Part shown: positions 1-64,000 of the stretch, one piece after another
Position numbering within the stretch: position 1 is the stretch's first letter
Layout of the letters: every line of letters begins with the position of its first letter
Origin: Escherichia coli
Lineage (GTDB): Bacteria > Pseudomonadota > Gammaproteobacteria > Enterobacterales > Enterobacteriaceae
Reading direction: 5' to 3' (one strand)
DNA: 64,000 bases
Assembly: GCF_013122565.1 (NCBI RefSeq)
Contig: NZ_CP053258.1
The notes under the pieces: generated by a model
Told to the model about the DNA's origin: nothing
The model's database searches: none
What the model saw: only the letters and a program-made list of their open reading frames with translations
Program-made: the position numbers and the translations under genes

Positions 1-1051
1 CAATTAATTTAAATCTTATTATTTGATTAACAAAGCATCATCATTACTGCATCTTATTCTCTATATCTTTTACGTCGGGGTAGATTCTTTATGGTCATTA
101 CGGGCAGGCGACATTTCATTATATTACCATTTGCATTCACGCTTGTAACCCTTAAGAGTTATATAAAAAGGAAAGAGTTCTTGCTCATGGTATTACTGAG
201 ATCGGATTAACCATGAGGTTAGCTATATAGAGAGCTTTGGCTTTGCGACAATTGGCTTAAGCAGCCACATTATGCCTGGCTTATCGTTGAAAGGGAGAAA
301 GAAGAGCAAAACGGTTTGGCAAGCTTTCATTCCCATCTAATAGCAATCACCGCTATACATCATCCCTTAACGTATTCTGGTCTTCATAAAAATGTTATTC
401 TAAATTAAAGATTGTAATGATTTTAATAATGTTGTTATTATTTTGCAACAAATCAATATAACACAATGATTATTCGCGATTTTTTATTAGTTAAGAGGAA
501 TTGTTTTTACAGATTGCGCTACAATTCCGCTCATTTCTCACCACAGGAAAAGCTGAAGTAATCTTAAATGACTGTATTAACCCTTTTCTCCGCTGCCAGC
601 ACTCTTAAATATCGTTGTTTTATTCTTATAAAAACGGCTTTTTTGACATAAAAAGTAATAGGTTCAGCCATTATGCAGAATTTACAACCTGAGAAAATCG
701 CAAAAAACACTCTTATTCAGAATAAAACTCTGTTTATCATCTTTCGGTAAGCATTAAATTACTATATTACCGTTCAACATGAGTATGAATGAAAATTCAG
801 TTGTTATACATGTGATGAATGTCATATATTGTGCTCATCGATTGCAGGACATCGCTATTCTTTTAGAGATACAGATATCACGCTGTTACTCTCTAATATA
901 AAGAACACGCAAAGATTAGTTGTGTTACTGCAGTTGTTATGTCGCATATGGAATGCCCATTGTTACATCTTTAGTAAAAAGCTTTATTCACTTTCAAAAT
1001 TTTTACTCCATGAAGATAGGCTGTTTTGCTGCAAGCAATTGAGTTAGTGCA

Positions 1052-1675
1052 ATGAACAAGAACTTACTAACAAGGGTAATTATCATTTCGGATGATCTAT
1101 ATTACCTTCAGGGATTAAGTGCAAAACTAGGTCACCATTATCGTTTTTTTATTGAGTGTTTTTTTTGTTCTCAAAATGCATGCAATAATGACCTAAGTAC
1201 ACTTAGATTTGACAACCGCTTTACAAAAAACGTACTTCTTGTCGCAGTGGATGACGTAAGTATACTTGCAAAACTGCCAGATTTGGCCAGGTTTTTAATG
1301 ATTGTTTCACTAAGAAAGATGAAAAACAGAAATATCTTCTTTTCACTTTCAGAGCAAACATTCATTAGCCGATATATAAAATTGAATAAACTCATTACTT
1401 TGATTAAAAGTACTGATAAAGACCAGCAAGTCAGGCAGGTGACTCTGACAAGGTATGAGTGGGATATCTATTACTTATTTTTTAAGATAGATAACAAAAG
1501 AATATTGCACACCCTGCTAAAAAAGGATGTCAAGTATATTAGTCACTATAAAATATCAGTTTTTAATAAGTTTGAAATTGCTTGTGATAGTGATGGCTTT
1601 TACATTTTCAAGGCACTTATACAGTTAAGGAGATTTACCCGTTTTAAAAACGTCAGATTGTATCAATTGCATTAA
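1052..1675 (+). CDS. Putative LuxR-family (FimZ/EcpR-like) transcriptional regulator immediately upstream of the fimbrial operon; the receiver-like N-terminus appears degenerate
   Basis: 207-aa ORF. C-terminal segment LTRYEWDIYYLF...KDVKYISHYKISVFNKF resembles a LuxR/FixJ-type HTH. Very AT-rich codon usage. Position directly 5' of the fimbrial major subunit gene. No similarity search was run. Confidence 0.45.
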   Translation: MNKNLLTRVIIISDDLYYLQGLSAKLGHHYRFFIECFFCSQNACNNDLSTLRFDNRFTKNVLLVAVDDVSILAKLPDLARFLMIVSLRKMKNRNIFFSLSEQTFISRYIKLNKLITLIKSTDKDQQVRQVTLTRYEWDIYYLFFKIDNKRILHTLLKKDVKYISHYKISVFNKFEIACDSDGFYIFKALIQLRRFTRFKNVRLYQLH

Positions 1676-1717
1676 TTAACTCGTTCTATATTAACTCTAA
1701 ATTTCAAGGATATTAAT

Positions 1718-2278
1718 ATGTTTTCTACTTTCAAAAAAGCAGCTCTGCTGGCAGCTATTGCATTACCTTTTTCAACTATGGCTGCGCCTACAGTCACTTT
1801 TCAGGGTGAAGTAACCGATCAGACCTGTTCCGTAAATATCAACGGTCAAACCAATTCAGTAGTATTGATGCCGACCGTAGCCATGGCTGACTTCGGTGCA
1901 ACTTTAGCTGATGGTCAGAGCGCAGGCCTGACGCCGTTTACGGTTTCTGTGTCTAACTGCCAGGCTCCAACTGGTACAGATCAGGCAATCAACACCACCT
2001 TCCTGGGCTACGACGTTGACGCTAGCACGGGTGTTATGGGAAACCGTGATACCAGCAGCGATGCGGCGAAAGGCTTTGGCATTCAGTTAATGGATTCCAG
2101 CACTTCTGGTAACCCAATAACTCTGGCTGGCGCGACTAACGTACCGGGTCTGACCCTGAAAGTTGGCGATACCGAAGCCAGCTACGACTTCGGTGCGCGT
2201 TACTTCGTTATCGATAGCGCTGCTGCCACTGCCGGTAAAATTACCGCTGTCGCAGAATACACCCTGAGCTACCTCTAA
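1718..2278 (+). CDS. Fimbrial major subunit (type-1/FimA-like pilin) of a chaperone-usher pilus
   Basis: 186 aa with an N-terminal signal peptide (MFSTFKKAALLAAIALPFSTMAA). FimA-like mature N-terminus TVTFQGEVTDQTCSV and a second Cys forming the conserved pilin pair. C-terminal beta strand ending AVAEYTLSYL. Confidence 0.8.
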   Translation: MFSTFKKAALLAAIALPFSTMAAPTVTFQGEVTDQTCSVNINGQTNSVVLMPTVAMADFGATLADGQSAGLTPFTVSVSNCQAPTGTDQAINTTFLGYDVDASTGVMGNRDTSSDAAKGFGIQLMDSSTSGNPITLAGATNVPGLTLKVGDTEASYDFGARYFVIDSAAATAGKITAVAEYTLSYL

Positions 2279-2342
2279 TTAATCTACTGGCTGGCAGTAA
2301 ATGTCAGCCAGTATTTCTTTGCACAATTAATAGTGATTTTTC

Positions 2343-3065
2343 ATGGACATGGAAAAGATAAGAATGAACATTTTTGCATATTTACTGGTACTTGTATTTT
2401 CCATGAGCATGAGCAGCAGCGCGTTTGCCAGCGTGGTAATGACCGGAACCCGTATTATTTTCCCTGGTGACGCAAAGGAAAAAACCATCCAGTTGCGAAA
2501 TACCAGCGATCAGCCCTATATCATTAATATCCATGTTGAGGATGAACGTGGTTCTGACAAGAATATACCGTTTATGCCAACCCCGCAGACATTTCGCATG
2601 GAAGCTGCCGCAGGTCAGGCGTTACGCCTGCTCTACACTGGTGATAATTTACCGCAGGATCGCGAGTCTGTTTTCTGGTTTAGTTTCAGTCAACTACCTT
2701 ATCTGAATAAGAACGATAAAAGTCAGAACCAGCTCATCCTGGCCCTGACTAATCGAGTCAAAATTTTCTATCGTCCCAGCTCAATTGTCGGTAAATCCAG
2801 TGACGCGCCAAAAAACCTGACTTACCAAGTAAAACAGAACCGCATTGAAGTGACGAATCCCACGGGCTATTACGTCGTGATTCGCGCCGCTGAACTGCTT
2901 AATAACGGTAAAAAAGTCCCCCTCGCGAATTCCGTCATGATTGCTCCTCAAGGCAAAACTGAATGGACACTACGCACTGGCATCAGCGTCGCTCCCGGTG
3001 CGCAGATTCATTTAGTGACCGTCAATGACTATGGCGTAAATGTCACGTCTGAGCATGCCTTATAA
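2343..3065 (+). CDS. Periplasmic fimbrial chaperone (PapD/FimC family)
   Basis: 240-aa ORF containing a signal peptide and PapD-like motifs (RIIFPGDAKE..., LPQDRESVFWFSF, RVKIFYRP). The true start may be an internal Met (MNIFAYLL...). Confidence 0.85.
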   Translation: MDMEKIRMNIFAYLLVLVFSMSMSSSAFASVVMTGTRIIFPGDAKEKTIQLRNTSDQPYIINIHVEDERGSDKNIPFMPTPQTFRMEAAAGQALRLLYTGDNLPQDRESVFWFSFSQLPYLNKNDKSQNQLILALTNRVKIFYRPSSIVGKSSDAPKNLTYQVKQNRIEVTNPTGYYVVIRAAELLNNGKKVPLANSVMIAPQGKTEWTLRTGISVAPGAQIHLVTVNDYGVNVTSEHAL

Positions 3066-3117
3066 GCTCTTTCCCCTTTTTTGAGCGGTATCCTTTTTCA
3101 CGCACGAGTATGTCGAG

Positions 3118-5640
3118 ATGAATAAATCCGTTGTGTCAATTTCTGCGGCAATATTGGTTTTACTCTGCCAGCCGGTTATGGGGAAAGAAATCTCACCCGC
3201 TACACCGTCAGATGAAGATAACTACACCTTTGACCCGCAACTCTTTCGCGGCAGCAGATTTAGTCAGTCGTCATTGGCAAAACTGACAACTCGTGAGTCT
3301 GTTGCACCGGGTAATTATAAAATGGATATCTACACCAATAATAAGTTGTCAGGCAGTTGGAATGTCACGTTCAAAGAAGCCGCTGATGGTCGCGTTCTGC
3401 CCTGCCTGACGCCTGAAGTCGCGGACGCGATAGGCCTCAAAACAGGGGAAGATAAGGGTGAAAAAGATCCGGTCTGTACCTTTGCTCAGGAACTCGCTCC
3501 CGGCATCACCAGCCAGACACAGTTGTCACAACTACGCCTTGACTTGTCGGTGCCTCAGAGTCAAATGATTAGTCGCCCTCGCGGCTATGTCCCCCCCAGC
3601 GAGCTGGATACCGGAGCATCGCTGGCGTTCATGAATTATATTGCCAACTATTACAACGTTGCCTATTCAGGGCAGAATGCTCATAGCCAGCGTTCGCTAT
3701 GGGCATCATTTAATGGTGGCATCAACCTTGGTGCCTGGCAATATCGTCAGTTATCCAACATGACCTGGGATAATGACAAAGGGAATCAGTGGAACAATAT
3801 TCGTAGCTATTTGCAACGCCCGCTGCCCGCCATAAATAGCCAGTTAATGATGGGGCAGCTTATCACCAGCGGAAGATTTTTCTCTGGACTCAGTTATCAC
3901 GGCGTTAGTCTCGCGACCGATGAACGTATGCTGCCGGACTCCATGCGCGGCTATGCGCCGACTATTCGCGGCGTGGCCGCAACAAACGCCAGAGTCTCGG
4001 TAATGCAAAACGGTCATGAAATATATCAGACCACCGTGGCTCCTGGCCCTTTCGAGATAAACGACCTATACCCCACCAGCTACAGCGGCGATCTGGATGT
4101 CACCGTTACGGAAGCTAACGGCGCAGTCAGTCGTTTCAGTGTCCCCTTTTCAGCCGTACCAGAATCGATGCGTCCAGGAACTTCCCGTTATAACGTGGAA
4201 GTAGGTAAAACGCAGGATAGTGGTGATGACTCGATGTTTGGTGACCTTACCTGGCAGCACGGGATGACTAATACGCTGACATTTAACAGTGGTTCGCGTA
4301 TCGCTGATGGCTACCAGGCGCTGATGCTGGGCGGAGTCTATGGCAGTTCGCTGGGGGCATTTGGGGCAAACCTCACTTGGTCCCATGCGCGTGTTCCCGA
4401 AAGCGAAGCGCAGAGTGGTTGGATGTCGCAATTAACCTGGAGTAAAACTTTCCAGCCTACTTCAACCACCGTCTCCCTGGCAGGTTATCGATACTCTACC
4501 AGCGGCTATCGTGATCTGGCTGATGTGCTGGGAGAGCGTCATGCTGCCAGCAATAAACAGTCATGGGACTCCAGCCAGTGGCGTCAACAGTCGCGCTTCG
4601 ATCTTACGTTAAGTCAGAGCCTTGCGAATTACGGCAACCTGTTTGTGTCAGGTTCAACACAGAACTACCGTGGCGGCAAAAGCCGTGATACACAGCTTCA
4701 GTTAGGTTACAGCAATAGCTTTAGCCATGGCATCAGTATGAACCTTTCCGTCGGACGCCAAAGAATGGGCGGCTATAAAGACAATTCTGATGATATGCAG
4801 ACGGTAACATCCCTTTCATTCTCATTCCCACTTGGCGGCAATGGACCTCGTGTACCAAGTCTTAGCAACAGCTGGACCCATTCAACTGACGGTAGCTCGC
4901 AATTACAAAGCTCGCTAACCGGAATGCTTGATGAAGCACAGACCACCAACTACAGCCTGAACGTCATGCGCGATCAACAATATAAGCAGACGACGCTTAG
5001 CGGAAACATGCAAAAACGTTTTTCACAAACTACCGTCGGATTGAACGCATCGAAGGGCCAGGATTACTGGCAGGCTTCAGGTAACGTACAAGGCGCGATG
5101 GCTGTGCATGGTGGCGGCATTACTTTCGGACCTTATCTGGGTGAAACGTTCGCCCTGGTCGAAGCTAAAGGCGCAGAAGGTGCAAAAGTCTATAACTCCA
5201 GTCAGCTGGAAATTAATGACAGTGGCTATGCGCTTGTTCCGGCAGTAACGCCCTATCGATACAACCGTATATCTCTCGATCCACAAGGAATGGATGGCGA
5301 TGCCGAGTTGGTCGACAGTGAAAGACAGGTAGCACCGGTTGCAGGTGCGGCGGTGAAAGTAATTTTCCGTACCCGTCCTGGTAAAGCGTTGCTGATTAAA
5401 TCCCGCATGGCAGATGGTTCGGAACTGCCAATGGGAGCCGATGTGCTGGATGAGAATAATACAGTCGTCGGTATAGCCGGTCAGGGGGGGCAAATTTACC
5501 TCCGCACAGAACAGACAAAAGGCCACTTGTCAGTTCGCTGGGGTGAAGGTGCTAACGATAGCTGCCAATTGCCCTTTGATATCAGCGGGAAGGACAGCAA
5601 TAGCCCTATCATCCGCCTGAATGAAACCTGTCAGTCTTGA
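3118..5640 (+). CDS. Outer-membrane fimbrial usher (FimD/PapC family)
   Basis: 840 aa with a signal peptide, of typical usher size, placed between a chaperone gene and an adhesin gene. Gln/Ser/Asn-rich beta-barrel composition. Confidence 0.9.
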   Translation: MNKSVVSISAAILVLLCQPVMGKEISPATPSDEDNYTFDPQLFRGSRFSQSSLAKLTTRESVAPGNYKMDIYTNNKLSGSWNVTFKEAADGRVLPCLTPEVADAIGLKTGEDKGEKDPVCTFAQELAPGITSQTQLSQLRLDLSVPQSQMISRPRGYVPPSELDTGASLAFMNYIANYYNVAYSGQNAHSQRSLWASFNGGINLGAWQYRQLSNMTWDNDKGNQWNNIRSYLQRPLPAINSQLMMGQLITSGRFFSGLSYHGVSLATDERMLPDSMRGYAPTIRGVAATNARVSVMQNGHEIYQTTVAPGPFEINDLYPTSYSGDLDVTVTEANGAVSRFSVPFSAVPESMRPGTSRYNVEVGKTQDSGDDSMFGDLTWQHGMTNTLTFNSGSRIADGYQALMLGGVYGSSLGAFGANLTWSHARVPESEAQSGWMSQLTWSKTFQPTSTTVSLAGYRYSTSGYRDLADVLGERHAASNKQSWDSSQWRQQSRFDLTLSQSLANYGNLFVSGSTQNYRGGKSRDTQLQLGYSNSFSHGISMNLSVGRQRMGGYKDNSDDMQTVTSLSFSFPLGGNGPRVPSLSNSWTHSTDGSSQLQSSLTGMLDEAQTTNYSLNVMRDQQYKQTTLSGNMQKRFSQTTVGLNASKGQDYWQASGNVQGAMAVHGGGITFGPYLGETFALVEAKGAEGAKVYNSSQLEINDSGYALVPAVTPYRYNRISLDPQGMDGDAELVDSERQVAPVAGAAVKVIFRTRPGKALLIKSRMADGSELPMGADVLDENNTVVGIAGQGGQIYLRTEQTKGHLSVRWGEGANDSCQLPFDISGKDSNSPIIRLNETCQS

Positions 5641-5655
5641 TACAGAGAAAACCCG

Positions 5656-6990
5656 ATGTCTAAATCGACTTTATTACACATTCTGATTAGCTCCATCATA
5701 TTGGTGGCACTAATACAATCATCCGCTTGGGCTAACTGTACAAACACACAGATAGGTCAAACTGAAGATGGTCGGACAGCGCTTATTGAGTTCGGAAAAA
5801 TTAATATGACCGACACCTATTTTGCGCCAGCAGGTTCACTCCTCGCGACAACGGTCGTACCTCCCACTAACTACACATCAGGTGGCGCGACAGGAAGCTC
5901 AGTATTGTGGGAATGTGATGCAACAGATTTGCCAAACATCTATTTTCTGGTCGCTACCAATGGCGACGACCGCGTGGGGGGCTTTTACGATGCAGGCGGG
6001 CCTGATGGTCTGAGTGATGTCTATGCCACCTGGTTCGCTTTTGTCGGTCTCAAGCAGACCATGGCGGGCGTGACGCTTGGTCGTTACTGGAAGAAAGTGC
6101 CCATCACCAGTTATGCCACTCAGGGAACTAAAATCCAGATTCGCTTACAGGATATCCCTCCTCTTCATGCTGAGCTTTATCGCATCAGTACGCTACCTGA
6201 TACATCAGCAACAACAAGTTGGTGCGGTAATAATAATACAGATGGTAGTGGAGTCGGATTCGCAAAACCTTCCGGTACAATCTATAACTGTGTTCAGCCC
6301 AATGCCTATATTCAGCTTTCCGGTACCAGCGGCATTTTATTTGGTCATGATGAGCCCGGCGAAGATAGTTCTGTTCATTGGGATTTCTGGGGTGCTGATA
6401 ATGGTTTTGGTTACGGAATGCGTTCGGCCAATCGACTCTACAACAATGCCACCTGCGTTGCCCGCAGCGCCACGCCGTTAGTATTGCTGCCGACAATTGC
6501 AGAAGCACAACTGAATGCGGGCATGGAAAGTACCGGTAATTTTAATGTCCGCGTCGAGTGTAGTAACTCGGTTCAATCAGGGATTAGCGATACTCAGACA
6601 GCATTAGGAATCCAGGTGTCTGAAGGTGCATATACAGCGGCGCAAAAACTGGGGATTATCAATAGCAACGGCGGCGTCAGCGCCCTGGTCTCTGATAATT
6701 ATGACGCAGCAGAGATGGCAAAGGGCGTTGGGATCTACATTTCTAACAGTGCTCACCCCGATACGGCGATGACGCTGGTTGGTCAACCGGGCATCGCGAA
6801 GTTAACCCCCGGAGGAAATGCAGCGGGGTGGTATCCTGTATTTGAAGGGGCAACATTAGAAGGTGCGACTCACCCCGGATACTCCAGCTATAGTTACTCT
6901 TTTATCGCCCGGTTGAAGAAACTGCCAAATCAGACAGTCAGTGCGGGAAAAGTGCGGGCAACGGCTTATATATTGGTGAAAATGCAATGA
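5656..6990 (+). CDS. Putative fimbrial tip adhesin (two-domain: N-terminal lectin-like domain plus C-terminal pilin domain)
   Basis: 444 aa with a signal peptide (MSKSTLLHILISSIILVALIQSSAWA) and several Cys pairs. Pilin-like C-terminus ...VRATAYILVKMQ. Located after the usher; its stop overlaps the downstream chaperone start (ATGA). Confidence 0.6.
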   Translation: MSKSTLLHILISSIILVALIQSSAWANCTNTQIGQTEDGRTALIEFGKINMTDTYFAPAGSLLATTVVPPTNYTSGGATGSSVLWECDATDLPNIYFLVATNGDDRVGGFYDAGGPDGLSDVYATWFAFVGLKQTMAGVTLGRYWKKVPITSYATQGTKIQIRLQDIPPLHAELYRISTLPDTSATTSWCGNNNTDGSGVGFAKPSGTIYNCVQPNAYIQLSGTSGILFGHDEPGEDSSVHWDFWGADNGFGYGMRSANRLYNNATCVARSATPLVLLPTIAEAQLNAGMESTGNFNVRVECSNSVQSGISDTQTALGIQVSEGAYTAAQKLGIINSNGGVSALVSDNYDAAEMAKGVGIYISNSAHPDTAMTLVGQPGIAKLTPGGNAAGWYPVFEGATLEGATHPGYSSYSYSFIARLKKLPNQTVSAGKVRATAYILVKMQ

Positions 6991-7676
6991 AATCCGTTTT
7001 GCTCCTCTTAACCGTCTTGTTCGTACAGTCAGTGGAAGCCGGCATCATGCCGGCTTCTTCACGGATTATTTATCGCGATGGCGATCGGGAAAAGACACTG
7101 ATGCTGGTCAATACCAATGACTATCCGGTACTGGTGCAAAGTTGGGTAGATAATGGTGAAGGTTCCCCAGAATCTGCTTCTCCCCCCTTTGTGGTGCTGC
7201 CACCGGTTTTCCGCCTGGCTGCGAGACGAACCCAGGGGTTGCGGATTATCTATAATCATGACCCACTTCCCCAGGATCGCGAATCTGCATTCTGGTTAAA
7301 TCTTTATGAAATGCCGCCAGAAACTCCCCATCAAGATCCCACACATTTAACGCTGGCAATGAATACGCAACTTAAAATCTTTTACAGGCCAAAATCTGTA
7401 ACTATGACGCCCCAAGAAGCTATGCGTAAAATAAGTTGGCATCTGGGTAACGACGGCAGCAGTAGCTATATTGAGCTTAATAACCCAACACCACTGAATA
7501 TCTCTTTCACCTCCATCAGCATTGGGGCTACAAAGGTGCAGCAAGAAAGCGATATGATGATAAAACCCTTCAGTCAACGACGGTACTGGTTAGCAAGTAA
7601 TAACGTTAGTGGTGTGGTTGCGGCGACATATCTCGATGATAATGGTGCACAGATAAAACAACAATTAGCGCAATAA
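6987..7676 (+). CDS. Second periplasmic fimbrial chaperone (PapD-like)
   Basis: 229 aa with a signal peptide and the motifs RIIYRDGDREKTLMLVN, LPQDRESAFWLN and LKIFYRPKS. Start codon overlaps the adhesin stop codon, suggesting translational coupling. Confidence 0.8.
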   Translation: MKSVLLLLTVLFVQSVEAGIMPASSRIIYRDGDREKTLMLVNTNDYPVLVQSWVDNGEGSPESASPPFVVLPPVFRLAARRTQGLRIIYNHDPLPQDRESAFWLNLYEMPPETPHQDPTHLTLAMNTQLKIFYRPKSVTMTPQEAMRKISWHLGNDGSSSYIELNNPTPLNISFTSISIGATKVQQESDMMIKPFSQRRYWLASNNVSGVVAATYLDDNGAQIKQQLAQ

Positions 7677-7821
7677 TGCTCTGAGTGGTATGTAAACTCA
7701 TCGCGATGGTTCAACGCTAACGAATAACCACTATACCCACCTGAAGTACCGGAAGTGGAGAAATGACAACATCTCTCCACTCCATTTTCCAGTCAAAACA
7801 CCTCAACGCAGCCAAAAATCG

Positions 7822-8613
7822 TTAACGAATTGAATATCCACCATCAATGACTAATAGTTGTCCATTGACATAATCTGAAGCGGCACTGGCGAGGAACACC
7901 ATTGCGCCCATAAGATCCTGTGCCCTTCCCCAGCGTTGAGCCGGTATACGCCCTTTTATTAACTCTTTTATTTTAGGGTTATTATAAATAATAGCGGTCA
8001 TTTCACTCACATAATATCCTGGGGCGATACCATTAATCTGAATATTATATTCCGCAAAATCATCGGCATACGCTTTGGTCAGCCCCGCTAAAGCATGTTT
8101 AGTCGCCGCATACCCTGGCGACCAACGTCCCCCATGAAATGACAATACGGAACACATATTAATAATTTTCCCTTTTCTTTGCGGGACAAATATATTCAAT
8201 GCGGCCTGGCTCATATCGAATGCAGCATTCAGGTTGAGATTAATCATCGGATCCCAGTCGTTTCGATTGAAATCGATAGGACGATTAAAGTTACACACGC
8301 CCGCGTTATTGACCAGAATATCTAACTGACCGAAACGCTCCAGACACCTATTAATAATGGTGCATGCTGCATCAGGTTTTGTTATGTCTATTGTCATAAA
8401 CTCAACTTCAACGCCTTCATGAGTTAAATGCTTTAAATATCTATTATCAGGCTCTTTGATGTCTACCAACAATAGATTAGCCCCTGCTTTGGCCAGAGCC
8501 GAGCATAAGCCTCTCCCCAGCTCACCCGCGGCCCCAGTTACGATGGCCACCTTGTTATGTAATGAAAAAAAATCCAATGAAAAATCTTCAATAGAAAAGC
8601 TCATATCACACAT
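7822..8613 (-). CDS. Short-chain dehydrogenase/reductase, KduD-like (2-dehydro-3-deoxy-D-gluconate 5-dehydrogenase paralog)
   Basis: 263 aa. Rossmann motif VAIVTGAAGELG, NNAG motif, catalytic Y-x3-K (SPGYAATKHA), and a C-terminus ASDYVNGQLLVIDGGYSIR closely resembling KduD. Start may be the Met three codons downstream. Confidence 0.8.
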   Translation of the reverse strand: MCDMSFSIEDFSLDFFSLHNKVAIVTGAAGELGRGLCSALAKAGANLLLVDIKEPDNRYLKHLTHEGVEVEFMTIDITKPDAACTIINRCLERFGQLDILVNNAGVCNFNRPIDFNRNDWDPMINLNLNAAFDMSQAALNIFVPQRKGKIINMCSVLSFHGGRWSPGYAATKHALAGLTKAYADDFAEYNIQINGIAPGYYVSEMTAIIYNNPKIKELIKGRIPAQRWGRAQDLMGAMVFLASAASDYVNGQLLVIDGGYSIR

Positions 8614-9291
8614 TGCTCCTTATGAGTAAGTAATATTTAAGGGATAATTTAAGTAATTTTTAGATTTCAATAAAAAAATATAAACATTAAAACTCAGCAT
8701 GAATAATAAACATCAAATCTTATATACATTTAAGTAGTGATGTATCACGTAAAAATATAGTCATCATAGATGTTATGCAGTACGCACAAAAAAACAGACT
8801 GGATTTGCTTGCTGATCTATAATCTTTATCTAAATTACTATTGGCGCTTTGGATAATAACATAAGCATATATTACCTCCTAGCAATAATAGACATAACCT
8901 CATATCAAGGTGTCACTGGTAAATAATCGGATAAAGGACAGTACCGGTCGGCACATAGAGCTTCTTCTATTTCACCAGAAGTGCACAGCAGGGAACTACC
9001 AATCACACGGTTAGTGTCATGGGTGGAGGATGCGTCCCGTTCTTTCCCAATAACGGGGATACGCAGTTTTTATCAGTACATGCAGAAAAACCCCTAATTC
9101 ACATCACTGCAGAAAGCATTTAATAGAAATATACATCGTTTAAGAATTTCAATTAAATCAAGATTATTCTTAAAAATCAGATAATTCACATTTGCATTTT
9201 TAGGAAATTATACTATAGTGCAATTAATGTTCTTGCCTTTATTTTGTAAGTAATACTGGATTTGTAATACACAACTAAGGTATAAAATGTA

Positions 9292-10104
9292 ATGATCTAC
9301 ATTATAAATGATGAAGTAAGATTCAACTCATCATCTAATAAGTTAACATCACTCCTTACATCAGAGGAAGTGATACTCACTTATCCTGCGGGAAAATGCT
9401 TAAAATTACTTTTAGATAACGCTTATAGTGTCGTATCGCACAATCAATTCTTTGAAAAAGTCTGGAGCGATAGCAGCGCTGAAGTCGCAACCAATACTTT
9501 ATATCAAAACATTTCGATGATAAGACGCTCCTTTCGTGAAATCAGCTCATCGACGATATTTAATGATATTATCAGAACGGTGCCGCGTAAGGGTTTTAAA
9601 ATCAATGAAGAAATCAACATAACTGTTCTCGACAATAATCATACTGAGAATGAAAGTGTTGAGAGTGAAGAGGATGGTACCCACATTGAAAATATAAATA
9701 AAAATCATGTTGCAAAAGATATTTTCACCACAAAGAATACATTACTTATAGTGTACTTTTTTGCGGCATGGGGGATAGTGTATATATCTTCTTATTTTTT
9801 CGATATGGCTTTTCAAAGCAAAGCTCACACTATAAAAAAAACAGATGCTTTCTCAAATTATGCTCAACATCCTACTCAGGAAGGGTGTAGCTATTTCTAT
9901 GACAATATATATTTTAATTCCGTAGACATGTTATCACCGATTATTGAAAAATTGCAGAAAATGGAAATTAACTGCAAAATACATCCTTACATTTACATTG
10001 CAACAAATGATAGCATGAGCGGGTTTTATGCTTTCACCTGTAGTCAGATGTTAAACTCTGAATCACCAAATAATTGTAATTCTCTCTATTATAAAGCGGA
10101 GTAA
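9292..10104 (+). CDS. Membrane-anchored ToxR/CadC/MarT-like transcriptional regulator (N-terminal OmpR-type winged helix, one TM segment, Cys-containing periplasmic domain); resembles E. coli YqeI
   Basis: 270 aa. Winged-helix signature ...FFEKVWSDSSAEVATNTLYQNISMIRRSF...IIRTVPRKGFKI. Acidic linker followed by a hydrophobic segment NTLLIVYFFAAWGIVYISSYFF. About 100-aa C-terminal domain with four or more Cys. A GG-containing RBS-like motif lies upstream of the ATG. Confidence 0.7.
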   Translation: MIYIINDEVRFNSSSNKLTSLLTSEEVILTYPAGKCLKLLLDNAYSVVSHNQFFEKVWSDSSAEVATNTLYQNISMIRRSFREISSSTIFNDIIRTVPRKGFKINEEINITVLDNNHTENESVESEEDGTHIENINKNHVAKDIFTTKNTLLIVYFFAAWGIVYISSYFFDMAFQSKAHTIKKTDAFSNYAQHPTQEGCSYFYDNIYFNSVDMLSPIIEKLQKMEINCKIHPYIYIATNDSMSGFYAFTCSQMLNSESPNNCNSLYYKAE

Positions 10105-10108
10105 TCAT

Positions 10109-10600
10109 ATGACTCAAAGATATTTTCTATTTGCGGGAATAATTTTATGTGCTTTTATTGCAGCAATTCTTAGCCATATTGCGTTTCATCATGCCAATGA
10201 ACCAGCAGAGCAAAACATATCATGTAATGCCCATGTTATTAATTTCACCGATCATACGAAAATGGATCAATACTTTTCGTTAAATATGATTTCTGAAAAT
10301 AATACAGGGAATATGTATCTCACGGGTGCTTACACGGTAAATGGGAAAAAAATGGGTTTCATCCGCCGATATGTGAGTTTTACATACAAGAAATTCCGTG
10401 ATACCGTTTATTTCACCACAGTTAAAATACAAAAAATACAAAAAGATGATAACATTAGTGATGAAATCCTTGAAAATATCACTTCTGATTTTTTCATAAA
10501 AGTAGACACCTCAATTAATTTTTATGTTACACGTCAAAATGATTACAACTACGTATTCTCTACAGGCAGGACACCACGCTTCATATGTATTTCCCACTAA
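10109..10600 (+). CDS. Small N-terminally anchored periplasmic partner protein (ToxS/FidL/YqeJ-like) of the upstream ToxR-like regulator
   Basis: 163 aa. Starts 4 nt after the upstream stop (coupled). Single N-terminal TM (YFLFAGIILCAFIAAILSHIAF) followed by an Asn/Thr-rich periplasmic domain. Size and arrangement match ToxS/FidL-type partners. Confidence 0.5.
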   Translation: MTQRYFLFAGIILCAFIAAILSHIAFHHANEPAEQNISCNAHVINFTDHTKMDQYFSLNMISENNTGNMYLTGAYTVNGKKMGFIRRYVSFTYKKFRDTVYFTTVKIQKIQKDDNISDEILENITSDFFIKVDTSINFYVTRQNDYNYVFSTGRTPRFICISH

Positions 10601-10700
10601 CAGTAGTGTTGATCATTGCGCTTGTCATCAGATAATAACCTTCTGATGGCTTTGTTTATATTTTAAGGCAATAAAAAACATTCCAATATTGGTTAATTAT

Positions 10701-12215
10701 TTATCTGTTTACATACCACTGATAAAACTCTGTCGCTTTCATTGGTTTTGCATATAAGTACCCCTGAACTAATGTCACGTTATTATGAATAAGATATTCC
10801 GCCTGGTGAGGAGAACTGACACCTTCTGCAATCGTTATCAAATTTAGTCGATTACTCAGCTTAATAATAATATCTAAAACTGGCGTTTCGTCTTCCGCTG
10901 TAGTGAGTGTGTCTATAAAGCTTTTATCTATTTTAAGATAATCAACAGACAACTTTTGTAGAAGGCCAAGGGAACAATATCCCGTGCCAAAATCATCAAC
11001 TGCAAATTCACAGCCATGGATCCTTAATTCATTTATTTTCTGTAATGCAAGATCAGTGTCTTCAACCAGATTGCGTTCGGTAATCTCAAGGACAATATTA
11101 AATTTATCAGATATTGCATTTTTAATATGTAAAACATCAGCAACAAAGTCAGGATGTGCAAGATGTTCCGCGGCAATATTTATCCCAAGGTGAAACGGTT
11201 TTTTCACTTTCCAGCTTTGTACATCCTGAATAATCAGTTCAAAGAGATGCTTAGTTAACGGTATTATTAAATTTTCCTCTTCTGCCGCGCGGATAAAAAC
11301 TACCGGAGATATATTTTTACCATCTTCGCGTTGCCAGCGCATTAACGCTTCAACCCCCAGACACGCTTTGGTTGTCGTGTCGCACACTGGTTGATAATGC
11401 ACAGAAAATTCTCCGGATGACATTCCTTTTTTAATTTCTTCTGCCAGCGACATTTTCCGTGACATCCAGTGCTGCCATAAGAAATAGAGAATAAAAGAAA
11501 GAATAATAGATAACGGCAAAATATAAAGCACATTGCTAATGATATAGGGATATAACGAAATCATCGGCGTAGTAACTGTAAGACGAGCCTGACTGTTCGC
11601 AGAATTAAAATCTCTTTTTAACATATATAACCTGTCATTATTATTTACACCACTAATAATTGCAGGCCCTTCAGTAAAGCGAAGAGAAAATGAATCATCA
11701 TTCTCATCATCAAGAACATCCATTAGATCATAGATATATCGTGACTCGACAATACTAAAAGCTGTCATATTATTCCCTAATGGCATAAGGAACACTATGG
11801 CTGTTTTACCTGGTACAAAACTTGTTCCGCTAATTGATACTATGCGTGATTCTTTATTTTTATTGTGAAAGCTCGTACCGTAAACATCGTTAACATTCAT
11901 TTTTTTGAAACCGCTAACTGAAGAACATATTTGGAAATTATTTTCTATAAGACCCGTTGTTCGAACATAGGGAGTCAATGCTCCGTTAGCAATCAACTGC
12001 TCCAGGATATCTTTGCAGGGTTTCATCACCAGAATAGAAGTAAGCTTTGTCGTATGCTGGACAATTTGCGTAACATTATCAAGCTGTTTTAACAGAATAC
12101 CGGCGGTAATTGTCGTATCTCTATTCATTTGAAATATTGACATAGCAAACGATAGTAACACCCCCAGAATGCCTGGTATTATAATGAGTACAAACATTTT
12201 TTTGTTGAATACCAT
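10701..12215 (-). CDS. pdeT: CSS-motif EAL-domain c-di-GMP phosphodiesterase (PdeT/VmpA-like), absent from K-12
   Basis: ORF 10701..12311. Probable start is the Met at 12215 (MVFNKKMFVLIII...), immediately before TM1. Periplasmic domain with CSS motif (QICSSVSG) and a second Cys, then TM2. EAL domain with intact EAL (GVEALMRW), LEITE and DDFGTGY motifs. The gene name is assigned from memory of the EHEC vmpA/pdeT locus next to dgcT. Confidence 0.75.
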   Translation of the reverse strand: MVFNKKMFVLIIIPGILGVLLSFAMSIFQMNRDTTITAGILLKQLDNVTQIVQHTTKLTSILVMKPCKDILEQLIANGALTPYVRTTGLIENNFQICSSVSGFKKMNVNDVYGTSFHNKNKESRIVSISGTSFVPGKTAIVFLMPLGNNMTAFSIVESRYIYDLMDVLDDENDDSFSLRFTEGPAIISGVNNNDRLYMLKRDFNSANSQARLTVTTPMISLYPYIISNVLYILPLSIILSFILYFLWQHWMSRKMSLAEEIKKGMSSGEFSVHYQPVCDTTTKACLGVEALMRWQREDGKNISPVVFIRAAEEENLIIPLTKHLFELIIQDVQSWKVKKPFHLGINIAAEHLAHPDFVADVLHIKNAISDKFNIVLEITERNLVEDTDLALQKINELRIHGCEFAVDDFGTGYCSLGLLQKLSVDYLKIDKSFIDTLTTAEDETPVLDIIIKLSNRLNLITIAEGVSSPHQAEYLIHNNVTLVQGYLYAKPMKATEFYQWYVNR

Positions 12216-12408
12216 ACATGTTTCCCCACGCATCAGGGTGATGCAACCTAAGAAATTATAGTACAATTGCCAGTAAAAGCGGGTGATAGCAGATTGATCA
12301 ATGATAAGCATTTAAGATCATATAGTACTATGATATTTCTGAAAATTGTTACGCAAGTCTGCGAATAGCTATTTAGCGCTTACCAAAATCACCCGCTAAA
12401 ATGCCGCT

Positions 12409-13767
12409 TCATGGTGACTCACAAAAATTCACCACATCCCTCACAACCACCTTATTACGCCCGGTCTCTTTCGCCTCGTATAGTGCGTTATCAGCCAGTC
12501 GATAGATCTCATTCGGGTTTAACGCATTTTCCTGAGTCACAACAGCGCCAATACTAATCGTCACTTTTTGTGGTATGGCGTATTCAGGATTATCGCCAGT
12601 TAAACGCTCAACATTTTCCCGAATCCTTTCCGCTAAAGCTTTCGCACGTTCAGTATCGATGTCCGTCAGCAAGACGCCAAACTCTTCGCCGCCGACGCGC
12701 GCAAAAAGGTCATCTGGCCGTATGCTTTTCCCAATGATATTCACCACTGTTTTTATCACCTGATCGCCAACCGGATGCCCCCAGGTATCGTTGACTTTTT
12801 TGAAGTGGTCGATATCCATAATCATGACGCAATAAGGCGTTTTTTTGGCTGATGCTGATTGAACTGTCAGTTCATTAAAAAAATAATTTCTGTTAAATAT
12901 ATTGGTTAAGGAATCGCGATGTGCAATGTCCTTTGTTACTCGTAGCGCACTGAATATATGGCACATAAATATTACCATAACGGTTAACTTACTGACTACT
13001 TCAATAGTGCGACTAATATACCAAGTGGACACGCTATACCTGCTCATAAATAACAGAGAGATATTGTACAGTACGGCACAAAAAGCAATCACCGTCACTC
13101 CATTCCAGATATCATAGCGTAAACCATTAAAGTATAGATTAACCGAAAGCAAGGTTAACCACATGAAAATCATTATGGTAACATATGATGTTTTCCAAAC
13201 CACCTGATCATTTTCATTGGTTAACTCGGCAATGTGTAAATTGTAGCTCTCATAATGACTAGAAAGTATGTGAGCAACTATCGGCCCCCCAACAACAAAA
13301 AACAAACTTATGCACAAAGTCATTTTTTTGGAAAATAAATTGCGCTGTTTTGTGTTTTCACTAACTTTACTCACCAATGCCAGAAATATTAATATGCACA
13401 AACTCATCTGACGAAACAAATAATAAATTGCAATGTCATTTTGAACAACACTGCTTGTCAAACGCCCCTCAATAATTTGCTGAATGATAATGACGGTTTT
13501 AACAAAGTAAATCAAACAACTCAGAAAAGCCAAACTAAGTATACAGTTTGAAAATTGCCTACGGTCATAAATGAAATACAACTGCATAAAAATAAATGCA
13601 ACAGTATCGATAAAAAATAAAGCAATCATTACCATCAGATAGGTTGATCGTGGAACAACTTCCTCAACGCCTGGCTGATTAAACCAACTATTCACCAAAA
13701 CCAAAGCAAGCCCAAACAATAAGCTCACTAATACAGTACTACTAATTCTCAAATAGTCTTTTTCCAT
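12409..13767 (-). CDS. dgcT: Diguanylate cyclase DgcT (YcdT): multi-TM sensor domain plus GGDEF domain
   Basis: Near-identical to K-12 YcdT from MEKDYLRISS... (the ORF extends 24 codons further upstream to 13839). GGEEF active site and RPDD I-site are present. Divergent from pgaA, as in K-12. Confidence 0.95.
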   Translation of the reverse strand: MEKDYLRISSTVLVSLLFGLALVLVNSWFNQPGVEEVVPRSTYLMVMIALFFIDTVAFIFMQLYFIYDRRQFSNCILSLAFLSCLIYFVKTVIIIQQIIEGRLTSSVVQNDIAIYYLFRQMSLCILIFLALVSKVSENTKQRNLFSKKMTLCISLFFVVGGPIVAHILSSHYESYNLHIAELTNENDQVVWKTSYVTIMIFMWLTLLSVNLYFNGLRYDIWNGVTVIAFCAVLYNISLLFMSRYSVSTWYISRTIEVVSKLTVMVIFMCHIFSALRVTKDIAHRDSLTNIFNRNYFFNELTVQSASAKKTPYCVMIMDIDHFKKVNDTWGHPVGDQVIKTVVNIIGKSIRPDDLFARVGGEEFGVLLTDIDTERAKALAERIRENVERLTGDNPEYAIPQKVTISIGAVVTQENALNPNEIYRLADNALYEAKETGRNKVVVRDVVNFCESP

Positions 13768-14119
13768 AAAGCTACACCAATCTGTAGGTTGTAGATCCCT
13801 TTCTATTATTAATAGATATAAGAACTGTACTGTTGTCAATATGAAATTCCGACCACAAACAATACCGATGATGATAGTTGCAGCCGCAATTATTATTACC
13901 TTAGTGCTTTATACATTCTTTGCGACAAGACAGGCTTGCAAATACTTATAAATGGTTATAAGGAAATCCTTATGAAACATTAATTCATAGATAGATTAGG
14001 AATAACAATTGAATCCGTGAGTACAGTAACGCTGCATTTCATCAGGACTTTCGAAAAATCCGATATCATGCATCGGAATTTACTGATTTAATTATTTTAA
14101 TCCTAATTTATTTTGAAAA

Positions 14120-14354
14120 AGGCATTGGGATTTATGCCGTATTCCTGAAGATCCTCATCATTGGAATGGATTTTCGGGCGACAAAAGGATTTTATATGGA
14201 CACTCTGCTCATCATTTCTTCTTCTCATCATCAACAATTCACGTCTCTCTTCCGCGTTTAATAACGGATTATGAGGTGCAAAAAATATCTTTCTTTTCAG
14301 TTACCTGTAATTAGATACAGAGAGAGATTTTGGCAATACATGGAGTAATACAGG
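14120..14354 (+). promoter_or_regulatory. pgaA 5' leader with multiple GGA motifs (CsrA-binding type), the last overlapping the SD and start codon
   Basis: Several GGA motifs are seen (ttgggatt, ttggaatggatt, aaaggatt, atatggaca, aacggatt, catggagtaatacaggATG). It is established that CsrA represses pgaA translation via its leader. Confidence 0.5.
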
Positions 14355-16778
14355 ATGTATTCAAGTAGCAGAAAAAGGTGCCCGAAAACCAAATGGGCTT
14401 TGAAAATTCTTACTGCCGCATTTTTAGCAGCGAGTCCCGCGGCGAAGTGTGCTGTTAATAACGCCTATGATGCATTGATTATTGAAGCTCGCAAGGGAAA
14501 TACTCAGCCAGCTTTGTTATGGTTTGCACAAAAATCAGCACTCAGTAATAACCAGATTGCTGACTGGTTACAGATTGCCTTATGGGCCGGGCAAGATAAA
14601 CAGGTTATTACCGTTTACAACCGCTACCGTCATCAGCAATTACCAGCGCGTGGTTATGCAGCTGTCGCCGTAGCTTATCGTAACCGGCAACAATGGCAAA
14701 ACTCGCTTACACTGTGGCAAAAGGCGCTCTCTCTGGAGCCGCAAAATAAGGATTATCAACGGGGACAAATTTTAACCCTGGCAGATGCGGGTCACTATGA
14801 TACTGCGCTGGTTAAACTTAAGCAGCTTAACTCTGGAGCACCGGACAAAGCCAATTTACTCGCAGAAGCTTATATCTATAAACTGGCGGGGCGTCATCAG
14901 GATGAATTACGGGCGATGACAGAGTCATTACCTGAAAATGCATCTACGCAACAATATCCCACAGAATACGTGCAGGCATTACGTAATAATCAACTTGCTG
15001 CCGCGATTGACGATGCCAATTTAACGCCAGATATTCGCGCTGATATTCATGCCGAACTGGTCAGACTGTCGTTTATGCCTACGCGCAGTGAAAGTGAACG
15101 TTATGCCATTGCCGATCGCGCCCTCGCCCAATACGCTGCATTAGAAATTCTGTGGCATGATAACCCAGACCGCACTGCCCAGTACCAGCGTATTCAGATT
15201 GATCATCTTGGTGCGTTATTAACTCGCGATCGTTATAAAGACGTTATTTCTCACTATCAGCGTTTAAAAAAGACGGGGCAAATTATTCCGCCCTGGGCGC
15301 AATATTGGGTTGCGTCGGCTTATCTCAAAGATCATCAGCCGAAAAAAGCACAGTCAATAATGACCGAGCTCTTTTATCACAAGGAGATCATTGCCCCGGA
15401 TTTATCCGATGAAGAACTTGCGGATCTCTTTTACAGCCACCTGGAGAGTGAAAATTATCCCGGCGCGCTAACTGTCACCCAACATACCATTAATACTGCG
15501 CCGCCTTTCCTTCGGTTAATGGGCACGCCTACGAGCATCCCGAATGATACCTGGTTACAGGGGCATTCGTTTCTCTCAACCGTAGCAAAATATAGTAATG
15601 ATCTTCCTCAGGCTGAAATGACAGCCAGAGAGCTTGCTTATAACGCACCAGGAAATCAGGGACTGCGCATTGATTACGCGAGTGTGTTACAAGCCCGCGG
15701 TTGGCCTCGTGCAGCAGAAAATGAATTAAAAAAAGCAGAAGTGATCGAGCCACGTAATATTAATCTGGAGGTTGAACAAGCCTGGACAGCATTAACGTTA
15801 CAAGAATGGCAGCAGGCAGCTGTCTTAACGCACGATGTTGTCGAACGTCAACCGCAAGATCCCGGCGTTGTACGTTTAAAACGTGCGGTTGATGTACATA
15901 ATCTTGCAGAGCTTCGTATAGCTGGTTCAACAGGAATTGATGCCGAAGGCCCGGATAGTGGTAAACATGATGTCGACTTAACCACCATCGTTTATTCACC
16001 ACCGCTGAAGGATAACTGGCGCGGTTTTGCTGGATTCGGTTATGCCGATGGACAATTTAGCGAAGGAAAAGGGATTGTTCGCGACTGGCTGGCGGGTGTT
16101 GAGTGGCGGTCACGTAATATCTGGCTCGAGGCGGAGTACGCTGAACGCTTTTTCAATCATGAGCATAAACCCGGCGCGCGCCTGTCTGGCTGGTATGATT
16201 TTAATGATAACTGGCGTATCGGTTCGCAACTGGAACGCCTCTCTCACCGCGTTCCATTACGGGCAATGAAAAATGGTGTTACAGGCAACAGTGCTCAGGC
16301 TTATGTTCGCTGGTATCAAAATGAGCGGCGTAAGTACGGTGTCTCCTGGGCTTTCACTGATTTTTCCGACAGTAACCAGCGTCATGAAGTCTCAATTGAG
16401 GGTCAGGAACGCATCTGGTCTTCACCATATTTGATTGTCGATTTCCTACCCAGTCTGTATTACGAACAAAATACAGAACACGATATCCCATACTACAACC
16501 CTATAAAAACGTTCGATATTGTTCCGGCATTTGAGGCAAGTCATTTGTTATGGCGTAGCTATGAAAATAGCTGGGAGCAAATCTTCAGCGCAGGTGTTGG
16601 TGCCTCCTGGCAAAAACATTATGGCACGGATGTCGTCACCCAACTCGGCTACGGGCAACGCATTAGCTGGAATGACGTGATTGATGCTGGCGCAACGCTA
16701 CGCTGGGAAAAACGACCTTATGACGGTGACAGAGAACACAACTTATACGTTGAATTCGATATGACATTCAGATTTTAA
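14355..16778 (+). CDS. pgaA: PGA (poly-beta-1,6-N-acetylglucosamine) outer-membrane export porin PgaA
   Basis: 807 aa; matches K-12 PgaA (MYSSSRKRCPKTKWALKILTAAFLAASPAAK...); TPR-rich N-terminal domain and C-terminal beta-barrel. Confidence 0.95.
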   Translation: MYSSSRKRCPKTKWALKILTAAFLAASPAAKCAVNNAYDALIIEARKGNTQPALLWFAQKSALSNNQIADWLQIALWAGQDKQVITVYNRYRHQQLPARGYAAVAVAYRNRQQWQNSLTLWQKALSLEPQNKDYQRGQILTLADAGHYDTALVKLKQLNSGAPDKANLLAEAYIYKLAGRHQDELRAMTESLPENASTQQYPTEYVQALRNNQLAAAIDDANLTPDIRADIHAELVRLSFMPTRSESERYAIADRALAQYAALEILWHDNPDRTAQYQRIQIDHLGALLTRDRYKDVISHYQRLKKTGQIIPPWAQYWVASAYLKDHQPKKAQSIMTELFYHKEIIAPDLSDEELADLFYSHLESENYPGALTVTQHTINTAPPFLRLMGTPTSIPNDTWLQGHSFLSTVAKYSNDLPQAEMTARELAYNAPGNQGLRIDYASVLQARGWPRAAENELKKAEVIEPRNINLEVEQAWTALTLQEWQQAAVLTHDVVERQPQDPGVVRLKRAVDVHNLAELRIAGSTGIDAEGPDSGKHDVDLTTIVYSPPLKDNWRGFAGFGYADGQFSEGKGIVRDWLAGVEWRSRNIWLEAEYAERFFNHEHKPGARLSGWYDFNDNWRIGSQLERLSHRVPLRAMKNGVTGNSAQAYVRWYQNERRKYGVSWAFTDFSDSNQRHEVSIEGQERIWSSPYLIVDFLPSLYYEQNTEHDIPYYNPIKTFDIVPAFEASHLLWRSYENSWEQIFSAGVGASWQKHYGTDVVTQLGYGQRISWNDVIDAGATLRWEKRPYDGDREHNLYVEFDMTFRF

Positions 16779-16786
16779 GGATAAAT

Positions 16787-18805
16787 ATGTTACGTAATGG
16801 AAATAAATATCTCCTGATGCTGGTGAGTATAATTATGCTCACTGCGTGCATTAGCCAGTCAAAAACATCATTTATACCGCCACAGGATCGCGAGTCTTTA
16901 CTCGCCGAGCAACCGTGGCCGCATAATGGTTTTGTGGCGATTTCATGGCATAACGTTGAAGACGAAGCTGCCGACCAGCGTTTTATGTCAGTGCGGACAT
17001 CAGCACTACGTGAACAATTTGCCTGGCTGCGCGAGAACGGTTATCAACCGGTCAGTATTGCTCAAATTCGTGAAGCACATCGAGGAGGAAAACCGCTACC
17101 GGAAAAAGCAGTAGTGCTGACTTTTGATGACGGCTACCAGAGTTTTTATACCCGCGTCTTCCCAATTCTCCAGGCCTTCCAGTGGCCTGCTGTATGGGCC
17201 CCCGTCGGCAGTTGGGTCGATACGCCAGCGGATGAACAAGTAAAATTTGGCGATGAGATGGTCGATCGAGAATATTTTGCCACGTGGCAACAAGTGCGAG
17301 AAGTTGCGCGTTCCCCGCTCGTTGAAGTCGCTTCTCATACATGGAATTCTCACTACGGTATTCAGGCTAATGCCACCGGCAGCTTATTGCCTGTATATGT
17401 AAATCGTGCATATTTTACTGACCACGCACGGTATGAAACCGCAGCAGAATACCGGGAAAGAATTCGTCTGGATGCTGTAAAAATGACGGAATACCTGCAT
17501 ACAAAGGCTAAGGTAAATCCACACGTTTTTGTTTGGCCTTATGGCGAAGCGAATGGCATAGCGATAGAGGAATTAAAAAAACTCGGTTATGACATGTTCT
17601 TCACCCTTGAATCAGGTTTGGCAAATGCGTCGCAATTGGATTCCATTCCGCGAGTATTAATCGCCAATAATCCCTCATTAAAAGAGTTTGCCCAGAAAAT
17701 TATTACCGTACAGGAAAAATCACCACAACGGATAATGCATATCGATCTTGATTACGTTTATGACGAAAACCGCCAGCAAATGGATCGCAATATTGATGTG
17801 CTAATTCAGCGGGTGAAAGATATGCAAATATCAACCGTGTATTTGCAGGCATTTGCTGATCCCGATGGTGATGGGCTGGTCAAAGAGGTCTGGTTTCCAA
17901 ATCGTTTGCTACCAATGAAAGCAGATATTTTTAGTCGGGTTGCCTGGCAATTACGTACCCGCTCAGGTGTAAACATCTATGCGTGGATGCCGGTATTAAG
18001 CTGGGATTTAGATCCCACATTAACGCGAGTAAAATACTTACCAACTGGGGAGAAAAAAGCACAAATTCATCCTGAACAATATCGCCGTCTCTCGCCTTTT
18101 GATGACAGGGTCAGAGCACAAGTTGGCATGTTATATGAAGATCTTGCCGGACATGCTGCTTTTGATGGCCTATTGTTCCACGATGATGCTTTGCTTTCAG
18201 ATTATGAAGATGCCAGTGCACCGGCTATCGCGGCTTATCAGCAAGCAGGCTTTAGCGGGAGTCTGAGCGAAATTCGACAAAACCCGGAGCAATTTAAACA
18301 GTGGACCCGCTTTAAAAGTCGTGCGTTAACTGACTTCACTTTAGAACTTAGTGCGCGCGTAAAAGCCATTCGTGGTCCACATGTTAAAACTGCACGAAAT
18401 ATTTTTGCACTTCCGGTAACACAACCTGAAAGTGAAGCCTGGTTTGCACAGAATTATGCTGATTTCCTAAAAAGCTATGACTGGACTGCTATTATGGCTA
18501 TGCCTTATATGGAAGGTGTCGCAGAAAAATCGGCTGATCAATGGTTAATACAACTGATCAATCAGATTAAAAGCATCCCTCAGGCTAAAGACAAATCTAT
18601 TTTAGAATTACAGGCACAAAACTGGCAGAAAAATGGTCAGCATCAGGCTATTTCTTCGCAACAACTCGCTCACTGGATGAGCCTATTACAACTGAATGGA
18701 GTGAAAAACTATGGTTATTATCCCGACAATTTTCTGCATAACCAACCTGAAATAGACGTTATTCGTCCTGAGTTTTCAACAGCCTGGTATCCGAAAAATG
18801 ATTAA
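16787..18805 (+). CDS. pgaB: PGA N-deacetylase lipoprotein PgaB
   Basis: 672 aa; lipoprotein signal (LTACIS); matches K-12 PgaB. Confidence 0.95.
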
Positions 18806-20123
18806 TCGCATCGTATCGTTTTTTATATTATGTCTGGTGTTATGCATACCCCTATGCGTAGCGTACTTTCACTCTGGTGAACTGATGATGAGGTTCGTTT
18901 TCTTCTGGCCGTTTTTTATGTCCATTATGTGGATTGTTGGCGGCGTCTATTTCTGGGTCTATCGTGAACGCCACTGGCCGTGGGGAGAAAACGCACCAGC
19001 TCCCCTGTTGAAAGATAATCCGTCTATCTCCATTATCATTCCCTGTTTTAATGAGGAGAAAAACGTTGAGGAAACCATACACGCCGCTTTAGCACAGCGT
19101 TATGAGAACATTGAAGTTATTGCCGTAAATGACGGTTCAACAGATAAAACCCGTGCCATCCTGGATCGCATGGCTGCACAAATTCCCCATTTGCGGGTCA
19201 TTCATCTGGCGCAAAACCAGGGGAAAGCCATTGCGCTTAAAACCGGAGCTGCCGCGGCGAAAAGTGAATATCTGGTGTGCATTGATGGCGACGCGTTATT
19301 AGACCGCGATGCGGCGGCATATATTGTGGAACCGATGTTGTACAACCCGCGTGTGGGTGCCGTAACCGGTAATCCTCGTATTCGCACACGTTCTACCCTG
19401 GTGGGTAAAATTCAGGTTGGCGAGTATTCCTCAATTATTGGTTTGATCAAGCGAACCCAGCGTATCTATGGAAACGTATTTACCGTTTCCGGTGTTATTG
19501 CCGCATTTCGTCGCAGCGCCCTGGCAGAGGTGGGTTACTGGAGTGACGATATGATCACCGAAGATATTGATATTAGCTGGAAGCTGCAGTTGAATCAGTG
19601 GACGATTTTTTACGAGCCTCGGGCGCTGTGCTGGATATTAATGCCTGAAACGTTAAAAGGGCTGTGGAAACAGCGCCTGCGCTGGGCTCAGGGCGGTGCA
19701 GAAGTATTCCTCAAAAATATGACAAGGCTATGGCGCAAAGAAAACTTTCGAATGTGGCCACTGTTTTTTGAATACTGCCTGACAACAATATGGGCCTTCA
19801 CCTGCCTGGTCGGTTTCATTATTTACGCAGTCCAACTTGCCGGTGTACCGTTAAATATTGAATTGACACATATCGCTGCGACACATACTGCCGGAATATT
19901 ATTGTGTACGTTATGTTTACTGCAATTTATTGTCAGCCTGATGATCGAGAATCGCTATGAGCATAATCTGACTTCATCGCTTTTCTGGATTATTTGGTTC
20001 CCGGTTATTTTCTGGATGCTGAGCCTGGCAACGACATTGGTATCATTTACACGAGTCATGTTGATGCCTAAAAAGCAACGCGCCCGTTGGGTAAGTCCTG
20101 ATCGCGGGATTCTGAGAGGTTAA
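18798..20123 (+). CDS. pgaC: PGA synthase (GT2 glycosyltransferase) PgaC
   Basis: 441 aa; GT2 motifs ([12 protein letters not shown]); start overlaps pgaB. Confidence 0.95.
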
Positions 20124-20124
20124 T

Positions 20125-20538
20125 ATGAACAATTTAATTATTACGACCCGACAATCGCCAGTACGTTTACTGGTTGATTATGTTGCCACAACCATCTTGT
20201 GGACATTATTTGCTTTGTTCATATTCTTATTCGCCATGGATCTGCTGACGGGTTATTACTGGCAAAGCGAGGCCCGAAGCCGACTTCAGTTCTATTTTTT
20301 GCTGGCAGTGGCGAATGCCGTCGTGTTAATTGTCTGGGCGCTGTACAATAAGCTGCGTTTTCAAAAACAGCAGCATCATGCAGCCTACCAATATACGCCG
20401 CAAGAATATGCAGAGAGCTTAGCAATACCTGATGAGCTCTATCAGCAACTACAAAAAAGCCACAGGATGAGCGTACACTTCACCAGCCAGGGGCAAATAA
20501 AAATGGTGGTTTCAGAAAAAGCGCTAGTCCGGGCATAA
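20125..20538 (+). CDS. pgaD: PGA synthase accessory subunit PgaD (c-di-GMP responsive with PgaC)
   Basis: 137 aa; two TM segments; matches K-12 PgaD. Confidence 0.95.
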
Positions 20539-20551
20539 ACACCCAAAACAA

Positions 20552-20570
20552 AGCCCGGTTCGCCCGGGCT
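20552..20570 (-). terminator. GC hairpin between the convergent pgaD and phoH genes; likely phoH terminator
   Basis: Inverted repeat agcccgg-ttcg-cccgggct with an A-run on the + strand (a U-run on the - strand). Confidence 0.4.
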
Positions 20571-20587
20571 CTGCACCGATAATACAC

Positions 20588-21652
20588 TTAACTGTATGCA
20601 TGTAGCGTACGTTGGCAAAGTGCCGAACGTACGCAATCCTCTTTACCGAATCGGACGATCCCGACCATTTCATCTTCTTCGAAACGTTCCAGTGCGTCAC
20701 TTAATCCGGAGCGCACGCCGCGAGGTAAATCGCATTGCGTGATATCACCGTTAACGATAACCGTCACGTTCTCCCCGAGGCGGGTTAAAAACATTTTCAT
20801 TTGCGCGGCAGTCACATTCTGCGCCTCGTCAAGAATGACAACTGCATTTTCAAAGGTACGTCCACGCATATAGGCGAACGGCGCAATTTCCACCTTCCCT
20901 ATTTCCGGTCGCAGGCAGTACTGCATAAAGGAAGCCCCTAAGCGCCGGACCAGCACGTCGTATACCGGGCGAAAATAGGGAGCAAACTTTTCTGCGATAT
21001 CTCCAGGTAAGAAGCCAAGATCTTCATCGGCTTGCAGAACTGGACGGGTGACGATAATCCTGTCGACATCCTTATGTATCAGGGCCTCTGCCGCTTTTGC
21101 TGCGCTGATCCAGGTTTTTCCGCACCCGGCTTCGCCCGTAGCGAATATCAGCTGCTTACTCTCAATAGCCTTCAGATAGTGCAATTGCGCTTCATTTCGC
21201 GCGAGGATGGGCGAAGTATCGCGACTGTCGCGGGCCATACCAATGGCTTCTACGCCGCTCATCTGCACAAGCGAGGTGACCGATTCTTCTTCACGCTGCT
21301 TATGGCTGCGCGAATCCCGTCTCAGCACACGTTTTGCCTCGCGACGAGCTTTGATCACTGCTTTTTGTCTTCCCATGGAGAGCACCTTGAGTTGTTTGTA
21401 TTCATCACACGCGCCGTTGGCAGCGCGATTATGCGCACGAACATCAGAGGGTTGGCTTCCTTGTAAGCCATAGTTTGCTTTTGGATAAAATGCCGAAAAA
21501 CGGCTACGCGCACCGTTTACGGCGTCGGTAACACATGAAAAGAAAGGATGAGGTTGAAAATGCAAAGTGACGAGATGACTACCGGAGGAGAAAACTCCGC
21601 GAGTGGTGGCGCGTTGATTATCTAAAACATGTCCAGTACAGGACGTTACCAT
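20588..21652 (-). CDS. phoH: PhoH, phosphate-starvation-inducible ATPase
   Basis: 354 aa; matches K-12 PhoH (MVTSCTGHVLDNQRATTRGVF...); Walker A GEAGCGKT. Confidence 0.95.
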   Translation of the reverse strand: MVTSCTGHVLDNQRATTRGVFSSGSHLVTLHFQPHPFFSCVTDAVNGARSRFSAFYPKANYGLQGSQPSDVRAHNRAANGACDEYKQLKVLSMGRQKAVIKARREAKRVLRRDSRSHKQREEESVTSLVQMSGVEAIGMARDSRDTSPILARNEAQLHYLKAIESKQLIFATGEAGCGKTWISAAKAAEALIHKDVDRIIVTRPVLQADEDLGFLPGDIAEKFAPYFRPVYDVLVRRLGASFMQYCLRPEIGKVEIAPFAYMRGRTFENAVVILDEAQNVTAAQMKMFLTRLGENVTVIVNGDITQCDLPRGVRSGLSDALERFEEDEMVGIVRFGKEDCVRSALCQRTLHAYS

Positions 21653-21800
21653 CCGCGATCTCCATAGTGACTGACTATCACTGCCGGGAACTTCCGCTGC
21701 TACTTAATAAGTACAACAGATCTCGCATTCATTGCAACAATATATTCACTTATATTTAACTATAAAACACCATTTTAGTGACATTAGTTTCTACTGGAAA

Positions 21801-21819
21801 GATGACAGAGTGATGACAG
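21801..21819 (-). promoter_or_regulatory. Pho box (PhoB binding site) upstream of phoH
   Basis: The + strand reads gatgacagagtgatgacag, which is the reverse complement of CTGTCATCACTCTGTCATC: two CTGTCAT direct repeats about 150 bp upstream of the phoH start. Confidence 0.6.
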
Positions 21820-21849
21820 AGATGAAAAAAGCTGTGTGCTTTCAGCAGG

Positions 21850-21995
21850 ATTCACATCAGGCATCAGTGCACGATCGCCGGATGCGGCGTGAACGCCTGA
21901 TCCAGCCTACCGACCCCGCACCGATTGTGGGCATGATAAGCAGCGCAAGCGCCACATCAGGCATCTGCGCACAAATGCCTTATCCGCCTAAAAAC
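21850..21995. repeat. Cluster of REP (repetitive extragenic palindromic) elements (BIME-like) between phoH and efeB
   Basis: REP-like palindromes gccggatgcggcgtgaacgcctgatccagcctac and gataagcagcgcaagcgccacatcaggcatc, plus a repeated ACATCAGGCATC motif. Confidence 0.6.
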
Positions 21996-21996
21996 A

Positions 21997-23268
21997 TTAA
22001 ACCCGCAATAACGCGCTTCCGAGATAATCATTCGCGTCCTTCACTCCCGGCAGCGCAAAAAAATAGCCGCCGCCGATAGGTTTAACGTATTCCTCCAGCG
22101 CTTCGCCATTGAGCCTTTTTTGTACTGTCAGGAAGCCTTTTTCCAGATCGTGCTGGTAGCAGACAAACAGCAACCCCATATCCAGTTGTCCGGAGTTGGT
22201 GACGCCCAGTGAATAACTGTAGCCACGACGCAGCATCAGGCTGGACTCACTCTCCGCCGTGCGGGGATTCGCCAGCCGGATATGGCTGTCCAACGCAATC
22301 ACCTTCCCTTCCGGGTCGCTGGCGTAATCAGGCACATCATGCTCATGCTGCATTCCCAGCGGCGCACCGGTTTGCTTATCACGGCCAAAAATCGTCTGCT
22401 GTTCTTTCAGCGGCGTTCTGTCCCAAAATTCCACTCGAAACTGAATCAAGCGTACTGCCTGATAGCTGCCACCGATTGTCCACGCAGGCTCCTGCTGATC
22501 TGCCGTTACCCACACCACTTTTTGCATCAACTTATCATTCTGGCTATCGGGATTGGCAGTGCCGTCTTTGAAACCCAGCAAATTAATCGGCGTCTCTTTG
22601 CCTTTACTACGCGCCGCGTGATCGGAAATAAACCCTTCCCGCTTCCAGCGCACACTGAGCAAATCCGGCGTGTGTTTGATGATATCGCGCAGCGCATGGA
22701 TAACCGTGTCCTGGGTGTTGGCGCAAATCTGTAGCAACACATCACCATGACATAACGCCGCATCCAGCGAGTCGTTGGGGAAACGCGTCATCTTCTGCAG
22801 CTTTTTTGGCATCTGTGGCGCAAGGCCAAAGCGCTCATCAAACAATGAGTGACCCACCGATAACGTGATGGTGAGATTATCGGGCGCAATGTAGCCGCCA
22901 AGAATGCCGGAATCGAGTGGTGGCAGGCGCGGATTTGGCGTTTCTGGTGCTGCTCCGCCCTGAGTCAGAAAAGCAAAACGCTGAGTCAACAAGCGAAACA
23001 ACCGCTCAAGATCGGCTTTATCGCTGGCAAGCACATCAAACGCCACCAGCATCATTGCGGCCTGTTGTGGCGTCAGGATCCCTGCCTGATGCTCACCATA
23101 AAACGGCTGTTTCTCATTGCGAGCATCCGGTGAAAGCGTACCCGGCGCACTTTGCGTTTTTTGTGCATGAGCGACCGGACAACTTCCCGCCAGCGCCAGT
23201 GCACCTATCACTTTCAGTAAACGTCGGCGTGACGGTTCATTCACGCCGTTTTCATCTTTATACTGCAT
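21997..23268 (-). CDS. efeB: EfeB, Tat-secreted DyP-type heme peroxidase/deferrochelatase of the EfeUOB ferrous iron transporter
   Basis: 423 aa; twin-arginine signal ([16 protein letters not shown]); matches K-12 EfeB (YcdB). Confidence 0.95.
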
Positions 23269-23273
23269 AACGC

Positions 23274-24401
23274 TTAATCCAGTCCCAGCACACCGCGAAG
23301 TTGCGCCAGATCTTCCGCCAGCGCAGTAATCGGTCCTTTCAGTGCATTCCGGTCGGCATCGGTCAATTTGTCGTAGGTTTCAAAACCGTCTTTAGTACGG
23401 TATTTCGCCAGAATGGTATCGACCTTTTTAAAGTTGGCATCGACTTTTGCCAGCAGTTCCGGGTTGGCTTTTTGCAGTTGTGGACGCAGCAAATCGACAA
23501 TTTTCTGCGAGCCTTCAACGTTAGCCTGGAAATCCCACAGATCGGTGTGGCTGTAGCGATCTTCTTCACCGCTAATTTTGCTGGCTGCCACTTCCTCAAT
23601 CAGTCCGGCTGCGCCGCCGACCACTTTTGAAGGTGGGAAAGCCAGTTCACTGATGCGTTTTTGCAAATCGACCACATCGGTATAAAGCTGCTCAGCGTAC
23701 TGATCCATCCCTTTGGTGGTGTTGTCGCCAAACAATGCTTTTTCCAGACGGTGGAAACCAGTGAATTTTGGGTCGGCGGCTTTTTGCTCGTAATCATCTT
23801 CACGGGCGTCAATGCTGCCATCCAGATCGGAGAACAGTTCAGCAATCGGTTCAATACGCTCATAGTGCTGGCGCGTCGGTGCATACAGTGCTTTCGCTTT
23901 TTCGATATCGCCTGCTTTAATCGCGTCGGTAAAGGCTTTGGTGTCGGTCACCAGCTGCGTGGTTTCCGCCATGACATACGCTTTATATGCAGTAATTGCA
24001 CCACCAAGACTTAACAGCGCATCACTTTGCGCCGCATCCGCCGTTGCCTCACCTTTGACGATCAACTTCCCTTTCGGGTTAGTCAGCAGACCGCAGGTCA
24101 TATCGTATTCGCCAGGCTGTAAATTCGCCGTCATTTTCTGGCTAAAGCCAGGGGCGATATTTTCCCGCTCTTCCACCACCATCACGCCTTTGAGGATCTC
24201 CCACTCCAGCGCCTTCTGGCTGTGGTTCTGAATAATGAACTGTGTTTTCCCGGCGTTAACCGTAATGGTCATCGGTTCGCACTGCTTATCCGTCACGGTC
24301 ACTTTGACCTGCGGCACATCAGCGGCGTTAGCCATAAAAGCAGAAGAAAACAGCGCAGCCACGCTCAACTGCAATGCGTTACGGCGGAAGTTAATGGTCA
24401 T
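23274..24401 (-). CDS. efeO: EfeO, periplasmic iron-binding cupredoxin/M75 protein
   Basis: 375 aa; signal peptide; matches K-12 EfeO (YcdO). Confidence 0.95.
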
Positions 24402-24458
24402 GACGAGACTATCCCTTTAAAGTATGTTGTAACTAAGCAAGAGTTTGCGTCGTATTTG

Positions 24459-25289
24459 TTACGCGGAGCGAGACGCTGTCGCCCCTGCGCGTGGTGGCAG
24501 AGCAAATGCCACCAGCGCCGGGATGAGATAAATAAACCAGACGGCGACTTCGCTGACGCTCGGCGCTTCCTGATAGCCAAAAATCCCTTCCATCAGCGTG
24601 CCAAACAGCGAGTGAGTTGAGAGCACCGCACTCATATCGAAGGCGATTTCCTGAAAGTGGTTCCACAATCCGGCTTCATGAAATGCGCGAATGGCACCAG
24701 CTGCCAGCCCTGCGGCGACGAAGAGAATAAACAGGCTGGTCCATTTAAAAAATGCACCAAGATTGAGGCGAATACCGCCCCAGTAGAGCAGGAAGCCTAG
24801 CACCACGGCAGTAGCAAGACCGAGCATTGCACCCAGCGGCGGCCAGATCCCGACATCTTGTTGAAATGCCGCCAGCAGGAAAAAGACCGACTCCAGCCCT
24901 TCCCTTGCAACGGCAAAAAAGACCATCATCACCAGCGCCCAGCCATGATGATTTCCACGCTGCAATGCGCTATCGACTGCCTGTTCCAGTTGCACTTTGA
25001 CGTTGCGCGACACTTTGCGCATCCAGAAAACCATCCAGGTAAGGATCACCACGGCGATCACCGCCACGATACCTTCAAACAGTTCCTGTTCTTTTTGCGG
25101 AAATTCGCCGGTGGTTTCGTTAATGAAGATACCCAAGCCCAGGCACAACGCAGCGGCAAGCAACACGCCAATCCACATCACACCAATCCATCGGCCTCGC
25201 TGGGTACGCTTAAGATAGCTGGCAATCAAACTGACAATCAGCGCGGCTTCAAGTCCTTCGCGCAACATAATGAGAAACGGAACAAACAT
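24459..25289 (-). CDS. efeU: EfeU, Ftr1-family ferrous iron permease; intact reading frame
   Basis: 276 aa from MFVPFLIMLREGLEAALIV... with two REGLE motifs (REGLEAAL, REGLESVF). A single uninterrupted ORF, unlike the frameshifted K-12 allele. Confidence 0.9.
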   Translation of the reverse strand: MFVPFLIMLREGLEAALIVSLIASYLKRTQRGRWIGVMWIGVLLAAALCLGLGIFINETTGEFPQKEQELFEGIVAVIAVVILTWMVFWMRKVSRNVKVQLEQAVDSALQRGNHHGWALVMMVFFAVAREGLESVFFLLAAFQQDVGIWPPLGAMLGLATAVVLGFLLYWGGIRLNLGAFFKWTSLFILFVAAGLAAGAIRAFHEAGLWNHFQEIAFDMSAVLSTHSLFGTLMEGIFGYQEAPSVSEVAVWFIYLIPALVAFALPPRAGATASRSA

Positions 25290-25346
25290 GCCACCCACCC
25301 TTAAACGTTTTTCTGAGTCAATCTATGCAAAGAAAAGTAAATCGCA

Positions 25347-25366
25347 GTGATAGCGATTATCATTAC
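25347..25366 (-). promoter_or_regulatory. Candidate Fur box in the efeU promoter region
   Basis: gtgatagcgattatcattac; its reverse complement TAATGATAATCGCTATC resembles the Fur consensus GATAATGATAATCATTATC. Lies 60-80 bp upstream of the efeU start. Confidence 0.5.
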
Positions 25367-25831
25367 GGCAAAGAAAAACACAAGCGGAATGTTTATAAAA
25401 TGATGTTGGAATGTAAACAAAGAGAGGTAATGCCAGGGGATATAAACGATTATTCCAGGGTAGAAAGATGGGATTGTTTGCAAAGAACCATGTGTTCTTG
25501 CCGGATGCCGCGTAAACGCCATATCCAGCCGACAAAACTGTCCAGACTCAATGCATCAGAGCTTCCATGTAAAACTGATAAGCGGGTGTATCAAGCAATT
25601 TCGTCCATCCGCGATTATCAAATCTAACTTTTTGCCCGGAACATAATAACAGCTCGGGTGTTGGTGGCGTCAAAATCGCTGAAGCGTTCCCCGAAGGCCG
25701 GGACAGCAGGGGGCGGCGGCGATTGGCCGCCCCCTGCGCGCTCCCTGCACCATTCAATTTATATGGCGAGGCACATTAAGGGAGCGCAACCCGCTGCTGA
25801 AGCCAAACAAAACCGCCGCAGGCTAAGTCCC

Positions 25832-27340
<1,509 letters not shown>

Positions 27341-27528
27341 CTAAAGTCTCCAAAAAATTATTATCGGCAATGTCGAAACTTGCCGTTATATCTGCCACCG
27401 GAACGGGGTAACAGAGTTTATGTTTTACCAGGGCGACCGTATCCTGCCGGAAGCGCTGGTTATTCACAATCGATTTAACACACCATTTACATTAAATTTT
27501 AGTGCTCAGCGACACTATTTTTCATCAG

Positions 27529-27736
27529 GTTGCACTCTCTCACATTTTTTGCGGTTGCACCTTTCAAAAATGTTAACTGTCGCAGAGAAAAAGTCTGAGT
27601 TATTTTTTTAATCCCTGTCATATCGATTTCTTTTATTAACATTTCATTCATTTTTAAGCTTGCTACGCAAGTCACATTTAACATGGTTGCACAAAGTTGC
27701 AACATCGTGGATATTTCACGATAACGTTAAGTTGCA
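27529..27736. promoter_or_regulatory. put control region with multiple PutA operator sites (GTTGCA) between the divergent putP and putA genes
   Basis: GTTGCA at 27529-27534, 27554-27559, 27686-27691, 27696-27701 (part of the palindrome GTTGCAAC) and 27731-27736. PutA's RHH domain is known to bind GTTGCA. Confidence 0.7.
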
Positions 27737-27762
27737 CCTTTCAGAACAACAGGAGTAATGGC

Positions 27763-30700
27763 ATGGGAACCACCACCATGGGGGTTAAGCTGGACGACGC
27801 GACGCGTGAGCGTATTAAGTCTGCCGCGACACGTATCGATCGCACGCCACACTGGTTAATTAAGCAGGCGATTTTTTCTTATCTCGAACAACTGGAAAAC
27901 AGCGATACTCTGCCGGAGCTACCTGCGCTGCTTTCTGGCGCTGCCAATGAGAGCGATGAAGCACCGACTCCGGCAGAGGAACCACACCAGCCATTCCTCG
28001 ACTTTGCCGAGCAAATTTTGCCCCAGTCGGTTTCCCGCGCCGCGATCACCGCGGCCTATCGCCGCCCGGAAACCGAAGCGGTTTCTATGCTGCTGGAACA
28101 AGCCCGCCTGCCGCAGCCAGTTGCTGAACAGGCGCACAAACTGGCGTATCAACTGGCCGATAAACTGCGTAATCAAAAAAATGCCAGTGGTCGTGCAGGA
28201 ATGGTCCAGGGGTTATTGCAGGAGTTTTCGCTGTCATCGCAGGAAGGCGTGGCGCTGATGTGTCTGGCAGAAGCGTTGTTGCGTATTCCCGACAAAGCCA
28301 CCCGCGACGCGTTAATTCGCGACAAAATCAGCAACGGTAACTGGCAGTCACACATTGGTCGTAGCCCGTCACTGTTTGTTAATGCCGCTACCTGGGGGCT
28401 GCTGTTTACTGGCAAACTGGTTTCCACCCATAACGAAGCCAGCCTCTCCCGCTCGCTGAACCGCATTATCGGTAAAAGCGGTGAACCGCTGATCCGCAAA
28501 GGTGTGGATATGGCGATGCGCCTGATGGGCGAGCAGTTCGTCACGGGCGAAACCATCGCGGAAGCGTTAGCCAATGCCCGCAAGCTGGAAGAGAAAGGTT
28601 TCCGTTACTCTTACGATATGCTGGGCGAAGCCGCGCTGACCGCCGCAGATGCACAGGCGTATATGGTTTCCTATCAGCAGGCGATTCACGCCATCGGTAA
28701 AGCGTCTAACGGTCGTGGCATCTATGAAGGTCCGGGCATTTCAATCAAGCTGTCGGCGCTGCATCCGCGTTACAGCCGCGCCCAGTATGACCGGGTAATG
28801 GAAGAGCTTTACCCACGTCTGAAATCACTCACCCTGCTGGCGCGTCAGTACGATATTGGTATTAACATCGATGCCGAAGAGGCCGATCGTCTGGAGATCT
28901 CCCTCGATCTGCTGGAAAAACTCTGTTTCGAGCCGGAACTGGCAGGCTGGAACGGCATCGGTTTTGTTATTCAGGCTTATCAAAAACGCTGCCCGTTGGT
29001 GATTGATTACCTGATTGATCTCGCCACCCGCAGCCGTCGCCGTCTGATGATTCGTCTGGTGAAAGGCGCGTACTGGGATAGTGAAATCAAGCGTGCGCAG
29101 ATGGACGGCCTTGAAGGTTATCCGGTTTATACTCGCAAGGTGTATACCGACGTTTCTTATCTTGCCTGTGCGAAAAAGCTGCTAGCGGTGCCAAATCTAA
29201 TCTACCCGCAGTTCGCGACGCACAACGCCCATACGCTGGCGGCAATTTATCAACTGGCAGGTCAGAACTACTATCCGGGTCAGTACGAGTTCCAGTGCCT
29301 GCATGGTATGGGCGAGCCACTGTATGAGCAGGTCACCGGGAAAGTTGCCGACGGCAAACTTAACCGTCCGTGTCGTATTTATGCTCCGGTCGGTACACAT
29401 GAAACGCTGCTGGCGTATCTGGTGCGTCGCCTGCTGGAAAACGGTGCTAACACCTCGTTTGTTAACCGTATTGCCGACACCTCTTTGCCACTGGATGAAC
29501 TGGTCGCCGATCCGGTCACTGCTGTAGAAACACTGGCGCAACAGGAAGGGCAAACTGGATTACCGCATCCGAAAATTCCCCTGCCGCGCGATCTTTACGG
29601 TCACGGGCGCGACAACTCGGCAGGGCTGGATCTCGCTAACGAACACCGTCTGGCCTCGCTCTCTTCTGCCCTGCTCAATAGTGCACTGCAAAAATGGCAG
29701 GCCTTGCCCATGCTGGAACAACCGGTAGCGGCTGGTGAGATGTCGCCCGTTATTAACCCTGCGGAACCGAAAGATATTGTGGGCTATGTGCGTGAAGCCA
29801 CGCCGCGTGAAGTAGAACAGGCGCTGGAAAGTGCGGTTAATAACGCGCCAATCTGGTTTGCCACTCCTCCGGCTGAACGCGCGGCAATTTTACATCGCGC
29901 TGCCGTGCTAATGGAAAGCCAGATGCAGCAACTGATTGGTATTCTGGTGCGTGAAGCCGGAAAAACCTTCAGTAACGCCATTGCCGAAGTGCGCGAAGCG
30001 GTCGATTTTCTCCACTACTACGCCGGACAGGTGCGGGATGATTTCGCTAACGAAACCCACCGTCCATTAGGGCCTGTGGTGTGTATCAGTCCGTGGAACT
30101 TCCCGCTGGCTATTTTTACCGGGCAGATCGCTGCCGCACTGGCGGCAGGTAACAGCGTGCTGGCAAAACCGGCAGAACAAACGCCGCTGATTGCCGCGCA
30201 AGGGATCGCCATTTTGCTGGAGGCGGGTGTACCGCCAGGCGTGGTGCAATTGCTGCCAGGTCGGGGTGAAACCGTGGGCGCGCAACTGACGGGTGATGAT
30301 CGCGTGCGCGGGGTGATGTTTACCGGTTCAACCGAAGTCGCTACGTTACTGCAACGCAATATCGCCAGCCGCCTGGACGCTCAGGGTCGCCCTATTCCGC
30401 TCATCGCTGAAACCGGCGGCATGAACGCGATGATTGTCGATTCTTCAGCACTGACCGAACAAGTCGTAATAGATGTGCTGGCCTCGGCGTTCGACAGTGC
30501 GGGTCAGCGTTGTTCGGCGCTGCGCGTGCTGTGCCTGCAAGATGAGATTGCCGACCACACGTTGAAAATGCTACGCGGCGCAATGGCCGAATGCCGGATG
30601 GGTAATCCGGGTCGCCTGACCACCGATATCGGTCCGGTGATTGATAGCGAAGCGAAAGCCAATATCGAGCGTCATATTCAGACCATGCGTAGCAAAGGCC

Positions 30701-31725
30701 GTCCGGTGTTCCAGGCGGTGCGGGAAAACAGCGAAGATGCCCGTGAATGGCAAAGCGGCACCTTTGTCGCCCCGACGCTGATCGAACTGGATGACTTTGC
30801 CGAATTGCAAAAAGAGGTTTTTGGTCCGGTGCTGCATGTGGTGCGTTACAACCGTAACCAGCTGCCGGAGCTGATCGAGCAGATTAACGCTTCCGGTTAT
30901 GGTCTGACGCTTGGCGTCCATACGCGCATTGATGAAACCATCGCCCAGGTCACTGGCTCGGCCCATGTTGGTAACCTGTATGTTAACCGTAATATGGTGG
31001 GCGCAGTGGTTGGTGTGCAGCCGTTCGGCGGCGAAGGGTTGTCCGGTACCGGGCCGAAAGCAGGCGGTCCGCTCTATCTCTACCGTCTGCTGGCGAATCG
31101 CCCGGAAAGTGCGCTGGCAGTAACGCTCTCGCGTCAGGATGCAGAGTATCCGGTCGATGCGCAGTTGAAAGCCGCATTGACTCAGCCGCTAAATGCACTG
31201 CGGGAATGGGCAGCAAATCGTCCAGAATTGCAGGCGTTATGTACGCAATATGGCGAGCTGGCGCAGGCAGGAACACAACGATTGCTGCCAGGGCCGACGG
31301 GTGAACGCAACACCTGGACACTGCTGCCGCGTGAGCGCGTATTGTGTATCGCGGATGATGAGCAGGATGCGCTGACTCAGCTCGCCGCCGTGCTGGCGGT
31401 GGGCAGCCAGGTACTGTGGCCGGATGACGCGCTGCATCGTCAGTTAGTAAAGGCATTGCCATCGGCAGTCAGCGAACGTATTCAACTGGCGAAAGTGGAA
31501 AATATAACCGCTCAACCCTTTGATGCGGTGATCTTCCACGGTGATTCGGATCAGCTTCGCGCATTGTGTGAAGCCGTTGCCGCGCGGGATGGCGCAATTG
31601 TTTCGGTGCAGGGTTTTGCCCGTGGCGAAAGCAATATCCTTCTGGAACGGCTGTATATCGAACGTTCGCTGAGTGTGAATACCGCTGCCGCTGGCGGTAA
31701 CGCCAGCTTAATGACGATCGGTTAA
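27763..31725 (+). CDS. putA: PutA, bifunctional proline dehydrogenase / P5C dehydrogenase and transcriptional repressor
   Basis: 1320 aa from MGTTTMGVKLDDATRERIK (N-terminal RHH domain). The ORF extends upstream to 27697, but an AGGAG SD precedes the ATG at 27763. Confidence 0.95.
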   Translation: MGTTTMGVKLDDATRERIKSAATRIDRTPHWLIKQAIFSYLEQLENSDTLPELPALLSGAANESDEAPTPAEEPHQPFLDFAEQILPQSVSRAAITAAYRRPETEAVSMLLEQARLPQPVAEQAHKLAYQLADKLRNQKNASGRAGMVQGLLQEFSLSSQEGVALMCLAEALLRIPDKATRDALIRDKISNGNWQSHIGRSPSLFVNAATWGLLFTGKLVSTHNEASLSRSLNRIIGKSGEPLIRKGVDMAMRLMGEQFVTGETIAEALANARKLEEKGFRYSYDMLGEAALTAADAQAYMVSYQQAIHAIGKASNGRGIYEGPGISIKLSALHPRYSRAQYDRVMEELYPRLKSLTLLARQYDIGINIDAEEADRLEISLDLLEKLCFEPELAGWNGIGFVIQAYQKRCPLVIDYLIDLATRSRRRLMIRLVKGAYWDSEIKRAQMDGLEGYPVYTRKVYTDVSYLACAKKLLAVPNLIYPQFATHNAHTLAAIYQLAGQNYYPGQYEFQCLHGMGEPLYEQVTGKVADGKLNRPCRIYAPVGTHETLLAYLVRRLLENGANTSFVNRIADTSLPLDELVADPVTAVETLAQQEGQTGLPHPKIPLPRDLYGHGRDNSAGLDLANEHRLASLSSALLNSALQKWQALPMLEQPVAAGEMSPVINPAEPKDIVGYVREATPREVEQALESAVNNAPIWFATPPAERAAILHRAAVLMESQMQQLIGILVREAGKTFSNAIAEVREAVDFLHYYAGQVRDDFANETHRPLGPVVCISPWNFPLAIFTGQIAAALAAGNSVLAKPAEQTPLIAAQGIAILLEAGVPPGVVQLLPGRGETVGAQLTGDDRVRGVMFTGSTEVATLLQRNIASRLDAQGRPIPLIAETGGMNAMIVDSSALTEQVVIDVLASAFDSAGQRCSALRVLCLQDEIADHTLKMLRGAMAECRMGNPGRLTTDIGPVIDSEAKANIERHIQTMRSKGRPVFQAVRENSEDAREWQSGTFVAPTLIELDDFAELQKEVFGPVLHVVRYNRNQLPELIEQINASGYGLTLGVHTRIDETIAQVTGSAHVGNLYVNRNMVGAVVGVQPFGGEGLSGTGPKAGGPLYLYRLLANRPESALAVTLSRQDAEYPVDAQLKAALTQPLNALREWAANRPELQALCTQYGELAQAGTQRLLPGPTGERNTWTLLPRERVLCIADDEQDALTQLAAVLAVGSQVLWPDDALHRQLVKALPSAVSERIQLAKVENITAQPFDAVIFHGDSDQLRALCEAVAARDGAIVSVQGFARGESNILLERLYIERSLSVNTAAAGGNASLMTIG

Positions 31726-31732
31726 ACAGGTA

Positions 31733-31760
31733 GCCGGAGGATGTTACAACCTCCTCCGGC
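31733..31760. terminator. Hairpin between the convergent putA and rutR genes
   Basis: gccggagg-atgttacaac-cctcctccggc inverted repeat followed by atcttt. Confidence 0.5.
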
Positions 31761-31764
31761 ATCT

Positions 31765-32403
31765 TTAACGTGGTCGAATCCCCTCAATAATAATCCGCTG
31801 CACGTTTTCAACCGTTTGAGTGAAAAATATCTCATCGCGCAACGTCGCGCCTGTCACCGCCTCCACCTGAGGGGCGAAATCGGCGTAATGTTGAGTGGAA
31901 GCCCAAATCATAAAAATCAAATGCTGCGGATCAATCGGCGCGAGTTTGCCGCTTTTGACCCAACCGGCAATCAGCGCCGATTTCTCATCAATTAATGCCT
32001 TCAAATCGCCCGTCAGTTCATCCATTAACAACGGCGCGCCTGCCAGCATCTCCATACAAAACAGACGTGAAGCCTGCGGATAATCGCGTGAGACTTCCAG
32101 CTTAAGACGGATGTACTCTTTGATCGCCGCCAGCGGGGCGAAATCTTCACGAAACGCTTTTAACGGTGCCAGCCAGATATCGAGAATCTGCCGCAGCACG
32201 GCAATATACAGCGCCTCTTTTGACGGAAAGTAATACAGCAGATTGGTTTTTGAAACACCCGCCAACTCTGCGATCTGCTCCAGCCGTGTGCCGTGAAAAC
32301 CGAATTGTGAAAAAGTGTCCAGTGCTGCGCTAAGAATCGCTTTTTTCTTCGCGCTTACTGCGCGCGAACGTTTACCCGTTGTTTTCACTGCGCCTTGCGT
32401 CAT
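31765..32403 (-). CDS. rutR: RutR, TetR-family repressor of the rut operon (pyrimidine utilisation)
   Basis: 212 aa from MTQGAVKTTGKRSR...; TetR HTH; matches K-12 RutR. Confidence 0.95.
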   Translation of the reverse strand: MTQGAVKTTGKRSRAVSAKKKAILSAALDTFSQFGFHGTRLEQIAELAGVSKTNLLYYFPSKEALYIAVLRQILDIWLAPLKAFREDFAPLAAIKEYIRLKLEVSRDYPQASRLFCMEMLAGAPLLMDELTGDLKALIDEKSALIAGWVKSGKLAPIDPQHLIFMIWASTQHYADFAPQVEAVTGATLRDEIFFTQTVENVQRIIIEGIRPR

Positions 32404-32509
32404 GCGCTCTCCCCTCTTGTAGATTGGCAACAGGATAGCAAAACCCCCGCCCGGCCTCGACCTTCTGCACTCTCATCGCGCACGGATGCATGTTTTATGT
32501 GCAACTGTT

Positions 32510-32525
32510 TTGACCGTTTAGTCCA
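32510..32525. promoter_or_regulatory. Candidate RutR operator
   Basis: TTGACCGTTTAGTCCA resembles the RutR consensus TTGACCAnnTGGTCAA. Lies between rutR and the rutA promoter. Confidence 0.4.
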
Positions 32526-32589
32526 CTTTTTTCCAGATATTTTATATAACCCAACATTAACACATTAATAACATTCACTTTTTAAAAAC

Positions 32590-32605
32590 TGGCATCCGCT
32601 TTGCA
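32590..32605 (+). promoter_or_regulatory. Sigma54 (-24/-12) promoter of rutA
   Basis: TGGCATccgctTTGCA matches TGGCAC-N5-TTGCA with the conserved GG and GC. The rut operon is known to be NtrC/sigma54-dependent. Confidence 0.65.
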
Positions 32606-32633
32606 AACAAGCCATTACGCGGCTGAAAAGGAT

Positions 32634-34474
<1,841 letters not shown>

Positions 34475-34485
34475 GGAGTTTAACG

Positions 34486-34872
34486 ATGCCAAAATCCGTA
34501 ATTATTCCCGCTGGCAGCAGCGCACCGCTGGCCCCCTTCGTTCCCGGCACGCTGGCTGATGGCGTGGTGTATGTCTCCGGTACGCTGGCTTTTGATCAAC
34601 ATAATAACGTGCTGTTTGCCGATGACCCAAAGGCGCAAACCCGCCACGTTCTGGAAACTATCCGCAAGGTGATCGAGACGGCGGGTGGCACGATGGCGGA
34701 TGTGACCTTCAACAGCATCTTTATTACCGACTGGAAAAATTACGCCGCGATTAACGAAATCTACGCCGAGTTTTTTCCGGGTGATAAACCGGCGCGATTC
34801 TGCATTCAGTGCGGACTGGTAAAACCTGACGCGCTGGTGGAAATCGCCACAATTGCGCATATCGCCAAGTGA
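34486..34872 (+). CDS. rutC: RutC, aminoacrylate peracid reductase (RidA/YjgF family)
   Basis: 128 aa, [22 protein letters not shown]... Confidence 0.95.
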
Positions 34873-34879
34873 GGCCGCG

Positions 34880-35680
34880 ATGAAACTTTCACTCTCACCT
34901 CCCCCTTATGCTGATGCACCCGTAGTGGTGTTGATTTCGGGTCTTGGCGGTAGCGGCAGTTACTGGTTACCGCAACTGGCGGTGCTGGAGCAGGAGTATC
35001 AGGTAGTCTGTTACGACCAGCGCGGCACCGGCAATAATCCCGACACGCTGGCAGAAGATTACAGTATCGCCCAGATGGCAGCGGAACTGCATCAGGCGCT
35101 GGTAGCCGCAGGGATTGAGCGTTACGCGATGGTCGGCCATGCGCTCGGTGCGCTGGTGGGGATGCAGCTGGCGCTGGATTATCCCTCGTCGGTAACTATG
35201 CTGGTCAGCGTTAACGGCTGGCTACGAATAAACGCCCATACTCGCCGCTGTTTTCAGGTTCGCGAACGATTACTGTATAGCGGCGGCGCGCAGGCATGGG
35301 TGGAAGCGCAGCCGTTGTTCCTCTATCCCGCCGACTGGATGGCGGCCCGCGCACCTCGCCTGGAGGCAGAAGACGCGCTGGCACTGGCGCATTTTCAGGG
35401 CAAAAATAATTTACTGCGTCGACTTAACGCCCTCAAACGCGCTGACTTTAGTCACCATGCGGATCGCATCCGCTGCCCGGTGCAAATCATCTGCGCCAGT
35501 GATGATCTGCTGGTGCCATCAGCATGTTCCAGTGAACTTCATGCCGCCCTGCCCGATAGCCAGAAAATGGTGATGCGCTATGGCGGACACGCCTGCAACG
35601 TGACCGATCCCGAAACGTTTAATGCTCTGTTACTCAACGGGCTTGCCAGCCTGTTACATCACCGTGAAGCCGCCCTGTAA
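34880..35680 (+). CDS. rutD: RutD, aminoacrylate hydrolase (alpha/beta hydrolase)
   Basis: 266 aa from [26 protein letters not shown]; the ORF extends 9 codons upstream. Confidence 0.95.
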
Positions 35681-35689
35681 GGAATTGCT

Positions 35690-36280
35690 ATGAACGAAGC
35701 CGTTAGCCCAGGTGCGCTTAGCACCCTGTTCACCGATGCCCGCACTCACAACGGCTGGCGGGAGACACCCGTCAGCGATGAGACGTTACGGGAGCTTTAT
35801 GCCCTGATGAAATGGGGGCCGACATCAGCTAACTGTTCTCCGGCAAGGATCGTGTTTATCCGCACTGCAGAAGGAAAAGAACGTCTGCGCCCGGCGCTTT
35901 CCAGCGCCAATCTGCAAAAAACCCTGACCGCGCCCGTCACCGCTATCGTCGCCTGGGACAGTGAATTTTATGAACGGTTACCACTACTGTTTCCCCACGG
36001 TGATGCCCGCAGTTGGTTTACCTCCAGCCCACAACTTGCCGAAGAAACAGCGTTTCGCAACAGTTCCATGCAGGCGGCCTATCTGATCGTCGCCTGTCGT
36101 GCGCTGGGACTGGATACCGGCCCGATGTCGGGTTTTGACCGTCAACACGTAGACGACGCTTTTTTTGCAGGCAGCACGCTGAAGAGCAATCTGCTGATTA
36201 ATATCGGCTATGGCGATAGCAGCAAACTTTTTGCGCGCCTGCCACGTCTGTCCTTTGAAGAAGCCTGCGGGCTGTTGTAA
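35690..36280 (+). CDS. rutE: RutE, malonic semialdehyde reductase (nitroreductase family)
   Basis: 196 aa, [25 protein letters not shown]... Confidence 0.95.
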
Positions 36281-36290
36281 GGAGCAAACC

Positions 36291-36785
36291 ATGAACATTG
36301 TCGATCAACAAACCTTTCGCGATGCGATGTCCTGTATGGGCGCGGCAGTCAATATCATCACCACGGACGGTCCAGCCGGGCGCGCCGGGTTCACCGCCAG
36401 CGCCGTCTGCAGCGTAACCGACACGCCTCCCACATTACTGGTGTGCCTGAATCGTGGGGCGTCCGTCTGGCCGGTATTCAATGAAAATCGAACGCTGTGT
36501 GTAAATACACTTAGCGCCGGGCAGGAGCCGCTTTCAAACCTTTTTGGCGGCAAAACGCCCATGGAACACCGCTTTGCCGCCGCCCGCTGGCAGACGGGTG
36601 TGACCGGATGCCCGCAACTGGAAGAGGCACTGGTTTCGTTTGACTGCCGTATCAGCCAGGTGGTGAGCGTCGGCACCCACGACATTCTGTTTTGCGCCAT
36701 CGAAGCGATTCATCGTCACGCCACCCCCTACGGGCTGGTGTGGTTTGATCGCAGTTATCACGCGCTGATGCGCCCTGCTTGTTAA
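36291..36785 (+). CDS. rutF: RutF, flavin reductase
   Basis: 164 aa from [19 protein letters not shown] upstream; the ORF extends further upstream in frame. Confidence 0.95.
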
Positions 36786-36805
36786 CCTCCTTAAGGAGAC
36801 GGCTG

Positions 36806-38134
36806 ATGGCAATGTTCGGTTTTCCTCACTGGCAGTTAAAATCGACCTCTACAGAGAGCGGCGTGGTCGCGCCGGATGAACGATTGCCGTTTGCTCAGAC
36901 GGCAATAATGGGCGTTCAACACGCGGTGGCGATGTTTGGCGCGACGGTGTTAATGCCGATTCTGATGGGGCTGGATCCCAATCTTTCCATTTTAATGTCG
37001 GGGATCGGCACGTTACTGTTTTTCTTTATTACCGGAGGACGCGTTCCCAGTTATCTCGGCTCCAGCGCGGCTTTTGTTGGTGTGGTGATTGCTGCAACGG
37101 GCTTTAACGGCCAGGGCATTAACCCGAATATCAGCATTGCGCTGGGCGGGATTATCGCCTGTGGGCTGGTTTATACCGTCATTGGCCTGGTGGTGATGAA
37201 AATCGGTACGCGCTGGATTGAACGGCTGATGCCGCCGGTGGTGACGGGTGCGGTGGTGATGGCGATTGGCCTGAACTTAGCGCCTATCGCAGTGAAAAGT
37301 GTATCGGCTTCGGCCTTTGATAGCTGGATGGCGGTAATGACAGTGCTGTGTATTGGGCTGGTGGCGGTGTTTACCCGTGGCATGATCCAGCGGTTATTGA
37401 TTCTCGTAGGATTAATTGTCGCCTGTCTGCTGTATGGCGTGATGACCAACGTTTTAGGGATGGGAAAAGCCGTCGATTTTACTCTCGTCAGCCATGCTGC
37501 CTGGTTCGGTTTGCCACATTTTTCCACTCCTGCTTTTAATGGTCAGGCAATGATGCTGATTGCGCCCGTGGCGGTGATTCTGGTGGCGGAAAACTTAGGT
37601 CATCTCAAGGCGGTCGCCGGGATGACCGGACGCAATATGGACCCATATATGGGGCGGGCATTCGTCGGTGATGGTCTGGCAACGATGCTTTCCGGCTCTG
37701 TCGGCGGTAGCGGCGTCACCACCTATGCTGAAAATATCGGTGTGATGGCCGTGACAAAAGTCTACTCGACGCTGGTGTTTGTTGCTGCTGCCGTCATCGC
37801 CATGCTGTTGGGCTTTTCACCGAAATTTGGCGCGCTGATCCATACCATTCCGGCCGCGGTGATTGGTGGTGCATCAATTGTTGTGTTCGGGCTGATTGCC
37901 GTCGCAGGCGCAAGGATATGGGTACAAAACCGTGTCGATTTAAGCCAGAACGGTAATTTGATTATGGTCGCAGTAACCTTAGTGCTGGGCGCGGGTGATT
38001 TTGCTCTCACGCTGGGCGGTTTTACGTTGGGAGGAATCGGTACAGCAACCTTTGGCGCGATTTTACTCAATGCGTTATTAAGCAGAAGGTTGGTTGACGT
38101 TCCACCGCCAGAAGTTGTTCATCAGGAGCCATAA
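36806..38134 (+). CDS. rutG: RutG, pyrimidine (uracil) permease, NCS2 family
   Basis: 442 aa from MAMFGFPHWQLKST... Confidence 0.95.
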   Translation: MAMFGFPHWQLKSTSTESGVVAPDERLPFAQTAIMGVQHAVAMFGATVLMPILMGLDPNLSILMSGIGTLLFFFITGGRVPSYLGSSAAFVGVVIAATGFNGQGINPNISIALGGIIACGLVYTVIGLVVMKIGTRWIERLMPPVVTGAVVMAIGLNLAPIAVKSVSASAFDSWMAVMTVLCIGLVAVFTRGMIQRLLILVGLIVACLLYGVMTNVLGMGKAVDFTLVSHAAWFGLPHFSTPAFNGQAMMLIAPVAVILVAENLGHLKAVAGMTGRNMDPYMGRAFVGDGLATMLSGSVGGSGVTTYAENIGVMAVTKVYSTLVFVAAAVIAMLLGFSPKFGALIHTIPAAVIGGASIVVFGLIAVAGARIWVQNRVDLSQNGNLIMVAVTLVLGAGDFALTLGGFTLGGIGTATFGAILLNALLSRRLVDVPPPEVVHQEP

Positions 38135-38142
38135 ACAGAAAA

Positions 38143-38175
38143 CCGCCGGGATTACCGGCGGTGATGGCTTTTTGA
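38143..38175 (+). terminator. Putative intrinsic terminator downstream of rutG
   Basis: ccgccgg-gatta-ccggcgg hairpin followed by tgatggcttttt. Confidence 0.4.
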
Positions 38176-38215
38176 CGAGCTTAAGAAAAAATGCATTCGT
38201 CATTGATTAACCCGG

Positions 38216-38389
38216 CTAGTTGTCGCTTTTGCCGTGACTGCTCTTGCCACCTTTTTTACCTGCTTCAGATGCGCGCTGCGGGTCATTCTTGAAATTACCC
38301 CCGCTGTGCTGTCCACCTTTTTTACCTGCTTCTGATGCTCTTTCGCGGTCTTCTGCAAAATTGCCGGAACCGCCTCGATGGTTTGCCAT
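38216..38389 (-). CDS. ymdF: YmdF, KGG-repeat stress-induced small protein
   Basis: 57 aa from MANHRGGSGNFAEDRERASEAGKKGG...; internal RASEAGKKGG repeats. Confidence 0.85.
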   Translation of the reverse strand: MANHRGGSGNFAEDRERASEAGKKGGQHSGGNFKNDPQRASEAGKKGGKSSHGKSDN

Positions 38390-38743
38390 TACTGACCTCC
38401 GTCTGGGTATAGACATCATATTGCATAGAATTAACGCGGCGTATGGCGGCTGCCATATTTTCGCTACGTGGGACTAAGCTTAGTGAACTGACGCGGGCAG
38501 ACCAGCGTTTGGTAATATCCTGCAACAGCTTCTTAGCGAGAATAGATATCATCTCCAACAATTATCCATAAGCCACTCTTATGATTAAAAAAACGCGATG
38601 AGATAAAAATGTGTCATTTTGCGACAAAATTACGTGCTTGTGAAAGTTGTTATAAATCAAATAAGTGGTTGTGAAATTTGCACTCTGAAAAGGACGTCTT
38701 ATCTTTAAATAAGTGGTAGCGAATCGCTACGGAATAGAGATAA

Positions 38744-39358
<615 letters not shown>

Positions 39359-39378
39359 TCTTCAACAGGAGGATACGC

Positions 39379-39606
39379 ATGCCAACTCAAGAAGCGAAAG
39401 CTCATCACGTCGGTGAATGGGCATCTCTGCGCAATACGTCGCCGGAAATAGCCGAGGCCATTTTCGAAGTCGCCGGGTACGACGAAAAAATGGCAGAAAA
39501 GATTTGGGAAGAAGGTAGCGATGAAGTGTTAGTCAAAGCCTTTGCTAAGACCGATAAAGATTCGCTTTTTTGGGGCGAACAGACCATCGAACGTAAAAAC
39601 GTTTAA
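39379..39606 (+). CDS. yccJ: YccJ, small protein co-transcribed with wrbA
   Basis: 75 aa, [37 protein letters not shown]...; GGAG SD. Confidence 0.9.
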
Positions 39607-39612
39607 CCAGCG

Positions 39613-39642
39613 ACTCCCCCGCTTCTCGCGGGGGAGTTTTCT
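39613..39642. terminator. Bidirectional rho-independent terminator between the convergent yccJ and agp genes
   Basis: actcccccgc-ttct-cgcgggggagt hairpin followed by ttttctgtt. Confidence 0.65.
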
Positions 39643-39643
39643 G

Positions 39644-40885
39644 TTATTTCACCGCTTCATTCAACACGCTATCAAACTTATCCATCGGGCAGAAACCGTT
39701 GGCATCTATCGGGCAACCGCTTAATTCCAGCGTCACGCGCTGCGCAGGTGCCTGCAGGGTTAACGCATCGGCATTACGTAACTGTTCCGCACTCTGGTAC
39801 ACATACTCGATTTTCATCAAATCGCGATTGGCTTTGCTGTCATGCCAACGCTGGAAAACGATTTTGCCGCCAATCGGCGTGCGTTCGTTCTGGTCATGCA
39901 ACTGATACGGTTTGAAATCCAGCGCCGTTAACAGAGAGGCTATATTGGAGTCGTGCCCAACTAACACCGTGATTTTCGGAGCACTGGCGCGATCGGTGAC
40001 CATGGCTTTGTCGATATAACTGACCAGCGGTTTCGCAACATTGCGCGCCACTTCCGGTGAGGTAAACAGGCTGTCCTGGTAACCGTTTTTCAGCTTCGAC
40101 AATACCTTCCACTGCTGGTCAGATTTGATTTCTCCCCAGGCCACCTGATCCATCGGAAAACCTTCGTAATATTGCAAAGTAAACGCATCTACCAGCGAGT
40201 TGCCGACTTTCAGCGGCCCGGAAACACCTGGTTCTTGTTGATACTTGGCGCTAAAGGTATTTTTGCCATCCACCAGCGAACACTGTTGTTTCTCTTTACA
40301 GGCAGGGGAATCTTTATAGTTAACGATTTTTTCCAGTAGCTGGTAGCTGTCGGTAAGCTGGAGTTTGCTGAGCTCTTTCTCCATTGCAGCCACCGCCTTT
40401 TCACTGAATGCGGCGGAATCATCGGTGATCACCGGGTTAAAGGTTGGGTCCATGGTGCCCATTTTTTCCTGGTGATGCACAGGAATATCACACCCCGGGA
40501 ATGCGCCGGTAATAAAGAACTGTGCGGTCGCAACGGTACGTTGCAGACTATTGGCATAGGCATAAACGGTGTCCGGCGGCGGGCATTCCCCCGATTTCAC
40601 CATCCCCTGCTCTGCCAGCCATTCACGCATGTAATGGCCCATATACACTTCGAGCACGCCACCTTTGGTGGTGAGTTGCCCACCAGGGACGTCCCATTCA
40701 GGCCATTTATTCGGCGTCGACTGCTCCAGCACGCTGCCATTATTGGCCAGCGGCGCACGTAAGTTATGGCGGCTCATCATGAGCACTTGCTGCAGCTGAT
40801 AGCCTTCCGGTACGGTTTGTGCCTGAGCGTTTGAAGCGAGTAAAACTATCCCTGCCACAGCTGCGGCGATTAGCGTTTTGTTCAT
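39644..40885 (-). CDS. agp: Agp, periplasmic glucose-1-phosphatase (histidine acid phosphatase)
   Basis: 413 aa from [29 protein letters not shown] active-site motif. Confidence 0.95.
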
Positions 40886-41175
40886 TCCTGGCACCTCTTT
40901 TGTTATCAATCACTAAAGAGTGTGACAGAAATATGACTTTTTTCCGGGAACAGGTTCGCAAAATGGCTTGTTGAACGGCTGTTTTTATATTCATCTTTAA
41001 AAACAGGCAAGGTTTGACGCAAACTATGCCTGATTAGCCCCTGCCTCGCGTACGCCGCTGATGATTGCACCTGTGGCTAAACAGAATATCTGCGGCGTTA
41101 CCAATACAGAGGCAATATTTACCAATAAAAAAGTGTGAGACTAATAACAATGGTTTTTAGCACATACCTTTGTCA

Positions 41176-42435
41176 TTAAATTGCATAACGATTTAAATAG
41201 TCGAGTTGCGCATTCATTTCCTTATTTTTTAACTTATAAGCCTGAGAAAAAAGTTCAGGAGGGAGGTAAACGTCATAATGATTGCCAGTGTTTATTAAAT
41301 AACCATACTCAAGATCTTCATCTGTTGAAAAGGATTCATTCCCTAAGGAGATTGATGCCACATTACTGTAAACAATAAATAATGAGCAAATGCTATCTGA
41401 AAGAGCAGTGAGGAAATTTTTCACCTCATTAACCCTCTGCTCTGGATCGGTGTCTAAAACAAGGCGTACCTTGTTATCATTAAATATAAATTCGGGTAAA
41501 TGCAGTATGCATTTTTTGTCATTCAAGCAACTATCAATAAATCCTTTTTTAAAATACAAAAAACTCCATGATAAAAAACTACCCTCCCCCTGGATTTTAT
41601 TATCAGATTGCAACTCAACGCCGAATAATGTCTTTACATCTTCCCTGAGATCATTGAATGCCGCATCAACAAGAGCCTCGATCGTTTGTTTATCAACCAT
41701 TTCAATGAATTCGTCGTAAACTTCCTTTTGCGTTTTATAACTGCCCAGTGCCCATGAATAATCGTGTTGTTTTAAAACCAGTATAGCTCTTAACAGACAA
41801 TATCCATCGCCATCTACAGGAGCATATTTTAATCCTAATGCCTGGTTAGTTTCACTCTGAATAAAAGATATACCAGATAAATCAATACCAGTATCTAAAT
41901 CAGATATTCCCGGCGTATTTATCCGTTCTGACTGGATACTCATATTTTCATCATCATCTAAACAATACTCAGAAAAAACATCATCACACGCATTAATGTT
42001 TTCAATATATTCCATAAAGCCATACCAATAATAACCTTTAAAATCTGTGATAGACTCTGAACCTCTGCCCGGCAAGGACACTCTAACAATATCAACATCT
42101 CGATCATGTTGTATAGTATATGTAATACCTCCTGAAACCCCTGAATAAATTTGTTTATCATTAGTACGCAATGTTTTCATAAATAATGATAAATCATTAT
42201 CATTCTGTATTTCCTCAAATTCTTTTTCTAGTGAATCGCATTCCAGGCATGGAATGTAGTCTTCAGCTTGTTGACGTCTGATTTCTTTATACAACCGTAT
42301 AAAACACACCAGTGTGTTTTCAAAAAGCGTGATTGAATATGTTTGATTTTTTTCGTACTCATTTTTTATATCGTTCCAGGCTTGCTTCAAATAATTATTT
42401 GCAGTGCAACTAATTCCATGTATATTACTACTCAT
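41176..42435 (-). CDS. yccE: YccE, uncharacterised protein
   Basis: 419 aa, low-GC, acidic; order and size match K-12 yccE. Confidence 0.8.
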   Translation of the reverse strand: MSSNIHGISCTANNYLKQAWNDIKNEYEKNQTYSITLFENTLVCFIRLYKEIRRQQAEDYIPCLECDSLEKEFEEIQNDNDLSLFMKTLRTNDKQIYSGVSGGITYTIQHDRDVDIVRVSLPGRGSESITDFKGYYWYGFMEYIENINACDDVFSEYCLDDDENMSIQSERINTPGISDLDTGIDLSGISFIQSETNQALGLKYAPVDGDGYCLLRAILVLKQHDYSWALGSYKTQKEVYDEFIEMVDKQTIEALVDAAFNDLREDVKTLFGVELQSDNKIQGEGSFLSWSFLYFKKGFIDSCLNDKKCILHLPEFIFNDNKVRLVLDTDPEQRVNEVKNFLTALSDSICSLFIVYSNVASISLGNESFSTDEDLEYGYLINTGNHYDVYLPPELFSQAYKLKNKEMNAQLDYLNRYAI

Positions 42436-42694
42436 ATATAGCGCCTATAAAATTTAATAAATAATGACGCCCCAGTTAAACTTAAAGTGCCTGGTTCCAC
42501 TATCAAAAATCGCTCACCCTTTTTCACCTGTTTAAAATATGTTCCCCCCCCCACCTTGAAGCGACCTCCTCTCCGCGATAATTTCAATAACATATTCTGT
42601 GTTGGCATATGAAATTTTGAGGATTACCCTACACTTATAGGAGTTACCTTACAGGGGTTCCTTCAATTTGTGTTGATTTACGCGAGATAACGCT

Positions 42695-43615
42695 ATGGAA
42701 TTAAAGGATTATTACGCCATCATGGGCGTGAAACCGACGGACGATCTCAAGACAATCAAGACCGCCTATCGTCGACTGGCCCGCAAATACCATCCTGATG
42801 TCAGCAAAGAACCGGATGCCGAAGCCCGCTTCAAAGAGGTCGCTGAAGCCTGGGAAGTGTTAAGTGATGAACAACGTCGCGCTGAGTATGATCAGATGTG
42901 GCAACATCGCAACGATCCGCAATTTAACCGTCAGTTCCATCATGGCGACGGTCAGAGTTTTAATGCCGAAGATTTTGATGATATCTTCTCGTCAATTTTC
43001 GGTCAGCATGCCCGCCAGAGCCGTCAACGCCCCGCCACACGCGGCCACGATATTGAAATCGAAGTGGCGGTATTCCTCGAAGAAACGCTTACTGAGCATA
43101 AGCGTACCATCAGCTATAACCTGCCGGTTTATAACGCCTTTGGCATGATCGAACAGGAAATTCCGAAAACGCTGAATGTGAAGATCCCGGCGGGCGTCGG
43201 CAATGGTCAACGCATCCGTCTGAAAGGCCAGGGGACGCCGGGCGAAAACGGCGGTCCAAATGGCGATTTGTGGCTGGTGATTCATATTGCGCCACATCCG
43301 CTGTTTGATATTGTCGGCCAGGATCTGGAAATTGTGGTGCCGGTTAGCCCGTGGGAAGCGGCGCTGGGTGCTAAAGTCACCGTTCCAACACTGAAAGAAA
43401 GCATTTTGCTGACTATCCCGCCTGGCAGCCAGGCCGGGCAACGATTGCGCGTTAAAGGCAAAGGTCTGGTGAGCAAAAAACAGACCGGCGATCTGTATGC
43501 GGTACTGAAAATCGTGATGCCGCCGAAACCGGATGAAAACACTGCCGCGCTGTGGCAGCAACTGGCAGACGCCCAGTCATCTTTTGATCCACGTAAAGAT
43601 TGGGGGAAAGCATAA
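42695..43615 (+). CDS. cbpA: CbpA, curved-DNA-binding DnaJ-like co-chaperone
   Basis: 306 aa; J-domain (DYYAIMGV...HPD). Confidence 0.95.
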
Positions 43616-43920
43616 TGGCTAATGTTACGGTGACTTTTACTATTACCGAATTTTGCCTGCATACCGGCATCTCTGAAGAGGAGTTGAATGAAATTGTCGG
43701 TTTGGGGGTGGTTGAACCGCGTGAGATCCAGGAAACAACCTGGGTATTTGACGACCATGCCGCCATTGTGGTGCAACGCGCGGTACGTCTACGTCATGAA
43801 CTGGCTCTGGACTGGCCGGGGATCGCGGTGGCGCTGACGTTAATGGATGATATTGCGCACCTGAAGCAGGAAAACCGCCTGCTGCGCCAGCGGCTTTCCC
43901 GGTTTGTAGCTCATCCGTGA
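43615..43920 (+). CDS. cbpM: CbpM, modulator of CbpA
   Basis: 101 aa from [18 protein letters not shown]; start overlaps the cbpA stop. Confidence 0.9.
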
Positions 43921-43927
43921 TGTGTGT

Positions 43928-44003
43928 TTGCCGGATGTGATGACGCATCCGGCAACTGCGCCATAATGCCTGATGCGACGCTAAACGCGTCTTTTCAGGC
44001 GCA
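43928..44003. repeat. REP elements between cbpM and torD
   Basis: gccggatgtgatgacgcatccggc and gcctgatgcgacgctaaacgcgtcttttcaggcgc palindromes. Confidence 0.6.
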
Positions 44004-44012
44004 CAAACGACG

Positions 44013-44612
44013 TTATCTGTTTTGGTGGTCGCACTCCACTAACACCAGCAATAACTGGCTTAGTGCCGCGTAAAAACCAAAGCTGTCATGCTGATGGCAA
44101 CGCGCAGCAAACTCTGGTAACCATTGCCGCAGCGCCGTCAGTGTTTTTTGCCGCAAACTGTCGATTCTTCGCGCAGGAACGGTCCCCTCTCCCAGCGAAA
44201 AATGCAGATGGCTGAGCAACTCGAGATAGATCGCCAGATGGTCTGCCGGTTCGTTGAAATTGCCGCTGGTTTCCATCCCTGCCTCAACTAACAAGCGTTT
44301 AATCTCTTGCTCGTCCTGTTTGTAGGCCGATGCATACGGCAGCGCAGCTTGTTTGTCGGTCATCAGAAACAGGCCGCAAAAGTCAGCGGCCAGTTCCAGA
44401 CGGGCATCGTCACGTACTGTCAGAGTGGCAATACGGTTTTCCAGCTCATTCACCGCCGCAGTGAGCGGCGGTTCGCTTTTCAGCAACGAAAACCATTCAG
44501 CCATCTGCGCACTGGCGATTTGCGTCAGTTGTTCATCGTCCAGTTCACAGGAGAACAACTGCGCCAGCCAGGCGTAAACACAGGCAATCTGTTGTGCTGT
44601 CAGCGTGGTCAT
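44013..44612 (-). CDS. torD: TorD, TorA-specific chaperone
   Basis: 199 aa from [20 protein letters not shown]... Confidence 0.95.
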
Positions 44613-47155
44613 GATTTCACCTGCGACGCGGGAACATATTCGCACTGCGCCACCATCTCCACGGGGCCGTTAAACGCCGTCACCTGCTCCACTGTTCCGT
44701 TGTACTTCTCAATTTCCACCAGCGTAGTGTGCGCACTGGTCGCCTGCGCCAGCTGCGAAGTACCGATGTCGATGGTCAACACGTTGGGGTTACCGTATTT
44801 GCACAGCGCACCAGGCTCGCCGCCTTTATCTGGATCGTACCATGCCCCTTCGTGAATTCGTGCCACGCCGGGTGCATAGCGGTCAGAAACCACTGCCCCT
44901 GCCAACACCTGACCGCGAGCGTTAAAGACGCGTACCACATCACCGTGACGAATACCGCGCGCGCTGGCATCCTGCGGGTTAATGAACACTGGCTCTTTAC
45001 CCGCTACCGTATATTGCTGACGCAGCGTTTCCGACTCACATAACTGCGAGTGAAGTCGAAAATCCGGATGCACAGATTGCAGATGCAACGGATACTTCTG
45101 CGAGCCTGGCCCACCGTGGGAGCGTTCGATTTTCTCAAACCACATCGGATGCCCCTGACAATCGTCGTAGTTCATATCGGCGATGGTTTTCGAGTAGATC
45201 TCAATCAGGCCACTCGGCGTGCCCAGCGGTTCGAGATCCGGATCTTCGCGGAATGCCTGGTGGCGAACAAACATCTGCGGATGGTCAAACTCGACGTACT
45301 CTTTGTTATTCCAGAAGTCATCAAACGCTGGCAGATGAACGCCGCGTCCTTTGCCTTGTTGTACACCTTCCTGCCAGATGCGTTTCAGCCAGCCCATTTC
45401 GTCCAGCCCTTCGGTAAAGGCTTCTTCGCGATTAAAGCGACGGCACAGCTCGCGGAAAATATCAAAGTCGTTGCGCGCCTCGAACTGCGGCGGCACCACC
45501 TGTTTCATGGCGATAATGCCACGGTTGGAGTGGTTGCCGTACTGGTCGAGATCGTTACGCTCAAACTGCGTGGTCGCAGGCAGCACGATATCGGCAAAGC
45601 GGCAAGTTGAGGTCCACTGGTTATCTATGGCGATAACCGTTTCCAGCTTGCGCCAGCCTTCAATAATGCGGTTGATCTGCTGATGGCGATGGAATGGGTT
45701 AGTTCCGGCAAAAATACACATTTTCAGTGGCGGCAGTTTTACCGATTTACCGTTCCAGTTGATCACTTTCCCCGGTTCGAGGATCGCATCGATAAAACGG
45801 GCAATCGGAATGGTGCTGCTGTAGCCTTTGTAATCACTGTTGTCGTGAACAGGCGGAATCGACGTAGAGCCGGAGAAACCACTCAGAATAACGCCTTTAC
45901 GCCCCGGCGTGCCTGCGCCGTTATAGTGCCAGCCAAAACCAAAGCCACCACCTGGCAGGCCAATTTGCCCCAGCATCGCCGCCAGAACCACAATCATCCA
46001 CGCCCACTGTTCACCGTGCTGCATACGCTGTACGCACCAGCCAGCAATAATCTGCGTTCTGTTCGCCGCCATCTGGCGCGCCAGCCCACGAATGGTTTCG
46101 GCATCAATGCCGGTCAGTTTTTCAGCCCATGCGGCATCTTTCGGCTGACCGTCTTTCTCACCCAGCAGGTACGGCAGGAACTGCTCAAAACCTACACAGT
46201 AGTTAGCGAGGAAGTTTTTGTCGTACAGGTTTTCACTGTACAGCGTATACGCCAGCGCCAGTTGCAGCGGCACGTCAGTTTGCGGGTTAACCGCTATGTG
46301 CTTCACATGCTCGCGCCCCAGATACTCATGGGTGGATGTGACAACCGGATCGATGCTGATGACCTCAATTTCACCGGCGGCGACTTTCGCTTTTAGCTGC
46401 TCGTAATATTCATAAACATCGTGATCCGGGCACCACCAGTTCGCTTGCTGGTTTTTCAGCAAATCGGAGCCCCACAGCACAATGGTTTTGCTGTTCTGCA
46501 ATACCAGCGGCCAGGAGGTTTGCTGTTCATACACTTCCATTGAGCCAACCACGCGCGGCAGGATCACCTGCGCAGCACCGGTAGAGTAATCTCCGCCCGT
46601 ACCAACGCTATTACCATGCAAGGCAATAGCTTTCGCCAGCATCCCCGAAGCGTTATGGAACATCCCCGTCGATTGCCAACCACTGGCGGTCAGCAAGGCA
46701 CTCGGCCCGTGAGTTTTCTGTACGCGTTCCAGTTCTTCATAGAACATGTCGAGGGCTTCATCCCAAATCACGCGCACAAAACGGTTATCACCGCGCTGGG
46801 AGGTATCGCTGAGATGGCGCTTACGCAGCCAGTCCACGCGTACCATCGGATAACGAATACGCGCCGCGTTGTGTACGTGATCCGGCAATCCGGCAATCAT
46901 TTTCGAGGGATATTTATCCAGTTCGAACGGTTTTGCCGCCACAAAGCGACCATCCTTCACCGTCGCGCGGATAGCCCCCCAGTGCGACCCGGTAAGAATG
47001 CCCTCTTTCGAGATGACAGCCTCAGTCGCCGCTTGCGCCGCAGTCGCACGGCGCGGCGTTAACAATGACGGCCCCAGCATCCCGGCGACGGTTAAGCCGC
47101 CGAGTTGTGCCAGAAAACGCCGACGTGATGCCTGAAAGAGATCGTTATTGTTCAT
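44609..47155 (-). CDS. torA: TorA, periplasmic TMAO reductase (molybdoenzyme)
   Basis: 848 aa; Tat signal [20 protein letters not shown]. Confidence 0.95.
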
Positions 47156-48327
47156 TATTTTTCTTCCTTCTTATCGCCGTGAGCCTTACCTGCGGTGTCA
47201 GACGCATTCATTTGCAGATATTTCAACAAGGTGCGTTCTTCACGTTTATCGAGGCTGGTAAAGCCAATCATGCCGTTGAGCGTGCCAATCCAGCCGTTAG
47301 CGTCAAAGTGAGAGATTTCCGGTGCGCCGTGGCACTGGTTACAGGTGCCGTTGTACAGCGAATCAGCATAAGCCCAGATCGGTTTGATATCGTTCACCAT
47401 GTCGCCTTTCTTCATCCACGCAGTGGCCTGCAACTTGCTCCACTCGGTATTGGTGTCGGCAACGGTGGTTTTCTCCAGCGTTTTCACCTGCTGCTGCACA
47501 TCACCACGAATCGAGGCAACAAAGATGCGTTTACCTGGGAATTGGGTGAGTACACGCTGACGTCCGGCACTTTCTGTCCAGCCGGTAATTTCAATTTGCA
47601 GCCAGTCGCCGTCACGTTTAAGGACTTTCACTTCCGAAGCAGGCAGCAGAGAACCAGAGGCTTCTTTATCACCTTTCGCCGCATAAATCGGCTTAATATC
47701 AATAGAGTACAGCGTGTCACCACTGTCATTAGCACTGGCGCGCAGCTCATCGAACTGCTTACGGAAGCCGCTACTCATATCCGGCAACTGGTGGGCAATA
47801 CCTTTATGACAGTCGATGCAGGATTGATTATCTTTCGCTGCCACCTTCATCTGACGTGCCGCTTCAGGATGCTGCTTCGCATGATCCATCGCGTCGTAGT
47901 TATGGCAGGAGCGGCAGGTTGCCGAGTTGTTTTCTTTCATTCGCGCCCATTCACGCTCGGCAAGTTCCGCGCGTTTGGCTTCGAATTTTTCAGGTGTATC
48001 AATGGAGTGAGCAATAAAGGTCTGGTAGATATCATTGCTCGCTTCCAGTTTGCGCTTCACCATGCCTGGAATATCCGGCGGGATATGACAGTCATGGCAT
48101 TCAGCTCGCACGCCGGAGGCGTTCTGGAAATGCACCGACTGTTTATATTCTTCATACACCGGTTGCATACTGTGGCAACTGACACAAAATTCGGTTGTGC
48201 TGGTGACTTTGATCCCAACGTGTGGCAATACAATCAGCGCAATGCCAATCACAATCCCAATAGCGACCAGCGCCAGTACCGACCAACGAGCACTGGGTCG
48301 GCGTAGCGCGTTCCAGAGTTTCCGCAT
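47155..48327 (-). CDS. torC: TorC, pentaheme c-type cytochrome
   Basis: 390 aa from MRKLWNALRRPSARW; five CxxCH motifs (CVSCH, CHDCH, CRSCH, CIDCH, CNQCH). Confidence 0.95.
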   Translation of the reverse strand: MRKLWNALRRPSARWSVLALVAIGIVIGIALIVLPHVGIKVTSTTEFCVSCHSMQPVYEEYKQSVHFQNASGVRAECHDCHIPPDIPGMVKRKLEASNDIYQTFIAHSIDTPEKFEAKRAELAEREWARMKENNSATCRSCHNYDAMDHAKQHPEAARQMKVAAKDNQSCIDCHKGIAHQLPDMSSGFRKQFDELRASANDSGDTLYSIDIKPIYAAKGDKEASGSLLPASEVKVLKRDGDWLQIEITGWTESAGRQRVLTQFPGKRIFVASIRGDVQQQVKTLEKTTVADTNTEWSKLQATAWMKKGDMVNDIKPIWAYADSLYNGTCNQCHGAPEISHFDANGWIGTLNGMIGFTSLDKREERTLLKYLQMNASDTAGKAHGDKKEEK

Positions 48328-48375
48328 AATAGCCCCTGTAAAATTATGGTTTAGTGAAGCGATCTTAATGAGCAA

Positions 48376-48438
48376 ATATGAACAGCGGCACTGGTCAGCA
48401 TGAACGGCTTACGGCAGAATATGAACAGATATGAACAG
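48376..48438 (-). promoter_or_regulatory. Four tor boxes (TorR binding sites) in the torR-torC intergenic region
   Basis: The + strand carries atatgaacag at 48376-48385, 48419-48428 and 48429-48438, plus a degenerate catgaacgg at 48399-48407. These are reverse complements of the tor box CTGTTCATAT. Confidence 0.75.
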
Positions 48439-48456
48439 AATGAGTAAAACCCTCTG

Positions 48457-49149
48457 ATGCCACATCACATTGTTATTGTTGAAGATGAGCCGGTTACCCA
48501 GGCGCGATTACAATCCTACTTCACTCAGGAGGGGTATACCGTTTCCGTTACGGCGAGCGGTGCCGGGCTACGGGAAATTATGCAGAATCAGCCGGTGGAT
48601 TTAATTCTGCTGGATATCAACTTGCCCGATGAAAATGGCCTGATGTTAACCCGCGCCCTGCGAGAACGCTCAACGGTGGGGATTATTCTGGTTACCGGAC
48701 GCAGCGATCGGATTGACCGTATTGTCGGGCTGGAAATGGGCGCAGACGATTACGTCACCAAACCGCTGGAACTGCGCGAACTGGTAGTACGGGTGAAAAA
48801 TCTGCTCTGGCGAATCGACCTCGCGCGACAGGCGCAACCGCACACTCAGGACAACTGCTATCGCTTTGCGGGTTATTGCCTGAATGTGTCGCGCCATACG
48901 CTGGAGCGGGATGGCGAGCCGATTAAACTGACCCGCGCAGAGTATGAAATGTTGGTGGCATTTGTGACCAATCCGGGCGAAATTCTCAGCCGTGAACGTC
49001 TGCTGCGTATGCTCTCTGCGCGTCGGGTGGAAAACCCTGACCTGCGCACCGTCGATGTGTTAATTCGTCGTTTACGCCATAAACTCAGCGCGGATTTACT
49101 GGTGACGCAACATGGCGAAGGTTATTTCTTAGCCGCTGATGTGTGCTGA
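48457..49149 (+). CDS. torR: TorR, OmpR-family response regulator
   Basis: 230 aa, MPHHIVIVEDEPVTQARLQSYF... Confidence 0.95.
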   Translation: MPHHIVIVEDEPVTQARLQSYFTQEGYTVSVTASGAGLREIMQNQPVDLILLDINLPDENGLMLTRALRERSTVGIILVTGRSDRIDRIVGLEMGADDYVTKPLELRELVVRVKNLLWRIDLARQAQPHTQDNCYRFAGYCLNVSRHTLERDGEPIKLTRAEYEMLVAFVTNPGEILSRERLLRMLSARRVENPDLRTVDVLIRRLRHKLSADLLVTQHGEGYFLAADVC

Positions 49150-50150
49150 TAAAAATAGACCGGACGAAATCCCCCTGGCGACAGCGAGCGGCGGATATGT
49201 TCACGGTCGGCATTTTTCGGCGTCAGAACTAAAATCGGTGGGCTGACATTATCAGACACCGGTTGCCCCTGTAATTGCCTGATGGCTTGCTCAACCGCCA
49301 GTTCCCCCTGCCAGACCATTTGATCGCTGGCAGCCATAATCACTCTTCCCCGCTTCAGCCCGCGATACACCTGATGTGAAAGATAAAACGACACCACGGT
49401 AAGCGGCGTTTTCAGGTTACGCCCTTCCCCCATTGCCGCCTCTGCCGCAATGGCCGTTCCGGCAACGACGTCGATTTCTGGATGGCGTTCCAGCATCTCC
49501 TGCAACAGGTTACGCTGGATTTCAATATCGTTATCACCAAGCGCAATATCAACAATACGCACCGGGCTTCCGGCAATGGCTGCGCGAAAACCCTCGACCA
49601 TCTCTTTACTGCCCCCGGCGTTATCGGGTCCGGGCATCAACAGCACGTTCAGTGGTTTACCGTGCGCCCATTGCACCAAATATCGCCCAGGTTGATAGCC
49701 CATCTGAAACCAGGGCACACCAACGCGGCTTTTCACCTGGGGATCATCAAGAGCATTTACCAGTTCGATCACCGGCAGATTTGCTACCTGCTTTTGCAGA
49801 TCGGGAAATGAGGTCGTGCTACTACCGAGTAAAATGGCCTCTGCGCCCCACTGTTTACACTGGTCGATTTGTGCTTGCTGGGTAGCCAACTGGCTGTAGC
49901 CGCCTGCCTCCAGCACTTTTAAATCCACACCGTAGCGGCGAGCAGCCTCCTGCATACCATAGTTCAACGATAACCAGTATGAATCTTTCAGGCTGGGATA
50001 AAGCGCGCACAGTTTCCATGCGCGTTTGGCTTTAAGCGGCATAGAGGCTTGCACCGTGAAATGCTGCGCATCATGCCAGCGCAACAGGTTATCAGCCGAA
50101 AATGCCGGCAACATGAAAAGGGAAAGAAGTAAAAATAGCAGTACGCGCAT
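49122..50150 (-). CDS. torT: TorT, periplasmic TMAO-binding protein
   Basis: 342 aa; signal peptide; 3' end overlaps torR by 28 bp (convergent). Confidence 0.95.
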
Positions 50151-50232
50151 GATAGCCTCATCAATAATAAGGCTTTATGCTAGATGCATTCCGCTTTGCG
50201 ACTCAACATTTTTCACCTTAAGTGCACCGACC

Positions 50233-52977
50233 GTGAATTTAACCCTGACCCGAAGACTCTGGATGGGCTTTGCCCTGATGGCGCTGTTAACCCTGACCAG
50301 TACCCTGGTGGGATGGTACAACCTGCGCTTTATCAGCCAGGTGGAAAAAGACAACACTCAGGCATTGATTCCTACCATGAATATGGCACGCCAGTTGAGC
50401 GAAGCCAGCGCCTGGGAACTTTTCGCCGCGCAGAACCTGACCAGTGCCGATAACGAAAAGATGTGGCAGGCGCAGGGGCGAATGCTCACCGCACAAAGCC
50501 TGAAGATTAATGCGTTGCTGCAAGCGTTACGGGAACAAGGTTTTGATACCACCGCTATTGAACAACAGGAGCAGGAGATCTCCCGTTCGTTACGTCAGCA
50601 AGGGGAACTGGTGGGGCAGCGTTTGCAACTGCGCCAGCAACAACAGCGACTCAGTCAGCAGATAGTCGCCGCCGCCGATGAGATCGCACGCCTGGCGCAA
50701 GGTCAGGCGAATAATGCGGCAACCTCCGCCGGAGCGACCCAGGCCGGGATTTACGATTTGATCGAACAAGATCAGCGTCAGGCTGCTGAAAGTGCACTCG
50801 ATCGGCTGATTGATATCGATCTTGAGTATGTTAACCAGATGAATGAACTGCGCCTTAGCGCTCTGCGGGTGCAGCAAATGGTGATGAATCTGGGGCTGGA
50901 GCAGATCCAGAAAAATGCACCAACGCTGGAAAAGCAGCTCAATAATGCGGTGAAAATTCTGCAACGTCGGCAAATACGCATTGAAGATCCGGGAGTTCGT
51001 GCGCAGGTCGCAACAACGTTAACTACCGTTAGCCAATATAGCGATCTGTTGGCGCTGTTCCAGCAGGACAGTGAAATCAGCAATCACCTGCAAACTCTCG
51101 CCCAAAATAATATCGCCCAGTTCGCGCAGTTTAGTAGCGAAGTCAGTCAGCTGGTCGACACCATTGAGCTGCGCAATAAGCATGGACTGGCGCATCTGGA
51201 AAAAGCCAGTGCACGCGGGCAATACAGCCTGTTATTGCTGGGGATGGTTTCACTTTGCGCACTGATTCTGATCCTCTGGCGCGTGGTTTATCGCTCAGTC
51301 ACGCGTCCACTTGCCGAACAAACGCAGGCGCTGCAACGCTTACTGGACGGTGATATCGACTCCCCTTTCCCGGAAACCGCTGGCGTACGGGAGCTGGATA
51401 CCATCGGGCGGCTGATGGATGCGTTTCGCAGCAGTGTTCATGCACTGAATAGCCACCGCGAACAGCTGGCGGCGCAGGTCAAAGCGCGTACAGCTGAATT
51501 GCAGGAACTGGTGATAGAACACCGACAGGCACGGGCGGAAGCAGAAAAAGCCAGCCAGGCAAAATCGGCGTTTCTGGCGGCGATGAGCCATGAGATCCGC
51601 ACACCGCTGTACGGTATTCTCGGCACCGCACAGCTACTGGCAGATAACCCCACACTTAACGCCCAGCGTGATGATTTGCGGGCAATTACTGACTCTGGTG
51701 AATCGTTGCTGACCATCCTCAACGATATTCTCGATTATTCCGCTATCGAAGCAGGTGGCAAGAATGTTTCGGTCAGCGATGAGCCCTTTGAACCGCGCCC
51801 GCTGCTGGAAAGTACCCTGCAATTAATGAGCGGACGGGTGAAAGATCGCCCGATTCGCCTGGCAACGGCAATTGCCGATGATGTACCGAGCGCGTTAATG
51901 GGCGATCCGCGACGTATTCGTCAGGTTATAACCAACCTGTTGAGCAACGCCCTGCGTTTTACTGACGAAGGGCAGATCGTTTTACGTAGCCGCACTGATG
52001 GCGAGCAATGGCTGGTCGAAGTGGAAGACAGCGGCTGCGGTATTGATCCCGCGAAACTGGCAGAAATCTTCCAGCCATTTGTGCAGGTAAGCGGCAAACG
52101 CGGCGGCACCGGGCTGGGGCTGACTATCAGTAGCCGTCTGGCCCAGGCGATGGGCGGCGAACTGAGCGCCACCAGCACGCCGGAGGTTGGAAGCTGTTTT
52201 TGTTTACGCTTGCCGTTACGTGTTGCCACGGCACCCGTGCCAAAAACAGTCAATCAGGCGGTACGTCTTGACGGTTTACGTTTGCTGTTAATTGAAGATA
52301 ACCCGCTAACCCAGCGAATTACCGTTGAGATGCTGAACACCAGTGGTGCGCAGGTTGTTGCTGTTGGCAATGCCGCGCAGGCTTTAGAGACACTGCAAAA
52401 TAGCGAACCGTTTGCTGCCGCACTGGTGGATTTTGATCTGCCGGATATCGACGGCATTACGCTTGCCCGACAACTGGCACAGCAATATCCGTCGCTGGTT
52501 TTGATTGGCTTTAGCGCCCATGTCATTGACGAAACGCTGCGCCAGCGTACCAGTTCATTATTCCGCGGGATTATCCCTAAACCGGTGCCGCGTGAAGTGC
52601 TCGGTCAGTTACTGGCGCACTATCTCCAACTGCAAGTCAATAACGATCAATCGCTGGATGTATCGCAACTCAATGAAGATGCTCAGTTAATGGGGACGGA
52701 GAAGATCCACGAATGGCTGGTATTATTTACACAACATGCCCTGCCGCTTCTCGATGAAATCGACATTGCCCGCGCCAGTCAGGATAGCGAGAAAATAAAG
52801 CGTGCCGCGCATCAGCTAAAAAGCAGTTGCTCGAGTCTGGGAATGCGTATCGCCAGCCAGCTATGCGCACAACTGGAGCAGCAGCCATTATCTGCCCCCC
52901 TTCCACACGAAGAAATTACACGCAGTGTTGCCGCTCTTGAAGCATGGTTGCATAAGAAAGACCTGAACGCGATTTGA
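50233..52977 (+). CDS. torS: TorS, hybrid sensor kinase
   Basis: 914 aa from a GTG start ([13 protein letters not shown]...); HisKA (AMSHEIRTP), receiver and HPt domains. Confidence 0.9.
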
Positions 52978-53048
52978 ATCAATATCAGCCAGTTAAGAAC
53001 AACTAGAATAGTGGCATTTGGTATGCAACTTAACGGACTGGCAAAATC

Positions 53049-54122
53049 ATGGCAGAGAAAAAAAGAACCCGCTGGCAGCGGCGGCCAGGCACGACGGGCG
53101 GCAAATTACCGTGGAATGACTGGCGCAATGCCACGACCTGGCGTAAAGCGACGCAATTATTACTGTTGGCAATGAATATTTATATTGCCATCACGTTCTG
53201 GTATTGGGTGCGCTATTACGAAACGGCAAGTAGCACGACATTTGTCGCCAGACCGGGAGGTATCGAAGGCTGGCTACCGATTGCCGGTCTGATGAATCTG
53301 AAATATAGCCTTGCAACAGGTCAGTTACCGTCCGTCCACGCCGCCGCGATGCTGTTATTGGTCGCTTTTATCGTCATCAGTCTATTACTCAAAAAGGCCT
53401 TTTGCTCATGGTTATGCCCGGTTGGTACGCTTTCTGAATTAATCGGCGCTCTCGGTAACAAACTATTTGGTCGGCAATGTGTCCTTCCCCGCTGGCTGGA
53501 TATTCCTCTGCGCGGCGTGAAGTATTTGCTGTTGAGTTTTTTTCTCTATATCGCGTTATTGATGCCCGCTCAGGCGATTCACTATTTTATGTTGTCGCCC
53601 TACAGCGTGGTGATGGACGTTAAAATGCTCGATTTCTTTCGTCATATGGGGACCGCGACATTAATCAGCGTGACCGTTTTGCTGATTGCCAGCCTGTTTA
53701 TTCGCCATGCCTGGTGTCGTTATCTTTGCCCATATGGCGCGCTGATGGGCGTGGTTTCGCTATTATCGCCGTTTAAGATTCGTCGCAATGCCGAAAGTTG
53801 TATCGACTGTGGCAAATGCGCAAAAAATTGCCCATCACGGATCCCGGTCGATAAATTAATTCAGGTACGAACAGTGGAATGTACCGGCTGTATGACTTGC
53901 GTAGAGTCATGTCCGGTAGCCTCAACATTGACCTTTTCACTGCAAAAACCTGCAGCAAATAAAAAAGCCTTTGCGTTGTCTGGCTGGTTAATGACGCTAC
54001 TGGTTCTGGGGATTATGTTTGCGGTGATTGGTTACGCAATGTATGCGGGAGTATGGCAAAGCCCGGTGCCGGAGGAATTGTACCGACGCTTAATTCCACA
54101 AACGCCAATGATTGGTCACTAA
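53049..54122 (+). CDS. yccM: YccM, polytopic membrane 4Fe-4S ferredoxin-like protein (NapH/MauN-like)
   Basis: 357 aa; Cys clusters CIDCGKCAKNCP and CTGCMTCVESCP. Confidence 0.9.
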   Translation: MAEKKRTRWQRRPGTTGGKLPWNDWRNATTWRKATQLLLLAMNIYIAITFWYWVRYYETASSTTFVARPGGIEGWLPIAGLMNLKYSLATGQLPSVHAAAMLLLVAFIVISLLLKKAFCSWLCPVGTLSELIGALGNKLFGRQCVLPRWLDIPLRGVKYLLLSFFLYIALLMPAQAIHYFMLSPYSVVMDVKMLDFFRHMGTATLISVTVLLIASLFIRHAWCRYLCPYGALMGVVSLLSPFKIRRNAESCIDCGKCAKNCPSRIPVDKLIQVRTVECTGCMTCVESCPVASTLTFSLQKPAANKKAFALSGWLMTLLVLGIMFAVIGYAMYAGVWQSPVPEELYRRLIPQTPMIGH

Positions 54123-54169
54123 ATTAGCAACAAGCGGAACATCACCTCGCACGGGTGATGTTCACAAAA

Positions 54170-54343
54170 TCACATTATTTTGATTTTGACATCATAACTT
54201 TCAAGCCCGGTCATTTTTTCTCGTGCGGTGAAGCGAATTTCAGAGACTTCTTTCCCTGTATTCTTGTTCAGCTCGGCGATTTTTTGCGCGATAAAGTCGG
54301 CGATTTCCGTTTCGGCTTGTTTTTTTAACTCTTCAATATTCAC
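54170..54343 (-). CDS. gnsA: GnsA, small protein (overexpression increases unsaturated fatty acids)
   Basis: Reverse-strand translation gives VNIEELKKQAETEIADFIAQKIAELNKNTGKEVSEIRFTAREKMTGLESYDVKIKIM (57 aa, GTG start). It is missing from the ATG-only ORF track. Confidence 0.85.
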   Translation of the reverse strand: MNIEELKKQAETEIADFIAQKIAELNKNTGKEVSEIRFTAREKMTGLESYDVKIKIM

Positions 54344-54563
54344 TGTTAACCTCGTCTGGTCTTGAAAGACAGCAACACGCCAGTAAGGTGTTGGTTCCCG
54401 GTACCCTGGTCAGGTAAGAAATGTTATAAGCCATCTCCCCGAAAGATTCAATAATCAACAGGTTATCGCTTACTATACATACAGCGTTGAAGAAAAATAA
54501 GGCAGATATAAAAAAGGCTCCACGAGGGAGCCTGATATTATTTTGTGAAATCCAGCGGCGCAT
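54333..54563 (-). CDS. ymcE: YmcE (Sfa)-like small membrane protein
   Basis: 76 aa from MRRWISQNNIRLPRGAFFISALFFFNAVCIV... within ORF 54333..54596. Position between cspG and gnsA matches K-12 ymcE; name from synteny and length only. Confidence 0.5.
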   Translation of the reverse strand: MRRWISQNNIRLPRGAFFISALFFFNAVCIVSDNLLIIESFGEMAYNISYLTRVPGTNTLLACCCLSRPDEVNSEY

Positions 54564-54735
54564 GGTCAGTGCGTATTTGCAGCGCGACGTTATCAAAGGT
54601 GATCATCGTCGATTTACAAAAAATACACTTAGCGCCCAAAGGGTTTCGCTCCGTCACATCGAATGCCGATGTACGGTACTGTGAACCATGACAATATGGA
54701 CAGCGGAAATGGAGATGTTGAGTAATAACGGCAAC
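54538..54735 (-). CDS. Possible small zinc-ribbon protein (YmcF-like) immediately downstream of cspG
   Basis: ORF 54538..54798 carries CPYC-x20-CIFC. Its ATG lies inside cspG, so a GTG start just after the cspG stop (giving about 65 aa) is more plausible. Confidence 0.3.
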   Translation of the reverse strand, partial: VAVITQHLHFRCPYCHGSQYRTSAFDVTERNPLGAKCIFCKSTMITFDNVALQIRTDHAPLDFTK

Positions 54736-54736
54736 C

Positions 54737-54949
54737 TTAGAGCGTAACAACGTTCGCTGCCGCGGGGCCACGTTGCCCCTGCTCAATAGAAAATTCAACT
54801 TTCTGATTTTCGTTCAGCGTGCGGAATTCATTGCTCTGGATGGCGGTGAAATGGACGAAAACGTCTTTGCTGCCATCATCAGGAGTGATAAAGCCAAAAC
54901 CTTTATCTGCGTTAAACCATTTTACTAAACCAGTCATTTTATTAGACAT
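54737..54949 (-). CDS. cspG: CspG, cold-shock protein
   Basis: 70 aa, [34 protein letters not shown]... Confidence 0.95.
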
Positions 54950-55234
54950 ATTTTACTTCCTTCATTTTGGGCCTTTCGGCAAACAGGGCTTTAATACAGA
55001 AACTACTTAGTGTTCAGGAGAGAGACTCAAAAGAAGGGGATAATGCCTGATAATGAGAACTGCTTTAGTAAACTACTTTGTATGCTGTCTGTCTTTCAAA
55101 CCGACGCAGCTATTAACGCATGATAATTGAGATTAAGCAAATTTTATTTTAGCCGTCCGGCGGTCTTAAATATCGCTGGCTTTATTTTATTAACCCCGTA
55201 TAGTGCAGCGCAGTATTTTCAGTAAGGAATTTGT

Positions 55235-55447
55235 TTGTCCCGTAAAATGACAGGAATTGTCAAAACCTTTGATCGCAAAAGCGGCAAAGGATTCATTATC
55301 CCCTCCGACGGTCGTAAAGAAGTCCAGGTCCATATTTCCGCATTCACTCCCCGCGACGCAGAAGTGCTTATACCAGGATTACGCGTGGAATTTTGTCGCG
55401 TAAATGGCCTGCGAGGACCAACAGCGGCAAATGTTTATTTGTCTTGA
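55235..55447 (+). CDS. cspH: CspH, cold-shock-like protein
   Basis: 70 aa, [33 protein letters not shown]... Confidence 0.9.
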
Positions 55448-56745
55448 TGGAGAGCGCACGCCGGTATGCGTGCTTCATTCACGATTTGCGTAAAACCGGC
55501 CAACGAACACATGCCCTGCGCATTTCGCTCTTCACATCCTGCCAGGGTCAGTTTCACCTCTCCGGGCGGCGTATTTAATGACAGCGGCGTTTTATCACGC
55601 ATCTGCTGTAAAGTCTGGAAGACCAGCGAAACCTGAATCCACTGGCTGTTATCGCTTAGCCGACGCCAGCGTTCAAACACCAGTTCTCCACCTGGCGGCG
55701 TGTTATCCGGCTGACCTGGAAGCGTCCAGTTGAGCTCCAGTGCGCCGCCGAGATTTGCCAGATTAGTATCGTGTCCGGCGATAAACAGCACTGCTGTGGG
55801 TAATGTCACACCATACGCCTGTTTTTGCGGTGGATGGGGCGTCAACGCTGCCATGATCAAATCCAACAACGGGGTGGCGCGGCTGCGGGCAACCTCTGGC
55901 GTGCGTTGTAGTAAATAAAATTGCGCGTTATGCAAACTTAGCAAGGTGTTCCACTGGTGTGAATCAGTGATCCTTCCCCACCCCGGCTCCGGCATTCCTT
56001 GTGCCTGTTGCAGGAGAAATATCTCCGTCAGCATTGATGCTAGGCTTACCGCACCGGTTAATGAGACATTGTCGGCGCTCACCTTGAGTTCCGATGGTAA
56101 TGCCTGCGTTAATGAACAGCTTTCGTCCTGTTTCTCACGGTTAAGGCACAATTTTGATTGCGGAAAATTAAGCACCCGTTCCAGTTCGCGAAACGCCGTT
56201 TGCCGATGCCCGGTAAAGTCAGCAATTGATCCTCCTGCCCTGCTGAGGATCGCGTCAGTCACGTTCGCGTTATCCAGTTGGCAAACGCCAGTTTTTAGAG
56301 GATTAAATAACGGATCGGGACTGGACGTATCTGCCTGGGTATGTACGGTTATTGCACAGTCAGGTGCCAGCCCGGCGGCGAAGGCTTCGCCTGTTTTACG
56401 GGTACGCTCGTCGACATCAGCAATAATCGCGACCTGACCAAGCTGCGGGCAGCCCTTTTTCGTCAGCAATCCGTCGGCTACCAGACGCTGGCGTTGGTAA
56501 TGTCCGAGATAGGCGATCAGCTCACCACCGCGCGGTGTCAGCCAACCCAGTTTTACCGGCCAGGTTGGCCATGCGTCTGGGGTGACATCCTGCATCAGTT
56601 GCGTGGCCTTGGTTGGTGCACGCACACCATGACGACTGACAATCACCACACTTTCCAGCTTCAGCTCCGGCTCACTCTGAGCGAATGCAGATTGCGGGGT
56701 TAACGGAATCAGAAGAGATAAAAATGGGATCAAGATCGCTTTCAT
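55435..56745 (-). CDS. appA: AppA, periplasmic acid phosphatase/phytase
   Basis: From [29 protein letters not shown] motif. The C-terminus appears to differ from the K-12 protein as I recall it, and the 3' end overlaps cspH by 13 bp. Confidence 0.9.
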
Positions 56746-56824
56746 CGATATGTTTCCGCTTTTCATATCCGACATTATTGATTGCCTGATACGACGCTAA
56801 TGCGCCGCATCAGACTTACGTTCG

Positions 56825-56917
56825 TTAACTTTTCAATCGCGGGTCCAGCCATACCAACACAAGGGTGGAGAGCGAACACATCAACAAAATGCCGACGAAC
56901 CAAAGTAAATACCACAT
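56825..56917 (-). CDS. appX: AppX (YccB), small subunit of cytochrome bd-II
   Basis: Reverse-strand translation MWYLLWFVGILLMCSLSTLVLVWLDPRLKS (30 aa); not in the ORF track because of its size. Confidence 0.8.
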   Translation of the reverse strand: MWYLLWFVGILLMCSLSTLVLVWLDPRLKS

Positions 56918-56929
56918 TGTTCCTGCTCC

Positions 56930-58066
56930 TTAGTACAGCTCGTTTTCGTTACGGCGGAGAGTTTCTGTTGTCATGCGCCCCCACATTTTGTAGTAGCTCC
57001 AGAGAGTGTAGAGCAACACAATGGGCAAAAATATCAGCACGATTACCAACATAATGCTCAGCGTCAGCTGGCTGGAAGTGCTGTCCCACAACGTCAGGCT
57101 GGAGATTGGACTCACGCTTGACGGCATGACAAAGGGGAACAGCGTGATGCCTGCCGTGAAAATCACGCCAAATTGCATCAATGACGCCATCAAAAATCCC
57201 CAACCCGGGCGACCACGATAAATCGCCATCACCGTCAGTAATGGGCAGAAGAACCCCAGCAGCGGGAAGATCCACAAAACGGGCGACTCGACAAAATTAT
57301 TCATCCAGGCACCAGGTAGCACTGCCACCAGTTTCATTAACGGATTGGAAGGACCGTTAGCATCCTGGGCGAGCAGTACAAAGCCATCAATACCGACCCA
57401 CAGCCAGTAACCCGCCAGCAAAAAGCAGAGCATCACCAGCAGTGCGGCGCGTTTGGTCGCCAGCTGTGAACGCAGATGAATCGCACCAACAGTTTTTAGT
57501 TGTAACCAGACGCCACCTTGCAAAATCACCATCCCAAGGCTGAGCAATCCGCACAATAAAGGGAATGGCGTCAGCAGTTGCCAGAAGCTGCCGAGATACT
57601 CCACGCGTAATTGCGGTGTGAAGGCAAACGGCACGCCGAGCAGCAAGTTGCCGAAGGCGATACCGAAGACTACCGGTGGCACCAGACTGCCGATGACCAG
57701 ACCGGCATCCCACATTTTACGCCAGCGTGCATCGGCGATTTTTCCGCGATAATCAAAGGCCAGCGGGCGGAAGAACAGCGAGCACAGCACCAGGATCATC
57801 GCCACATAAAAGCCGGAAAACGCCGCTGCATACACTCTGGGCCAGGCGGCAAATAATGCCCCACCAGCGAGGATCAACCAGACCTGGTTGCCTTCCCAGT
57901 GCGCACCAACGCTATTAATCACTATCCGGCGTTCATCATCATTACGCGCCACCAGCGGCAGCAAACAGCCGATCCCCATGTCAAATCCGTCGGAGATCAT
58001 AAAGACCACCAGGATCACGCCAATCAGCAGCCACCAGATGAAGCGCAATGTTTCATAATCAAACAT
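56930..58066 (-). CDS. appB: AppB (CbdB), cytochrome bd-II oxidase subunit II
   Basis: 378 aa, [24 protein letters not shown]... Confidence 0.95.
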
Positions 58067-58077
58067 GATTTTCTCCT

Positions 58078-59622
58078 TTACCCCTGTTGCTGCGTCGGTT
58101 GTTCACTCTGCATCGCGCTCGGCCCCAGACGGGCATATTTCTGCATCAGGTAGACTTCGGCGATTAAGAACAGGGTGTAAAGCCCTACGATCATGATCAG
58201 TGAGAAAGCCAGTTGTCCTGTGGTTAAAGCGGAGTGCGCGGAGTATGTCGGTAAGATGTCCTGTATCGCCCACGGCTGACGACCAAACTCGGTCATAAAC
58301 CACCCGGCTTCAATCGCAATCCACGGCAACGGCAAACTCCAGAGCGCCATTTTCAGCACCCAGCGATGCTGGTCGATTTTGCCACGCAGCGTCTGGACAA
58401 GCGCAATCAGCATCACCAGTAGCAGCAGAGAACCACAGCCCACCATGATGCGGAAACTCCAGAATACCGGCGCAACCTGAGGTATCGCGCCACGCATCGC
58501 CGCCTGGTACTGTGCAGCTGTGACATGGTTCATATCCGGCGCATAGCGGGAGAGCAACATGCCGTAACCAAGGTCGCCTTCCAGCTCCCGAAATGCCTGC
58601 AACACATGTGGCTCACGATTGCCTTGCGATATTTCCTGCATTAACAGCCAGGCCATACGTCCGCGTTGCAAGCGTGGGTAGGTTTCAGCCATCAAATTCT
58701 TCAGACCCGGCACGGGTTTATCTAATGAGTGAGTGGCGAGGATCCCTAGCAGCGCGGGAATTTTGATGGCAAAGGCGTTACGCTCTTGATCCTGTTCCGG
58801 CCAGGCAACCACATGGAACGGTGCAGGTGCAGGTTCCGTTTGCCACTCCCCTTCCATCGCCGCCAGTTTTACCGGTTGTACTTGCGCGACTTCATACGCA
58901 GAACTGTCTCCGAGTTGCAGGGTACCGATAATCGCCAGAGTACCGAAGACGGAACCGATGGCAAACGAGCGTAATGCGACATCGCGCTCCCGTCCGCGCA
59001 GTAAATACCAGGCGCTGATCGCCATAATAAACATTGCCCCGGTCACGTAGCCCGCCATTACGGTGTGCACAAATTTCACCTGGCTGACCGGGTTAAAGAC
59101 CAACTCGCTGAAACTGGTCATCTCCATACGCAGGGTGTCGATATCAAAATGCGCACCGGTCGGGTATTGCATCCAACCGTTGGCATTCAATATCCACAAT
59201 GCAGAGAGATTTGAACCGAACGCCACCAGCCACGTCACCAGCAGGTGCTGGTATTTATTCAGCCGCTGCCAGCCGAAGAAGAAAAGCCCGACAAAGGTGG
59301 ATTCGAGGAAGAAGGCCATTAATGCTTCCATCGCCAGCGGTGCGCCAAAAATATCGCCCACATAGTTGGAATAGAATGACCAGTTAGTACCAAACTGAAA
59401 CTCCATCGTCAGGCCGGTAGCCACGCCAAGAGCAAAGTTGATACCGAAGAGCTTACCCCAGAAGCGCGTCATATCGCGGTAGATTGTTTTGCCGGTGACC
59501 ACGTAAATGGTTTCCATGATAGCCAGCAAAAAAATCAGCCCCAGGGTAAGGGGTACAAATAAAAAGTGATACAGCGCGGTCAGAGCAAACTGCCAGCGCG
59601 ATAAATCAATGACATCCCACAT
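58078..59622 (-). CDS. appC: AppC (CbdA), cytochrome bd-II oxidase subunit I
   Basis: 514 aa from [24 protein letters not shown]. Confidence 0.95.
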
Positions 59623-59755
59623 GCGCACTCCTGTAGGCGAAGAGAGAAAAATAACCCGATAATGGTAGATCTCCCTCTTTATCCTGAAACTCTACGACCA
59701 GAGGTATTCGCCGATTGCGATATTCATAAGCCTGAAAGCGATACTTACCGTCTTT

Positions 59756-60613
59756 TTACGTCGGTGCAGCTTCCGCCAGCCACTGACATACCTCGCTAAG
59801 CCGCTGCGCAGAGTCGACCAAATCTTCTGGTGCCGCCAGTACTACTTCCGGTATCGGGCAGATTTCATAACTTTCCAGTAACGGGCCTTTTAAGGTGTCC
59901 GTACAGCGTAAATGCCAGACATGGCGTAACCCCGTGGCGTTGATATAGCTCTCGCCATAGCCAATGGTACGAATCTGAATATTTCCCGGCCCACAGAGAC
60001 GTGAGAGAAAAAGCCGATCAGCCTCGCTGATGGGTAATTGCGTCAGATTAATGCTGTGCGGCTGTGCGTCGGGGTTACGTACATGTGCCAGTAATTCATG
60101 CGCCAACGGTAGGCCATTCATCAGGCCATCAATGGGCGGCGATAACAGCGAATCTGTCGGCAAGAGATTTTGCGTTGCCGCCTGCCACAACGCCAGCGGC
60201 GCGCAGCCAGCCTCCAGTTTGTCCTCCAGCAACTTTTCGCCGCGACGTCTGCGCACCCGCCATAATCCGCAGAAGATCGCCTCCTGTATTTCACTTTCAC
60301 TGTCGTCAGCCTGCTGAATGCGCACTGACACTTCCCCTTCCCCGAGAAGCGTATTGATAAAGTGACGATCGTCGGCGTTGAGATTTAACAGATCGACTGC
60401 CAGCACCTCGCCCAACGGCGGCTGGCGTTCGCTTAGTTGATGTTGTAACTCGTTTAACAGCGCAATCACCTGCGGGCTGTGAGCACATTGCTCCAGGGCC
60501 GCCATACTCGGTTCATCATTCACCTGACAGGTGATCGGCAGTGGATTCATGCTGAAACTGTCATCGTTCGGTTGCGTTCCTGGCCCCAGCAGATGGAAAA
60601 AAGTTTCGCTCAT
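59756..60613 (-). CDS. hyaF: HyaF, hydrogenase-1 maturation protein
   Basis: 285 aa from [20 protein letters not shown]. Confidence 0.9.
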
Positions 60614-61008
60614 GAGGCACGCTCCTGCTGCGGTTCGACAAGCCCGCGCATCAGGTTTATCAGTTCCGCCCACGGGTGAATACCATTCAGCACGCCGCGA
60701 TAGTTTCCGCCGGTAAACACTAATGTGGCGGGAAAGCGAAAGACGCCAAAGCGATCGCCGATGGCTTCGCTCTGCTCAAGGTCAGCAATCGCCACCTGCC
60801 ATGTGTAGTCGGGAAACTCGCGCAGTAATTCGCCAATCATTACCGGATTATCGCTGACCTCTGGCGTGCGTTTCGGGTCACTGCTTAATAACACCATGCC
60901 GTCTGGCGCTTGCGTAAGCCAGTCGTCAAGACGGGATTCACTGACCGGCGTCCAGCCGCGCGCCAGCATTCGTTGCCACAACGCATCAAATGGCGTGTCG
61001 TTGCTCAT
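60610..61008 (-). CDS. hyaE: HyaE, hydrogenase-1 chaperone-like protein
   Basis: 132 aa, [22 protein letters not shown]...; overlaps hyaF and hyaD. Confidence 0.9.
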
Positions 61009-61592
61009 CCCTGCTCCTCCTGTGTCATCCGGTACTGGCGCAAGCGAACGCCTTCGTAATTTTCCATCGACAGACAGTCATAATTGAGGCAGCGCGATTC
61101 ATTAGCCGGTTGCGGCACAATTCCCCATGCAGCCAGTTGCGCCAGCGCCGATTGTTCCGCGGCGGGCAGTTGCTCCCGCGCCAGTTCGCTCAGGCTGCCG
61201 CCGTAGTCGTCAAGCATCGCGGGTTGCAGACCGACGAGGGCAATACGTGCTGGCAAATGACCACGTATATCCGCCAGCGCCAACACTTCAGAGAAACTGT
61301 TCTGGTGCAGGCTCATTTTCTTCGCGCTGAGATAAGCCGGAATGCGTTCTCCGGCATAGGTTCGCAGCGTTCCAGGTTCCAGCCCGTAGTCAATGGCATC
61401 GAGAATCAACAGATGACTGGCGCTTTCGACATACCCCAGCAAGTTCAGTCCCTGAGTACCGCCATCGACAATCTCCATATACTCGGGCCAGTAGTAATGG
61501 GCATACAACCGTTCCGCCACCCGCACGCCGAAACCTTCATCGGCCCACAGCAGGTTGCCCAGCCCCATTACCACCACGCGTTGCTCGCTCAT
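61005..61592 (-). CDS. hyaD: HyaD, hydrogenase-1 maturation protease
   Basis: 195 aa, [25 protein letters not shown]... Confidence 0.95.
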
Positions 61593-62296
61593 GAACGCTC
61601 CTTGTTACTTATTTTGCCAAATTTGTGGCTACGGTAGCCGTTGACCATAGTGGAGATCACCGTGTCGTCGGACATGATGTCTTCACGCAGCGCCATGTAG
61701 ACATGACCGATCACAAACGCGCCAATCAGCCACATCCCCAGCCGATGCCAGCTGTGAATGTCCATTGAGTTGCCACCCGTCCAGTAGAAAAATTCCACCA
61801 CATAACGGAACGGCGCAAAAATAGCGTACTGGCTGTGTTCGCTGTACAGCGCAAAGCCGGTGATGATCATAAAGACCGACATCAGGAAATAGCCGAACAT
61901 CGCCGCCTGGGCGATGGGGTTATGGCCTATATCGGCACTCGGACGTTTTGCCAGAAACAGATACCAGCGGATTTCATACCACACGCCCTGCCACCAGCTT
62001 TTACGCCATACCGGCACGATAAACAGCTCGCGGGAGTAACGATTGCCAACAAAAGCCCAGTAGATCCGCATCAGCAAGACCACGGTAAAAACCATCCCGG
62101 CGCTGAAGTGAATTAACCTGATGTAGCCCATATAAAACAGATACGTCGCCTCGCCGCTGACGGAAGGTAGCGGCTTGCCGATAAAGTAACCGGTGACCAT
62201 CAACACCGCCATGCATAACACCGTCAGCCAGTGCCAGATGCGGACTGGCGCTTCAAAGACATAGTGGCTGACAACGTTGTCGCTTTTCTGTTGCAT
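61589..62296 (-). CDS. hyaC: HyaC, hydrogenase-1 b-type cytochrome subunit
   Basis: 235 aa membrane protein, [23 protein letters not shown]... Confidence 0.95.
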
Positions 62297-62314
62297 GATG
62301 ATTCTCCTTCGCTG

Positions 62315-64000
62315 TTAACGCACCTGCACGGAGATCAGCTCGCTACCGTCGTCGCCCAGCACGTGTGTTGAACAGGCGAGGCACGGATCAAAGCTGTGCA
62401 GAGTACGCAGGATCTCCAGCGGTTGCTCGGGGATCGCCATTTTGGTGTTCATCAGCGCCGCTTCATAAGCGCCAATCTGCCCTTTGGGATCGCGCGGGCT
62501 GGCGTTCCAGGTGGTCGGCACCACGCACTGGTAGAGATCAATCTTGCCATCGCGAATGGCGGCCCAGTGGCCTAACGCCCCGCGCGGCGCTTCGGTAAAA
62601 CCGACACCACGGCACTCTGTCGGCCAGGTTGTGGGTTCCCATTTTTCCGTGGAGGCGGTGGCGAGATTGCCGTTTTTCAGGTTAGTCATCAGCTTGTTGA
62701 AGAAATACTGCAACTTACCTGCGGCCCACTGTGCTTCGTGCGCGCGGCACAAAATGCGGCCCAACGTTGACTGGATACCGGAAAGCGGCAGGTTCAGCGC
62801 CGACATCATGCGATCGACCGACTCAACGGTCGCAGCATCGCCTTTGTGATAAGCGATTAACGTGCGTGCCAGCGGCCCCACTTCCATCGCGTTACCGCGC
62901 CAGCGGGGCGCTTTGATCCACGAGTAGCGTTCCTGTTCATTCAGCTGCTGAATGTTGGTATCGCTGCCTTTGACATCGCCGGGGTTGTACCAAGGGTCGG
63001 TAATGCCATCGAACGGATGACGCCCGACCTGATCGTTGGGATAACGATACCAGGCGTGATCGACAAACTCCTGCACCTGCTGCGGATCAACCAAATCCAC
63101 TGGCAGCACATTGTTGAAGTCGCCGTTAATCACCGCGCCGCCAGGCATCAGCAGACTTTTCTCACCAAAGTCGTTGGCAATATCCGGGAATGCGCCGTAG
63201 CTGAGGACACATTTATCAGAAAGACCCGTGCCGATTTCGCTCCACGGTTTGTTGAACTGACCAATGGCTAAGGCGTCGGGGATCATCACGTTGTTAATGA
63301 AATCCGCCGTGCGGGTGATAATCGACTGCACCAGGTTCAGGCGTTCCATATTGACCGCCCCGACCGCGCCGCTTTCGTCAATGTTAATGGCGCAAGGCAT
63401 CCCGCCGACAATCCAGTTTGGATGCGGGTTTTTACCGCCAAAGACCGCGTGGATTTTGACAATTTCACGCTGGAAATCGAGAGCTTCGAGATAGTGGGCA
63501 AAGCCCATCAGGTTGGCTTCTGGCGGCAGTTTGTACTGCGGGTGCCCCCAGTAGCCATTGCGGAAGATCCCCAACTGCCCGCCTTCAACGAATTTCTTCA
63601 GGCGGTTTTGTACGTCGAAGAAATAGCCAGGGGATGATTTCGGCCAAGAGGAGAGACTTTGCGCCAGTTCGGAGGTTTTTCGCGGGTCGGCTTTCAGCGC
63701 ATCTAACACGTCGATCCAGTCCATCCCGGCGAGCTGATAGAAGTGCACCAGATGATCGTGGCACCAGAGCGTTGCCAGCATAATGTTGCGGATGATATTG
63801 GCGTTGTCCGGCACTTTAATACCGATGGCATCTTCGATGGCGTAAACCGAAGCCAGAGCGTGTACGCCAGTACAGACGCCGCAGATACGTTCAACGAACG
63901 CCCACGCATCGCGCGGGTCGCGTCCTTGCAGGATGATCTCCAGCCCGCGAAACATGGTGCCGCAGGAGACGGCATTGGTGATCACATTCTGATCGTTAAT
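62315..64000 (-). CDS. hyaB: HyaB, hydrogenase-1 large subunit (N-terminus beyond window end)
   Basis: C-terminal 556 aa are present, with the NiFe-hydrogenase C-terminal motif DPCLACSTH. The ORF runs off the window edge. Confidence 0.9.

Follow-up and report, generated by a model that had tools for sequence, protein, structure and literature searches.

An intact dgcT-pdeT gene pair at the OI-47 border of an Escherichia coli chromosome outside K-12 and O157

Introduction

Does the position of a diguanylate cyclase gene directly next to a phosphodiesterase gene, beside the pgaABCD operon, mark a dedicated signalling circuit, or does it reflect the place at which a genomic island borders the chromosome? 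The question is raised by dgcT and pdeT in the window analysed here, a stretch of 64,000 nucleotides from an E. coli chromosome (NZ_CP053258.1), for which an earlier note had taken the adjacency to imply a local DgcT/PdeT circuit acting on PGA. The pair itself is already published (PMC4287979, PMC5897775, PMC4076661): it was drawn in Richter 2014, where Z1528 was identified as vmpA/pdeT directly downstream of ycdT (PMC4287979), Herbst 2018 listed its phosphodiesterase as a sixth member of the CSS group, and pdeT was named the first gene of OI-47, an island of 31,727 bp that comprises z1528-z1556. Earlier papers thus cover the gene, the enzymatic class of its product, the island that carries it and its absence from K-12. 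We conclude, with a probability of about 0.8, that the window carries this known pair in intact form at the OI-47 border, that the adjacency stems from the position of the island, and that PdeT is, by homology, redox-gated.

The locus and its neighbourhood

The right-hand border of OI-47 lies in this region of an E. coli chromosome that is neither K-12 nor O157. The window is 98.3% identical to O157 DNA over 25 kb and 99.0% identical to strain 100181. Both dgcT and pdeT are open reading frames on the minus strand, where the earlier note had placed them. The ORF map, the G+C content and the annotation of orthologous loci delimit a divergent dgcT-pgaA control region with 34% G+C (13768..14354), followed on the plus strand by pgaA, pgaB and pgaC (14355..20123; ORFs and orthologous-locus annotation) of the pgaABCD operon for PGA synthesis and export, which runs divergently from dgcT and starts at 14355.

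On the island side, a ToxR-family wHTH regulator of 270 aa (Pfam Trans_reg_C) and a partner protein of 163 aa are encoded on the plus strand (9292..10600), convergent with pdeT, and are 95% and 99% identical to their O157 counterparts. By position and description, the regulator is GrvA, the MarT-like ToxR-family regulator of OI-47. The 163-aa protein gave no Pfam or NCBIfam match, and a single BLASTP match (E 1.5e-17) links it to YqeJ/FidL-like proteins. The same island carries a chaperone-usher fimbrial operon (1052..7676, plus strand) that encodes an 840-aa usher, a 444-aa fimbrial protein and two chaperones, as seen from the ORFs and the orthologous-locus annotation. An Rfam scan of 8000-15000 returned only sub-threshold snoRNA noise.

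DgcT and PdeT

The ORF and its translation define dgcT (ycdT) as a gene at 12409..13767 on the minus strand, with the stop codon included at the 12409 end, for a 452-aa MASE4-GGDEF diguanylate cyclase. Pfam places MASE4 at residues 41-274 (E 1.9e-68) and GGDEF at residues 282-439 (E 2.4e-50). The A-site reads GGEEF (residues 359-363, codons 12679..12693, minus strand), and the I-site, as defined in PMC4287979, reads RPDD (RxxD; residues 350-353, codons 12709..12720, minus strand), five residues upstream of GGEEF. With both domains and both sites intact, DgcT would be an inner-membrane cyclase that is subject to product inhibition via the RxxD site. The gene is divergent from pgaABCD and orthologous to K-12 b1025 (98% protein identity); the window DgcT is also 98% identical to that of O157. 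The last 10 codons and the stop (12409..12441, minus strand) encode the island-type tail RDVVNFCESP, which differs from the KEAEILINRKDDE end, likewise followed by a stop, of island-less genomes.

The gene pdeT (vmpA, the Z1528 orthologue) occupies 10701..12215 on the minus strand, with its stop at 10701, and encodes a 504-aa CSS-domain EAL phosphodiesterase according to the ORF and its Pfam CSS-motif and EAL matches. PGAP calls a 536-aa form that starts at 12311 and leaves a 97-bp spacer, whereas a start at Met33 of this long ORF (ATG 12213-12215) leaves a spacer of 193 bp. The Met33 start is better supported because an SD-like GGGGAA (12222-12227, minus strand) lies 6 nt upstream, because 72 of the 109 members of the family start 0-2 residues from the Met33 column, and because the 32-residue N-terminal extension occurs, in this 109-member comparison, in the E. 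coli annotation only.

The periplasmic CSS domain, delimited by Pfam (E 9.9e-13) and hydropathy, comprises residues 32-190 (11646..12122, minus strand), and the EAL domain, delimited by Pfam (E 5.1e-64), PDB alignment, alignment of CSS phosphodiesterases and the family survey, comprises residues 259-491 (10743..11441, minus strand). The CSS motif is found at 97, EAL at 289 and DDFGTGY at 407. By hydropathy, TM1 covers roughly residues 1-30 and TM2 roughly residues 221-248, which leaves Cys67 (codon 12015-12017) and Cys97 (codon 11925-11927, within the CSS motif) as the only periplasmic cysteines; this layout, with a periplasmic CSS domain between TM1 and TM2 and a cytoplasmic EAL domain after them, is that of the PdeC type. 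All core EAL residues are present (E289, R293, N346, E377, E380, D407, D408, K428, D430, E464 and Q484), which completes the catalytic set of the EAL Glu, the Arg, the Asn, ExxE, DD, KxD, the catalytic-base Glu of EGVE and the Gln. These 11 residues and both periplasmic Cys are invariant in the 109 family members. The earlier note's account of the two proteins is thus borne out, with the GGEEF site and I-site of DgcT intact, a spacer of about 190 bp, intact EAL, DDFGTGY and CSS motifs, and two periplasmic Cys in PdeT; a loss of catalytic residues on alignment, which it had named as grounds for giving up its proposal, was looked for, and none of the core residues is missing.

One deviation concerns the EGVE motif, which reads EGVS in PdeT, with Ser467 in place of the second Glu. 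This Glu is kept in 18 of the 109 family members, which makes the Ser type a trait of the subfamily.

Origin of the adjacency

In O157, the island content extends to a full-length ACP S-malonyltransferase gene and ycdU. In K-12, IS3 abuts the 3' end of dgcT and pdeT is absent, as the earlier note had said; about 31.7 kb, which corresponds to OI-47, is missing at the K-12-type junction. In both K-12 and ECOR29 the right end of IS3 has the same position, 10 bp beyond the stop of dgcT, and its left ends lie at two different points in the malonyltransferase gene; there is no target duplication. In most A/B1-type genomes, including K-12, an IS3 at 10 bp past the dgcT stop would have deleted the ~31.7 kb, pdeT included. 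Among 5426 complete genomes, 2298 carry the K-12-type IS3 junction, 1121 carry a serX-dgcT junction and 382 carry the full pair; the two junctions together give 3419 E. coli genomes with dgcT and no room for pdeT. A chimeric junction query found no intermediate with IS3 at the K-12 site and pdeT retained in any of the 5426 genomes. Some matches of the junction query extended a short way into its spacer part and were set aside as chance similarity.

In B2-type genomes, homology to the window ends at 12443, and the island-less B2 strains share with a divergent Escherichia lineage a common DgcT end of the 455-aa form, next to serX. A search for outgroups among genome contigs with DgcT yielded this lineage as the one real relative, the remainder being contaminants and unrelated GGDEF domains. 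From these sequences, the 455-aa C-terminus is apparently ancestral, on the basis of one outgroup lineage and the B2 strains, at a serX-linked hotspot where recombination could confuse the picture. The island-type arrangement would itself bring the final 10 dgcT codons, and the adjacency of dgcT and pdeT would most simply follow from the position of the island. Since the window belongs to a non-O157 lineage, the pair is not confined to O157/O55, contrary to some reviews.

Relatives of PdeT and adhesin genes

We sampled 12 PdeT-family loci in Enterobacter, Klebsiella, Citrobacter, Lelliottia and Brenneria, a small set that was not systematically chosen, and neither annotation nor tblastn revealed a GGDEF gene within 7-8 kb at any of the 12. 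Homologous fimbrial genes are found at three of them, two of which (Klebsiella L047 and Enterobacter L013) also carry a homologue of the ToxR-like regulator. PdeT may have its partners within the island, in a module of chaperone-usher fimbriae and the GrvA/FidL-like pair, and may tie the expression of fimbriae or adhesins to c-di-GMP and periplasmic redox state, with DgcT incidental; we regard this as a tentative alternative. In Klebsiella pneumoniae (L047), a CSS-EAL gene whose product is 40% identical adjoins a fimbrial operon that is homologous to that of the window (usher 40%, E 0), and both the window wHTH regulator (E 5e-37) and the 163-aa protein (E 1.5e-17) have homologues there. At a Citrobacter-type locus (L051), this fimbrial operon recurs together with a Trans_reg_C/FidL_like pair, although tblastn detected no homology of this pair to the window proteins. 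In Enterobacter hormaechei (L013), fimbrial genes, Trans_reg_C and FidL_like stand beside a 55%-identical PdeT relative, the wHTH protein being weakly similar to that of the window, and at two Citrobacter loci (L015 and L016) a giant invasin-like adhesin is encoded directly upstream. However, 7 of the 12 loci of this small and unsystematic sample have no adhesin genes nearby, gene orientation varies among species, and the published targets of GrvA are the LEE and acid resistance, not fimbriae.

A broader version of this idea is equally speculative. PdeT may typify a CSS-EAL subfamily with EGV(S/T/N) for EGVE that travels with adhesin islands, which contain chaperone-usher fimbriae or invasin-like adhesins and a GrvA/MarT-FidL-like pair; one such island would have inserted in E. 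coli at dgcT's 3' end, rewritten its last codons and made the pair by accident, to be lost later in most of the species by IS3-mediated deletions. If this were true, the main job of PdeT would be redox-gated c-di-GMP control of the island adhesins, not antagonism of DgcT.

Spacer and transcription

Alternatively, dgcT and pdeT might form a dedicated, co-transcribed antagonistic pair that controls the c-di-GMP pool locally available to the neighbouring PgaCD synthase, in which case their adjacency would be functional. The genes lie on the same strand, both products are inner-membrane proteins, and an action on PGA has been proposed for dgcT, which is divergent from pgaABCD (PMC4287979). The 193-bp spacer (12216..12408, minus strand) contains no terminator-like site in a promoter/terminator scan. 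Its RNA folds unusually well (z-score -3.1), and against O157 it is slightly better conserved (99.0%) than pdeT (96.3%) and dgcT (98.8%). The absence of a terminator-like site and the structured spacer RNA leave room for co-transcription by read-through and for some coupling.

The spacer also holds a candidate -10 hexamer, TATAAT (12255-12260, minus strand), which with the SD-like site forms a good -10/SD combination just upstream of pdeT, although promoter-like matches in the spacer scan as a whole are at chance level. In EDL933, Z1528 is 9-fold RpoS-dependent and ycdT is not listed, and ycdT expression was reported to be very weak (PMC4287979). Expression of pdeT would thus probably be sigma-S dependent and start from its own promoter in the spacer. 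A repeat scan revealed a perfect 10-nt inverted repeat with arms at 12278-12287 and 12388-12397; the 120-bp segment that it bounds was considered as a repeated mobile element and rejected, since each of 388 genomes has it only once.

The comparative evidence also runs against a dedicated pair. A cyclase gene accompanies none of the 12 sampled PdeT-family loci, the adjacency coincides with the island border, island-less genomes have another DgcT end, and dgcT occurs without pdeT in 3419 genomes (2298 with the IS3 junction and 1121 with the serX junction) and with it in only 382. A conserved co-occurrence of cyclase and phosphodiesterase across taxa was not found in these sets. The circuit proposed in the earlier note is therefore improbable on this evidence, which is comparative in kind. 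None of these results demonstrates a dedicated DgcT-PdeT coupling, and the adjacency, judged from sequence, looks like a by-product of island position. PdeT may nevertheless reduce DgcT's contribution of c-di-GMP to the activation of PgaCD.

The Ser-type motif

It is highly improbable that EGVS weakens PdeT catalytically or makes it a c-di-GMP sensor or trigger protein, even though EGVE is treated as a signature motif and all five K-12 CSS phosphodiesterases (PdeB, PdeC, PdeD, PdeG, PdeN) have Glu where PdeT has Ser, because the first Glu of the motif, which serves as catalytic base, is conserved as E464 and corresponds to catalytic Glu217 of PA3825, a CSS protein whose EAL domain is the nearest solved structure, because the other metal- and substrate-binding residues are invariant in the 109 relatives, and because the O157 orthologue, which citing papers (PMC5635171 among them) call a c-di-GMP phosphodiesterase, also reads EGVS. 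We rejected EGVS as a mark of an inactive EAL domain on the same ground of the conserved catalytic-base Glu.

Discussion

The pair illustrates how lineages of E. coli differ in their set of c-di-GMP enzymes. About 7% of complete genomes have a sixth, probably redox-gated (by analogy) CSS phosphodiesterase beside the PGA locus, for the study of which K-12 is unusable. To the published picture we make modest additions: the pair exists beyond O157/O55; K-12 displays an old deletion that is associated with IS3 and common to 42% of complete genomes; the last 10 dgcT codons come with the island-type arrangement; and the conserved neighbours of PdeT-family genes, present at several of the 12 loci sampled, are adhesin genes, not a cyclase. 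These additions argue against inferring a dedicated circuit from adjacency alone.

The preferred reading, an intact pair placed by the island with a redox-gated PdeT, draws its last element from PdeC and PdeB. Cys67 and Cys97 of PdeT align with Cys75 and Cys106 of PdeC, and none of the six E. coli CSS phosphodiesterases deviates at either position, in agreement with the proposal that the CSS/Cys arrangement is of the redox-controlled kind. In PdeC, Cys75 and Cys106 form a DsbA-dependent regulatory disulfide, and PdeC and PdeB are under redox (DsbA/DsbB) control and DegP/DegQ processing, PdeT/VmpA being named as a further CSS phosphodiesterase in the same paper (PMC5897775). By analogy with these two proteins, DsbA/DsbB would close a Cys67-Cys97 disulfide in PdeT under oxidising conditions and leave it weakly active. 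Under reducing or micro-aerobic conditions, free-thiol PdeT would dimerise through TM2 and hydrolyse c-di-GMP, and DegP/DegQ may clip this form to an active TM2+EAL fragment. PdeT thus resembles PdeC (YjcC) and PdeB of K-12 in its TM1-CSS loop-TM2-EAL organisation, its aligned Cys pair and its complete core EAL residues, but is only 25% identical to them and has EGVS where they have EGVE; redox control by DsbA/DsbB and proteolysis by DegP/DegQ are shown features of PdeC and PdeB and would extend to PdeT by homology.

In the case of VmpA/PdeT (Z1528) of O157:H7 EDL933, the likeness is near identity. Alignment to the EHEC protein, the check suggested by the earlier note, gave 97% identity with 15 amino-acid differences, and the CSS, EAL, DDFGTGY and EGVS motifs are identical. 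In both genomes the gene lies directly downstream of dgcT, as the syntenic first gene of OI-47, with the 163-aa protein, the GrvA-like regulator, an SDR gene and the fimbrial operon as neighbours, and window pdeT is its orthologue. By the title of Branchu et al. 2013 and the papers that cite it, O157 VmpA is reported to act as a c-di-GMP phosphodiesterase and to influence motility and biofilm.

DgcT of K-12 has the MASE4 and GGDEF domains, GGEEF and RxxD in common with the window protein, to which it is 98% identical, and shares the divergence from pgaABCD and the island-type C-terminus. Where the GGDEF domain begins (RDSLTN), the window protein differs from that of K-12 by P286S, a change also present in strain 2012C-4221, and K-12 dgcT is followed by IS3 whereas window dgcT is followed by pdeT.

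EAL phosphodiesterase genes at fimbrial loci include those for MrkJ (Klebsiella type 3 fimbriae) and PdeY/SfaY (S fimbriae). PdeY/SfaY is mentioned in PMC5635171. As in these systems, pdeT shares one island with a chaperone-usher operon and a dedicated regulator; in contrast to them, PdeT has a CSS sensor domain and its gene stands outside the fimbrial operon.

The dgcT-pdeT pair and its proteins

The ORF map shows two long minus-strand ORFs, placed head to tail, within 10701-13839. The upstream one, dgcT (ycdT), runs from an ATG at 13767 to 12409 and encodes a 452-aa product, in which Pfam assigns residues 41-274 to a MASE4 membrane domain (E = 1.9e-68) and residues 282-439 to a GGDEF domain of full length (E = 2.4e-50). 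The A-site GGEEF occupies residues 359-363 and RPDD (RxxD) residues 350-353, and an RxxD five residues upstream of GGEEF is the published definition of an intact A-site and I-site (PMC4287979). Its identity to the DgcT (YcdT) proteins of K-12 and O157:H7 is 98%. Where the GGDEF domain begins, Ser286 (codon 12910-12912) replaces the usual proline of the RDPLTN motif; this serine is shared with strain 2012C-4221 and is absent from K-12, O157, and 536. The pgaABCD genes, placed by the ORF map and the annotation of the orthologous locus, start at 14355 and are divergent from dgcT.

The downstream gene, pdeT (vmpA; 10701-12215, minus strand), encodes a protein with CSS-motif (E = 9.9e-13) and EAL (E = 5.1e-64) domains. 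Hydropathy places TM1 at approximately residues 1-30 and TM2 at approximately 221-248, so that two of the six cysteines, Cys67 and the CSS-motif residue Cys97, are predicted to be the only periplasmic ones. In an alignment of PdeT with all five K-12 CSS phosphodiesterases (PdeB, PdeC, PdeD, PdeG, PdeN), both cysteines occupy invariant columns and match Cys75 and Cys106 of PdeC, which form a DsbA/DsbB-dependent, activity-lowering disulfide (Herbst et al., PMC5897775). The earlier note had described the EAL and CSS/Cys motifs as intact, and the alignments agree: the EAL domain retains its complete set of core residues (E289, R293, N346, E377, E380, D407, D408, K428, D430, E464, and Q484), and these 11 residues and the two cysteines are invariant in 109 members of the PdeT family. 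The loss of catalytic residues that the earlier note had named as a ground for refutation was not seen. Both the cyclase and the phosphodiesterase genes are intact, with the CSS topology, the cysteine pair, and the catalytic residues conserved.

Among solved structures, the nearest match is the EAL domain of PA3825, a CSS protein (E = 1.2e-44), whose Glu217, the first Glu of EGVE, aligns with E464 of PdeT. The sole deviation is Ser467 (codon 10815-10817) in place of the second Glu of this motif, which therefore reads EGVS; the second Glu is present in all five K-12 CSS phosphodiesterases. We rejected Ser467 as a sign of decay and regard it as a subfamily trait, because 89 of the 109 family members have T, S, or N here and only 18 have E, and the O157 orthologue likewise carries EGVS.

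Start codon of pdeT and the intergenic spacer

The PGAP/RefSeq annotation gives pdeT a 536-aa product that starts at 12311, leaving a spacer of 97 bp. We favour the ATG at 12213-12215 (Met33 of the PGAP ORF) as the better start, the annotation probably being 32 codons too long, because an SD-like GGGGAA lies 6 nt before this ATG, the N-terminus falls within 0-2 residues of the Met33-equivalent column in 72 of the 109 family members, and the 32-residue extension occurs only in the E. coli annotation among the 109 members compared. From this ATG, the product has 504 aa and the spacer 193 bp, in line with the "about 190 bp" of the earlier note.

Promoter and terminator scans of the spacer found no terminator-like site and a single consensus promoter match that was no better than chance. 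By eye, a perfect TATAAT with a C at -13 is seen at 12255-12260, 39 nt before the pdeT ATG; this candidate -10 box falls within the PGAP-annotated N-terminal extension. The spacer also contains a perfect 10-nt inverted repeat, AGCGGGTGAT / ATCACCCGCT, whose arms (12278-12287 and 12388-12397) are separated by 100 nt, and its predicted RNA fold has an energy of -60.5 kcal/mol against -46.8 +/- 4.4 kcal/mol for shuffled sequences (z = -3.1). The Rfam scan gave no match to the spacer. The E. coli genome search gave 388 matches to the spacer, with a single copy in each genome; for one match, the record is a plasmid and not a chromosome.

Loss of pdeT at the island border

In O157, pdeT is the first gene of the genomic island OI-47, which borders the 3' end of dgcT. 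A 1258-bp IS3 adjoins this end of dgcT in K-12 (5744-7001 of the K-12 locus, L002) and in ECOR29. The right end of the element lies 10 bp beyond the dgcT stop (window 12397/12398) and is identical in both; it touches the outer edge of one arm of the spacer inverted repeat. The other flank carries a 5'-truncated ACP S-malonyltransferase gene (pseudogene ymdE) followed by ycdU, and in O157 the full-length malonyltransferase gene and ycdU lie at the end of the island opposite to pdeT. The left breakpoints of K-12 and ECOR29 lie 185 bp apart inside ymdE, and no 3-bp target duplication was found at IS3 in either. A constant right end with differing left ends and no target duplication is the hallmark of adjacent deletions that an IS mediates from one fixed end, and the left junctions indicate adjacent deletions that may have been successive or independent.

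The gap of K-12 relative to the O157 strain TR01 is approximately 31.7 kb, which equals the published size of OI-47 (31,727 bp, z1528-z1556), and K-12 keeps the island-type DgcT C-terminus. These two features, together with the far-end island genes beyond IS3, establish that K-12 did lose pdeT; the corresponding statement of the earlier note was right and is made more precise here by the junction, the gap size, and the genome counts. Among 5426 complete genomes, dgcT was detected in 4220, the K-12-type IS3-dgcT junction in 2298, a serX-dgcT junction without the island in 1121, and the full dgcT-pdeT pair in 382. The IS3-associated loss is therefore not peculiar to K-12; a hypothetical intermediate stage, in which pdeT persists beside an inserted IS3, was not found in these 5426 genomes.

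In 536 and other B2 strains, the tRNA-Ser gene serX lies approximately 100 bp from dgcT, and the homology between the window and the B2 type stops at 12443, within the dgcT ORF. The B2-type DgcT has 455 aa and ends in ...KEAEILINRKDDE, whereas the island type ends in ...RDVVNFCESP. In a divergent Escherichia locus (L017), with 77% identity for DgcT and 82-90% for the flanking DNA, serX also adjoins dgcT, and the homologous 455-aa protein ends in ...TEAENLMNWKDDD. Because the B2 strains and this one outgroup lineage share the serX arrangement and the 455-aa end, an ancestral island-less state is the simplest reading; in that case, the island-type arrangement would have brought pdeT along with a new 10-codon dgcT tail. 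A ~180-bp unit with the annotation RtT sRNA is present downstream of serX in one to three tandem copies (8370-8850 of the divergent locus; 3413-4043 of the K-12 locus); the copy number varies between strains, and the copies of the divergent locus carry partial tRNA-Ser 3' ends. The serX region looks like an integration hotspot bordering the island.

Neighborhoods of PdeT relatives

The PgaCD synthase is activated by c-di-GMP, and pgaA and ycdT are both repressed by CsrA. The earlier note had taken the adjacency of the antagonistic genes beside the PGA genes to imply a local circuit; a dedicated circuit of this kind is not supported by the comparative evidence, given the probable island-border origin and the neighborhoods of PdeT relatives. 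The nearest relatives outside E. coli (51-56% identity) are found in Enterobacter, Klebsiella, Citrobacter, Lelliottia, and Serratia, with a second tier at 35-41%. We sampled 12 loci for 11 such proteins, and a GGDEF gene was found within 7-8 kb at none of the 12 (Pfam listing; tblastn with DgcT).

The recurrent partner, where present, is an adhesin module, not a cyclase; adhesin-type neighbors were not seen at 7 of the 12 loci. In the window, this module comprises a chaperone-usher fimbrial operon (1052-7676, plus strand) with an 840-aa usher and a 444-aa fimbrial protein, and a regulator pair (9292-10600, plus strand) consisting of a membrane-anchored, 270-aa ToxR-family wHTH protein (Pfam Trans_reg_C), 95% identical to the O157 protein, and, 4 bp after it, a 163-aa protein that matches nothing in Pfam or NCBIfam. 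In both position and description, the pair fits the OI-47 regulator GrvA and its partner; GrvA (z1531) has been described as a MarT-like ToxR-family regulator of OI-47. The fimbrial operon and a KduD-like SDR gene (7822-8613) form uninterrupted ORFs across 1052-8613; the usher is frameshifted in TR01, and strain 2012C-4221 has a frameshifted SDR gene and an internal stop in the wHTH gene.

A homologous chaperone-usher operon, with a 40% identical usher and a 444-aa fimbrial protein, occurs at the Klebsiella pneumoniae locus (L047) and at a Citrobacter-type locus (L051). At the former, the ToxR-like regulator (E = 5e-37) and the 163-aa protein (E = 1.5e-17) of the window have homologues as well. 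The homologues of the pair that adjoin the Klebsiella relative are YqeI/YqeJ- or MarT/FidL-like, and an Enterobacter wHTH is weakly similar. The Enterobacter hormaechei locus has fimbrial, Trans_reg_C, and FidL_like genes, and at two Citrobacter loci a giant invasin-like adhesin lies immediately upstream of the PdeT relative. Approximately 5 kb from the PdeT-like gene, L051 contains another EAL-only gene, which encodes 482 aa and is accompanied by a separate Trans_reg_C and FidL_like pair (14341-17314), so that the arrangement of regulator pair and EAL gene is duplicated there.

Expression and regulation

In EDL933 microarrays, Z1528, the pdeT orthologue, was 9-fold lower in the rpoS mutant (P = 0.024), and neither the text nor two supplements of the same study list ycdT as RpoS-dependent. 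Of the five K-12 CSS phosphodiesterases, four are under sigma-S control (PMC5897775), and ycdT expression is reported to be very weak (PMC4287979). The RpoS dependence of Z1528, the sigma-S-controlled relatives, and the weak ycdT expression favour a separate pdeT promoter, and read-through remains compatible. By homology (PMC5897775), an oxidised Cys67-Cys97 disulfide would hold PdeT weakly active, reducing or micro-aerobic conditions would yield the thiol form with TM2-mediated dimerisation and high activity, and DegP/DegQ processing may release an active TM2+EAL fragment.

Relation to described systems

The window is E. coli chromosomal DNA; over 25 kb, its identity is 99.0% with strain 100181 and 98.3% with O157:H7. 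PdeT shares 97% identity with its O157:H7 counterpart at the same, syntenic position. The tandem arrangement described in the earlier note is confirmed, and the gene assignments made there are right. The feature is already known, since both gene and pair have been described: the dgcT-pdeT pair is drawn in Richter et al. 2014, 2B (PMC4287979), PdeT/VmpA is a further CSS phosphodiesterase of certain EHEC and EPEC strains in Herbst et al. 2018 (PMC5897775), and reviews assign vmpA to OI-47, with Branchu et al. 2013 cited as the source for the phosphodiesterase activity and the effects on biofilm and motility.

Follow-up and report, generated by a model that had tools for sequence, protein, structure and literature searches.

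The leader of the pgaABCD operon in this Escherichia coli genome is rich in GGA motifs, and the question that it raises is whether these motifs mark control of PGA synthesis by CsrA of the kind described for K-12. The window analysed is a stretch of 64,000 nucleotides in which the pga operon occupies positions 14355-20538 on the + strand: pgaA (14355-16778; 807 aa; Pfam PgaA_barrel), pgaB (16787-18805; GHL13 with Polysacc_deac_1), pgaC (18798-20123; Glycos_transf_2) and pgaD (20125-20538; PgaD). The leader lies directly 5' of pgaABCD and is divergent from dgcT/ycdT (12409-13767, - strand; Pfam MASE4 and GGDEF), a gene order that is the same as in K-12, and ORFs and Pfam domains indicate that all four pga genes and dgcT are full length. 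The K-12 locus has the same 5' untranslated region (UTR), GGAs, Shine-Dalgarno (SD) and AUG sites, rut region and divergent dgcT, but differs beyond dgcT, where the window carries a gene for a CSS-EAL phosphodiesterase of the pdeT/vmpA type (10701-12311, - strand; Pfam) and K-12 carries IS3. LD93-1, with a leader 100% identical to that of the window, also has IS3 instead of pdeT at this position. Divergent transcription of dgcT/ycdT and pgaABCD is published, and in EDL933 vmpA/pdeT lies immediately downstream of ycdT (PMC4287979).

Judged by its sequence, the segment from 14120 to 14357 is the E. coli pgaA leader with its start codon, orthologous to the K-12 pgaA 5' UTR. The K-12 pgaA transcription start is located 234 nt 5' of the ATG (PMC4052769), and leader numbering was set by homology to this start, with 14120 as +1. 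The 5' UTR annotation of Potts 2017 ends approximately 2-3 nt further downstream than the start taken here. The untranslated leader (14120-14354, + strand) is 235 nt long in the window and 234 nt long in K-12, and an alignment with K-12 MG1655 showed that the 235 nt differ by a single substitution and a 1-nt insertion, with 233 of the 234 K-12 positions identical. The insertion is one extra A in +161 to +166, where a run of six A residues (14280-14285, + strand) stands in place of five in K-12; a 40-mer with the A6 run was found in 131 genomes, making this a minor length polymorphism. A 701-nt stretch containing the leader (13800-14500 of the window) is present in approximately 4300 of 5426 complete E. 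coli genomes. The hexamer TATTTT at 14109-14114 on the + strand is, by homology to K-12, probably the -10 element of the NhaR-dependent pgaA promoter, and the failure of a consensus promoter scan to call this promoter is expected of one that depends on an activator. Rfam covariance models gave no match to the leader at gathering thresholds and only chance-level matches at E-values up to 5, and the pgaA leader has no Rfam family of its own.

Eight GGA motifs are present on the + strand between 14120 and 14357, and only three on the opposite strand. They begin at 14128 (+9), 14163 (+44), 14168 (+49), 14187 (+68, CsrA site 1), 14198 (+79, CsrA site 2), 14266 (+147, 14266-14268, within AACGGAUUA), 14342 (+223) and 14353 (+234). 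The motif at +223 belongs to the GGAG of the SD sequence (14342-14345), 9 nt 5' of the ATG, and that at +234 belongs to GGAUG (14353-14357) and shares its A with the pgaA ATG (14355). The original prediction of multiple GGA motifs therefore stands, with eight against a background of 2.7, but the single motif that it placed over both the SD sequence and the start codon resolves into two separate motifs. All eight match the SELEX consensus RUACARGGAUGU, in which the GGA lies in a hairpin loop, at 5-9 of 12 positions; the best matches are +68 (9/12), followed by +9, +223 and +234 (8/12 each), and AUACAGGAUGU at the pgaA start codon is nearly the consensus. For the allele of the window, structure prediction leaves the GGAs at +9, +68 and +79 single-stranded.

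Such richness could be incidental, a product of base composition and an ordinary SD sequence that has no regulatory role past ribosome binding. Across 238-nt sliding windows on both strands of the 64 kb, the GGA count has a mean of 2.7 (sd 1.6) and reaches at least eight in only 0.5%, which argues against this explanation, and mononucleotide shuffling of the leader gave a mean of 2.5 (P = 0.0009). Dinucleotide-preserving shuffling, however, gave a mean of 5.3 (P = 0.07), indicating that the excess is largely carried by richness in the GG and GA dinucleotides, and a GGA belongs to any strong SD sequence. Both points are consistent with an incidental origin, which is contradicted by the biochemical, genetic and CLIP-seq evidence for CsrA on the K-12 sequence (PMC4052769, PMC5694010).

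The K-12 pgaA leader has six CsrA sites, the two distal ones lying over the SD sequence and the AUG and being needed for translational repression, according to the accounts of Wang 2005 given in PMC4052769 and PMC7652899. The GGAs of the window over the SD sequence and over the initiation codon agree with this description. Deletion of +61 to +81, within which the +68 and +79 GGAs of the window fall, removes the two upstream-most K-12 sites; binding nucleates at the first site, and mutation of site 1 in a +1 to +137 RNA leads to the loss of all CsrA binding (Figueroa-Bossi 2014, PMC4052769). In vivo, the CsrA CLIP-seq peak extends from +18 to +136 with its read maximum at approximately +79/80, on the +79 GGA (PMC5694010, Supplementary Data 1). 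When the GGAs of the window were compared with the mapped K-12 sites, those at 14187, 14198, 14342 and 14353 coincided with published positions, the CLIP-seq maximum falling on 14198, so that the mismatch named in the original prediction as its refutation did not occur. Three of the eight (+9, +44 and +49) are outside the six published sites, though those at 14163 and 14168 are inside the CLIP peak; the +147 GGA is outside the peak. This last motif is probably published site 3, and ACAGAGAGAGA (14317-14327, + strand), which holds no GGA, is possibly published site 4.

On this evidence, the leader is very likely the pgaABCD mRNA leader of E. coli acting as described for K-12, and we infer CsrA action on it in the strain of the window. 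CsrA bound to the GGA sites over the SD sequence (14342) and the start codon (14353) would keep the 30S subunit off the mRNA. The proposal that CsrA represses PGA synthesis at the level of translation is borne out by the K-12 literature on the SD and AUG sites together with a near-identical leader; it is already known, and it omits an arm of the control that acts through Rho-dependent termination. In K-12, CsrA unmasks a Rho entry site in the pgaA leader and brings about termination via the two upstream sites (PMC4052769).

A footprint comparison was performed on eight sequences from six lineages, including two Citrobacter species; a PgaA scan of the genome collection supplied four loci, and further relatives were obtained by protein search and contig look-ups. 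The GGAs at +9, site 1 (+68) and the AUG site are invariant in the six lineages, Citrobacter included, as is UACAGGAUGUAU at the start codon in all eight sequences, and the SD GGA is retained in five of six lineages, being GGGG in L011. The GGAs at +44, +49, +79 and +147, by contrast, are not conserved in related lineages: those at 14163 and 14168 are missing from Citrobacter and L011, that of site 2 persists in only three of the six lineages, and neither the divergent E. coli lineage nor Citrobacter NCU1 has the one at +147. Conservation of sites 2 and 3 thus does not extend beyond typical E. coli, suggesting that they are dispensable in relatives, and the AGAGAG core of ACAGAGAGAGA is retained in divergent E. 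coli lineages. Turnover of half of the motifs speaks for an incidental GGA richness, but amid diverging surroundings four GGAs persist from one genus to another, three of them without any change, and an incidental origin is scarcely credible. At PgaA identities of 58% or less, leaders could not be aligned (metagenome contig L012, Enterobacter, Klebsiella, Kluyvera, Serratia, Atlantibacter and C. portucalensis). Seven of nine distant leaders have a GGA within approximately 30 nt of the start codon, Atlantibacter and C. portucalensis having none, which is weak evidence since SD sequences are GGA-like anyway.

The termination arm centres on an anti-terminator hairpin at +61 to +107. Its left arm (+61 to +81; 14180-14200, + strand) contains CsrA site 1 (14187-14189) and site 2 (14198-14200), and its right arm (+82 to +107) together with a C-rich rut region reaching approximately +130 spans 14201-14249 (PMC4052769). 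For K-12, the hairpin and the rut region at +82 to +130 are backed by mutants and by Rho termination in vitro (PMC4052769), and the C-rich, G-poor rut region of the window is identical to that of K-12 in the alignment. CsrA bound at +68 and +79, on the left arm of this marginally stable hairpin, would melt it; the C-rich Rho entry site on the right arm would then be exposed, and Rho would terminate transcription within the leader.

An upstream ORF (uORF) of 21 codons (MDTLLIISSSHHQQFTSLFRV*), read from the sequence at 14196-14261 on the + strand, offers a different account of the same sites. The site 2 GGA overlaps its AUG and the site 1 GGA lies 6 nt 5' in an SD-like position, so that sites 1 and 2 are arranged on the uORF like the SD and AUG sites on pgaA. 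CsrA at site 1 (SD-like AAGGA) and site 2 (AUG at 14196) would repress translation of the uORF, which covers the rut region; Rho would load when ribosomes are absent, and the hairpin would be secondary. The conservation of AAAGGAUUUNAUAUG from E. coli to Citrobacter is consistent with such attenuation, as is a frame that is preserved in L020 despite a deletion of 3 nt and in L011 although the AUG is displaced by 6 nt, but a frameshift in Citrobacter NCU1 leaves a uORF of 10 codons, and in the K-12 sequence, read by eye, all three frames are open over the C/U-rich stretch, which makes an open frame uninformative. Codon-position counts reveal no third-position or synonymous bias among substitutions between lineages, and a conserved uORF leader peptide was rejected as a candidate on the lack of such an excess. 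Mutation of the uORF AUG leaves pgaA expression unaffected, whereas mutants that stabilise or destabilise the hairpin act as the structure model predicts (Figueroa-Bossi 2014, PMC4052769), and attenuation by the uORF is accordingly very improbable.

Within the hairpin, the structure model meets the one substitution that separates the window from K-12. Position +63 (14182, + strand), which lies in the middle of the bottom stem GAGAA/UUCUC, is C in the window and G in K-12, and among 5426 complete E. coli genomes C was found in two and G in 4076. The substitution disrupts the G-C pair at the centre of this stem and raises the predicted minimum free energy (MFE) of the hairpin from -6.4 to -1.6 kcal/mol, and position 63 is predicted to be the most destabilising among the 141 possible single substitutions in the hairpin. 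The predicted probability of being unpaired at +95 to +107 rises from 0.28 to approximately 0.6, the right arm itself being unchanged from K-12. On these folding predictions, a C at +63 should weaken the hairpin and bias the switch towards termination, and since the central bottom-stem pair is removed, the CsrA-dependent anti-termination arm may differ from that of K-12. A more tentative reading is that Rho termination in the leader would become largely independent of CsrA and PGA production would be lowered.

The invariant GGA at +9 lies in the loop (14128-14130) of a 5'-terminal hairpin, GGCAU-UGGGAUUU-AUGCC (14121-14138, + strand), which has a predicted energy of -6.7 kcal/mol, a predicted probability of 0.99 that the loop GGA is unpaired, and the SELEX match given above. 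All eight sequences compared retain the loop GGA and the four core pairs, with one compensatory change, G-C to A-U, and counts of covariation in the eight sequences did not exceed those of shuffles. The +9 GGA could help to load CsrA on site 1, or could shield the 5' end of the mRNA. One CsrA dimer can bridge sites 10-63 nt apart, and in each of the eight sequences the +9 and site 1 GGAs lie 58-61 nt from one another. The +9 GGA may be read as a seventh CsrA contact, its conservation across Escherichia lineages and Citrobacter equalling that of site 1 and the AUG site, and this distance being within dimer range. A possible analogy is provided by flhDC, whose mRNA is shielded from RNase E by CsrA bound at two sites at its extreme 5' end (PMC7652899); the outcome there is activation, unlike at pgaA, CsrA binding at the pgaA 5' hairpin is unreported, and the +1 to +137 RNA with a mutated site 1 bound no CsrA (PMC4052769). 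Taken jointly, the 5' hairpin GGA as a seventh contact and G63C as a natural 'destabilised hairpin' mutant form a tentative pair of readings, and a rather unlikely one. A further stable hairpin is predicted in the MFE structure at +25 to +59 (14144-14178, + strand) and contains the GGAs at 14163 and 14168, with predicted unpaired probabilities of 0.5 and 0.0-0.03, respectively.

Integration of the leader with the adjoining c-di-GMP module, which had also been proposed, is already published: CsrA represses GGDEF genes, and PgaCD is allosterically activated by c-di-GMP (PMC7652899). Reviews confirm both the CsrA model and its multi-tier link to c-di-GMP (PMC7652899, PMC12360218). Under this model, CsrA would also lower PGA output by an indirect route, in which it represses NhaR, an activator, and the GGDEF cyclases, dgcT among them, whose c-di-GMP would activate the PgaCD synthase. 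The E. coli glgC leader is a classical target of translational repression by CsrA, with four sites compared with six in pgaA and, unlike pgaA, no Rho-dependent attenuator described in the review. In Yersinia pestis, the counterpart of pgaABCD is hmsHFRS. PMC8406273 describes a biofilm polysaccharide that depends on c-di-GMP from HmsT and HmsD, with CsrA acting on hmsT mRNA; the effect of CsrA reported there is positive, through hmsT mRNA and Hfq, unlike that on pgaA.

The pgaA leader finding re-discovers the textbook multi-tier post-transcriptional control of biofilm polysaccharide synthesis, and nothing new follows from it. The division between conserved GGAs (+9, +68, AUG and, in five of six lineages, SD) and lineage-specific ones bears on why the leader has so many sites, a question posed by Figueroa-Bossi 2014. 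The C at +63 is a natural allele at the base on which the hairpin is predicted to depend most, and a wild isolate that carries it may serve to test the hairpin model without further construction.

The pgaA gene (14355..16778, + strand) has an 807-aa product carrying a PgaA beta-barrel domain and is followed 3' by pgaB, pgaC and pgaD, in that order, on the Pfam and ORF reading, and dgcT/ycdT (12409..13767) lies on the opposite strand (-) and encodes a MASE4-GGDEF protein. Among 5426 complete E. coli genomes, approximately 4300 match a 701-nt stretch containing the leader, each time at pgaA. The K-12 pgaA transcript starts 234 nt 5' of the ATG (PMC4052769), and leader position +1 was therefore placed by homology at 14120, coinciding with the feature start in the original prediction. 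Alignment of the 235 nt 5' of the ATG with K-12 MG1655 reveals two differences: a G to C substitution at 14182 (+63) and one additional A in the A-run at 14280-14285. This run is A6 here versus A5, the A6 form being present in 131 complete genomes, and strain WP3-W18 carries A9.

Eight sense-strand GGA motifs are present within 14120-14357, at 14128 (+9), 14163 (+44), 14168 (+49), 14187 (+68), 14198 (+79), 14266 (+147), 14342 (+223) and 14353 (+234), in agreement with the multiple motifs originally predicted. The GGA at 14342 belongs to the Shine-Dalgarno (SD) sequence GGAG and that at 14353 ends in the A of the ATG, so that two separate motifs, and not the single one proposed, cover the SD and start codon. 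Equal-length windows over the 64 kb contain a mean of 2.7 GGAs and reach 8 in only 0.5% of cases, and the count has P = 0.0009 under mononucleotide shuffling and P = 0.07 under dinucleotide-preserving shuffling. The observation is real, with an enrichment that is moderate to strong according to the null model.

The pgaA 5' UTR contains six CsrA sites according to the mapping of Wang et al. (2005), as related in PMC4052769 and PMC7652899; the distal pair, one over the SD and one over the AUG, is required for translational repression. Figueroa-Bossi et al. (2014, PMC4052769) located the two upstream-most sites in +61..81, the left arm of a hairpin (+61..107) of marginal stability. A C-rich Rho entry site at +82..130 has the right arm of this hairpin as its 5' half. 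When CsrA binds, the hairpin melts and Rho-dependent termination is induced; mutations that destabilise the hairpin reduce expression whether or not CsrA is present, and those that stabilise it increase expression. This model is still given in a 2025 review (PMC12360218). CLIP-seq identified one pgaA 5' UTR peak, +18..+136, whose reads are highest 56 nt in from its left edge, at approximately +79/80 (Potts et al. 2017, PMC5694010), which corresponds to 14198-14200. The +61..81 arm contains the GGAs at 14187 and 14198, and the SD and AUG sites correspond to those at 14342 and 14353; these four GGAs therefore coincide with mapped CsrA sites, contrary to what would have refuted the prediction. 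The GGA at 14266 is probably published site 3 and the GGA-less ACAGAGAGAGA at 14317-14327 possibly published site 4, and the GGAs at +9, +44 and +49 lie outside the published six, because the two upstream-most of these are in +61..81. The feature is thus a well-characterised regulatory leader that was correctly recognised: CsrA-mediated translational repression of PGA synthesis, as proposed, is correct and known already, and the proposal omitted the termination arm.

The suggested integration with the neighbouring c-di-GMP module also holds and has been published: repression of GGDEF genes by CsrA and allosteric activation of PgaCD by c-di-GMP have together been termed multi-tier regulation (PMC7652899), and ycdT is divergently transcribed from pgaABCD (PMC4287979). 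The dgcT start codon (13763-13767, - strand) is overlapped by a GGA (AUGGA), and a GGGA lies approximately 30 nt upstream in the dgcT leader. CsrA has been reported to target dgcT/ycdT directly.

Immediately downstream of dgcT is a gene for a 536-aa CSS-motif and EAL phosphodiesterase (10701-12311, - strand). Its placement matches the O157:H7 vmpA/pdeT arrangement, whereas K-12 and LD93-1 carry IS3 and ymdE remnants in its place. Positions 7000-13000 are at least 80% covered in approximately 400 of 5426 genomes. LD93-1 alone has a leader with 100% identity to this one, yet the region beyond dgcT is of the pdeT-containing type here and LD93-1 has no pdeT; 7000-14500 looks like a mosaic. The dgcT-pgaA intergenic part upstream of approximately -56 (13858-14064) differs from K-12 at approximately 25 positions, and the core promoter and 235-nt leader at three. 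A perfect inverted repeat, TCCGAT-N7-ATCGGA (14059-14077, approximately -61..-43 of the pgaA promoter), is kept in Escherichia lineages and is a candidate activator site; a scan also flagged it as terminator-like on the minus strand. The known pgaA activator is NhaR. Elsewhere, Rfam matches comprise full-length Ysr251 (20593-20786, + strand, 188 bits), just past pgaD and antisense to the phoH 3' end, and the cspA thermoregulator (54683-55105, - strand, 158 bits), presumably the 5' UTR of a cspA-family cold-shock gene.

Leaders were alignable from five further lineages, giving six lineages and eight sequences overall. The five are a divergent lineage of E. coli (SW07164 and SCPM-O-B-8794, ~81% nucleotide identity), the lineages L020 (PgaA 79% identical) and L011 (77%), Citrobacter sp. 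Awk 4 and Citrobacter sp. NCU1. Leaders from more distant genera were not alignable. A 382-nt contig assigned to Tannerella forsythia ATCC 43037 (contig049, NZ_JUET01000049.1) aligns over its whole length with E. coli pgaA, from the promoter through the leader into the first codons, with a single T to G difference from K-12 in the leader, and is almost certainly E. coli contamination of that assembly. The GGAs at +9, +68 (site 1) and the AUG are invariant in the six lineages, with UACAGGAUGUAU the same in 8/8 sequences at the last, and the SD GGA is present in five of six (GGGG in L011). The divergent E. coli lineage lacks the GGAs of site 2 (+79) and +147; L020 and both Citrobacter also lack the former and NCU1 also lacks the latter, and those at +44 and +49 are both missing from L011 and Citrobacter.

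A 21-codon upstream ORF (14196..14261, + strand) spans the Rho entry region; its AUG is overlapped by site 2, and site 1 is positioned like an SD. Its frame survives a 3-nt deletion in L020 and a 6-nt AUG shift in L011, and substitutions between lineages show no codon-position bias. A regulatory uORF was tested and dismissed by Figueroa-Bossi et al. (PMC4052769).

At the extreme 5' end, a hairpin is predicted at 14121-14138 (-6.7 kcal/mol) with the +9 GGA in its loop; four core pairs are retained in 8/8 sequences, with one compensatory G-C to A-U change. The +9 and site 1 GGAs are 58-61 nt apart in all compared sequences, including Citrobacter, where the intervening sequence is unalignable, and this spacing falls within the 10-63 nt that one CsrA dimer is able to bridge (Mercante 2009, as cited in PMC4052769). 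Against +9 as a CsrA site, +1..137 RNA with site 1 mutated loses all CsrA binding (PMC4052769), and the left end of the CLIP peak is +18 (Potts et al. 2017).

C63 is a rare allele, the 40-mer containing it being present in 2 of 5426 genomes (LD93-1 and NCTC9967) and the G version in 4076. G63-C105 is the middle pair of the bottom stem GAGAA/UUCUC, and ViennaRNA gives the +61..107 hairpin -6.4 kcal/mol in K-12, LF82 and O157, -6.0 in another E. coli variant, -4.4 in the divergent lineage and -1.6 here. No single substitution among the 141 possible in +61..107 is predicted to destabilise the hairpin more than the three at position 63, and with C63 the segment +95..107 is predicted to be unpaired with a probability of ~0.6, up from 0.28. 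By analogy with published destabilising mutants, the C63 allele should show more termination and less CsrA dependence. L020 likewise has C at this position and U at the partner position, so strict conservation of the stem does not extend beyond typical E. coli. Of all these leads, only the rare C63 allele and the conserved GGA of the 5' hairpin merit specialist attention.

Follow-up and report, generated by a model that had tools for sequence, protein, structure and literature searches.

A pho box and a REP cluster between efeB and phoH of Escherichia coli, upstream of a conserved phoH leader

In PhoB-activated promoters the pho box lies about 10 bp upstream of the -10 hexamer and replaces the -35 element. 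The pho box of the phoH P1 promoter in E. coli was reportedly described by Kim et al. in 1993 (J Bacteriol), and is a well-known Pho regulon site. The REP and BIME elements of E. coli are said to go back to Stern (1984) for the repeats and to Gilson and Bachellier for the BIME classification, and the Bachellier papers reportedly note that BIMEs tend to be polymorphic.

In K-12, the motif TGTCATCACTCTGTCATC underlies a PhoB ChIP-seq peak at position 1084845, upstream of phoH; deletion of phoB lowers phoH RNA 2.8-fold (from 37,076 in the wild type to 13,375) and sigma-70 occupancy at phoH more than 2-fold (PMC10294691). REPs shield Rho-terminated transcripts at the 3′ end and can contribute to Rho-dependent attenuation (PMC6061677). 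They also stall ribosomes when located within 15 nt of a stop codon, according to work cited in PMC12306157.

The window analyzed here is a 64,000-nucleotide stretch of E. coli DNA, and the interval in question is the efeB-phoH intergenic region on its minus strand. A 601-bp query across the region was 100% identical to E. coli strain PapM-32-1 and found matches in 5417 of 5426 complete E. coli genomes, with identity across the region ranging from 80% to 100%. RefSeq annotation of PapM-32-1 and of K-12 MG1655 gives the minus-strand order efeU, efeO, efeB, phoH, with the convergent pgaD/C/B genes beyond phoH. The first-pass annotation had placed a pho box and a REP cluster in the interval 21801-21995, and both do fall within these limits. 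The coding sequences that frame them are as follows.

21997..23268, minus strand: efeB coding sequence, 423 aa (open reading frame list; RefSeq annotation of the 100% identical strain and of K-12).
21999-21997, minus strand: efeB stop codon TAA.
21652-20588, minus strand: phoH with the K-12-style 354-aa start, ATG at 21652 (open reading frame list).
20588..21375, minus strand: PhoH core coding sequence including the stop codon, 262 aa, PGAP start at 21376.

The start annotated for phoH differs between records (354 aa in K-12 versus 262 aa in PGAP genomes). Farther upstream, efeU (24459-25298, minus strand) is seemingly intact as a 279-codon open reading frame and is annotated as functional in the identical RefSeq strain, in contrast to the K-12 gene, which is a frameshifted pseudogene.

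Both identifications made in the first-pass annotation are correct and already known. The promoter elements lie at the phoH-proximal end of the interval.

21802..21819, minus strand: pho box CTGTCAT-CACT-CTGTCAT, the PhoB site of phoH promoter P1 (exact motif match; identity with K-12).
21786..21793, minus strand: candidate P1 -10 region, with GAAACT 10 bp and TAGAAA 8 bp after the box (spacing to the box; cross-genus pattern).

The two CTGTCAT heptamers occupy 21819-21813 and 21808-21802, 11 bp apart center to center. All 14 specified pho-box bases match (14/14), and CTGTCATNNNNCTGTCAT has this as its sole zero-mismatch match on both strands of the 64 kb, the other nine matches all carrying 3 mismatches; by our arithmetic, chance would yield about 5e-4 exact matches in 128 kb. 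Set against the A/T-rich criterion for the spacer, CACT has A or T at 2/4 positions, and the same spacer is present in the PhoB-bound K-12 site. K-12 carries the identical 18-mer, bound by PhoB upstream of a PhoB-dependent phoH (PMC10294691), so the comparison with the characterized P1 promoter bears out the reading of the two direct repeats as a pho box. Of 5426 complete E. coli genomes, 5381 carry the 71 bp at 21780-21850, which take in the box and the sequence on either side of it, at an identity of 95% or more, and an alignment of 10 E. coli strains shows no variation in this segment. Many genera have a pho-box-like motif 410 to 430 nt away from the start of the PhoH core.

PhoB-dependent activation of P1 is established for K-12, and the identity of the present sequence suggests that it would apply here as well. 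Under phosphate limitation, phosphorylated PhoB would occupy both CTGTCAT repeats, standing in for a -35 element, and would bring sigma-70 RNA polymerase to a weak -10 some 10 bp past them. We infer that the likely P1 -10 hexamer is the candidate GAAACT at 21791-21786, a position at which nAnACT recurs across genera, with A2 and T6 conserved. A sigma-70 scan flagged two other pairs, TTTCCA-17-TAAAAT (21800-21772) and TTTATA-16-TATATT (21766-21739). The former was rejected as P1: with it, the pho box would stand too far upstream by one helical turn; most strains, K-12 among them, read TGAAAT at its -10; and the region is unconserved across genera. The supplement texts of the Cappable-seq and SMRT-Cappable-seq studies list nothing at the phoH locus. 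Two candidates for a third PhoB half-site were also discarded, TTTTCAT upstream of the box being 9 rather than 11 bp away and hence out of register, and CTTTCCA downstream matching at only 4/7 bases.

Variants of the site occur in other species. In E. albertii the first CTGTCAT half-site is missing (AATTGCTCGCCACTGTCAT), leaving half a pho box, and in Kosakonia (three loci, L039, L044, and L045) an extra CTGTCAT comes immediately after the hairpin of the efeB terminator (…GGGCAGGATATTCTGTCATC), about 70 nt ahead of the aligned pho box, where it may serve PhoB as a further half-site. Elsewhere in the window, AGTCATATTTCTGTCACA lies at 40938-40921 on the minus strand, about 35 nt upstream of the agp ATG (40885); the same sequence is the PhoB ChIP-seq motif reported in front of agp in K-12.

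The pho box lies about 150 bp upstream of phoH, as first annotated, only if the K-12 start codon is taken: from the end of the box it is 149 nt to the K-12 ATG (21652) but 425 nt to the PGAP start (21376).

The whole REP cluster lies past the efeB stop codon and ahead of the phoH promoter and is therefore extragenic, between co-directional genes. Read along the minus strand, it comprises a 7-nt spacer, a Y-tail fragment, a linker, a Z copy, a linker, an inverted Y copy, a linker, and a truncated Z head.

21990-21853, minus strand: BIME-type REP cluster (a Z-type REP, an inverted Y-type REP, and two incomplete copies).
21963..21990, minus strand: partial inverted Y-type REP tail TAGGCGGATAAGGC (21990-21977) plus head-to-head linker (from sequence).
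21927..21962, minus strand: Z-type REP GCCTGATGTGGCGCTTGCGCTGCTTATCATGCCCAC, degenerate in this strain, with one mismatch to the REP head.
21877..21910, plus strand: Y-type REP GCCGGATGCGGCGTGAACGCCTGATCCAGCCTAC, inverted relative to efeB/phoH, with zero mismatches to the REP head.
21853..21876, minus strand: head-to-head linker plus truncated Z-REP head GCCTGATG (21862-21855), in the downstream copy of a 100-bp direct repeat.

The palindromes have the head GCC(G/T)GATG and the tail GCCTAC in the Y copy or GCCCAC in the Z copy. The head GCCKGATGCGRCG matches 17 times in the window, three of them at 21876-21962; shuffled windows gave 7.2 ± 3 matches, and 0/100 reached 17. A 43-mer containing the Y copy and its flanks occurs in at least 40 places in each of 5425 E. 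coli genomes. With consensus heads and tails, this copy number, and alternating orientation, the elements between the pho box and efeB are REP palindromes, as had been proposed; the consensus search gave no mismatch to the head for the Y copy and one for the Z copy, which is canonical in K-12 (GCCTGATGCGACGCTTGCGCGTCTTATCATGCCTAC, resembling the REP at window 43968-44000). The Z copy has decayed in this strain. Repeats are also present at a larger scale, with direct repeat D1 at 21853-21886 and 21953-21986 (a 100-bp repeat unit) as well as long inverted repeats. Further REPs in the window are found at 43930-44000, where a short perfect palindrome, GCCGGATGTGATGACGCATCCGGC, accompanies a canonical Z-type REP, and at 56784-56815 (GCCTGATACGACGCTAATGCGCCGCATCAGAC).

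Folded as RNA, the whole cluster forms one long imperfect hairpin of -80.9 kcal/mol (z = -3.9; K-12, z = -5.6). The Y-REP hairpin folds at -18.3 kcal/mol, and the Y-tail fragment pairs with the head of the next REP in a hairpin starting 8 to 13 nt after the efeB stop (-16.5 kcal/mol, z = -3.0); the Z-REP folded alone, at -10.9 kcal/mol (z = -0.75), does no better than shuffled sequence. An Rfam scan of 21250-22050 at E ≤ 10 returned only naRNA4 (RF02564) on the REPs, at 34.8 bits for the Y copy and at 22 bits, both below the gathering score of 59.5, with noise elsewhere.

The position of the cluster becomes informative in comparison with other genera. A PhoH-core scan covered 80 Enterobacteriaceae species and gave 77 loci with enough flank, in 74 of which efeB lies upstream of phoH. 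The distance from efeB to the PhoH core is about 500 to 560 nt outside Escherichia and 620 to 845 nt in Escherichia-lineage loci. Many non-Escherichia genera have a strong GC-rich hairpin plus T-run 30 to 70 nt upstream of the pho-box position, as in Enterobacter, where TGTCCCTGCGATAGTTCGCGGGGACA is followed by TTATTTTTTC; REP cores number zero in all but two of the non-Escherichia species, which have one each. The six Escherichia-lineage loci that retain efeB all carry 2 or 3 REP cores, and none has a canonical terminator. In the present strain, a terminator scan of the minus strand from 21300 to 22100 found no terminator-like site. At the phoH-proximal edge of the cluster is the following element.

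21822..21852, minus strand: conserved junction AATCCTGCTGAAAGCACACAGCTTTTTTCAT, a weak hairpin GCTG/CAGC followed by T6 (21830-21825).

The junction hairpin has 4 pairs, below the terminator criterion of at least 5, and folds at -6.4 kcal/mol (z = -1.7), and the T6 beside the pho box lines up with the U-tracts of terminators in other genera. From its sequence and placement, the hairpin with T6 is probably a remnant of the ancestral efeB terminator. The Escherichia REP cluster thus occupies the efeB terminator position, and the positional equivalence, the absence of a terminator, and the alignment of the T6 together indicate that it has probably replaced that terminator.

The first-pass annotation had gone on to suggest that the cluster may insulate efeUOB transcription from the phoH promoter. 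This suggestion draws support from the fact that the REPs sit where related genera keep an intrinsic terminator, and from the published 3′-end protection and occasional Rho-dependent attenuation by REPs (PMC6061677), and we regard it as plausible, at roughly even odds. If, as we infer, the cluster is transcribed, it would be the 3′ untranslated end of the efeUOB mRNA, and its hairpins would define and protect that end. The REPs together with the residual U-tract, possibly with Rho, would stop most efeUOB transcription before the phoH promoter, and the first hairpin, less than 15 nt from the efeB stop, may lower efeB translation by stalling terminating ribosomes. Our preferred reading, to which we give a probability of about 55%, is that a P1 pho box and a REP cluster acting as the efeUOB 3′ end, with a presumed insulating role, account for this interval.

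Published transcript data bear on this reading in two places. The K-12 Term-seq data of Adams et al., from three growth conditions, show no 3′ end in 1084600-1084999, which is weak evidence as efeUOB is poorly expressed under those conditions; efeB and phoH are not among the entries of the RepRanger supplements. Adams et al. also list a putative Rho-termination region at K-12 1084619, with counts in 800-nt windows of 33 upstream and 77 downstream without bicyclomycin and of 54 upstream and 413 downstream with the drug. This site was rejected as an instance of REP-mediated termination, since read-through from efeB cannot account for a downstream count of 413 that far exceeds the upstream count of 54. 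The downstream rise points instead to events inside the phoH transcription unit, and the Rho signal near 1084619 is better explained by the phoH leader considered below.

The variation among E. coli strains also bears on the preferred reading. The ten-strain alignment has a sharp boundary: AATCCTGCTGAAAGCACACAGCTTTTTTCAT, the pho box, and all that follows as far as the phoH ATG are nearly invariant, and the REP part is variable. Two complete REPs are present in this strain, K-12, and O157; a third complete, inverted REP stands in first position in three strains (L006, L009, and L011). L005 has lost exactly one 100-bp unit, which joins the two D1 copies and leaves no complete REP, and L004 has a different palindrome in first position. 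Such variable structure fits the known polymorphism of BIMEs. It also argues against any exact required structure, and against a strict insulator, which would be expected to be more stable than a content of 0 to three complete REPs. In a further strain, E. coli EC596 (L003), the sequence from efeB to the pho box is unlike the REP cluster of the present strain.

The main rival explanation starts from this instability and holds that the cluster is a selfish or neutral passenger of the REPIN/BIME type, spread by a REP-associated transposase and inserted by chance beside the old efeB terminator, any termination being due to the residual hairpin, T6, and Rho. Besides the unequal REP content of the strains, it would account for the range of identity across the region (80% to 100%, against at least 95% almost everywhere in the adjacent pho-box segment), for the decay of the Z copy in this strain, and for the restriction of the repeat to Escherichia among the genera compared. 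It accounts less well for the retention of REP cores and the lack of a canonical terminator in six of six efeB-retaining Escherichia-lineage loci, and the residual hairpin on which it relies is so weak that something else probably makes the efeUOB 3′ end. We consider a mere passenger possible, although on balance doubtful.

The REPs might alternatively act mainly on efeB, by stabilizing its mRNA against 3′ exonucleases and possibly by stalling ribosomes and so lowering EfeB. The stability of the first hairpin and its location 8 to 13 nt after TAA would suit such a role, and both effects have precedents in the literature, the 15-nt rule as cited in PMC12306157 and mRNA stabilization in PMC6061677. 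The L004 allele, with its different palindrome as the first element, speaks against it, and we hold an efeB-centered function to be improbable as the main one. Less probable still is an action of the REPs as DNA, in which a BIME-2-like gyrase site would relieve supercoiling between the co-directional units: no IHF-type motif WATCAANNNNTTR was seen by eye in the 13- to 16-nt linkers, and short linkers without it presumably fit BIME-2 rather than BIME-1.

Downstream of the preferred P1-plus-REP arrangement, the dependence of the pho box-to-phoH distance on the start codon points to a conserved, structured leader that contains an open reading frame. This leader is more interesting than the pho box and REP finding itself. 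Its features are listed here.

21376..21700, minus strand: conserved phoH leader/N-terminal extension (78-species alignment and covariation).
21663-21660, minus strand: SD-like GGAG of the leader, with the upstream ATG at 21652 and the core ATG at 21376.
21682-21666, 21644-21631, 21602-21581, 21526-21489, 21469-21454, and 21433-21403, minus strand: leader helices.
21580-21527, minus strand: C-rich, G-poor tract (35% C and 9% G in every species).

Aligned over 78 species, the approximately 420 nt that separate the pho box and the core ATG consist of invariant blocks with variable stretches between them, and RNAalifold predicts leader helices with many compensatory changes. For a structure with 8 helices and 39 pairs, the share of paired cells was 95.8%, compared with 28 to 50% when the partners were slid. 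Seventeen pairs had double changes, a number reached in 0/500 shuffles, and the covariation score was 0.229 versus 0.149. Five of the six helices listed are supported by covariation, and one is invariant. The Rfam scan of 21250-22050 placed no known RNA family over the phoH leader.

An invariant GGAG-N7-ATG (ATG at 21652) opens a reading frame without stops over at least 84 codons in 78/78 species. In 52 of them it runs in frame into the PhoH core; in the other 26 it is out of frame and terminates either 19 nt past the core ATG or 26 nt short of it. Stops average 3.3 and 6.1 in the other two frames, and only 2% of shuffled leaders were free of stops. Codon periodicity was absent from the 78-species alignment (entropy of 0.81, 0.77, and 0.79 at positions 1, 2, and 3), and this flat profile indicates that the peptide sequence does not look conserved. 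A -1 frameshift breaks the long PhoH form in E. coli E69 (the GTDB representative), E. albertii, Citrobacter, and Salmonella, and in strain EC596 (L003) the leader is interrupted, after the pho-box region and before the PhoH core, by an IS3-family element at positions 1963-3191 of the locus.

The Term-seq data for K-12 include a 3′ end at 1085072, equivalent to window position 21572, 80 nt after the K-12 phoH ATG and within the C-rich tract. Combined with the bicyclomycin-sensitive region (77 to 413), it hints at Rho-dependent attenuation inside the phoH leader. The open reading frame, the helices, and the C-rich tract together fit a translated, structured leader possibly coupled to such attenuation, and we tentatively propose, at odds clearly short of even, that the pho-box-driven leader of about 400 nt (in K-12, the first 92 phoH codons) is a translation-dependent attenuator. 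The C-rich, G-poor tract, which contains the mapped RNA 3′ end, resembles a Rho loading site; ribosomes on the leader open reading frame would cover this site and melt the helices, and translation of the leader would in this way control the amounts of transcript and of ribosomes arriving at the PhoH core. A Ribo-RET study reported that phoH has a conserved in-frame internal start and raised local synonymous-site conservation, the cause of which it left open (bioRxiv 10.1101/520783). That report covers only the internal phoH start and not an attenuator mechanism, and the literature searched gave no account of a phoH leader mechanism. If the leader is regulatory, it would add a layer of control after initiation to phoH, a poorly understood gene of the Pho regulon.

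The intergenic region itself is a clean natural example of a REP cluster at a place where related genera have an intrinsic terminator, and its natural alleles with 0, 2, or 3 complete REPs could be used to probe REP action at a gene boundary.

Compared with the known systems, the locus matches K-12 phoH P1 in the 18-bp sequence of the box and in its position relative to phoH and the neighboring genes, the only differences being SNPs in the flanks (TCTCTGTCAT here versus TCACTGTCAT in K-12 upstream of the box, and CACTAAAATGG versus CACTGAAATGG downstream). With the REP/BIME elements of E. coli the cluster shares imperfect palindromes of 34 to 36 nt, extragenic placement, high copy number, alternation of Y and Z copies in opposite orientations, and strain polymorphism; it departs from the typical case in its degenerate Z copy and in having truncated copies at both array ends. 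BIME-1 has a long linker with an IHF site, whereas the linkers here are 13 to 16 nt, with no IHF-type linker seen by eye. The cluster resembles naRNA4, the REP325-derived nucleoid-associated RNA and the sole Rfam family to match it, in having a REP-type hairpin, but its scores lie well under the gathering threshold, so that it is related to the repeat without belonging to the RNA family. Finally, the efeB terminators of other Enterobacteriaceae stand in the same place, between the efeB stop and the T-run upstream of the pho box; Escherichia lacks their strong GC-rich hairpin and has instead a 4-bp stem with T6, preceded by the REPs.

Follow-up and report, generated by a model that had tools for sequence, protein, structure and literature searches.

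The EfeUOB (YcdNOB) system of Escherichia coli has been described as an acid-induced system for the uptake of ferrous iron at low pH (Grosse et al. 2006, Mol Microbiol 62:120; Cao et al. 2007, Mol Microbiol 65:857). The title of the latter paper calls efeUOB 'cryptic in K-12 but functional in O157:H7'. For the strain Nissle 1917, PMC3136457 cites Grosse et al. 2006 for an induction that depends on Fe2+-Fur. In MG1655 the transporter has been reported to be non-functional owing to a frameshift in efeU (PMC2808357), and the gene is annotated as a frameshifted pseudogene in MG1655 and W3110 (b4490 in K-12; formerly efeU_1/efeU_2, b1016/b1017). At a greater distance, EfeU is comparable with yeast Ftr1p and the bacterial OFeT/FTR1 family, with which it shares a full-length family match, two REXXE motifs and the character of a multi-span membrane protein. 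However, the partner of yeast Ftr1p is the multicopper oxidase Fet3p, whereas the partners of EfeU are EfeO and EfeB.

The regulation of the operon has also been studied. Gao et al. 2023 (PMC10164565) found Fur ChIP-exo peaks 5' of efeU in MG1655, W3110 and W. They assigned efeO as well as efeB to the core Fur regulon, both genes being upregulated in the delta-fur mutants of nine out of nine strains (log2FC 1.06-7.67). In a table of PMC9600279, efeU is given as a negatively regulated CpxR target. In this study we analyzed the efeUOB locus in a 64-kb stretch of E. coli DNA, hereafter called the window, which is very probably an ordinary wild-type efeUOB locus with its native iron- and envelope-stress-responsive promoter.

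Gene content and predicted products of the locus

The genes of the locus are arranged in the order phoH, efeB, efeO, efeU, putP and putA, an order (putP, efeU, efeO, efeB, phoH) shared with the EfeUOB systems of O157:H7 and Nissle 1917. The three efe genes lie on one strand with gaps of 57 bp (efeU to efeO) and 5 bp (efeO to efeB), and all of them encode complete Pfam domains with no internal stops. The features of the operon and of its control region are listed in Table 1.

Table 1. Features of the efeUOB operon and its control region in the window. Negative numbers give the distance from the efeU ATG.
Feature	Position	Strand	Basis and remarks
efeB, 423 aa, DyP-type haem peroxidase	21997..23268	-	Pfam Dyp_perox_N and Dyp_perox_C
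efeO, 375 aa, periplasmic	23274..24401	-	Pfam Cupredoxin_1 and Peptidase_M75 (M75/imelysin); N-terminal signal peptide
efeU CDS, 276 aa	24459..25289	-	ORF list, translation (ATG at 25289, stop at 24459) and Pfam FTR1; same bounds annotated in strain 730V1
Second REGLE (REXXE), residues 129-133	24891..24905	-	Translation and motif search; coding-strand DNA AGGGAAGGGCTGGAG
GG of codon 36 (GGT, Gly36; context ATT GGT GTG)	25183..25184	-	One G lost in K-12 (MAFFT)
First REGLE (REXXE), residues 10-14	25248..25262	-	Translation and motif search; coding-strand DNA CGCGAAGGACTTGAA
Shine-Dalgarno-like AAGGGTGGG, 5-13 nt 5' of ATG	25294..25302	-	Read from sequence; AAGG 56-78% conserved
CpxR-consensus-like box GCAAAGAAAAGTAAA, -52..-38	25327..25341	+	Predicted; 9/10 to GTAAA-N5-GTAAA
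7-1-7 core TGATAATCGCTATCA of the Fur box	25348-25362	-	12/14 specified positions of TGATAATnATTATCA
Fur box CGTAATGATAATCGCTATC, -78..-60	25349..25367	-	Mismatch scans; 15/19 to consensus
Putative -10 GATAAT, -72..-67, inside the Fur box	25356..25361	-	Read from sequence; columns 97-100% conserved
Putative -35 TTGTGT, -94..-89	25378..25383	-	Conserved block CTTG..TTT at -95..-87
Literature-curated CpxR site GGAATGTTTATAAAA, -111..-97	25386..25400	+	Known efeU (ycdN) site, supplement file 1 of PMC9600279

The preliminary description of this DNA had presented efeU as one unbroken ORF with both REGLE motifs, and this is what the translation gave: 276 codons with no internal stop. The product matches the Pfam family FTR1 (PF03239) with E=1.8e-89 and 300.3 bits (gathering cutoff 25.3), and the match aligns residues 1-275 with positions 1-283 of the 284 in the profile. 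On its sequence, EfeU is unambiguously an iron permease of the Ftr1/OFeT type. Its hydropathy, judged by the Kyte-Doolittle scale alone, contains six stretches above 1.6, with the charged segment of the second REGLE motif as a seventh. This is compatible with the seven transmembrane segments given for EfeU in PMC9174327. A sequence search of the PDB with EfeU yielded no solved structure of any sequence relative.

The N-terminus of EfeB carries the twin-arginine signal SRRRLLK, and that of EfeO is signal-peptide-like. Taken with the domain content, these features are consistent with an arrangement in which EfeU would be an Ftr1-like permease of the inner membrane with both REGLE motifs inside transmembrane segments. 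EfeO (cupredoxin plus M75) and the Tat-exported EfeB (a DyP haem peroxidase) would act as its periplasmic partners.

The K-12 lesion

To locate the difference from K-12, we aligned the window with MG1655 by MAFFT over the 1.43 kb that separate the stop codon of putP and the start codon of efeO. Exactly three differences were found in this interval: two intergenic SNPs (window positions 25521 and 25436) and one indel, an extra G at 25184 that is present in the window and absent from MG1655. This G, which belongs to codon 36, is the sole coding difference between the efeU of the window and the K-12 pseudogene. Because K-12 lacks one G of the codon, its frame is shifted and terminates at codon 37, where TM2 begins; the translation ends as ...GRWIV*. 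The K-12 locus is otherwise shared with the window: the putP-efeU spacer has the same length of 542 bp apart from the two SNPs, the Fur boxes do not differ, EfeO is the same protein, and EfeB is one residue off (L416F). The preliminary description had set the efeU of this strain apart from the frameshifted K-12 allele and had proposed an alignment with K-12 efeU as the check. The alignment bears it out, as the frameshift position is wild type in the window and neither a frameshift nor a stop was found.

Frequency of the intact allele in E. coli

The same description had implied that intactness was something special to this strain. We examined this by an allele census of 5426 complete E. coli genomes, for which short queries centred on the codon-36 site were used so that megablast seeds only on an allele match. 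The intact allele with the 41-mer of the window type was found in 3928 of the 5426 genomes, and another 1024 carried an intact allele with a synonymous GTA at codon 37, which is typical of a divergent lineage. The K-12 deletion was present in only 367 genomes, and 107 were not assigned by the three queries. Thus, at least 4952 of the 5426 genomes (at least 91%) are intact at the codon-36 site, a count that concerns this site only. The sampled genomes with the K-12 deletion were mostly MG1655, W3110, DH10B, MC4100, TOP10, XL1-Blue and similar laboratory derivatives. The genome size was K-12-like in all of them, and for a few the source given is human, animal or food. Intact efeU is therefore the norm of the species and the K-12 break is the exception, and we rejected the idea that the intact gene marks an unusual strain, since the census shows the reverse.

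At least one complete genome departs from the usual arrangement in another way. In NZ_CM128604.1, the match stops at query position 1487 and the gene annotated beside efeU is efeB, not efeO. This suggests that efeO is occasionally lost in nature.

The Fur box and its conservation

The preliminary description had pointed to a Fur-like sequence 60-80 bp 5' of the start. We found the sequence CGTAATGATAATCGCTATC there, 60-78 bp from the ATG. The 17-mer quoted earlier, TAATGATAATCGCTATC, occupies 25349-25365 on the coding strand, 60-76 bp 5' of the ATG, and the 19-bp register ends at 25367, one base beyond the end coordinate given in that description. The consensus sequences used were the 19-bp GATAATGATAATCATTATC and the 7-1-7 form TGATAATnATTATCA. 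A scan of the 64-kb window with the Fur consensus at three or fewer mismatches returned no site, the efeU site having four. The window was rescanned with four to five mismatches and with the 7-1-7 consensus, and the efeU box was then the best match, with no other site of equal quality in the 64 kb. Against the consensus of the classical Fur-repressed promoters of E. coli (GATAATGATAATCATTATC or TGATAATnATTATCA), the efeU box thus matches at 15 of 19 and 12 of 14 positions, and like those promoters it would place the operator over the likely -10. It differs in its centre, where the classical consensus has A and T and the E. coli efeU box has G and C.

To examine the conservation of the promoter, we searched collections with one genome per species by means of a degenerate DNA pattern based on the N-terminus of EfeU. 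The 120 loci retrieved represent more than 30 genera, among them Citrobacter, Enterobacter, Klebsiella, Kluyvera, Pantoea, Erwinia, Serratia, Yersinia, Rahnella and Hafnia. From these, 116 usable efeU promoters were compared with a background of 4829 windows of 200 bp taken from the same loci. A Fur box with four or fewer mismatches was present in 95.7% of the 116 promoters and in 0.04% of the background windows. In Enterobacteriaceae it nearly always lies between -70 and -80, and in Yersinia, Serratia and Rahnella its position is about -90 to -140. In the alignment of 114 promoters, the columns -75..-66 and -63..-60 are 90-100% conserved, compared with 20-60% for the flanks. Conservation within the box is lower at the two central columns, -65 (71%) and -64 (74%), and at its edge, -76 (82%). 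At -65, E. coli has a G, whereas the consensus A is found in 71% of the orthologues, so the E. coli box is slightly weaker than that of most of its relatives. The other genera mostly have ACTATC here and are one mismatch nearer the consensus. Within E. coli, the window shares the promoter sequence from -78 to -1 without change with K-12, O157 and a B2-type strain.

CpxR sites and promoter anatomy

The alignment of orthologues revealed three conserved blocks: CTTGTGTTT at -95..-87, the Fur box at -76..-60, and TTTACTTTTCTTTGC at -52..-38. The last of these is the sequence GCAAAGAAAAGTAAA on the opposite strand, a predicted CpxR box. The window has three sites that depart from the CpxR consensus at no more than one position, and this is one of them. 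A box of this quality occurs in 92% of the 116 efeU promoters, compared with 1.3% of the background windows, and about 37% of the orthologous promoters carry the perfect form GTAAAGAAAAGTAAA. The site at -52..-38 has been predicted independently with a PSSM score of 14.9 (PMC9600279, supplement), and it may already have been described in Cao et al. 2007. The literature-curated CpxR site GGAATGTTTATAAAA is only 18-58% conserved across the orthologues. The two sites together would account for the reported repression by CpxAR.

We tentatively suggest, at somewhat less than an even chance of being right, that the conserved box at -52..-38, and not GGAATGTTTATAAAA, is the operator through which CpxR mainly controls efeUOB across Enterobacterales, where it would act as a roadblock just 3' of the promoter covered by Fur. 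The same tentative suggestion includes that the A-to-G change of the E. coli lineage in the centre of the Fur box slightly loosens iron repression compared with the other genera.

The first conserved block contains the putative -35 element. Its CTTG and TTT are 93-98% identical across the orthologues, with -91 at 73% and -90 at 37%. The spacing between TTGTGT and GATAAT is 16 bp. A scan of 25200-25900 with the sigma-70 consensus found no promoter at the threshold used. We infer from the sequence a TTGTGT-N16-GATAAT promoter with the Fur box lying over the -10, which would be a classical occlusion arrangement; since the assignment of the -35 and -10 elements is itself inferred, so is the occlusion mechanism. 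When iron is plentiful, Fe2+-Fur would bind the box at -78..-60. As the box appears to cover the -10 GATAAT, the bound repressor would block transcription, and iron starvation would relieve the block. A terminator-like hairpin (25340-25358) in the region of the Fur and CpxR boxes was within the expectation from shuffled sequences.

Alternative interpretations

By window-wide chance alone, the efeU Fur box is weak, and it could be asked whether it is no operator but an AT-rich promoter element with a chance likeness to the Fur consensus. The box has four mismatches to the 19-bp consensus and includes the -10-like hexamer GATAAT, and at least one site of equal quality arose somewhere in 18% (19-mer) or 29% (7-1-7) of the dinucleotide-shuffled windows. 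However, the chance expectation for such a site is only about 0.001-0.002 per 200-bp promoter. The whole 17-bp block, including the distal half-site CTATC, has been kept in more than 30 genera at 90-100% except for the two central columns and -76, and a box of equal quality is found in nearly all efeU promoters but hardly ever in the background. Furthermore, the W3110 ChIP-exo peak at 1081715-1081727 (TATCACTGCGATT) maps to the 3' end of the Fur box, where the sequence is identical to that of the window; the interval is 13 bp long and overlaps the box by 5 bp, not being centred on it. The derepression of efeO and efeB in the delta-fur mutants of nine strains points in the same direction. We consider the chance explanation extremely improbable. 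The cross-genus footprint and the published Fur experiment on an identical sequence settle the question of the Fur box despite the weak window-wide statistics, and the reading of the preliminary description is upheld by the conservation together with the ChIP-exo and delta-fur expression data.

With the box accepted as a Fur operator, the operon could still be inactive although efeU reads through, because of a defect in efeO, efeB or the promoter or a missense change. EfeB differs from the K-12 protein at one residue (L416F) and from the O157 protein at five, and EfeO differs from its O157 counterpart at one residue. On the other hand, EfeU and the O157 protein WP_000497942.1 are 100% identical, EfeO is identical to that of K-12, and neither EfeO nor EfeB is truncated, both having complete domains and a signal peptide. 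The O157:H7 promoter from -78 to -1, with the Fur box and the CpxR-like box included, is the same as that of the window, as are those of K-12 and the B2-type strain. We regard such a defect as very unlikely. Given the identity of EfeU with the O157 protein and of EfeO with that of K-12, and the single change L416F in EfeB, the inference of a working system is sound. The statement in the preliminary description that EfeUOB should be functional is therefore plausible for this strain, the function being transferred from the identical O157 EfeU and the literature. A third possibility concerns the start of the protein. The mechanical ORF list opens the ORF (24459-25298) at an in-frame GTG, which would extend the N-terminus by MGG. 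In 114 orthologous loci, the columns of this GTG (-9..-7) are only 27-53% conserved compared with 99-100% for the ATG. The Shine-Dalgarno-like sequence AAGGGTGGG would overlap the GTG, and the RefSeq annotation uses the ATG, as in strain 730V1, whose sequence agrees with that of the window at 100% identity over 24300-25900. Translation from the GTG has next to no probability, and we rejected this start as the codon is unconserved among the orthologues.

The putP-efeU spacer and the rest of the window

The spacer between putP and efeU (window 25420-25831) is structurally variable. It is 542 bp in the window and K-12, only 219 bp in the B2-type strain (positions 270-488 of locus L126), and about 2.7 kb in O157 (positions 993-3665 of locus L004). 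Unlike the window, O157 contains an extra hypothetical gene of 1344 bp and unrelated sequence between putP and efeU, beyond about -130. As homology resumes about 130 bp 5' of the efeU ATG, the conserved control region is delimited at this point. In the window, the spacer holds a TRIP1b repeat (25645-25790, minus strand), which corresponds to K-12 coordinates 1080855-1081000 (PMC10888264) and within which a GC-rich inverted repeat of 12 bp, perfect in its arms, lies at 25706-25737. Because of TRIP1b in the spacer, a 1.6-kb query matched a median of three places per genome. A REP-like palindromic element, GCCGGATGCCGCGTAAACGCCATATCCAGCC, lies at about 25500-25530 on the plus strand, and the K-12 SNP at 25521 falls inside it. 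Antisense to the efeU promoter and overlapping the Fur and CpxR boxes is an ORF of 100 aa (25325-25627, plus strand), which is annotated in W3110 as 'hypothetical protein' WP_001326841.1 and is probably a spurious gene call.

Beyond the operon, positions 1-12400 of the window form an accessory island with chaperone-usher fimbrial genes and genes for an EAL-domain protein, a winged-helix regulator and an SDR oxidoreductase. The island was found at a coverage of at least 80% in only 378 of the 5426 complete E. coli genomes, O157:H7 included. Strain 730V1 is without it and is otherwise collinear with the window over 12.4-50 kb at about 98% identity. Two full-length Rfam matches were also noted. 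Ysr251 (20593-20786, plus strand, 188.5 bits) is antisense to phoH at the 3' end of that gene, a short way downstream of efeUOB, and the cspA thermoregulator (54683-55105, minus strand, 158 bits) is presumably the 5' UTR of a paralogous cold-shock protein.

Significance

The intact efeU and its Fur operator belong to a well-described operon in its normal condition, which has been correctly recognized again here, and they are already known. The additions made here are modest: the allele census, the cross-genus footprint, and the suggestion that -52..-38 is the principal CpxR operator. The footprint maps the control of efeU as a -35 block, a Fur box over the putative -10 and a predicted CpxR box downstream, and could be used to refine the curated annotation. 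The intact gene is relevant only where K-12 physiology is extrapolated to this strain, and is otherwise a matter of correct annotation. With efeU intact, an acid-induced route for ferrous iron uptake that K-12 lacks should be available to this strain, as it should to nearly all natural E. coli.

What the first reader, a model, noticed from the sequence alone, without database searches (positions are those of the whole stretch)
27529..27736. Five GTTGCA PutA operator motifs in the put control region
The divergent putP-putA intergenic region carries GTTGCA at five positions, including a GTTGCAAC palindrome. This is consistent with the known autoregulation by the PutA RHH domain and confirms the regulatory architecture is conserved in this strain.
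Basis: partly seen in the sequence, partly recalled or inferred. Interest (0 to 1): 0.2.

Follow-up and report, generated by a model that had tools for sequence, protein, structure and literature searches.

The report
Known PutA operators between putP and putA
The five GTTGCA repeats are real and far from chance, but they are the already well-characterised binding sites through which the E. coli proline-catabolism enzyme PutA switches off its own gene and the proline transporter gene, so the finding is correct but ordinary.

Summary
GTTGCA occurs on the + strand at 27529, 27554, 27686, 27696 (inside the palindrome GTTGCAAC, 27696-27703) and 27731. All five lie in the 422-bp spacer between divergent putP (25832-27340, -) and putA (27763-31725, +). 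About 0.1-0.2 copies are expected, and none of 20,000 shuffles gave more than 3. The spacer aligns without gaps to E. coli K-12 MG1655, with 4 SNPs, none inside a hexamer, so all five motifs sit at the K-12 positions. PutA residues 1-52 are identical to the crystallised RHH domain, and the DNA core tabulated for the co-crystal 2RBF (cGGTTGCACc) is the window sequence at the second motif. Genomic SELEX found this spacer to be the only PutA target in K-12. In 80 species chosen by PutA protein similarity, GTTGCA is about 50-fold enriched upstream of putA, and 77 of 80 carry the O3/O4 tandem. One modest addition: the fifth site (-32) is an exact hexamer only in E. coli, being absent from E. albertii and 12 other enteric genera sampled. 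The primary operator-mapping paper (Zhou et al. 2008) could not be read here, so operator numbering and functional assignment rest on my memory.

The parts
25832..27340 (-). putP, sodium/proline symporter (502 aa), divergent from putA
   Evidence: ORF. NCBIfam NF011948 PutP equivalog, 1143.5 bits against a cut-off of 955.
27341..27762 (.). put control region: the 422-bp putP-putA spacer, 38% GC
   Evidence: Aligns gaplessly to K-12 with 4 SNPs. Present in 5420 of 5426 complete E. coli genomes.
27499..27525 (-). ymdG small ORF (MKNSVAEH) in the putP leader; its ATG lies 3 bp from operator 1
   Evidence: K-12 annotation b4737 mapped through the alignment. Translation was shown by epitope tagging (PMC6001520). 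RNA 3' ends downstream are listed as ymdG-putP (PMC7815308).
27529..27534 (+). GTTGCA copy 1 (operator 1, putP-proximal pair); 8-bp core GGTTGCAC at 27528-27535
   Evidence: Matches the 2RBF readout core 8/8. AGGTTGCACT is invariant in 14 enteric sequences.
27554..27559 (+). GTTGCA copy 2 (operator 2); 8-bp core GGTTGCAC at 27553-27560; this is the sequence in the PutA52-DNA crystal
   Evidence: cGGTTGCACc equals the 2RBF entry in PMC4655474. Core match 8/8. Conserved in 12 of 14 enteric sequences, 25 bp from copy 1.
27686..27691 (+). GTTGCA copy 3 (operator 3), first half of the 10-bp-spaced tandem; core GGTTGCAC at 27685-27692
   Evidence: Core match 8/8. GTTGCA-N4-GTTGCA lies upstream of putA in 77 of 80 species, Pseudomonas included.
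27696..27703 (+). GTTGCA copy 4 (operator 4) inside the 8-bp palindrome GTTGCAAC; core AGTTGCAA
   Evidence: hits on both strands. Core match 6/8. Invariant in 14 enteric sequences.
27710..27715 (+). GATATT, candidate -10 hexamer of the putA promoter (inferred); it pairs with TTGCAC (27687-27692, inside operator 3) at a 17-bp spacing
   Evidence: Inference only. The GGATA block is conserved across enteric genera. The consensus scan did not call it at its threshold. No TSS data were available here.
27731..27736 (+). GTTGCA copy 5 (operator 5), 32 bp upstream of the putA ATG; core AGTTGCAC; shares the 13-nt string GTTGCACCTTTCA with copy 2
   Evidence: Core match 7/8. The exact 30-mer is in 5373 of 5426 E. 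coli genomes. Absent from E. albertii and 12 other enteric genera.
27751..27755 (+). AGGAG Shine-Dalgarno sequence of putA
   Evidence: Sequence. CAGGAG is conserved across genera.
27763..27918 (+). PutA residues 1-52, the ribbon-helix-helix DNA-binding domain
   Evidence: 100% identical to PDB 2gpe and 2rbf.
27763..31725 (+). putA, trifunctional repressor / proline dehydrogenase / P5C dehydrogenase (1320 aa)
   Evidence: NCBIfam NF008772 equivalog, 2657.9 bits against a cut-off of 1750, full length.

Best explanation
The five GTTGCA copies are the operators of the E. coli put regulon.

Inferred from the literature: a dimer of the N-terminal ribbon-helix-helix domain of PutA inserts its two-stranded beta-sheet into the major groove at each copy and reads an 8-bp core, (G/A)GTTGCA(C/A). 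The three putA-proximal copies are 27686, 27696 and 27731. Two of them form a tandem 10 bp apart that overlaps the probable -35 and spacer of the putA promoter, and the third lies between the promoter and the ribosome-binding site. Together they repress putA. The two distal copies, 27529 and 27554, are 25 bp apart and sit at the start of the ymdG-putP leader. They repress putP. When proline is present it reduces the FAD of PutA. The protein then moves to the membrane to act as an enzyme, the operators empty, and both genes are expressed.

Shown here: the presence, positions and non-randomness of the sites; their identity to K-12; identity of the RHH domain to the crystallised one; identity of copy 2 to the co-crystal DNA core; and deep evolutionary conservation.

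Not shown here: actual occupancy, the promoter positions, and the split of three sites for putA and two for putP.
For: - Exact coordinates. Five copies against 0.1-0.2 expected, with 0 of 20,000 shuffles reaching 5.
- Gapless alignment to K-12 with every hexamer intact.
- Flanks are full-length putP and trifunctional putA.
- PutA 1-52 is identical to PDB 2gpe and 2rbf. 2RBF is the E. coli PutA RHH homodimer on DNA at 2.25 A (PMC3262759). Its tabulated core cGGTTGCACc, with 8 readout bases, equals window 27552-27561 (PMC4655474).
- gSELEX shows PutA binding only the putA/putP spacer (PMC8249747).
- Repressor function and membrane switching are described in PMC5293562 and PMC5879082.
- In 80 species picked by PutA protein similarity, GTTGCA occurs at 10.0 per kb on the putA-sense strand in the 350 bp upstream, against 0.20 per kb in and beyond putA. 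Of these, 77 of 80 have GTTGCA-N4-GTTGCA. The flanking positions are R at -1 (99%) and C/A at +6 (99%).
- All five hexamers are retained in every E. coli spacer inspected, including one with 18 SNPs.
Against: Nothing contradicts it. The limits are as follows.
- No binding or expression data exist for this strain.
- The consensus promoter scan found only one promoter-like site in the spacer, no more than chance, and none at the proposed putA promoter. How each operator sits relative to a promoter is therefore inferred.
- Copy 4 matches the 8-bp readout core at 6/8 and copy 5 at 7/8.
- Copy 5 is not conserved outside E. coli, so the five sites are unlikely to be equivalent.
- The window carries two spacer alleles (27580 T, 27707 G) not seen in the five E. 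coli spacers compared, and their effect is unknown.
Confidence: 0.95

Rival explanations
1. The five hexamers are a chance cluster in an AT-rich intergenic region and have no function.
For: GTTGCA is not over-represented in the window as a whole: 51 observed against 54.8 expected.
Against: Five same-strand copies in 208 bp against 0.05 expected. None of 20,000 shuffles of the spacer reached 5. Positions are conserved across genera and as far as Pseudomonas.
Confidence: 0.005
2. The hexamers are conserved mainly as RNA-polymerase promoter elements (TTGCAA and TTGCAC resemble the -35 consensus TTGACA) and not as repressor sites.
For: TTGCAC inside copy 3 lies 17 bp upstream of the conserved GATATT, so at least one copy probably doubles as a -35 element.
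Against: All five copies have the same orientation, although they serve divergent promoters. Copy 5 lies only 32 bp from the putA ATG, downstream of the probable -10. The conserved unit is the 8-bp (G/A)GTTGCA(C/A), which matches the base-readout core of the PutA-DNA crystal and not a -35 hexamer. gSELEX with purified PutA alone selects this spacer.
Confidence: 0.02
3. Only four sites (O1-O4) form the conserved regulatory core. The fifth (27731) is a recent, E. coli-specific accessory site, possibly weak or dispensable. 'Five operators' would then describe E. coli and not the system as a whole.
For: An exact GTTGCA at -32 occurs only in E. coli sequences. E. albertii has GCTATA there, and 12 other enteric genera have unrelated sequence. 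Copy 5 matches the 8-bp core at 7/8.
Against: Within E. coli the site is nearly fixed, with the exact 30-mer in 5373 of 5426 genomes. It shares 13 nt with the high-affinity crystal operator, copy 2. From memory, Zhou et al. 2008 reported three sites as critical for putA repression, which would include this one. This reading refines the main explanation and does not contradict it.
Confidence: 0.3

Closest known systems
E. coli K-12 put control region with five PutA operators (Zhou et al. 2008, J Mol Biol 381:174; PDB 2RBF)
   Same: Same genes, same 422-bp spacer, and all five GTTGCA copies at identical aligned positions. The RHH domain is identical. Copy 2 is identical to the crystal DNA core.
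   Different: Four substitutions outside the hexamers: 27580 T/C, 27670 A/T, 27707 G/A and 27743 A/T (window/K-12). 27743 A extends the string shared by copies 2 and 5 to 13 nt. The surrounding 10 kb is at most 98.7% identical to any complete E. coli genome, so this is a somewhat divergent lineage. The regulatory architecture is unchanged.
Pseudomonas put control region and the PutA RHH domain of P. putida (PDB 2jxg/2jxh/2jxi)
   Same: Divergent putP/putA and a PutA with an N-terminal RHH domain (matches residues 1-45 at E = 2e-20). GTTGCA copies lie upstream of putA, including the same 10-bp-spaced tandem at -88/-78.
   Different: The distal copies sit at different positions (-311 and -245, plus an inverted copy at about -268). 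There is no copy at the O5 position. According to PMC8871633, expression also needs an unidentified activator.
Other ribbon-helix-helix repressors (Arc, MetJ, CopG, NikR)
   Same: Beta-sheet insertion into the major groove and multiple short repeated operator units. CopG-family proteins are the next PDB sequence matches.
   Different: PutA is reported to bind each site as a single dimer, not a dimer-of-dimers on inverted repeats (PMC2777438). Its RHH domain is fused to a 1,270-residue enzyme whose redox state controls where the protein is located.

Membership tests
PutA (RHH) operators of the enterobacterial put regulon | Sequence motif 5'-GTTGCA-3' with an 8-bp base-readout core GGTTGCAC | tested here: met
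   Five exact hexamers. Matches to the core are 8/8, 8/8, 8/8, 6/8 and 7/8. The core is taken from the 2RBF entry in PMC4655474.
PutA (RHH) operators of the enterobacterial put regulon | Location in the spacer between divergently transcribed putA and putP | tested here: met
   putP 25832-27340 (-) and putA 27763-31725 (+); both pass NCBIfam equivalog cut-offs.
PutA (RHH) operators of the enterobacterial put regulon | Positional identity with the five K-12 operators | tested here: met
   Gapless 422-column alignment in which every hexamer is identical and in register with the GTTGCA copies of the K-12 spacer. That the K-12 GTTGCA copies are the experimentally mapped operators is from Zhou et al. 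2008 (own knowledge). It is corroborated for copy 2.
PutA (RHH) operators of the enterobacterial put regulon | A cognate trifunctional (type C) PutA with an N-terminal RHH domain is encoded next to the sites | tested here: met
   1320-aa PutA matching NF008772 over its full length. Residues 1-52 are 100% identical to PDB 2gpe and 2rbf.
PutA (RHH) operators of the enterobacterial put regulon | Conservation of the sites in orthologous control regions | tested here: met
   About 50-fold enrichment upstream of putA in 80 species. The O3/O4 tandem is in 77 of 80. O1 is in 14 of 14 and O2 in 12 of 14 enteric sequences aligned. O5 is in E. coli only.
PutA (RHH) operators of the enterobacterial put regulon | Physical binding by PutA and proline-relieved repression of putA and putP | not testable with these tools
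   Known for K-12 from the literature (gSELEX; EMSA on put control DNA with Kd about 45 nM). Not measured for this strain.

The most novel reading that the evidence does not exclude
The fifth operator (27731-27736) is an Escherichia coli-specific innovation. It is nearly fixed in E. coli but absent from E. albertii and every other enteric genus sampled. It shares a 13-nt string (GTTGCACCTTTCA) with operator 2, the operator used in the crystal structure. It would add a repressor site between the putA promoter and its ribosome-binding site, giving E. coli tighter putA autorepression than its relatives. Separately, operators 1 and 2 sit at the start of the translated upstream ORF ymdG. PutA occupancy could therefore be coupled to leader-based (uORF or premature-termination) control of putP.
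Probability: 0.3. Interest if true: 0.25.

Novelty: already known. Interest (0 to 1): 0.07.

Why it matters
It matters little beyond annotation. It confirms that this somewhat divergent Escherichia lineage keeps the textbook PutA autoregulatory switch intact: all five operators, an identical DNA-binding domain, and full-length putA and putP. The comparative by-product may interest people who work on PutA. It separates an ancient core (the O3/O4 tandem, shared with Pseudomonas) from an enteric addition (O1/O2) and an E. coli-only site (O5). That gives a natural series for testing how the number of operators tunes repression.

Tried and rejected
- **Primary and review papers not held.** These were Zhou et al. 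2008 (PMID 18586269 / PMC2665032), Tanner 2008 (PMC2664619), Singh & Tanner 2012 (PMC3715380), Larson 2006 (PMC2242416), Zhou 2008b (PMC2666929), and two review ids recalled from memory (PMC5650515, PMC6338584). Operator numbering and the three-for-putA, two-for-putP assignment therefore rest on my memory.\n- **Full-text searches.** Searches pairing GTTGCA with PutA or 'proline utilization' found nothing relevant. The first search was swamped by 'putative'.\n- **Translation error.** My first putA translation was off by one base. The ATG is at 27763.\n- **Promoter scan uninformative.** The consensus scan of 27300-27800 found one promoter-like site, as many as chance gives, and none at the likely putA promoter. 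Promoter positions are therefore inferred from conservation only.\n- **Terminator-like hits ignored.** Both hits in that scan lie inside coding starts, so I did not use them.\n- **Query too short.** A 28-nt population query was rejected. I replaced it with 30-50-mers.\n- **O3/O4 33-mer count.** It matched only 4715 genomes, which at first suggested operator loss in some strains. Inspection showed flanking SNPs such as 27684 T>C with the hexamers intact, so I rejected that idea for the strains examined.\n- **Long-term stationary-phase paper (PMC7858067).** I checked it for adaptive mutations in this spacer. The putP and putA mutations it reports are mainly in the genes themselves, not in the operators.

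Full report
**Observation**

Reading 27300-28000 and searching the window for GTTGCA gives + strand copies at 27529, 27554, 27686, 27696 and 27731. A single - strand hit at 27698 is the reverse reading of the 8-bp palindrome GTTGCAAC (27696-27703).

The flanking ORFs are a 502-aa protein on the - strand (25832-27340) and a 1320-aa protein on the + strand (ATG 27763, stop at 31725). NCBIfam identifies them as the sodium/proline symporter PutP (1143 bits, cut-off 955) and the trifunctional regulator/proline dehydrogenase/P5C dehydrogenase PutA (2658 bits, cut-off 1750). The motifs therefore lie in a 422-bp divergent putP-putA spacer (27341-27762).

**Chance**

GTTGCA is not over-represented in the window as a whole (51 observed, 54.8 expected). 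The cluster, however, is extreme:
- Five same-strand copies fall in 208 bp where 0.05 are expected (Poisson P about 2e-9, about 1e-6 after correcting for all positions in the window).
- No other 422-bp span holds more than two same-strand copies.
- None of 20,000 dinucleotide-preserving shuffles of the spacer reached five copies (maximum three).
- GTTGCA is the most frequent hexamer in the spacer.

**Comparison with K-12**

MG1655 has the same arrangement: putA b1014, putP b1015 and a 422-bp spacer. The two spacers align without gaps and differ at four positions: 27580 T/C, 27670 A/T, 27707 G/A and 27743 A/T (window/K-12). None is inside a hexamer, so the five motifs are in register with those of K-12.

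The spacer is present in 5420 of 5426 complete E. coli genomes at 95% identity or more. All five hexamers are retained in every E. coli spacer I inspected, including the GTDB species representative, which has 18 substitutions. Population counts for exact strings:

| String | Genomes with exact match (of 5426) |
|---|---|
| 30-mer around copy 5 | 5373 |
| 50-mer spanning copies 1-2 | 5397 |
| 33-mer around copies 3-4 | 4715 |

In the one such genome I inspected (H28), the missing 33-mer match is explained by a flanking SNP (27684 T>C), with the hexamers intact.

**What is known experimentally**

PutA residues 1-52 in the window are 100% identical to the crystallised ribbon-helix-helix domain PutA52 (PDB 2gpe, 2ay0, 2rbf). 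2RBF is the homodimeric E. coli PutA RHH domain bound to DNA at 2.25 A (PMC3262759). A table in PMC4655474, citing Zhou et al. 2008, gives its DNA as cGGTTGCACc with eight base-readout positions. That string is window 27552-27561, the second motif.

Scored against the 8-bp core GGTTGCAC, the five sites match as follows:

| Site | Match to GGTTGCAC |
|---|---|
| 1 | 8/8 |
| 2 | 8/8 |
| 3 | 8/8 |
| 4 | 6/8 |
| 5 | 7/8 |

The only three GGTTGCAC octamers in the whole 64-kb window are these three operator sites.

Genomic SELEX with purified PutA selected only the putA/putP spacer from the K-12 genome (PMC8249747). Full-length PutA binds put control DNA with a Kd of about 45 nM (PMC5293562). The switch from DNA-bound repressor to membrane-bound enzyme on proline reduction of the flavin is described in PMC5293562 and PMC5879082.

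The paper that mapped the five operators (Zhou et al. 2008, J Mol Biol 381:174) is not held in the library. From my own knowledge, it reports five GTTGCA operators in the E. coli put control region, with three critical for putA repression and two for putP. It also reports that flanking bases modulate affinity, with operator 4 flanks weakening binding about 15-fold.

**Independent comparative test**

I retrieved 80 loci from 80 species by similarity to the first 300 residues of PutA, so the choice did not depend on the motif. In the 350 bp upstream of putA, GTTGCA occurs at 10.0 per kb on the putA-sense strand. In and beyond putA it occurs at 0.20 per kb, a 50-fold difference.
- **Copies 3/4:** 77 of 80 species, Pseudomonas included, carry the 10-bp-spaced tandem GTTGCA-N4-GTTGCA 60-140 bp (up to about 200 bp in a few species) upstream of the putA start codon.
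- **Copies 1/2:** 21 of 80 carry the 25-bp-spaced pair.
- **Aligned enteric sequences (14):** the block TTTAACAnGGTTGCACAAAGTTGCAACAT (copies 3-4) and AGGTTGCACT (copy 1) are invariant. Copy 2 is kept in 12 of 14.
- **Flanking positions:** over 280 upstream sites, the position before the hexamer is a purine in 99% and the position after is C or A in 99%. This matches the crystal readout core.

Copy 5 (27731, 32 bp before the putA ATG) is an exact hexamer only in E. coli. E. albertii has GCTATA at that position, and the other 12 enteric genera have unrelated sequence. 'Five operators' therefore describes E. coli. The ancient core is the O3/O4 tandem, and O1/O2 is shared by the close enteric genera. 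In the window, copy 5 shares a 13-nt string, GTTGCACCTTTCA, with copy 2.

**Mechanism**

The best-supported explanation is the established one. PutA RHH dimers occupy the three putA-proximal sites and the two distal sites, repressing putA and putP respectively. Proline-driven FAD reduction moves PutA to the membrane and relieves repression.

The positions of operators relative to promoters are my inference.
- **putA side:** TTGCAC (27687-27692, inside copy 3) and the conserved GATATT (27710-27715) are 17 bp apart and would make a plausible putA promoter. That places copies 3-4 on the -35 and spacer, and copy 5 just downstream of the start. The consensus scan did not call this promoter and found no more sites than chance.
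- **putP side:** the small ORF ymdG (27525-27499, - strand; MKNSVAEH) starts 3 bp from copy 1 and is known to be translated (PMC6001520). At least one putP-direction transcript must therefore start in or beyond the copy 1/2 region.

**Rivals**
- Chance is excluded.
- A purely promoter-element reading (TTGCAA/TTGCAC acting as -35 hexamers) does not fit. All five copies share one orientation despite serving divergent promoters. Copy 5 lies downstream of the probable -10. The conserved unit is 8 bp and equals the crystal readout.
- A refinement I cannot exclude is that copy 5 is an accessory, lineage-specific site.

**Verdict**

The feature is the already known PutA operator array, so interest is low. 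The only modest additions are the phylogenetic layering of the five sites and the closeness of operator 1 to ymdG.

Noticed in passing
window 27731-27743; L003 (E. albertii) and L004-L024, at the aligned position about -32 from putA: Operator 5 is an exact GTTGCA only in E. coli. E. albertii has GCTATA and the other enteric genera have unrelated sequence. Within E. coli it is nearly fixed (5373 of 5426 genomes). In the window it shares 13 nt (GTTGCACCTTTCA) with operator 2.
   Followed up: partly
window 27499-27525 (- strand); extended frames reach 27621 and 27708: The small ORF ymdG (MKNSVAEH) is intact, with its ATG 3 bp from operator 1. It was first reported as a 40-aa protein whose frame reads through operators 1 and 2. 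PGAP annotates a 69-aa 'hypothetical protein' in the same frame in other E. coli, probably an over-call. RNA 3' ends downstream of ymdG in the putP leader have been reported, hinting at uORF-linked control. The ATG is not conserved outside Escherichia.
   Followed up: partly
L024 (Shimwellia pseudoproteus), -87/-77/-67 from putA: Three GTTGCA copies at 10-bp spacing where other species have two. This is a duplication of the 10-bp operator unit (GTTGCACAAA).
   Followed up: no
L085 (E. coli EC22, NZ_CM169479.1), locus 1788-2653: An IS1 element and a truncated pgaB replace putP and the distal half of the spacer, including operators 1 and 2. Operators 3-5 and putA are retained. This is a natural putP deletion variant.
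   Followed up: partly
window 27580 and 27707: Two spacer alleles (T and G) are absent from all five E. coli spacers compared, and the best of 5426 genomes still differs from the window at these two positions. 27707 lies 6 bp after operator 4, just before the conserved GGATATT block. G is the state in Citrobacter and Enterobacter.
   Followed up: partly
window 24000-34000: The best identity to any of 5426 complete E. coli genomes is only 98.7% over 10 kb, and the top hits come from soil, water and wild animals. The window is therefore from a lineage poorly represented among complete genomes. The spacer itself is better conserved, at 99.5%.
   Followed up: no
window 24462-25298 (- strand): efeU is full length (279 aa, passes the EfeU equivalog cut-off), followed by intact efeO and efeB. 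In K-12 efeU is a frameshifted pseudogene.
   Followed up: partly
window 27571-27577, 27672-27684; alignment: Several non-GTTGCA blocks in the spacer are conserved across enteric genera: TGTTAAC after operator 2, GTCACATTTAACA before operator 3, and CTCAC after operator 1. TTAACA occurs three times in the spacer. They may be promoter elements or sites for other regulators. I did not identify them.
   Followed up: no

Follow-up and report, generated by a model that had tools for sequence, protein, structure and literature searches.

What are the four short direct repeats that lie between the divergent genes torR and torC in this stretch of Escherichia coli DNA, and does the one unusual base within them matter? 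A sequence-only reading of the window (the whole stretch analysed, 64,000 nt in length) had described four direct repeats on the torC strand, one of them degenerate, spanning 48376-48438 and matching the established array of TorR binding sites. An exact search of the whole 64 kb located three perfect copies of CTGTTCATAT on the minus (torC) strand and no further exact copy elsewhere in the window; all three share one strand inside 63 bp, and a degenerate fourth copy, box3, lies in phase with them (Table 1). The range originally given coincides exactly with the outer limits of the array, box4 at one end and box1 at the other. Box3 was recovered both by a repeat finder and by the looser pattern YYGTTCATNY, and was absent from a search for CTGTTCATAT that allowed up to two mismatches because it matches the consensus at only 7/10 positions. 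Start-to-start spacing of the boxes, as returned by the repeat finder, is 10, 21 and 22 bp, and the end of box4 is separated from the ATG of torC by 48 nt.

Table 1. Coordinates of the tor boxes, the putative promoter elements and the tor genes in the window.
Feature	Position	Strand	Description
tor box1	48429..48438	-	CTGTTCATAT; most distal from torC and closest to torR; identical to K-12; invariant in 13 enterobacterial sequences
tor box2	48419..48428	-	CTGTTCATAT; abuts box1; identical to K-12; invariant in the 13-sequence alignment
tor box3	48398..48407	-	CCGTTCATGC, degenerate; CCGTTCATCC in K-12; differing base at box position 9, window 48399
tor box4	48376..48385	-	CTGTTCATAT; promoter-proximal; identical to K-12
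Putative torC -10 hexamer	48362..48367	-	TAAGAT; 8 nt downstream of box4; cross-genus conservation
Putative torR promoter	48392..48420	+	TGGTCA (48392-48397), 17-nt spacer, CAGAAT (48415-48420)
torC	47155..48327	-	Pentahaem c-type cytochrome, first gene of torCAD; NF011606 equivalog, 883 bits; one substitution relative to K-12
torA	44609..47155	-	TMAO reductase; equivalog match and K-12 comparison
torD	44013..44612	-	TorA-specific chaperone; equivalog match and K-12 comparison
torR	48457..49149	+	OmpR/PhoB-family response regulator of the boxes; NF008034 equivalog, 429 bits
torT	49122..50150	-	Periplasmic TMAO-binding protein; equivalog match; 3' end overlaps the torR 3' end
torS	50233..52977	+	Hybrid sensor kinase, GTG start; equivalog match

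The placement of the repeats in the torR-torC intergenic region is borne out by the open reading frames, by equivalog matches and by the annotation of matching genomes: the proteins encoded on either side are TorR and TorC equivalogs by score, the N-terminus of TorC reads MRKLWNALRR, and torA and then torD come next. The cognate regulator is encoded intact nearby, together with TorS and TorT, and all six tor proteins (TorR, TorC, TorT, TorS, TorA and TorD) score above their NCBIfam equivalog cut-offs, retain K-12 lengths with 1 to 16 substitutions, and contain no internal stops. Only S46P separates this TorR from that of K-12; residue 46 (of 230) belongs to the N-terminal half of the protein and falls outside the box-binding C-terminal domain (domain assignment per PMC9239176). 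The 28-bp convergent overlap of torR and torT, also reported from the sequence alone, was found at 49122-49149 and comprises the same 28 bp in K-12 (record positions 1057262-1057289); Providencia alcalifaciens shares the same overlap, and in Edwardsiella ictaluri the two genes lie without overlap. The strain thus possesses a complete, apparently functional TMAO respiration regulon with a textbook operator.

Alignment to the torC promoter of K-12, which had been proposed as a check, was base-for-base: the 181-nt stretch 48300-48480 aligns without gaps to E. coli K-12 MG1655 with three single-base differences, and the boxes are neither shifted nor absent, with box3 a single base off. Over the 10.5 kb of the tor locus, identity between the window and K-12 is ~98.4%. 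Two of the three differences fall in the torC leader, where the window agrees with an O157 strain and with other Escherichia species and it is K-12 that deviates; the third is at position 9 of box3 (window 48399), where the window has G and K-12 has C. The claimed match to the established TorR array is upheld in that boxes 1, 2 and 4 are identical to those of K-12 and agree with the published sequences, given as CTGTTCATAT for these three boxes and CCGTTCATCC for box3 (PMC9239176). Whilst the degenerate box had been seen correctly, it had gone unnoticed that its allele is CCGTTCATGC and not that of K-12.

Repeats of this kind might in principle have arisen by chance, or through a slippage-derived tandem duplication, with no regulatory role: box1-box2 is a perfect 10-bp tandem duplication such as slippage could produce, and six unrelated contigs of gut MAGs also contain the corresponding 20-mer by chance. 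The latter came from a scan of the box1-box2 20-mer against one genome per species, which returned 20 loci; those six (Bacteroidales, Lachnospiraceae, Clostridia and Synergistaceae MAGs), having no further boxes and no tor context, were taken as chance matches, and 14/20 are torR-torC intergenic regions, belonging to Escherichia (coli, albertii, whittamii), Salmonella (arizonae, diarizonae), four Edwardsiella, three Providencia and two Grimontia species. Against an origin by chance or slippage stands the expectation of 0.18 copies of CTGTTCATAT per 64-kb window, with three or more copies in 0/100 dinucleotide-preserving shuffles. Against it, too, stands conservation: between torR and torC the arrangement of four boxes persists from Escherichia as far as Grimontia, a genus of the Vibrionaceae, whilst the surrounding non-box sequence diverges. 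Family searches confirmed both TorR and TorC in Edwardsiella ictaluri and Providencia alcalifaciens and, in Grimontia marina, TorR; downstream of the boxes in this last species a tetrahaem-type cytochrome N-terminus was read. Box order, the 10/21/22 spacing and TAAGAT 8 nt downstream of box4 are kept in Escherichia, Salmonella, Edwardsiella and Providencia, and Grimontia keeps the boxes and their spacing, with TACTAT replacing TAAGAT at the same offset. The invariant elements of the 13-sequence alignment comprise, besides box1 and box2, the GTTCA core of box3, TGAC-AGT between box3 and box4, TTCATATTT of box4, and TAAGATC, which begins 8 nt past box4. Providencia vermicola (locus around 2200-2280) provides the sole exception to the spacing, with box2 and box3 separated by 31 instead of 21 bp; the additional 10 bp, themselves a fifth box-like element, TTATTCACAT, amount to exactly one helical turn, which is what a requirement for helical phase would predict. 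Published TorR binding, shown for K-12 and Salmonella, also speaks against chance or slippage (PMC9239176, PMC5934670), genomic SELEX in E. coli having returned no TorR target other than the torR/torC spacer, whether acetyl phosphate was present or not (PMC5934670). Conservation and published binding data together refute an origin without regulatory role, leaving it a vanishingly small probability.

Judged by its sequence and position, its spacing and conservation, and the intactness of its partner genes, the array is almost certainly the TorR operator serving the divergent torR and torCAD promoters, and its form is the canonical one for E. coli. As a finding this operator is already known: it is a textbook set, and only the rare base change in box3 is out of the ordinary.

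Several other decamers resembling the boxes were considered. Two cryptic half-sites were rejected as TorR sites: CTGCCGTAAG, in the box2-box3 interval, matches the consensus at 4/10 positions, and CTGACCAGTG, which overlaps the end of box3, matches at 6/10 and is outside the 10-11 bp register. At 48388-48397, in the box3-box4 interval and outside the named boxes, CTGACCAGTG shows next to no variation from Escherichia to Providencia, a conservation that would be better explained by a torR -35 (TGGTCA on the torR strand) than by a TorR site. Far from the tor locus, two one-mismatch copies, TTGTTCATAT, lie inverted and 92 bp apart at 20123-20132 (minus strand) and 20215-20224 (plus strand), at the pgaC/pgaD junction and within pgaD, and are probably chance matches in coding sequence.

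How the boxes relate to the two promoters has to be approached through conservation, since a simple consensus scan of 48250-48550 called no sigma-70 promoters and no terminators on either strand. Such a miss would be expected of an activator-dependent promoter, and we infer the hexamers of both torC and torR. TAAGAT would be the -10 of torC, with box4 immediately upstream and no usable -35 in the promoter, and the predicted torC start would fall at about 48354-48355 on the minus strand. An activator box directly upstream of the -10, with no usable -35, is the usual arrangement for OmpR/PhoB-family activators. The putative torR promoter matches at 8/12 hexamer positions, against a scan threshold of 9, and predicts a torR start near 48427, inside box2; a start at that position would explain the repression of torR by TorR bound at box1-box2, just as a torR -35 in the box3-box4 spacer would explain the strong conservation of that spacer. 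Modest support is lent by the cross-genus alignment to a torC -10 at 8 nt past box4, to a conserved box3-box4 spacer that may double as the torR -35, and to an accumulation of natural variation at box3. Promoter anatomy is absent from PMC10845959.

The mechanism that best accounts for the locus takes its affinities, autoregulation and cooperativity from the literature. TorR, a regulator of the OmpR/PhoB type encoded next door, would bind direct repeats of CTGTTCATAT, with box1-box2 acting as a high-affinity site that TorR would occupy with or without phosphorylation; because box1-box2 would cover the torR transcription start, torR would be repressed by its own product whether TMAO is present or not, a negative autoregulation cited in PMC9436347. 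Sensing of TMAO by TorT and TorS would lead to phosphorylation of TorR, and additional TorR molecules would then fill the weaker box3 and box4 cooperatively, these two boxes being placed two helical turns apart on the same helix face as box1-box2. TorR bound at box4, 8 nt upstream of the putative torC -10, would then recruit RNA polymerase, and torCAD would be transcribed. Work attributed to Ansaldi in 2000 reportedly established box1-box2 as the high-affinity site, covering the torR start, and box3 and box4 as low-affinity sites; the sites are said to be required on the same helical face, and phospho-TorR is said to bind cooperatively.

Given such a scheme, the G at window 48399 could be read as the mark of an operator that is present and yet functionally changed: the C-to-G substitution in box3 might alter cooperative TorR binding and the inducibility of torCAD, and it could alter the strength of the torR promoter as well, because 48399 lies 2 nt downstream of the putative torR -35. 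The allele is certainly rare, with the exact 83-bp array bearing box3 G found in 1/5,416 matching complete E. coli genomes, that of the canine isolate Eco_24-2013, and nearly all other matching complete genomes one or two bases off the array of the window. Box3 in phase with box4 is moreover needed for induction, and it varies in other E. coli lineages too: in E. coli O157:H7 TR01 it reads CCATTCATCC, with A for G in the GTTCA core that is invariant elsewhere, which makes box3 the polymorphic box within the species. Set against a functional change, however, the GTTCA core is unaltered in the window, all the tor genes are intact with no sign of decay of the system, and position 9 is itself off consensus in K-12 and changes with the genus between C, G and T, with Edwardsiella ictaluri and E. 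hoshinae carrying the same G as the window. Because position 9 is non-consensus already in K-12 and varies between genera, an effect of the G allele is unlikely and neutrality is to be expected. A functionally changed operator is therefore judged highly improbable, and we very much doubt that the G allele measurably retunes the TMAO system in this lineage; were it to do so, a base situated both in a low-affinity TorR site and in the inferred torR promoter spacer could shift the TMAO induction threshold, or how far induction varies from cell to cell.

Outside the tor locus, at 55445-55456, the window lacks ~9.06 kb that is present in K-12, the group 4 capsule cluster made up of etk, etp, gfcEDCBA and IS1D. 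In consequence cspH and appA meet or overlap at their 3' ends, and other sequence stands in place of the final 9 nt of K-12 appA; strain PapM-32-1 is arranged in the same way. Positions 1-12300, upstream of dgcT and pgaABCD, hold a chaperone-usher fimbrial operon, an SDR oxidoreductase, a winged-helix regulator and an EAL-domain gene, and this part is variable, with only 375/5,426 complete E. coli genomes covering 80% or more of the initial 20 kb. For 40001-64000 no complete E. coli RefSeq genome is at least 99% identical (the best reaches 98.6%), and for 20001-40000 only 2 complete E. coli RefSeq records reach 99%; so few close genomes point to a sparsely sampled Escherichia/Shigella lineage. 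Different genomes give the best match in different parts of the window (PapRG-04-4, HKUOPY1, PapM-32-1), suggestive of a mosaic history for the sequence.

Amongst known systems the closest is the torR-torCAD region of K-12 itself, known from Simon et al. (1995) and Ansaldi et al. (2000), which shares with the window the same locus, the four boxes, their order and 10/21/22 spacing, the 48-nt distance to the ATG and the 28-bp torR/torT overlap, and differs from it in box3 (CCGTTCATGC in the window, CCGTTCATCC in K-12) and in two bases of the torC leader. [quoted passage not shown] Salmonella subspecies arizonae and diarizonae have a box geometry identical to that of the window, whereas their inter-box and leader sequences diverge and their box3 is CCGTTCATTC or CCGTTCATCC in the two subspecies. 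A more distant parallel is offered by the pho boxes of PhoB and the sites of OmpR, where a winged-helix response regulator binds head-to-tail on direct repeats ~10-11 bp apart, close upstream of the -10 hexamer of a promoter without a good -35. TorR scores as a relative within the OmpR/PhoB family and the tor array is similarly a direct-repeat operator near a -10; however, regulator and consensus are different, and in tor only box1 and box2 adjoin, box3 and box4 each standing two helical turns apart.
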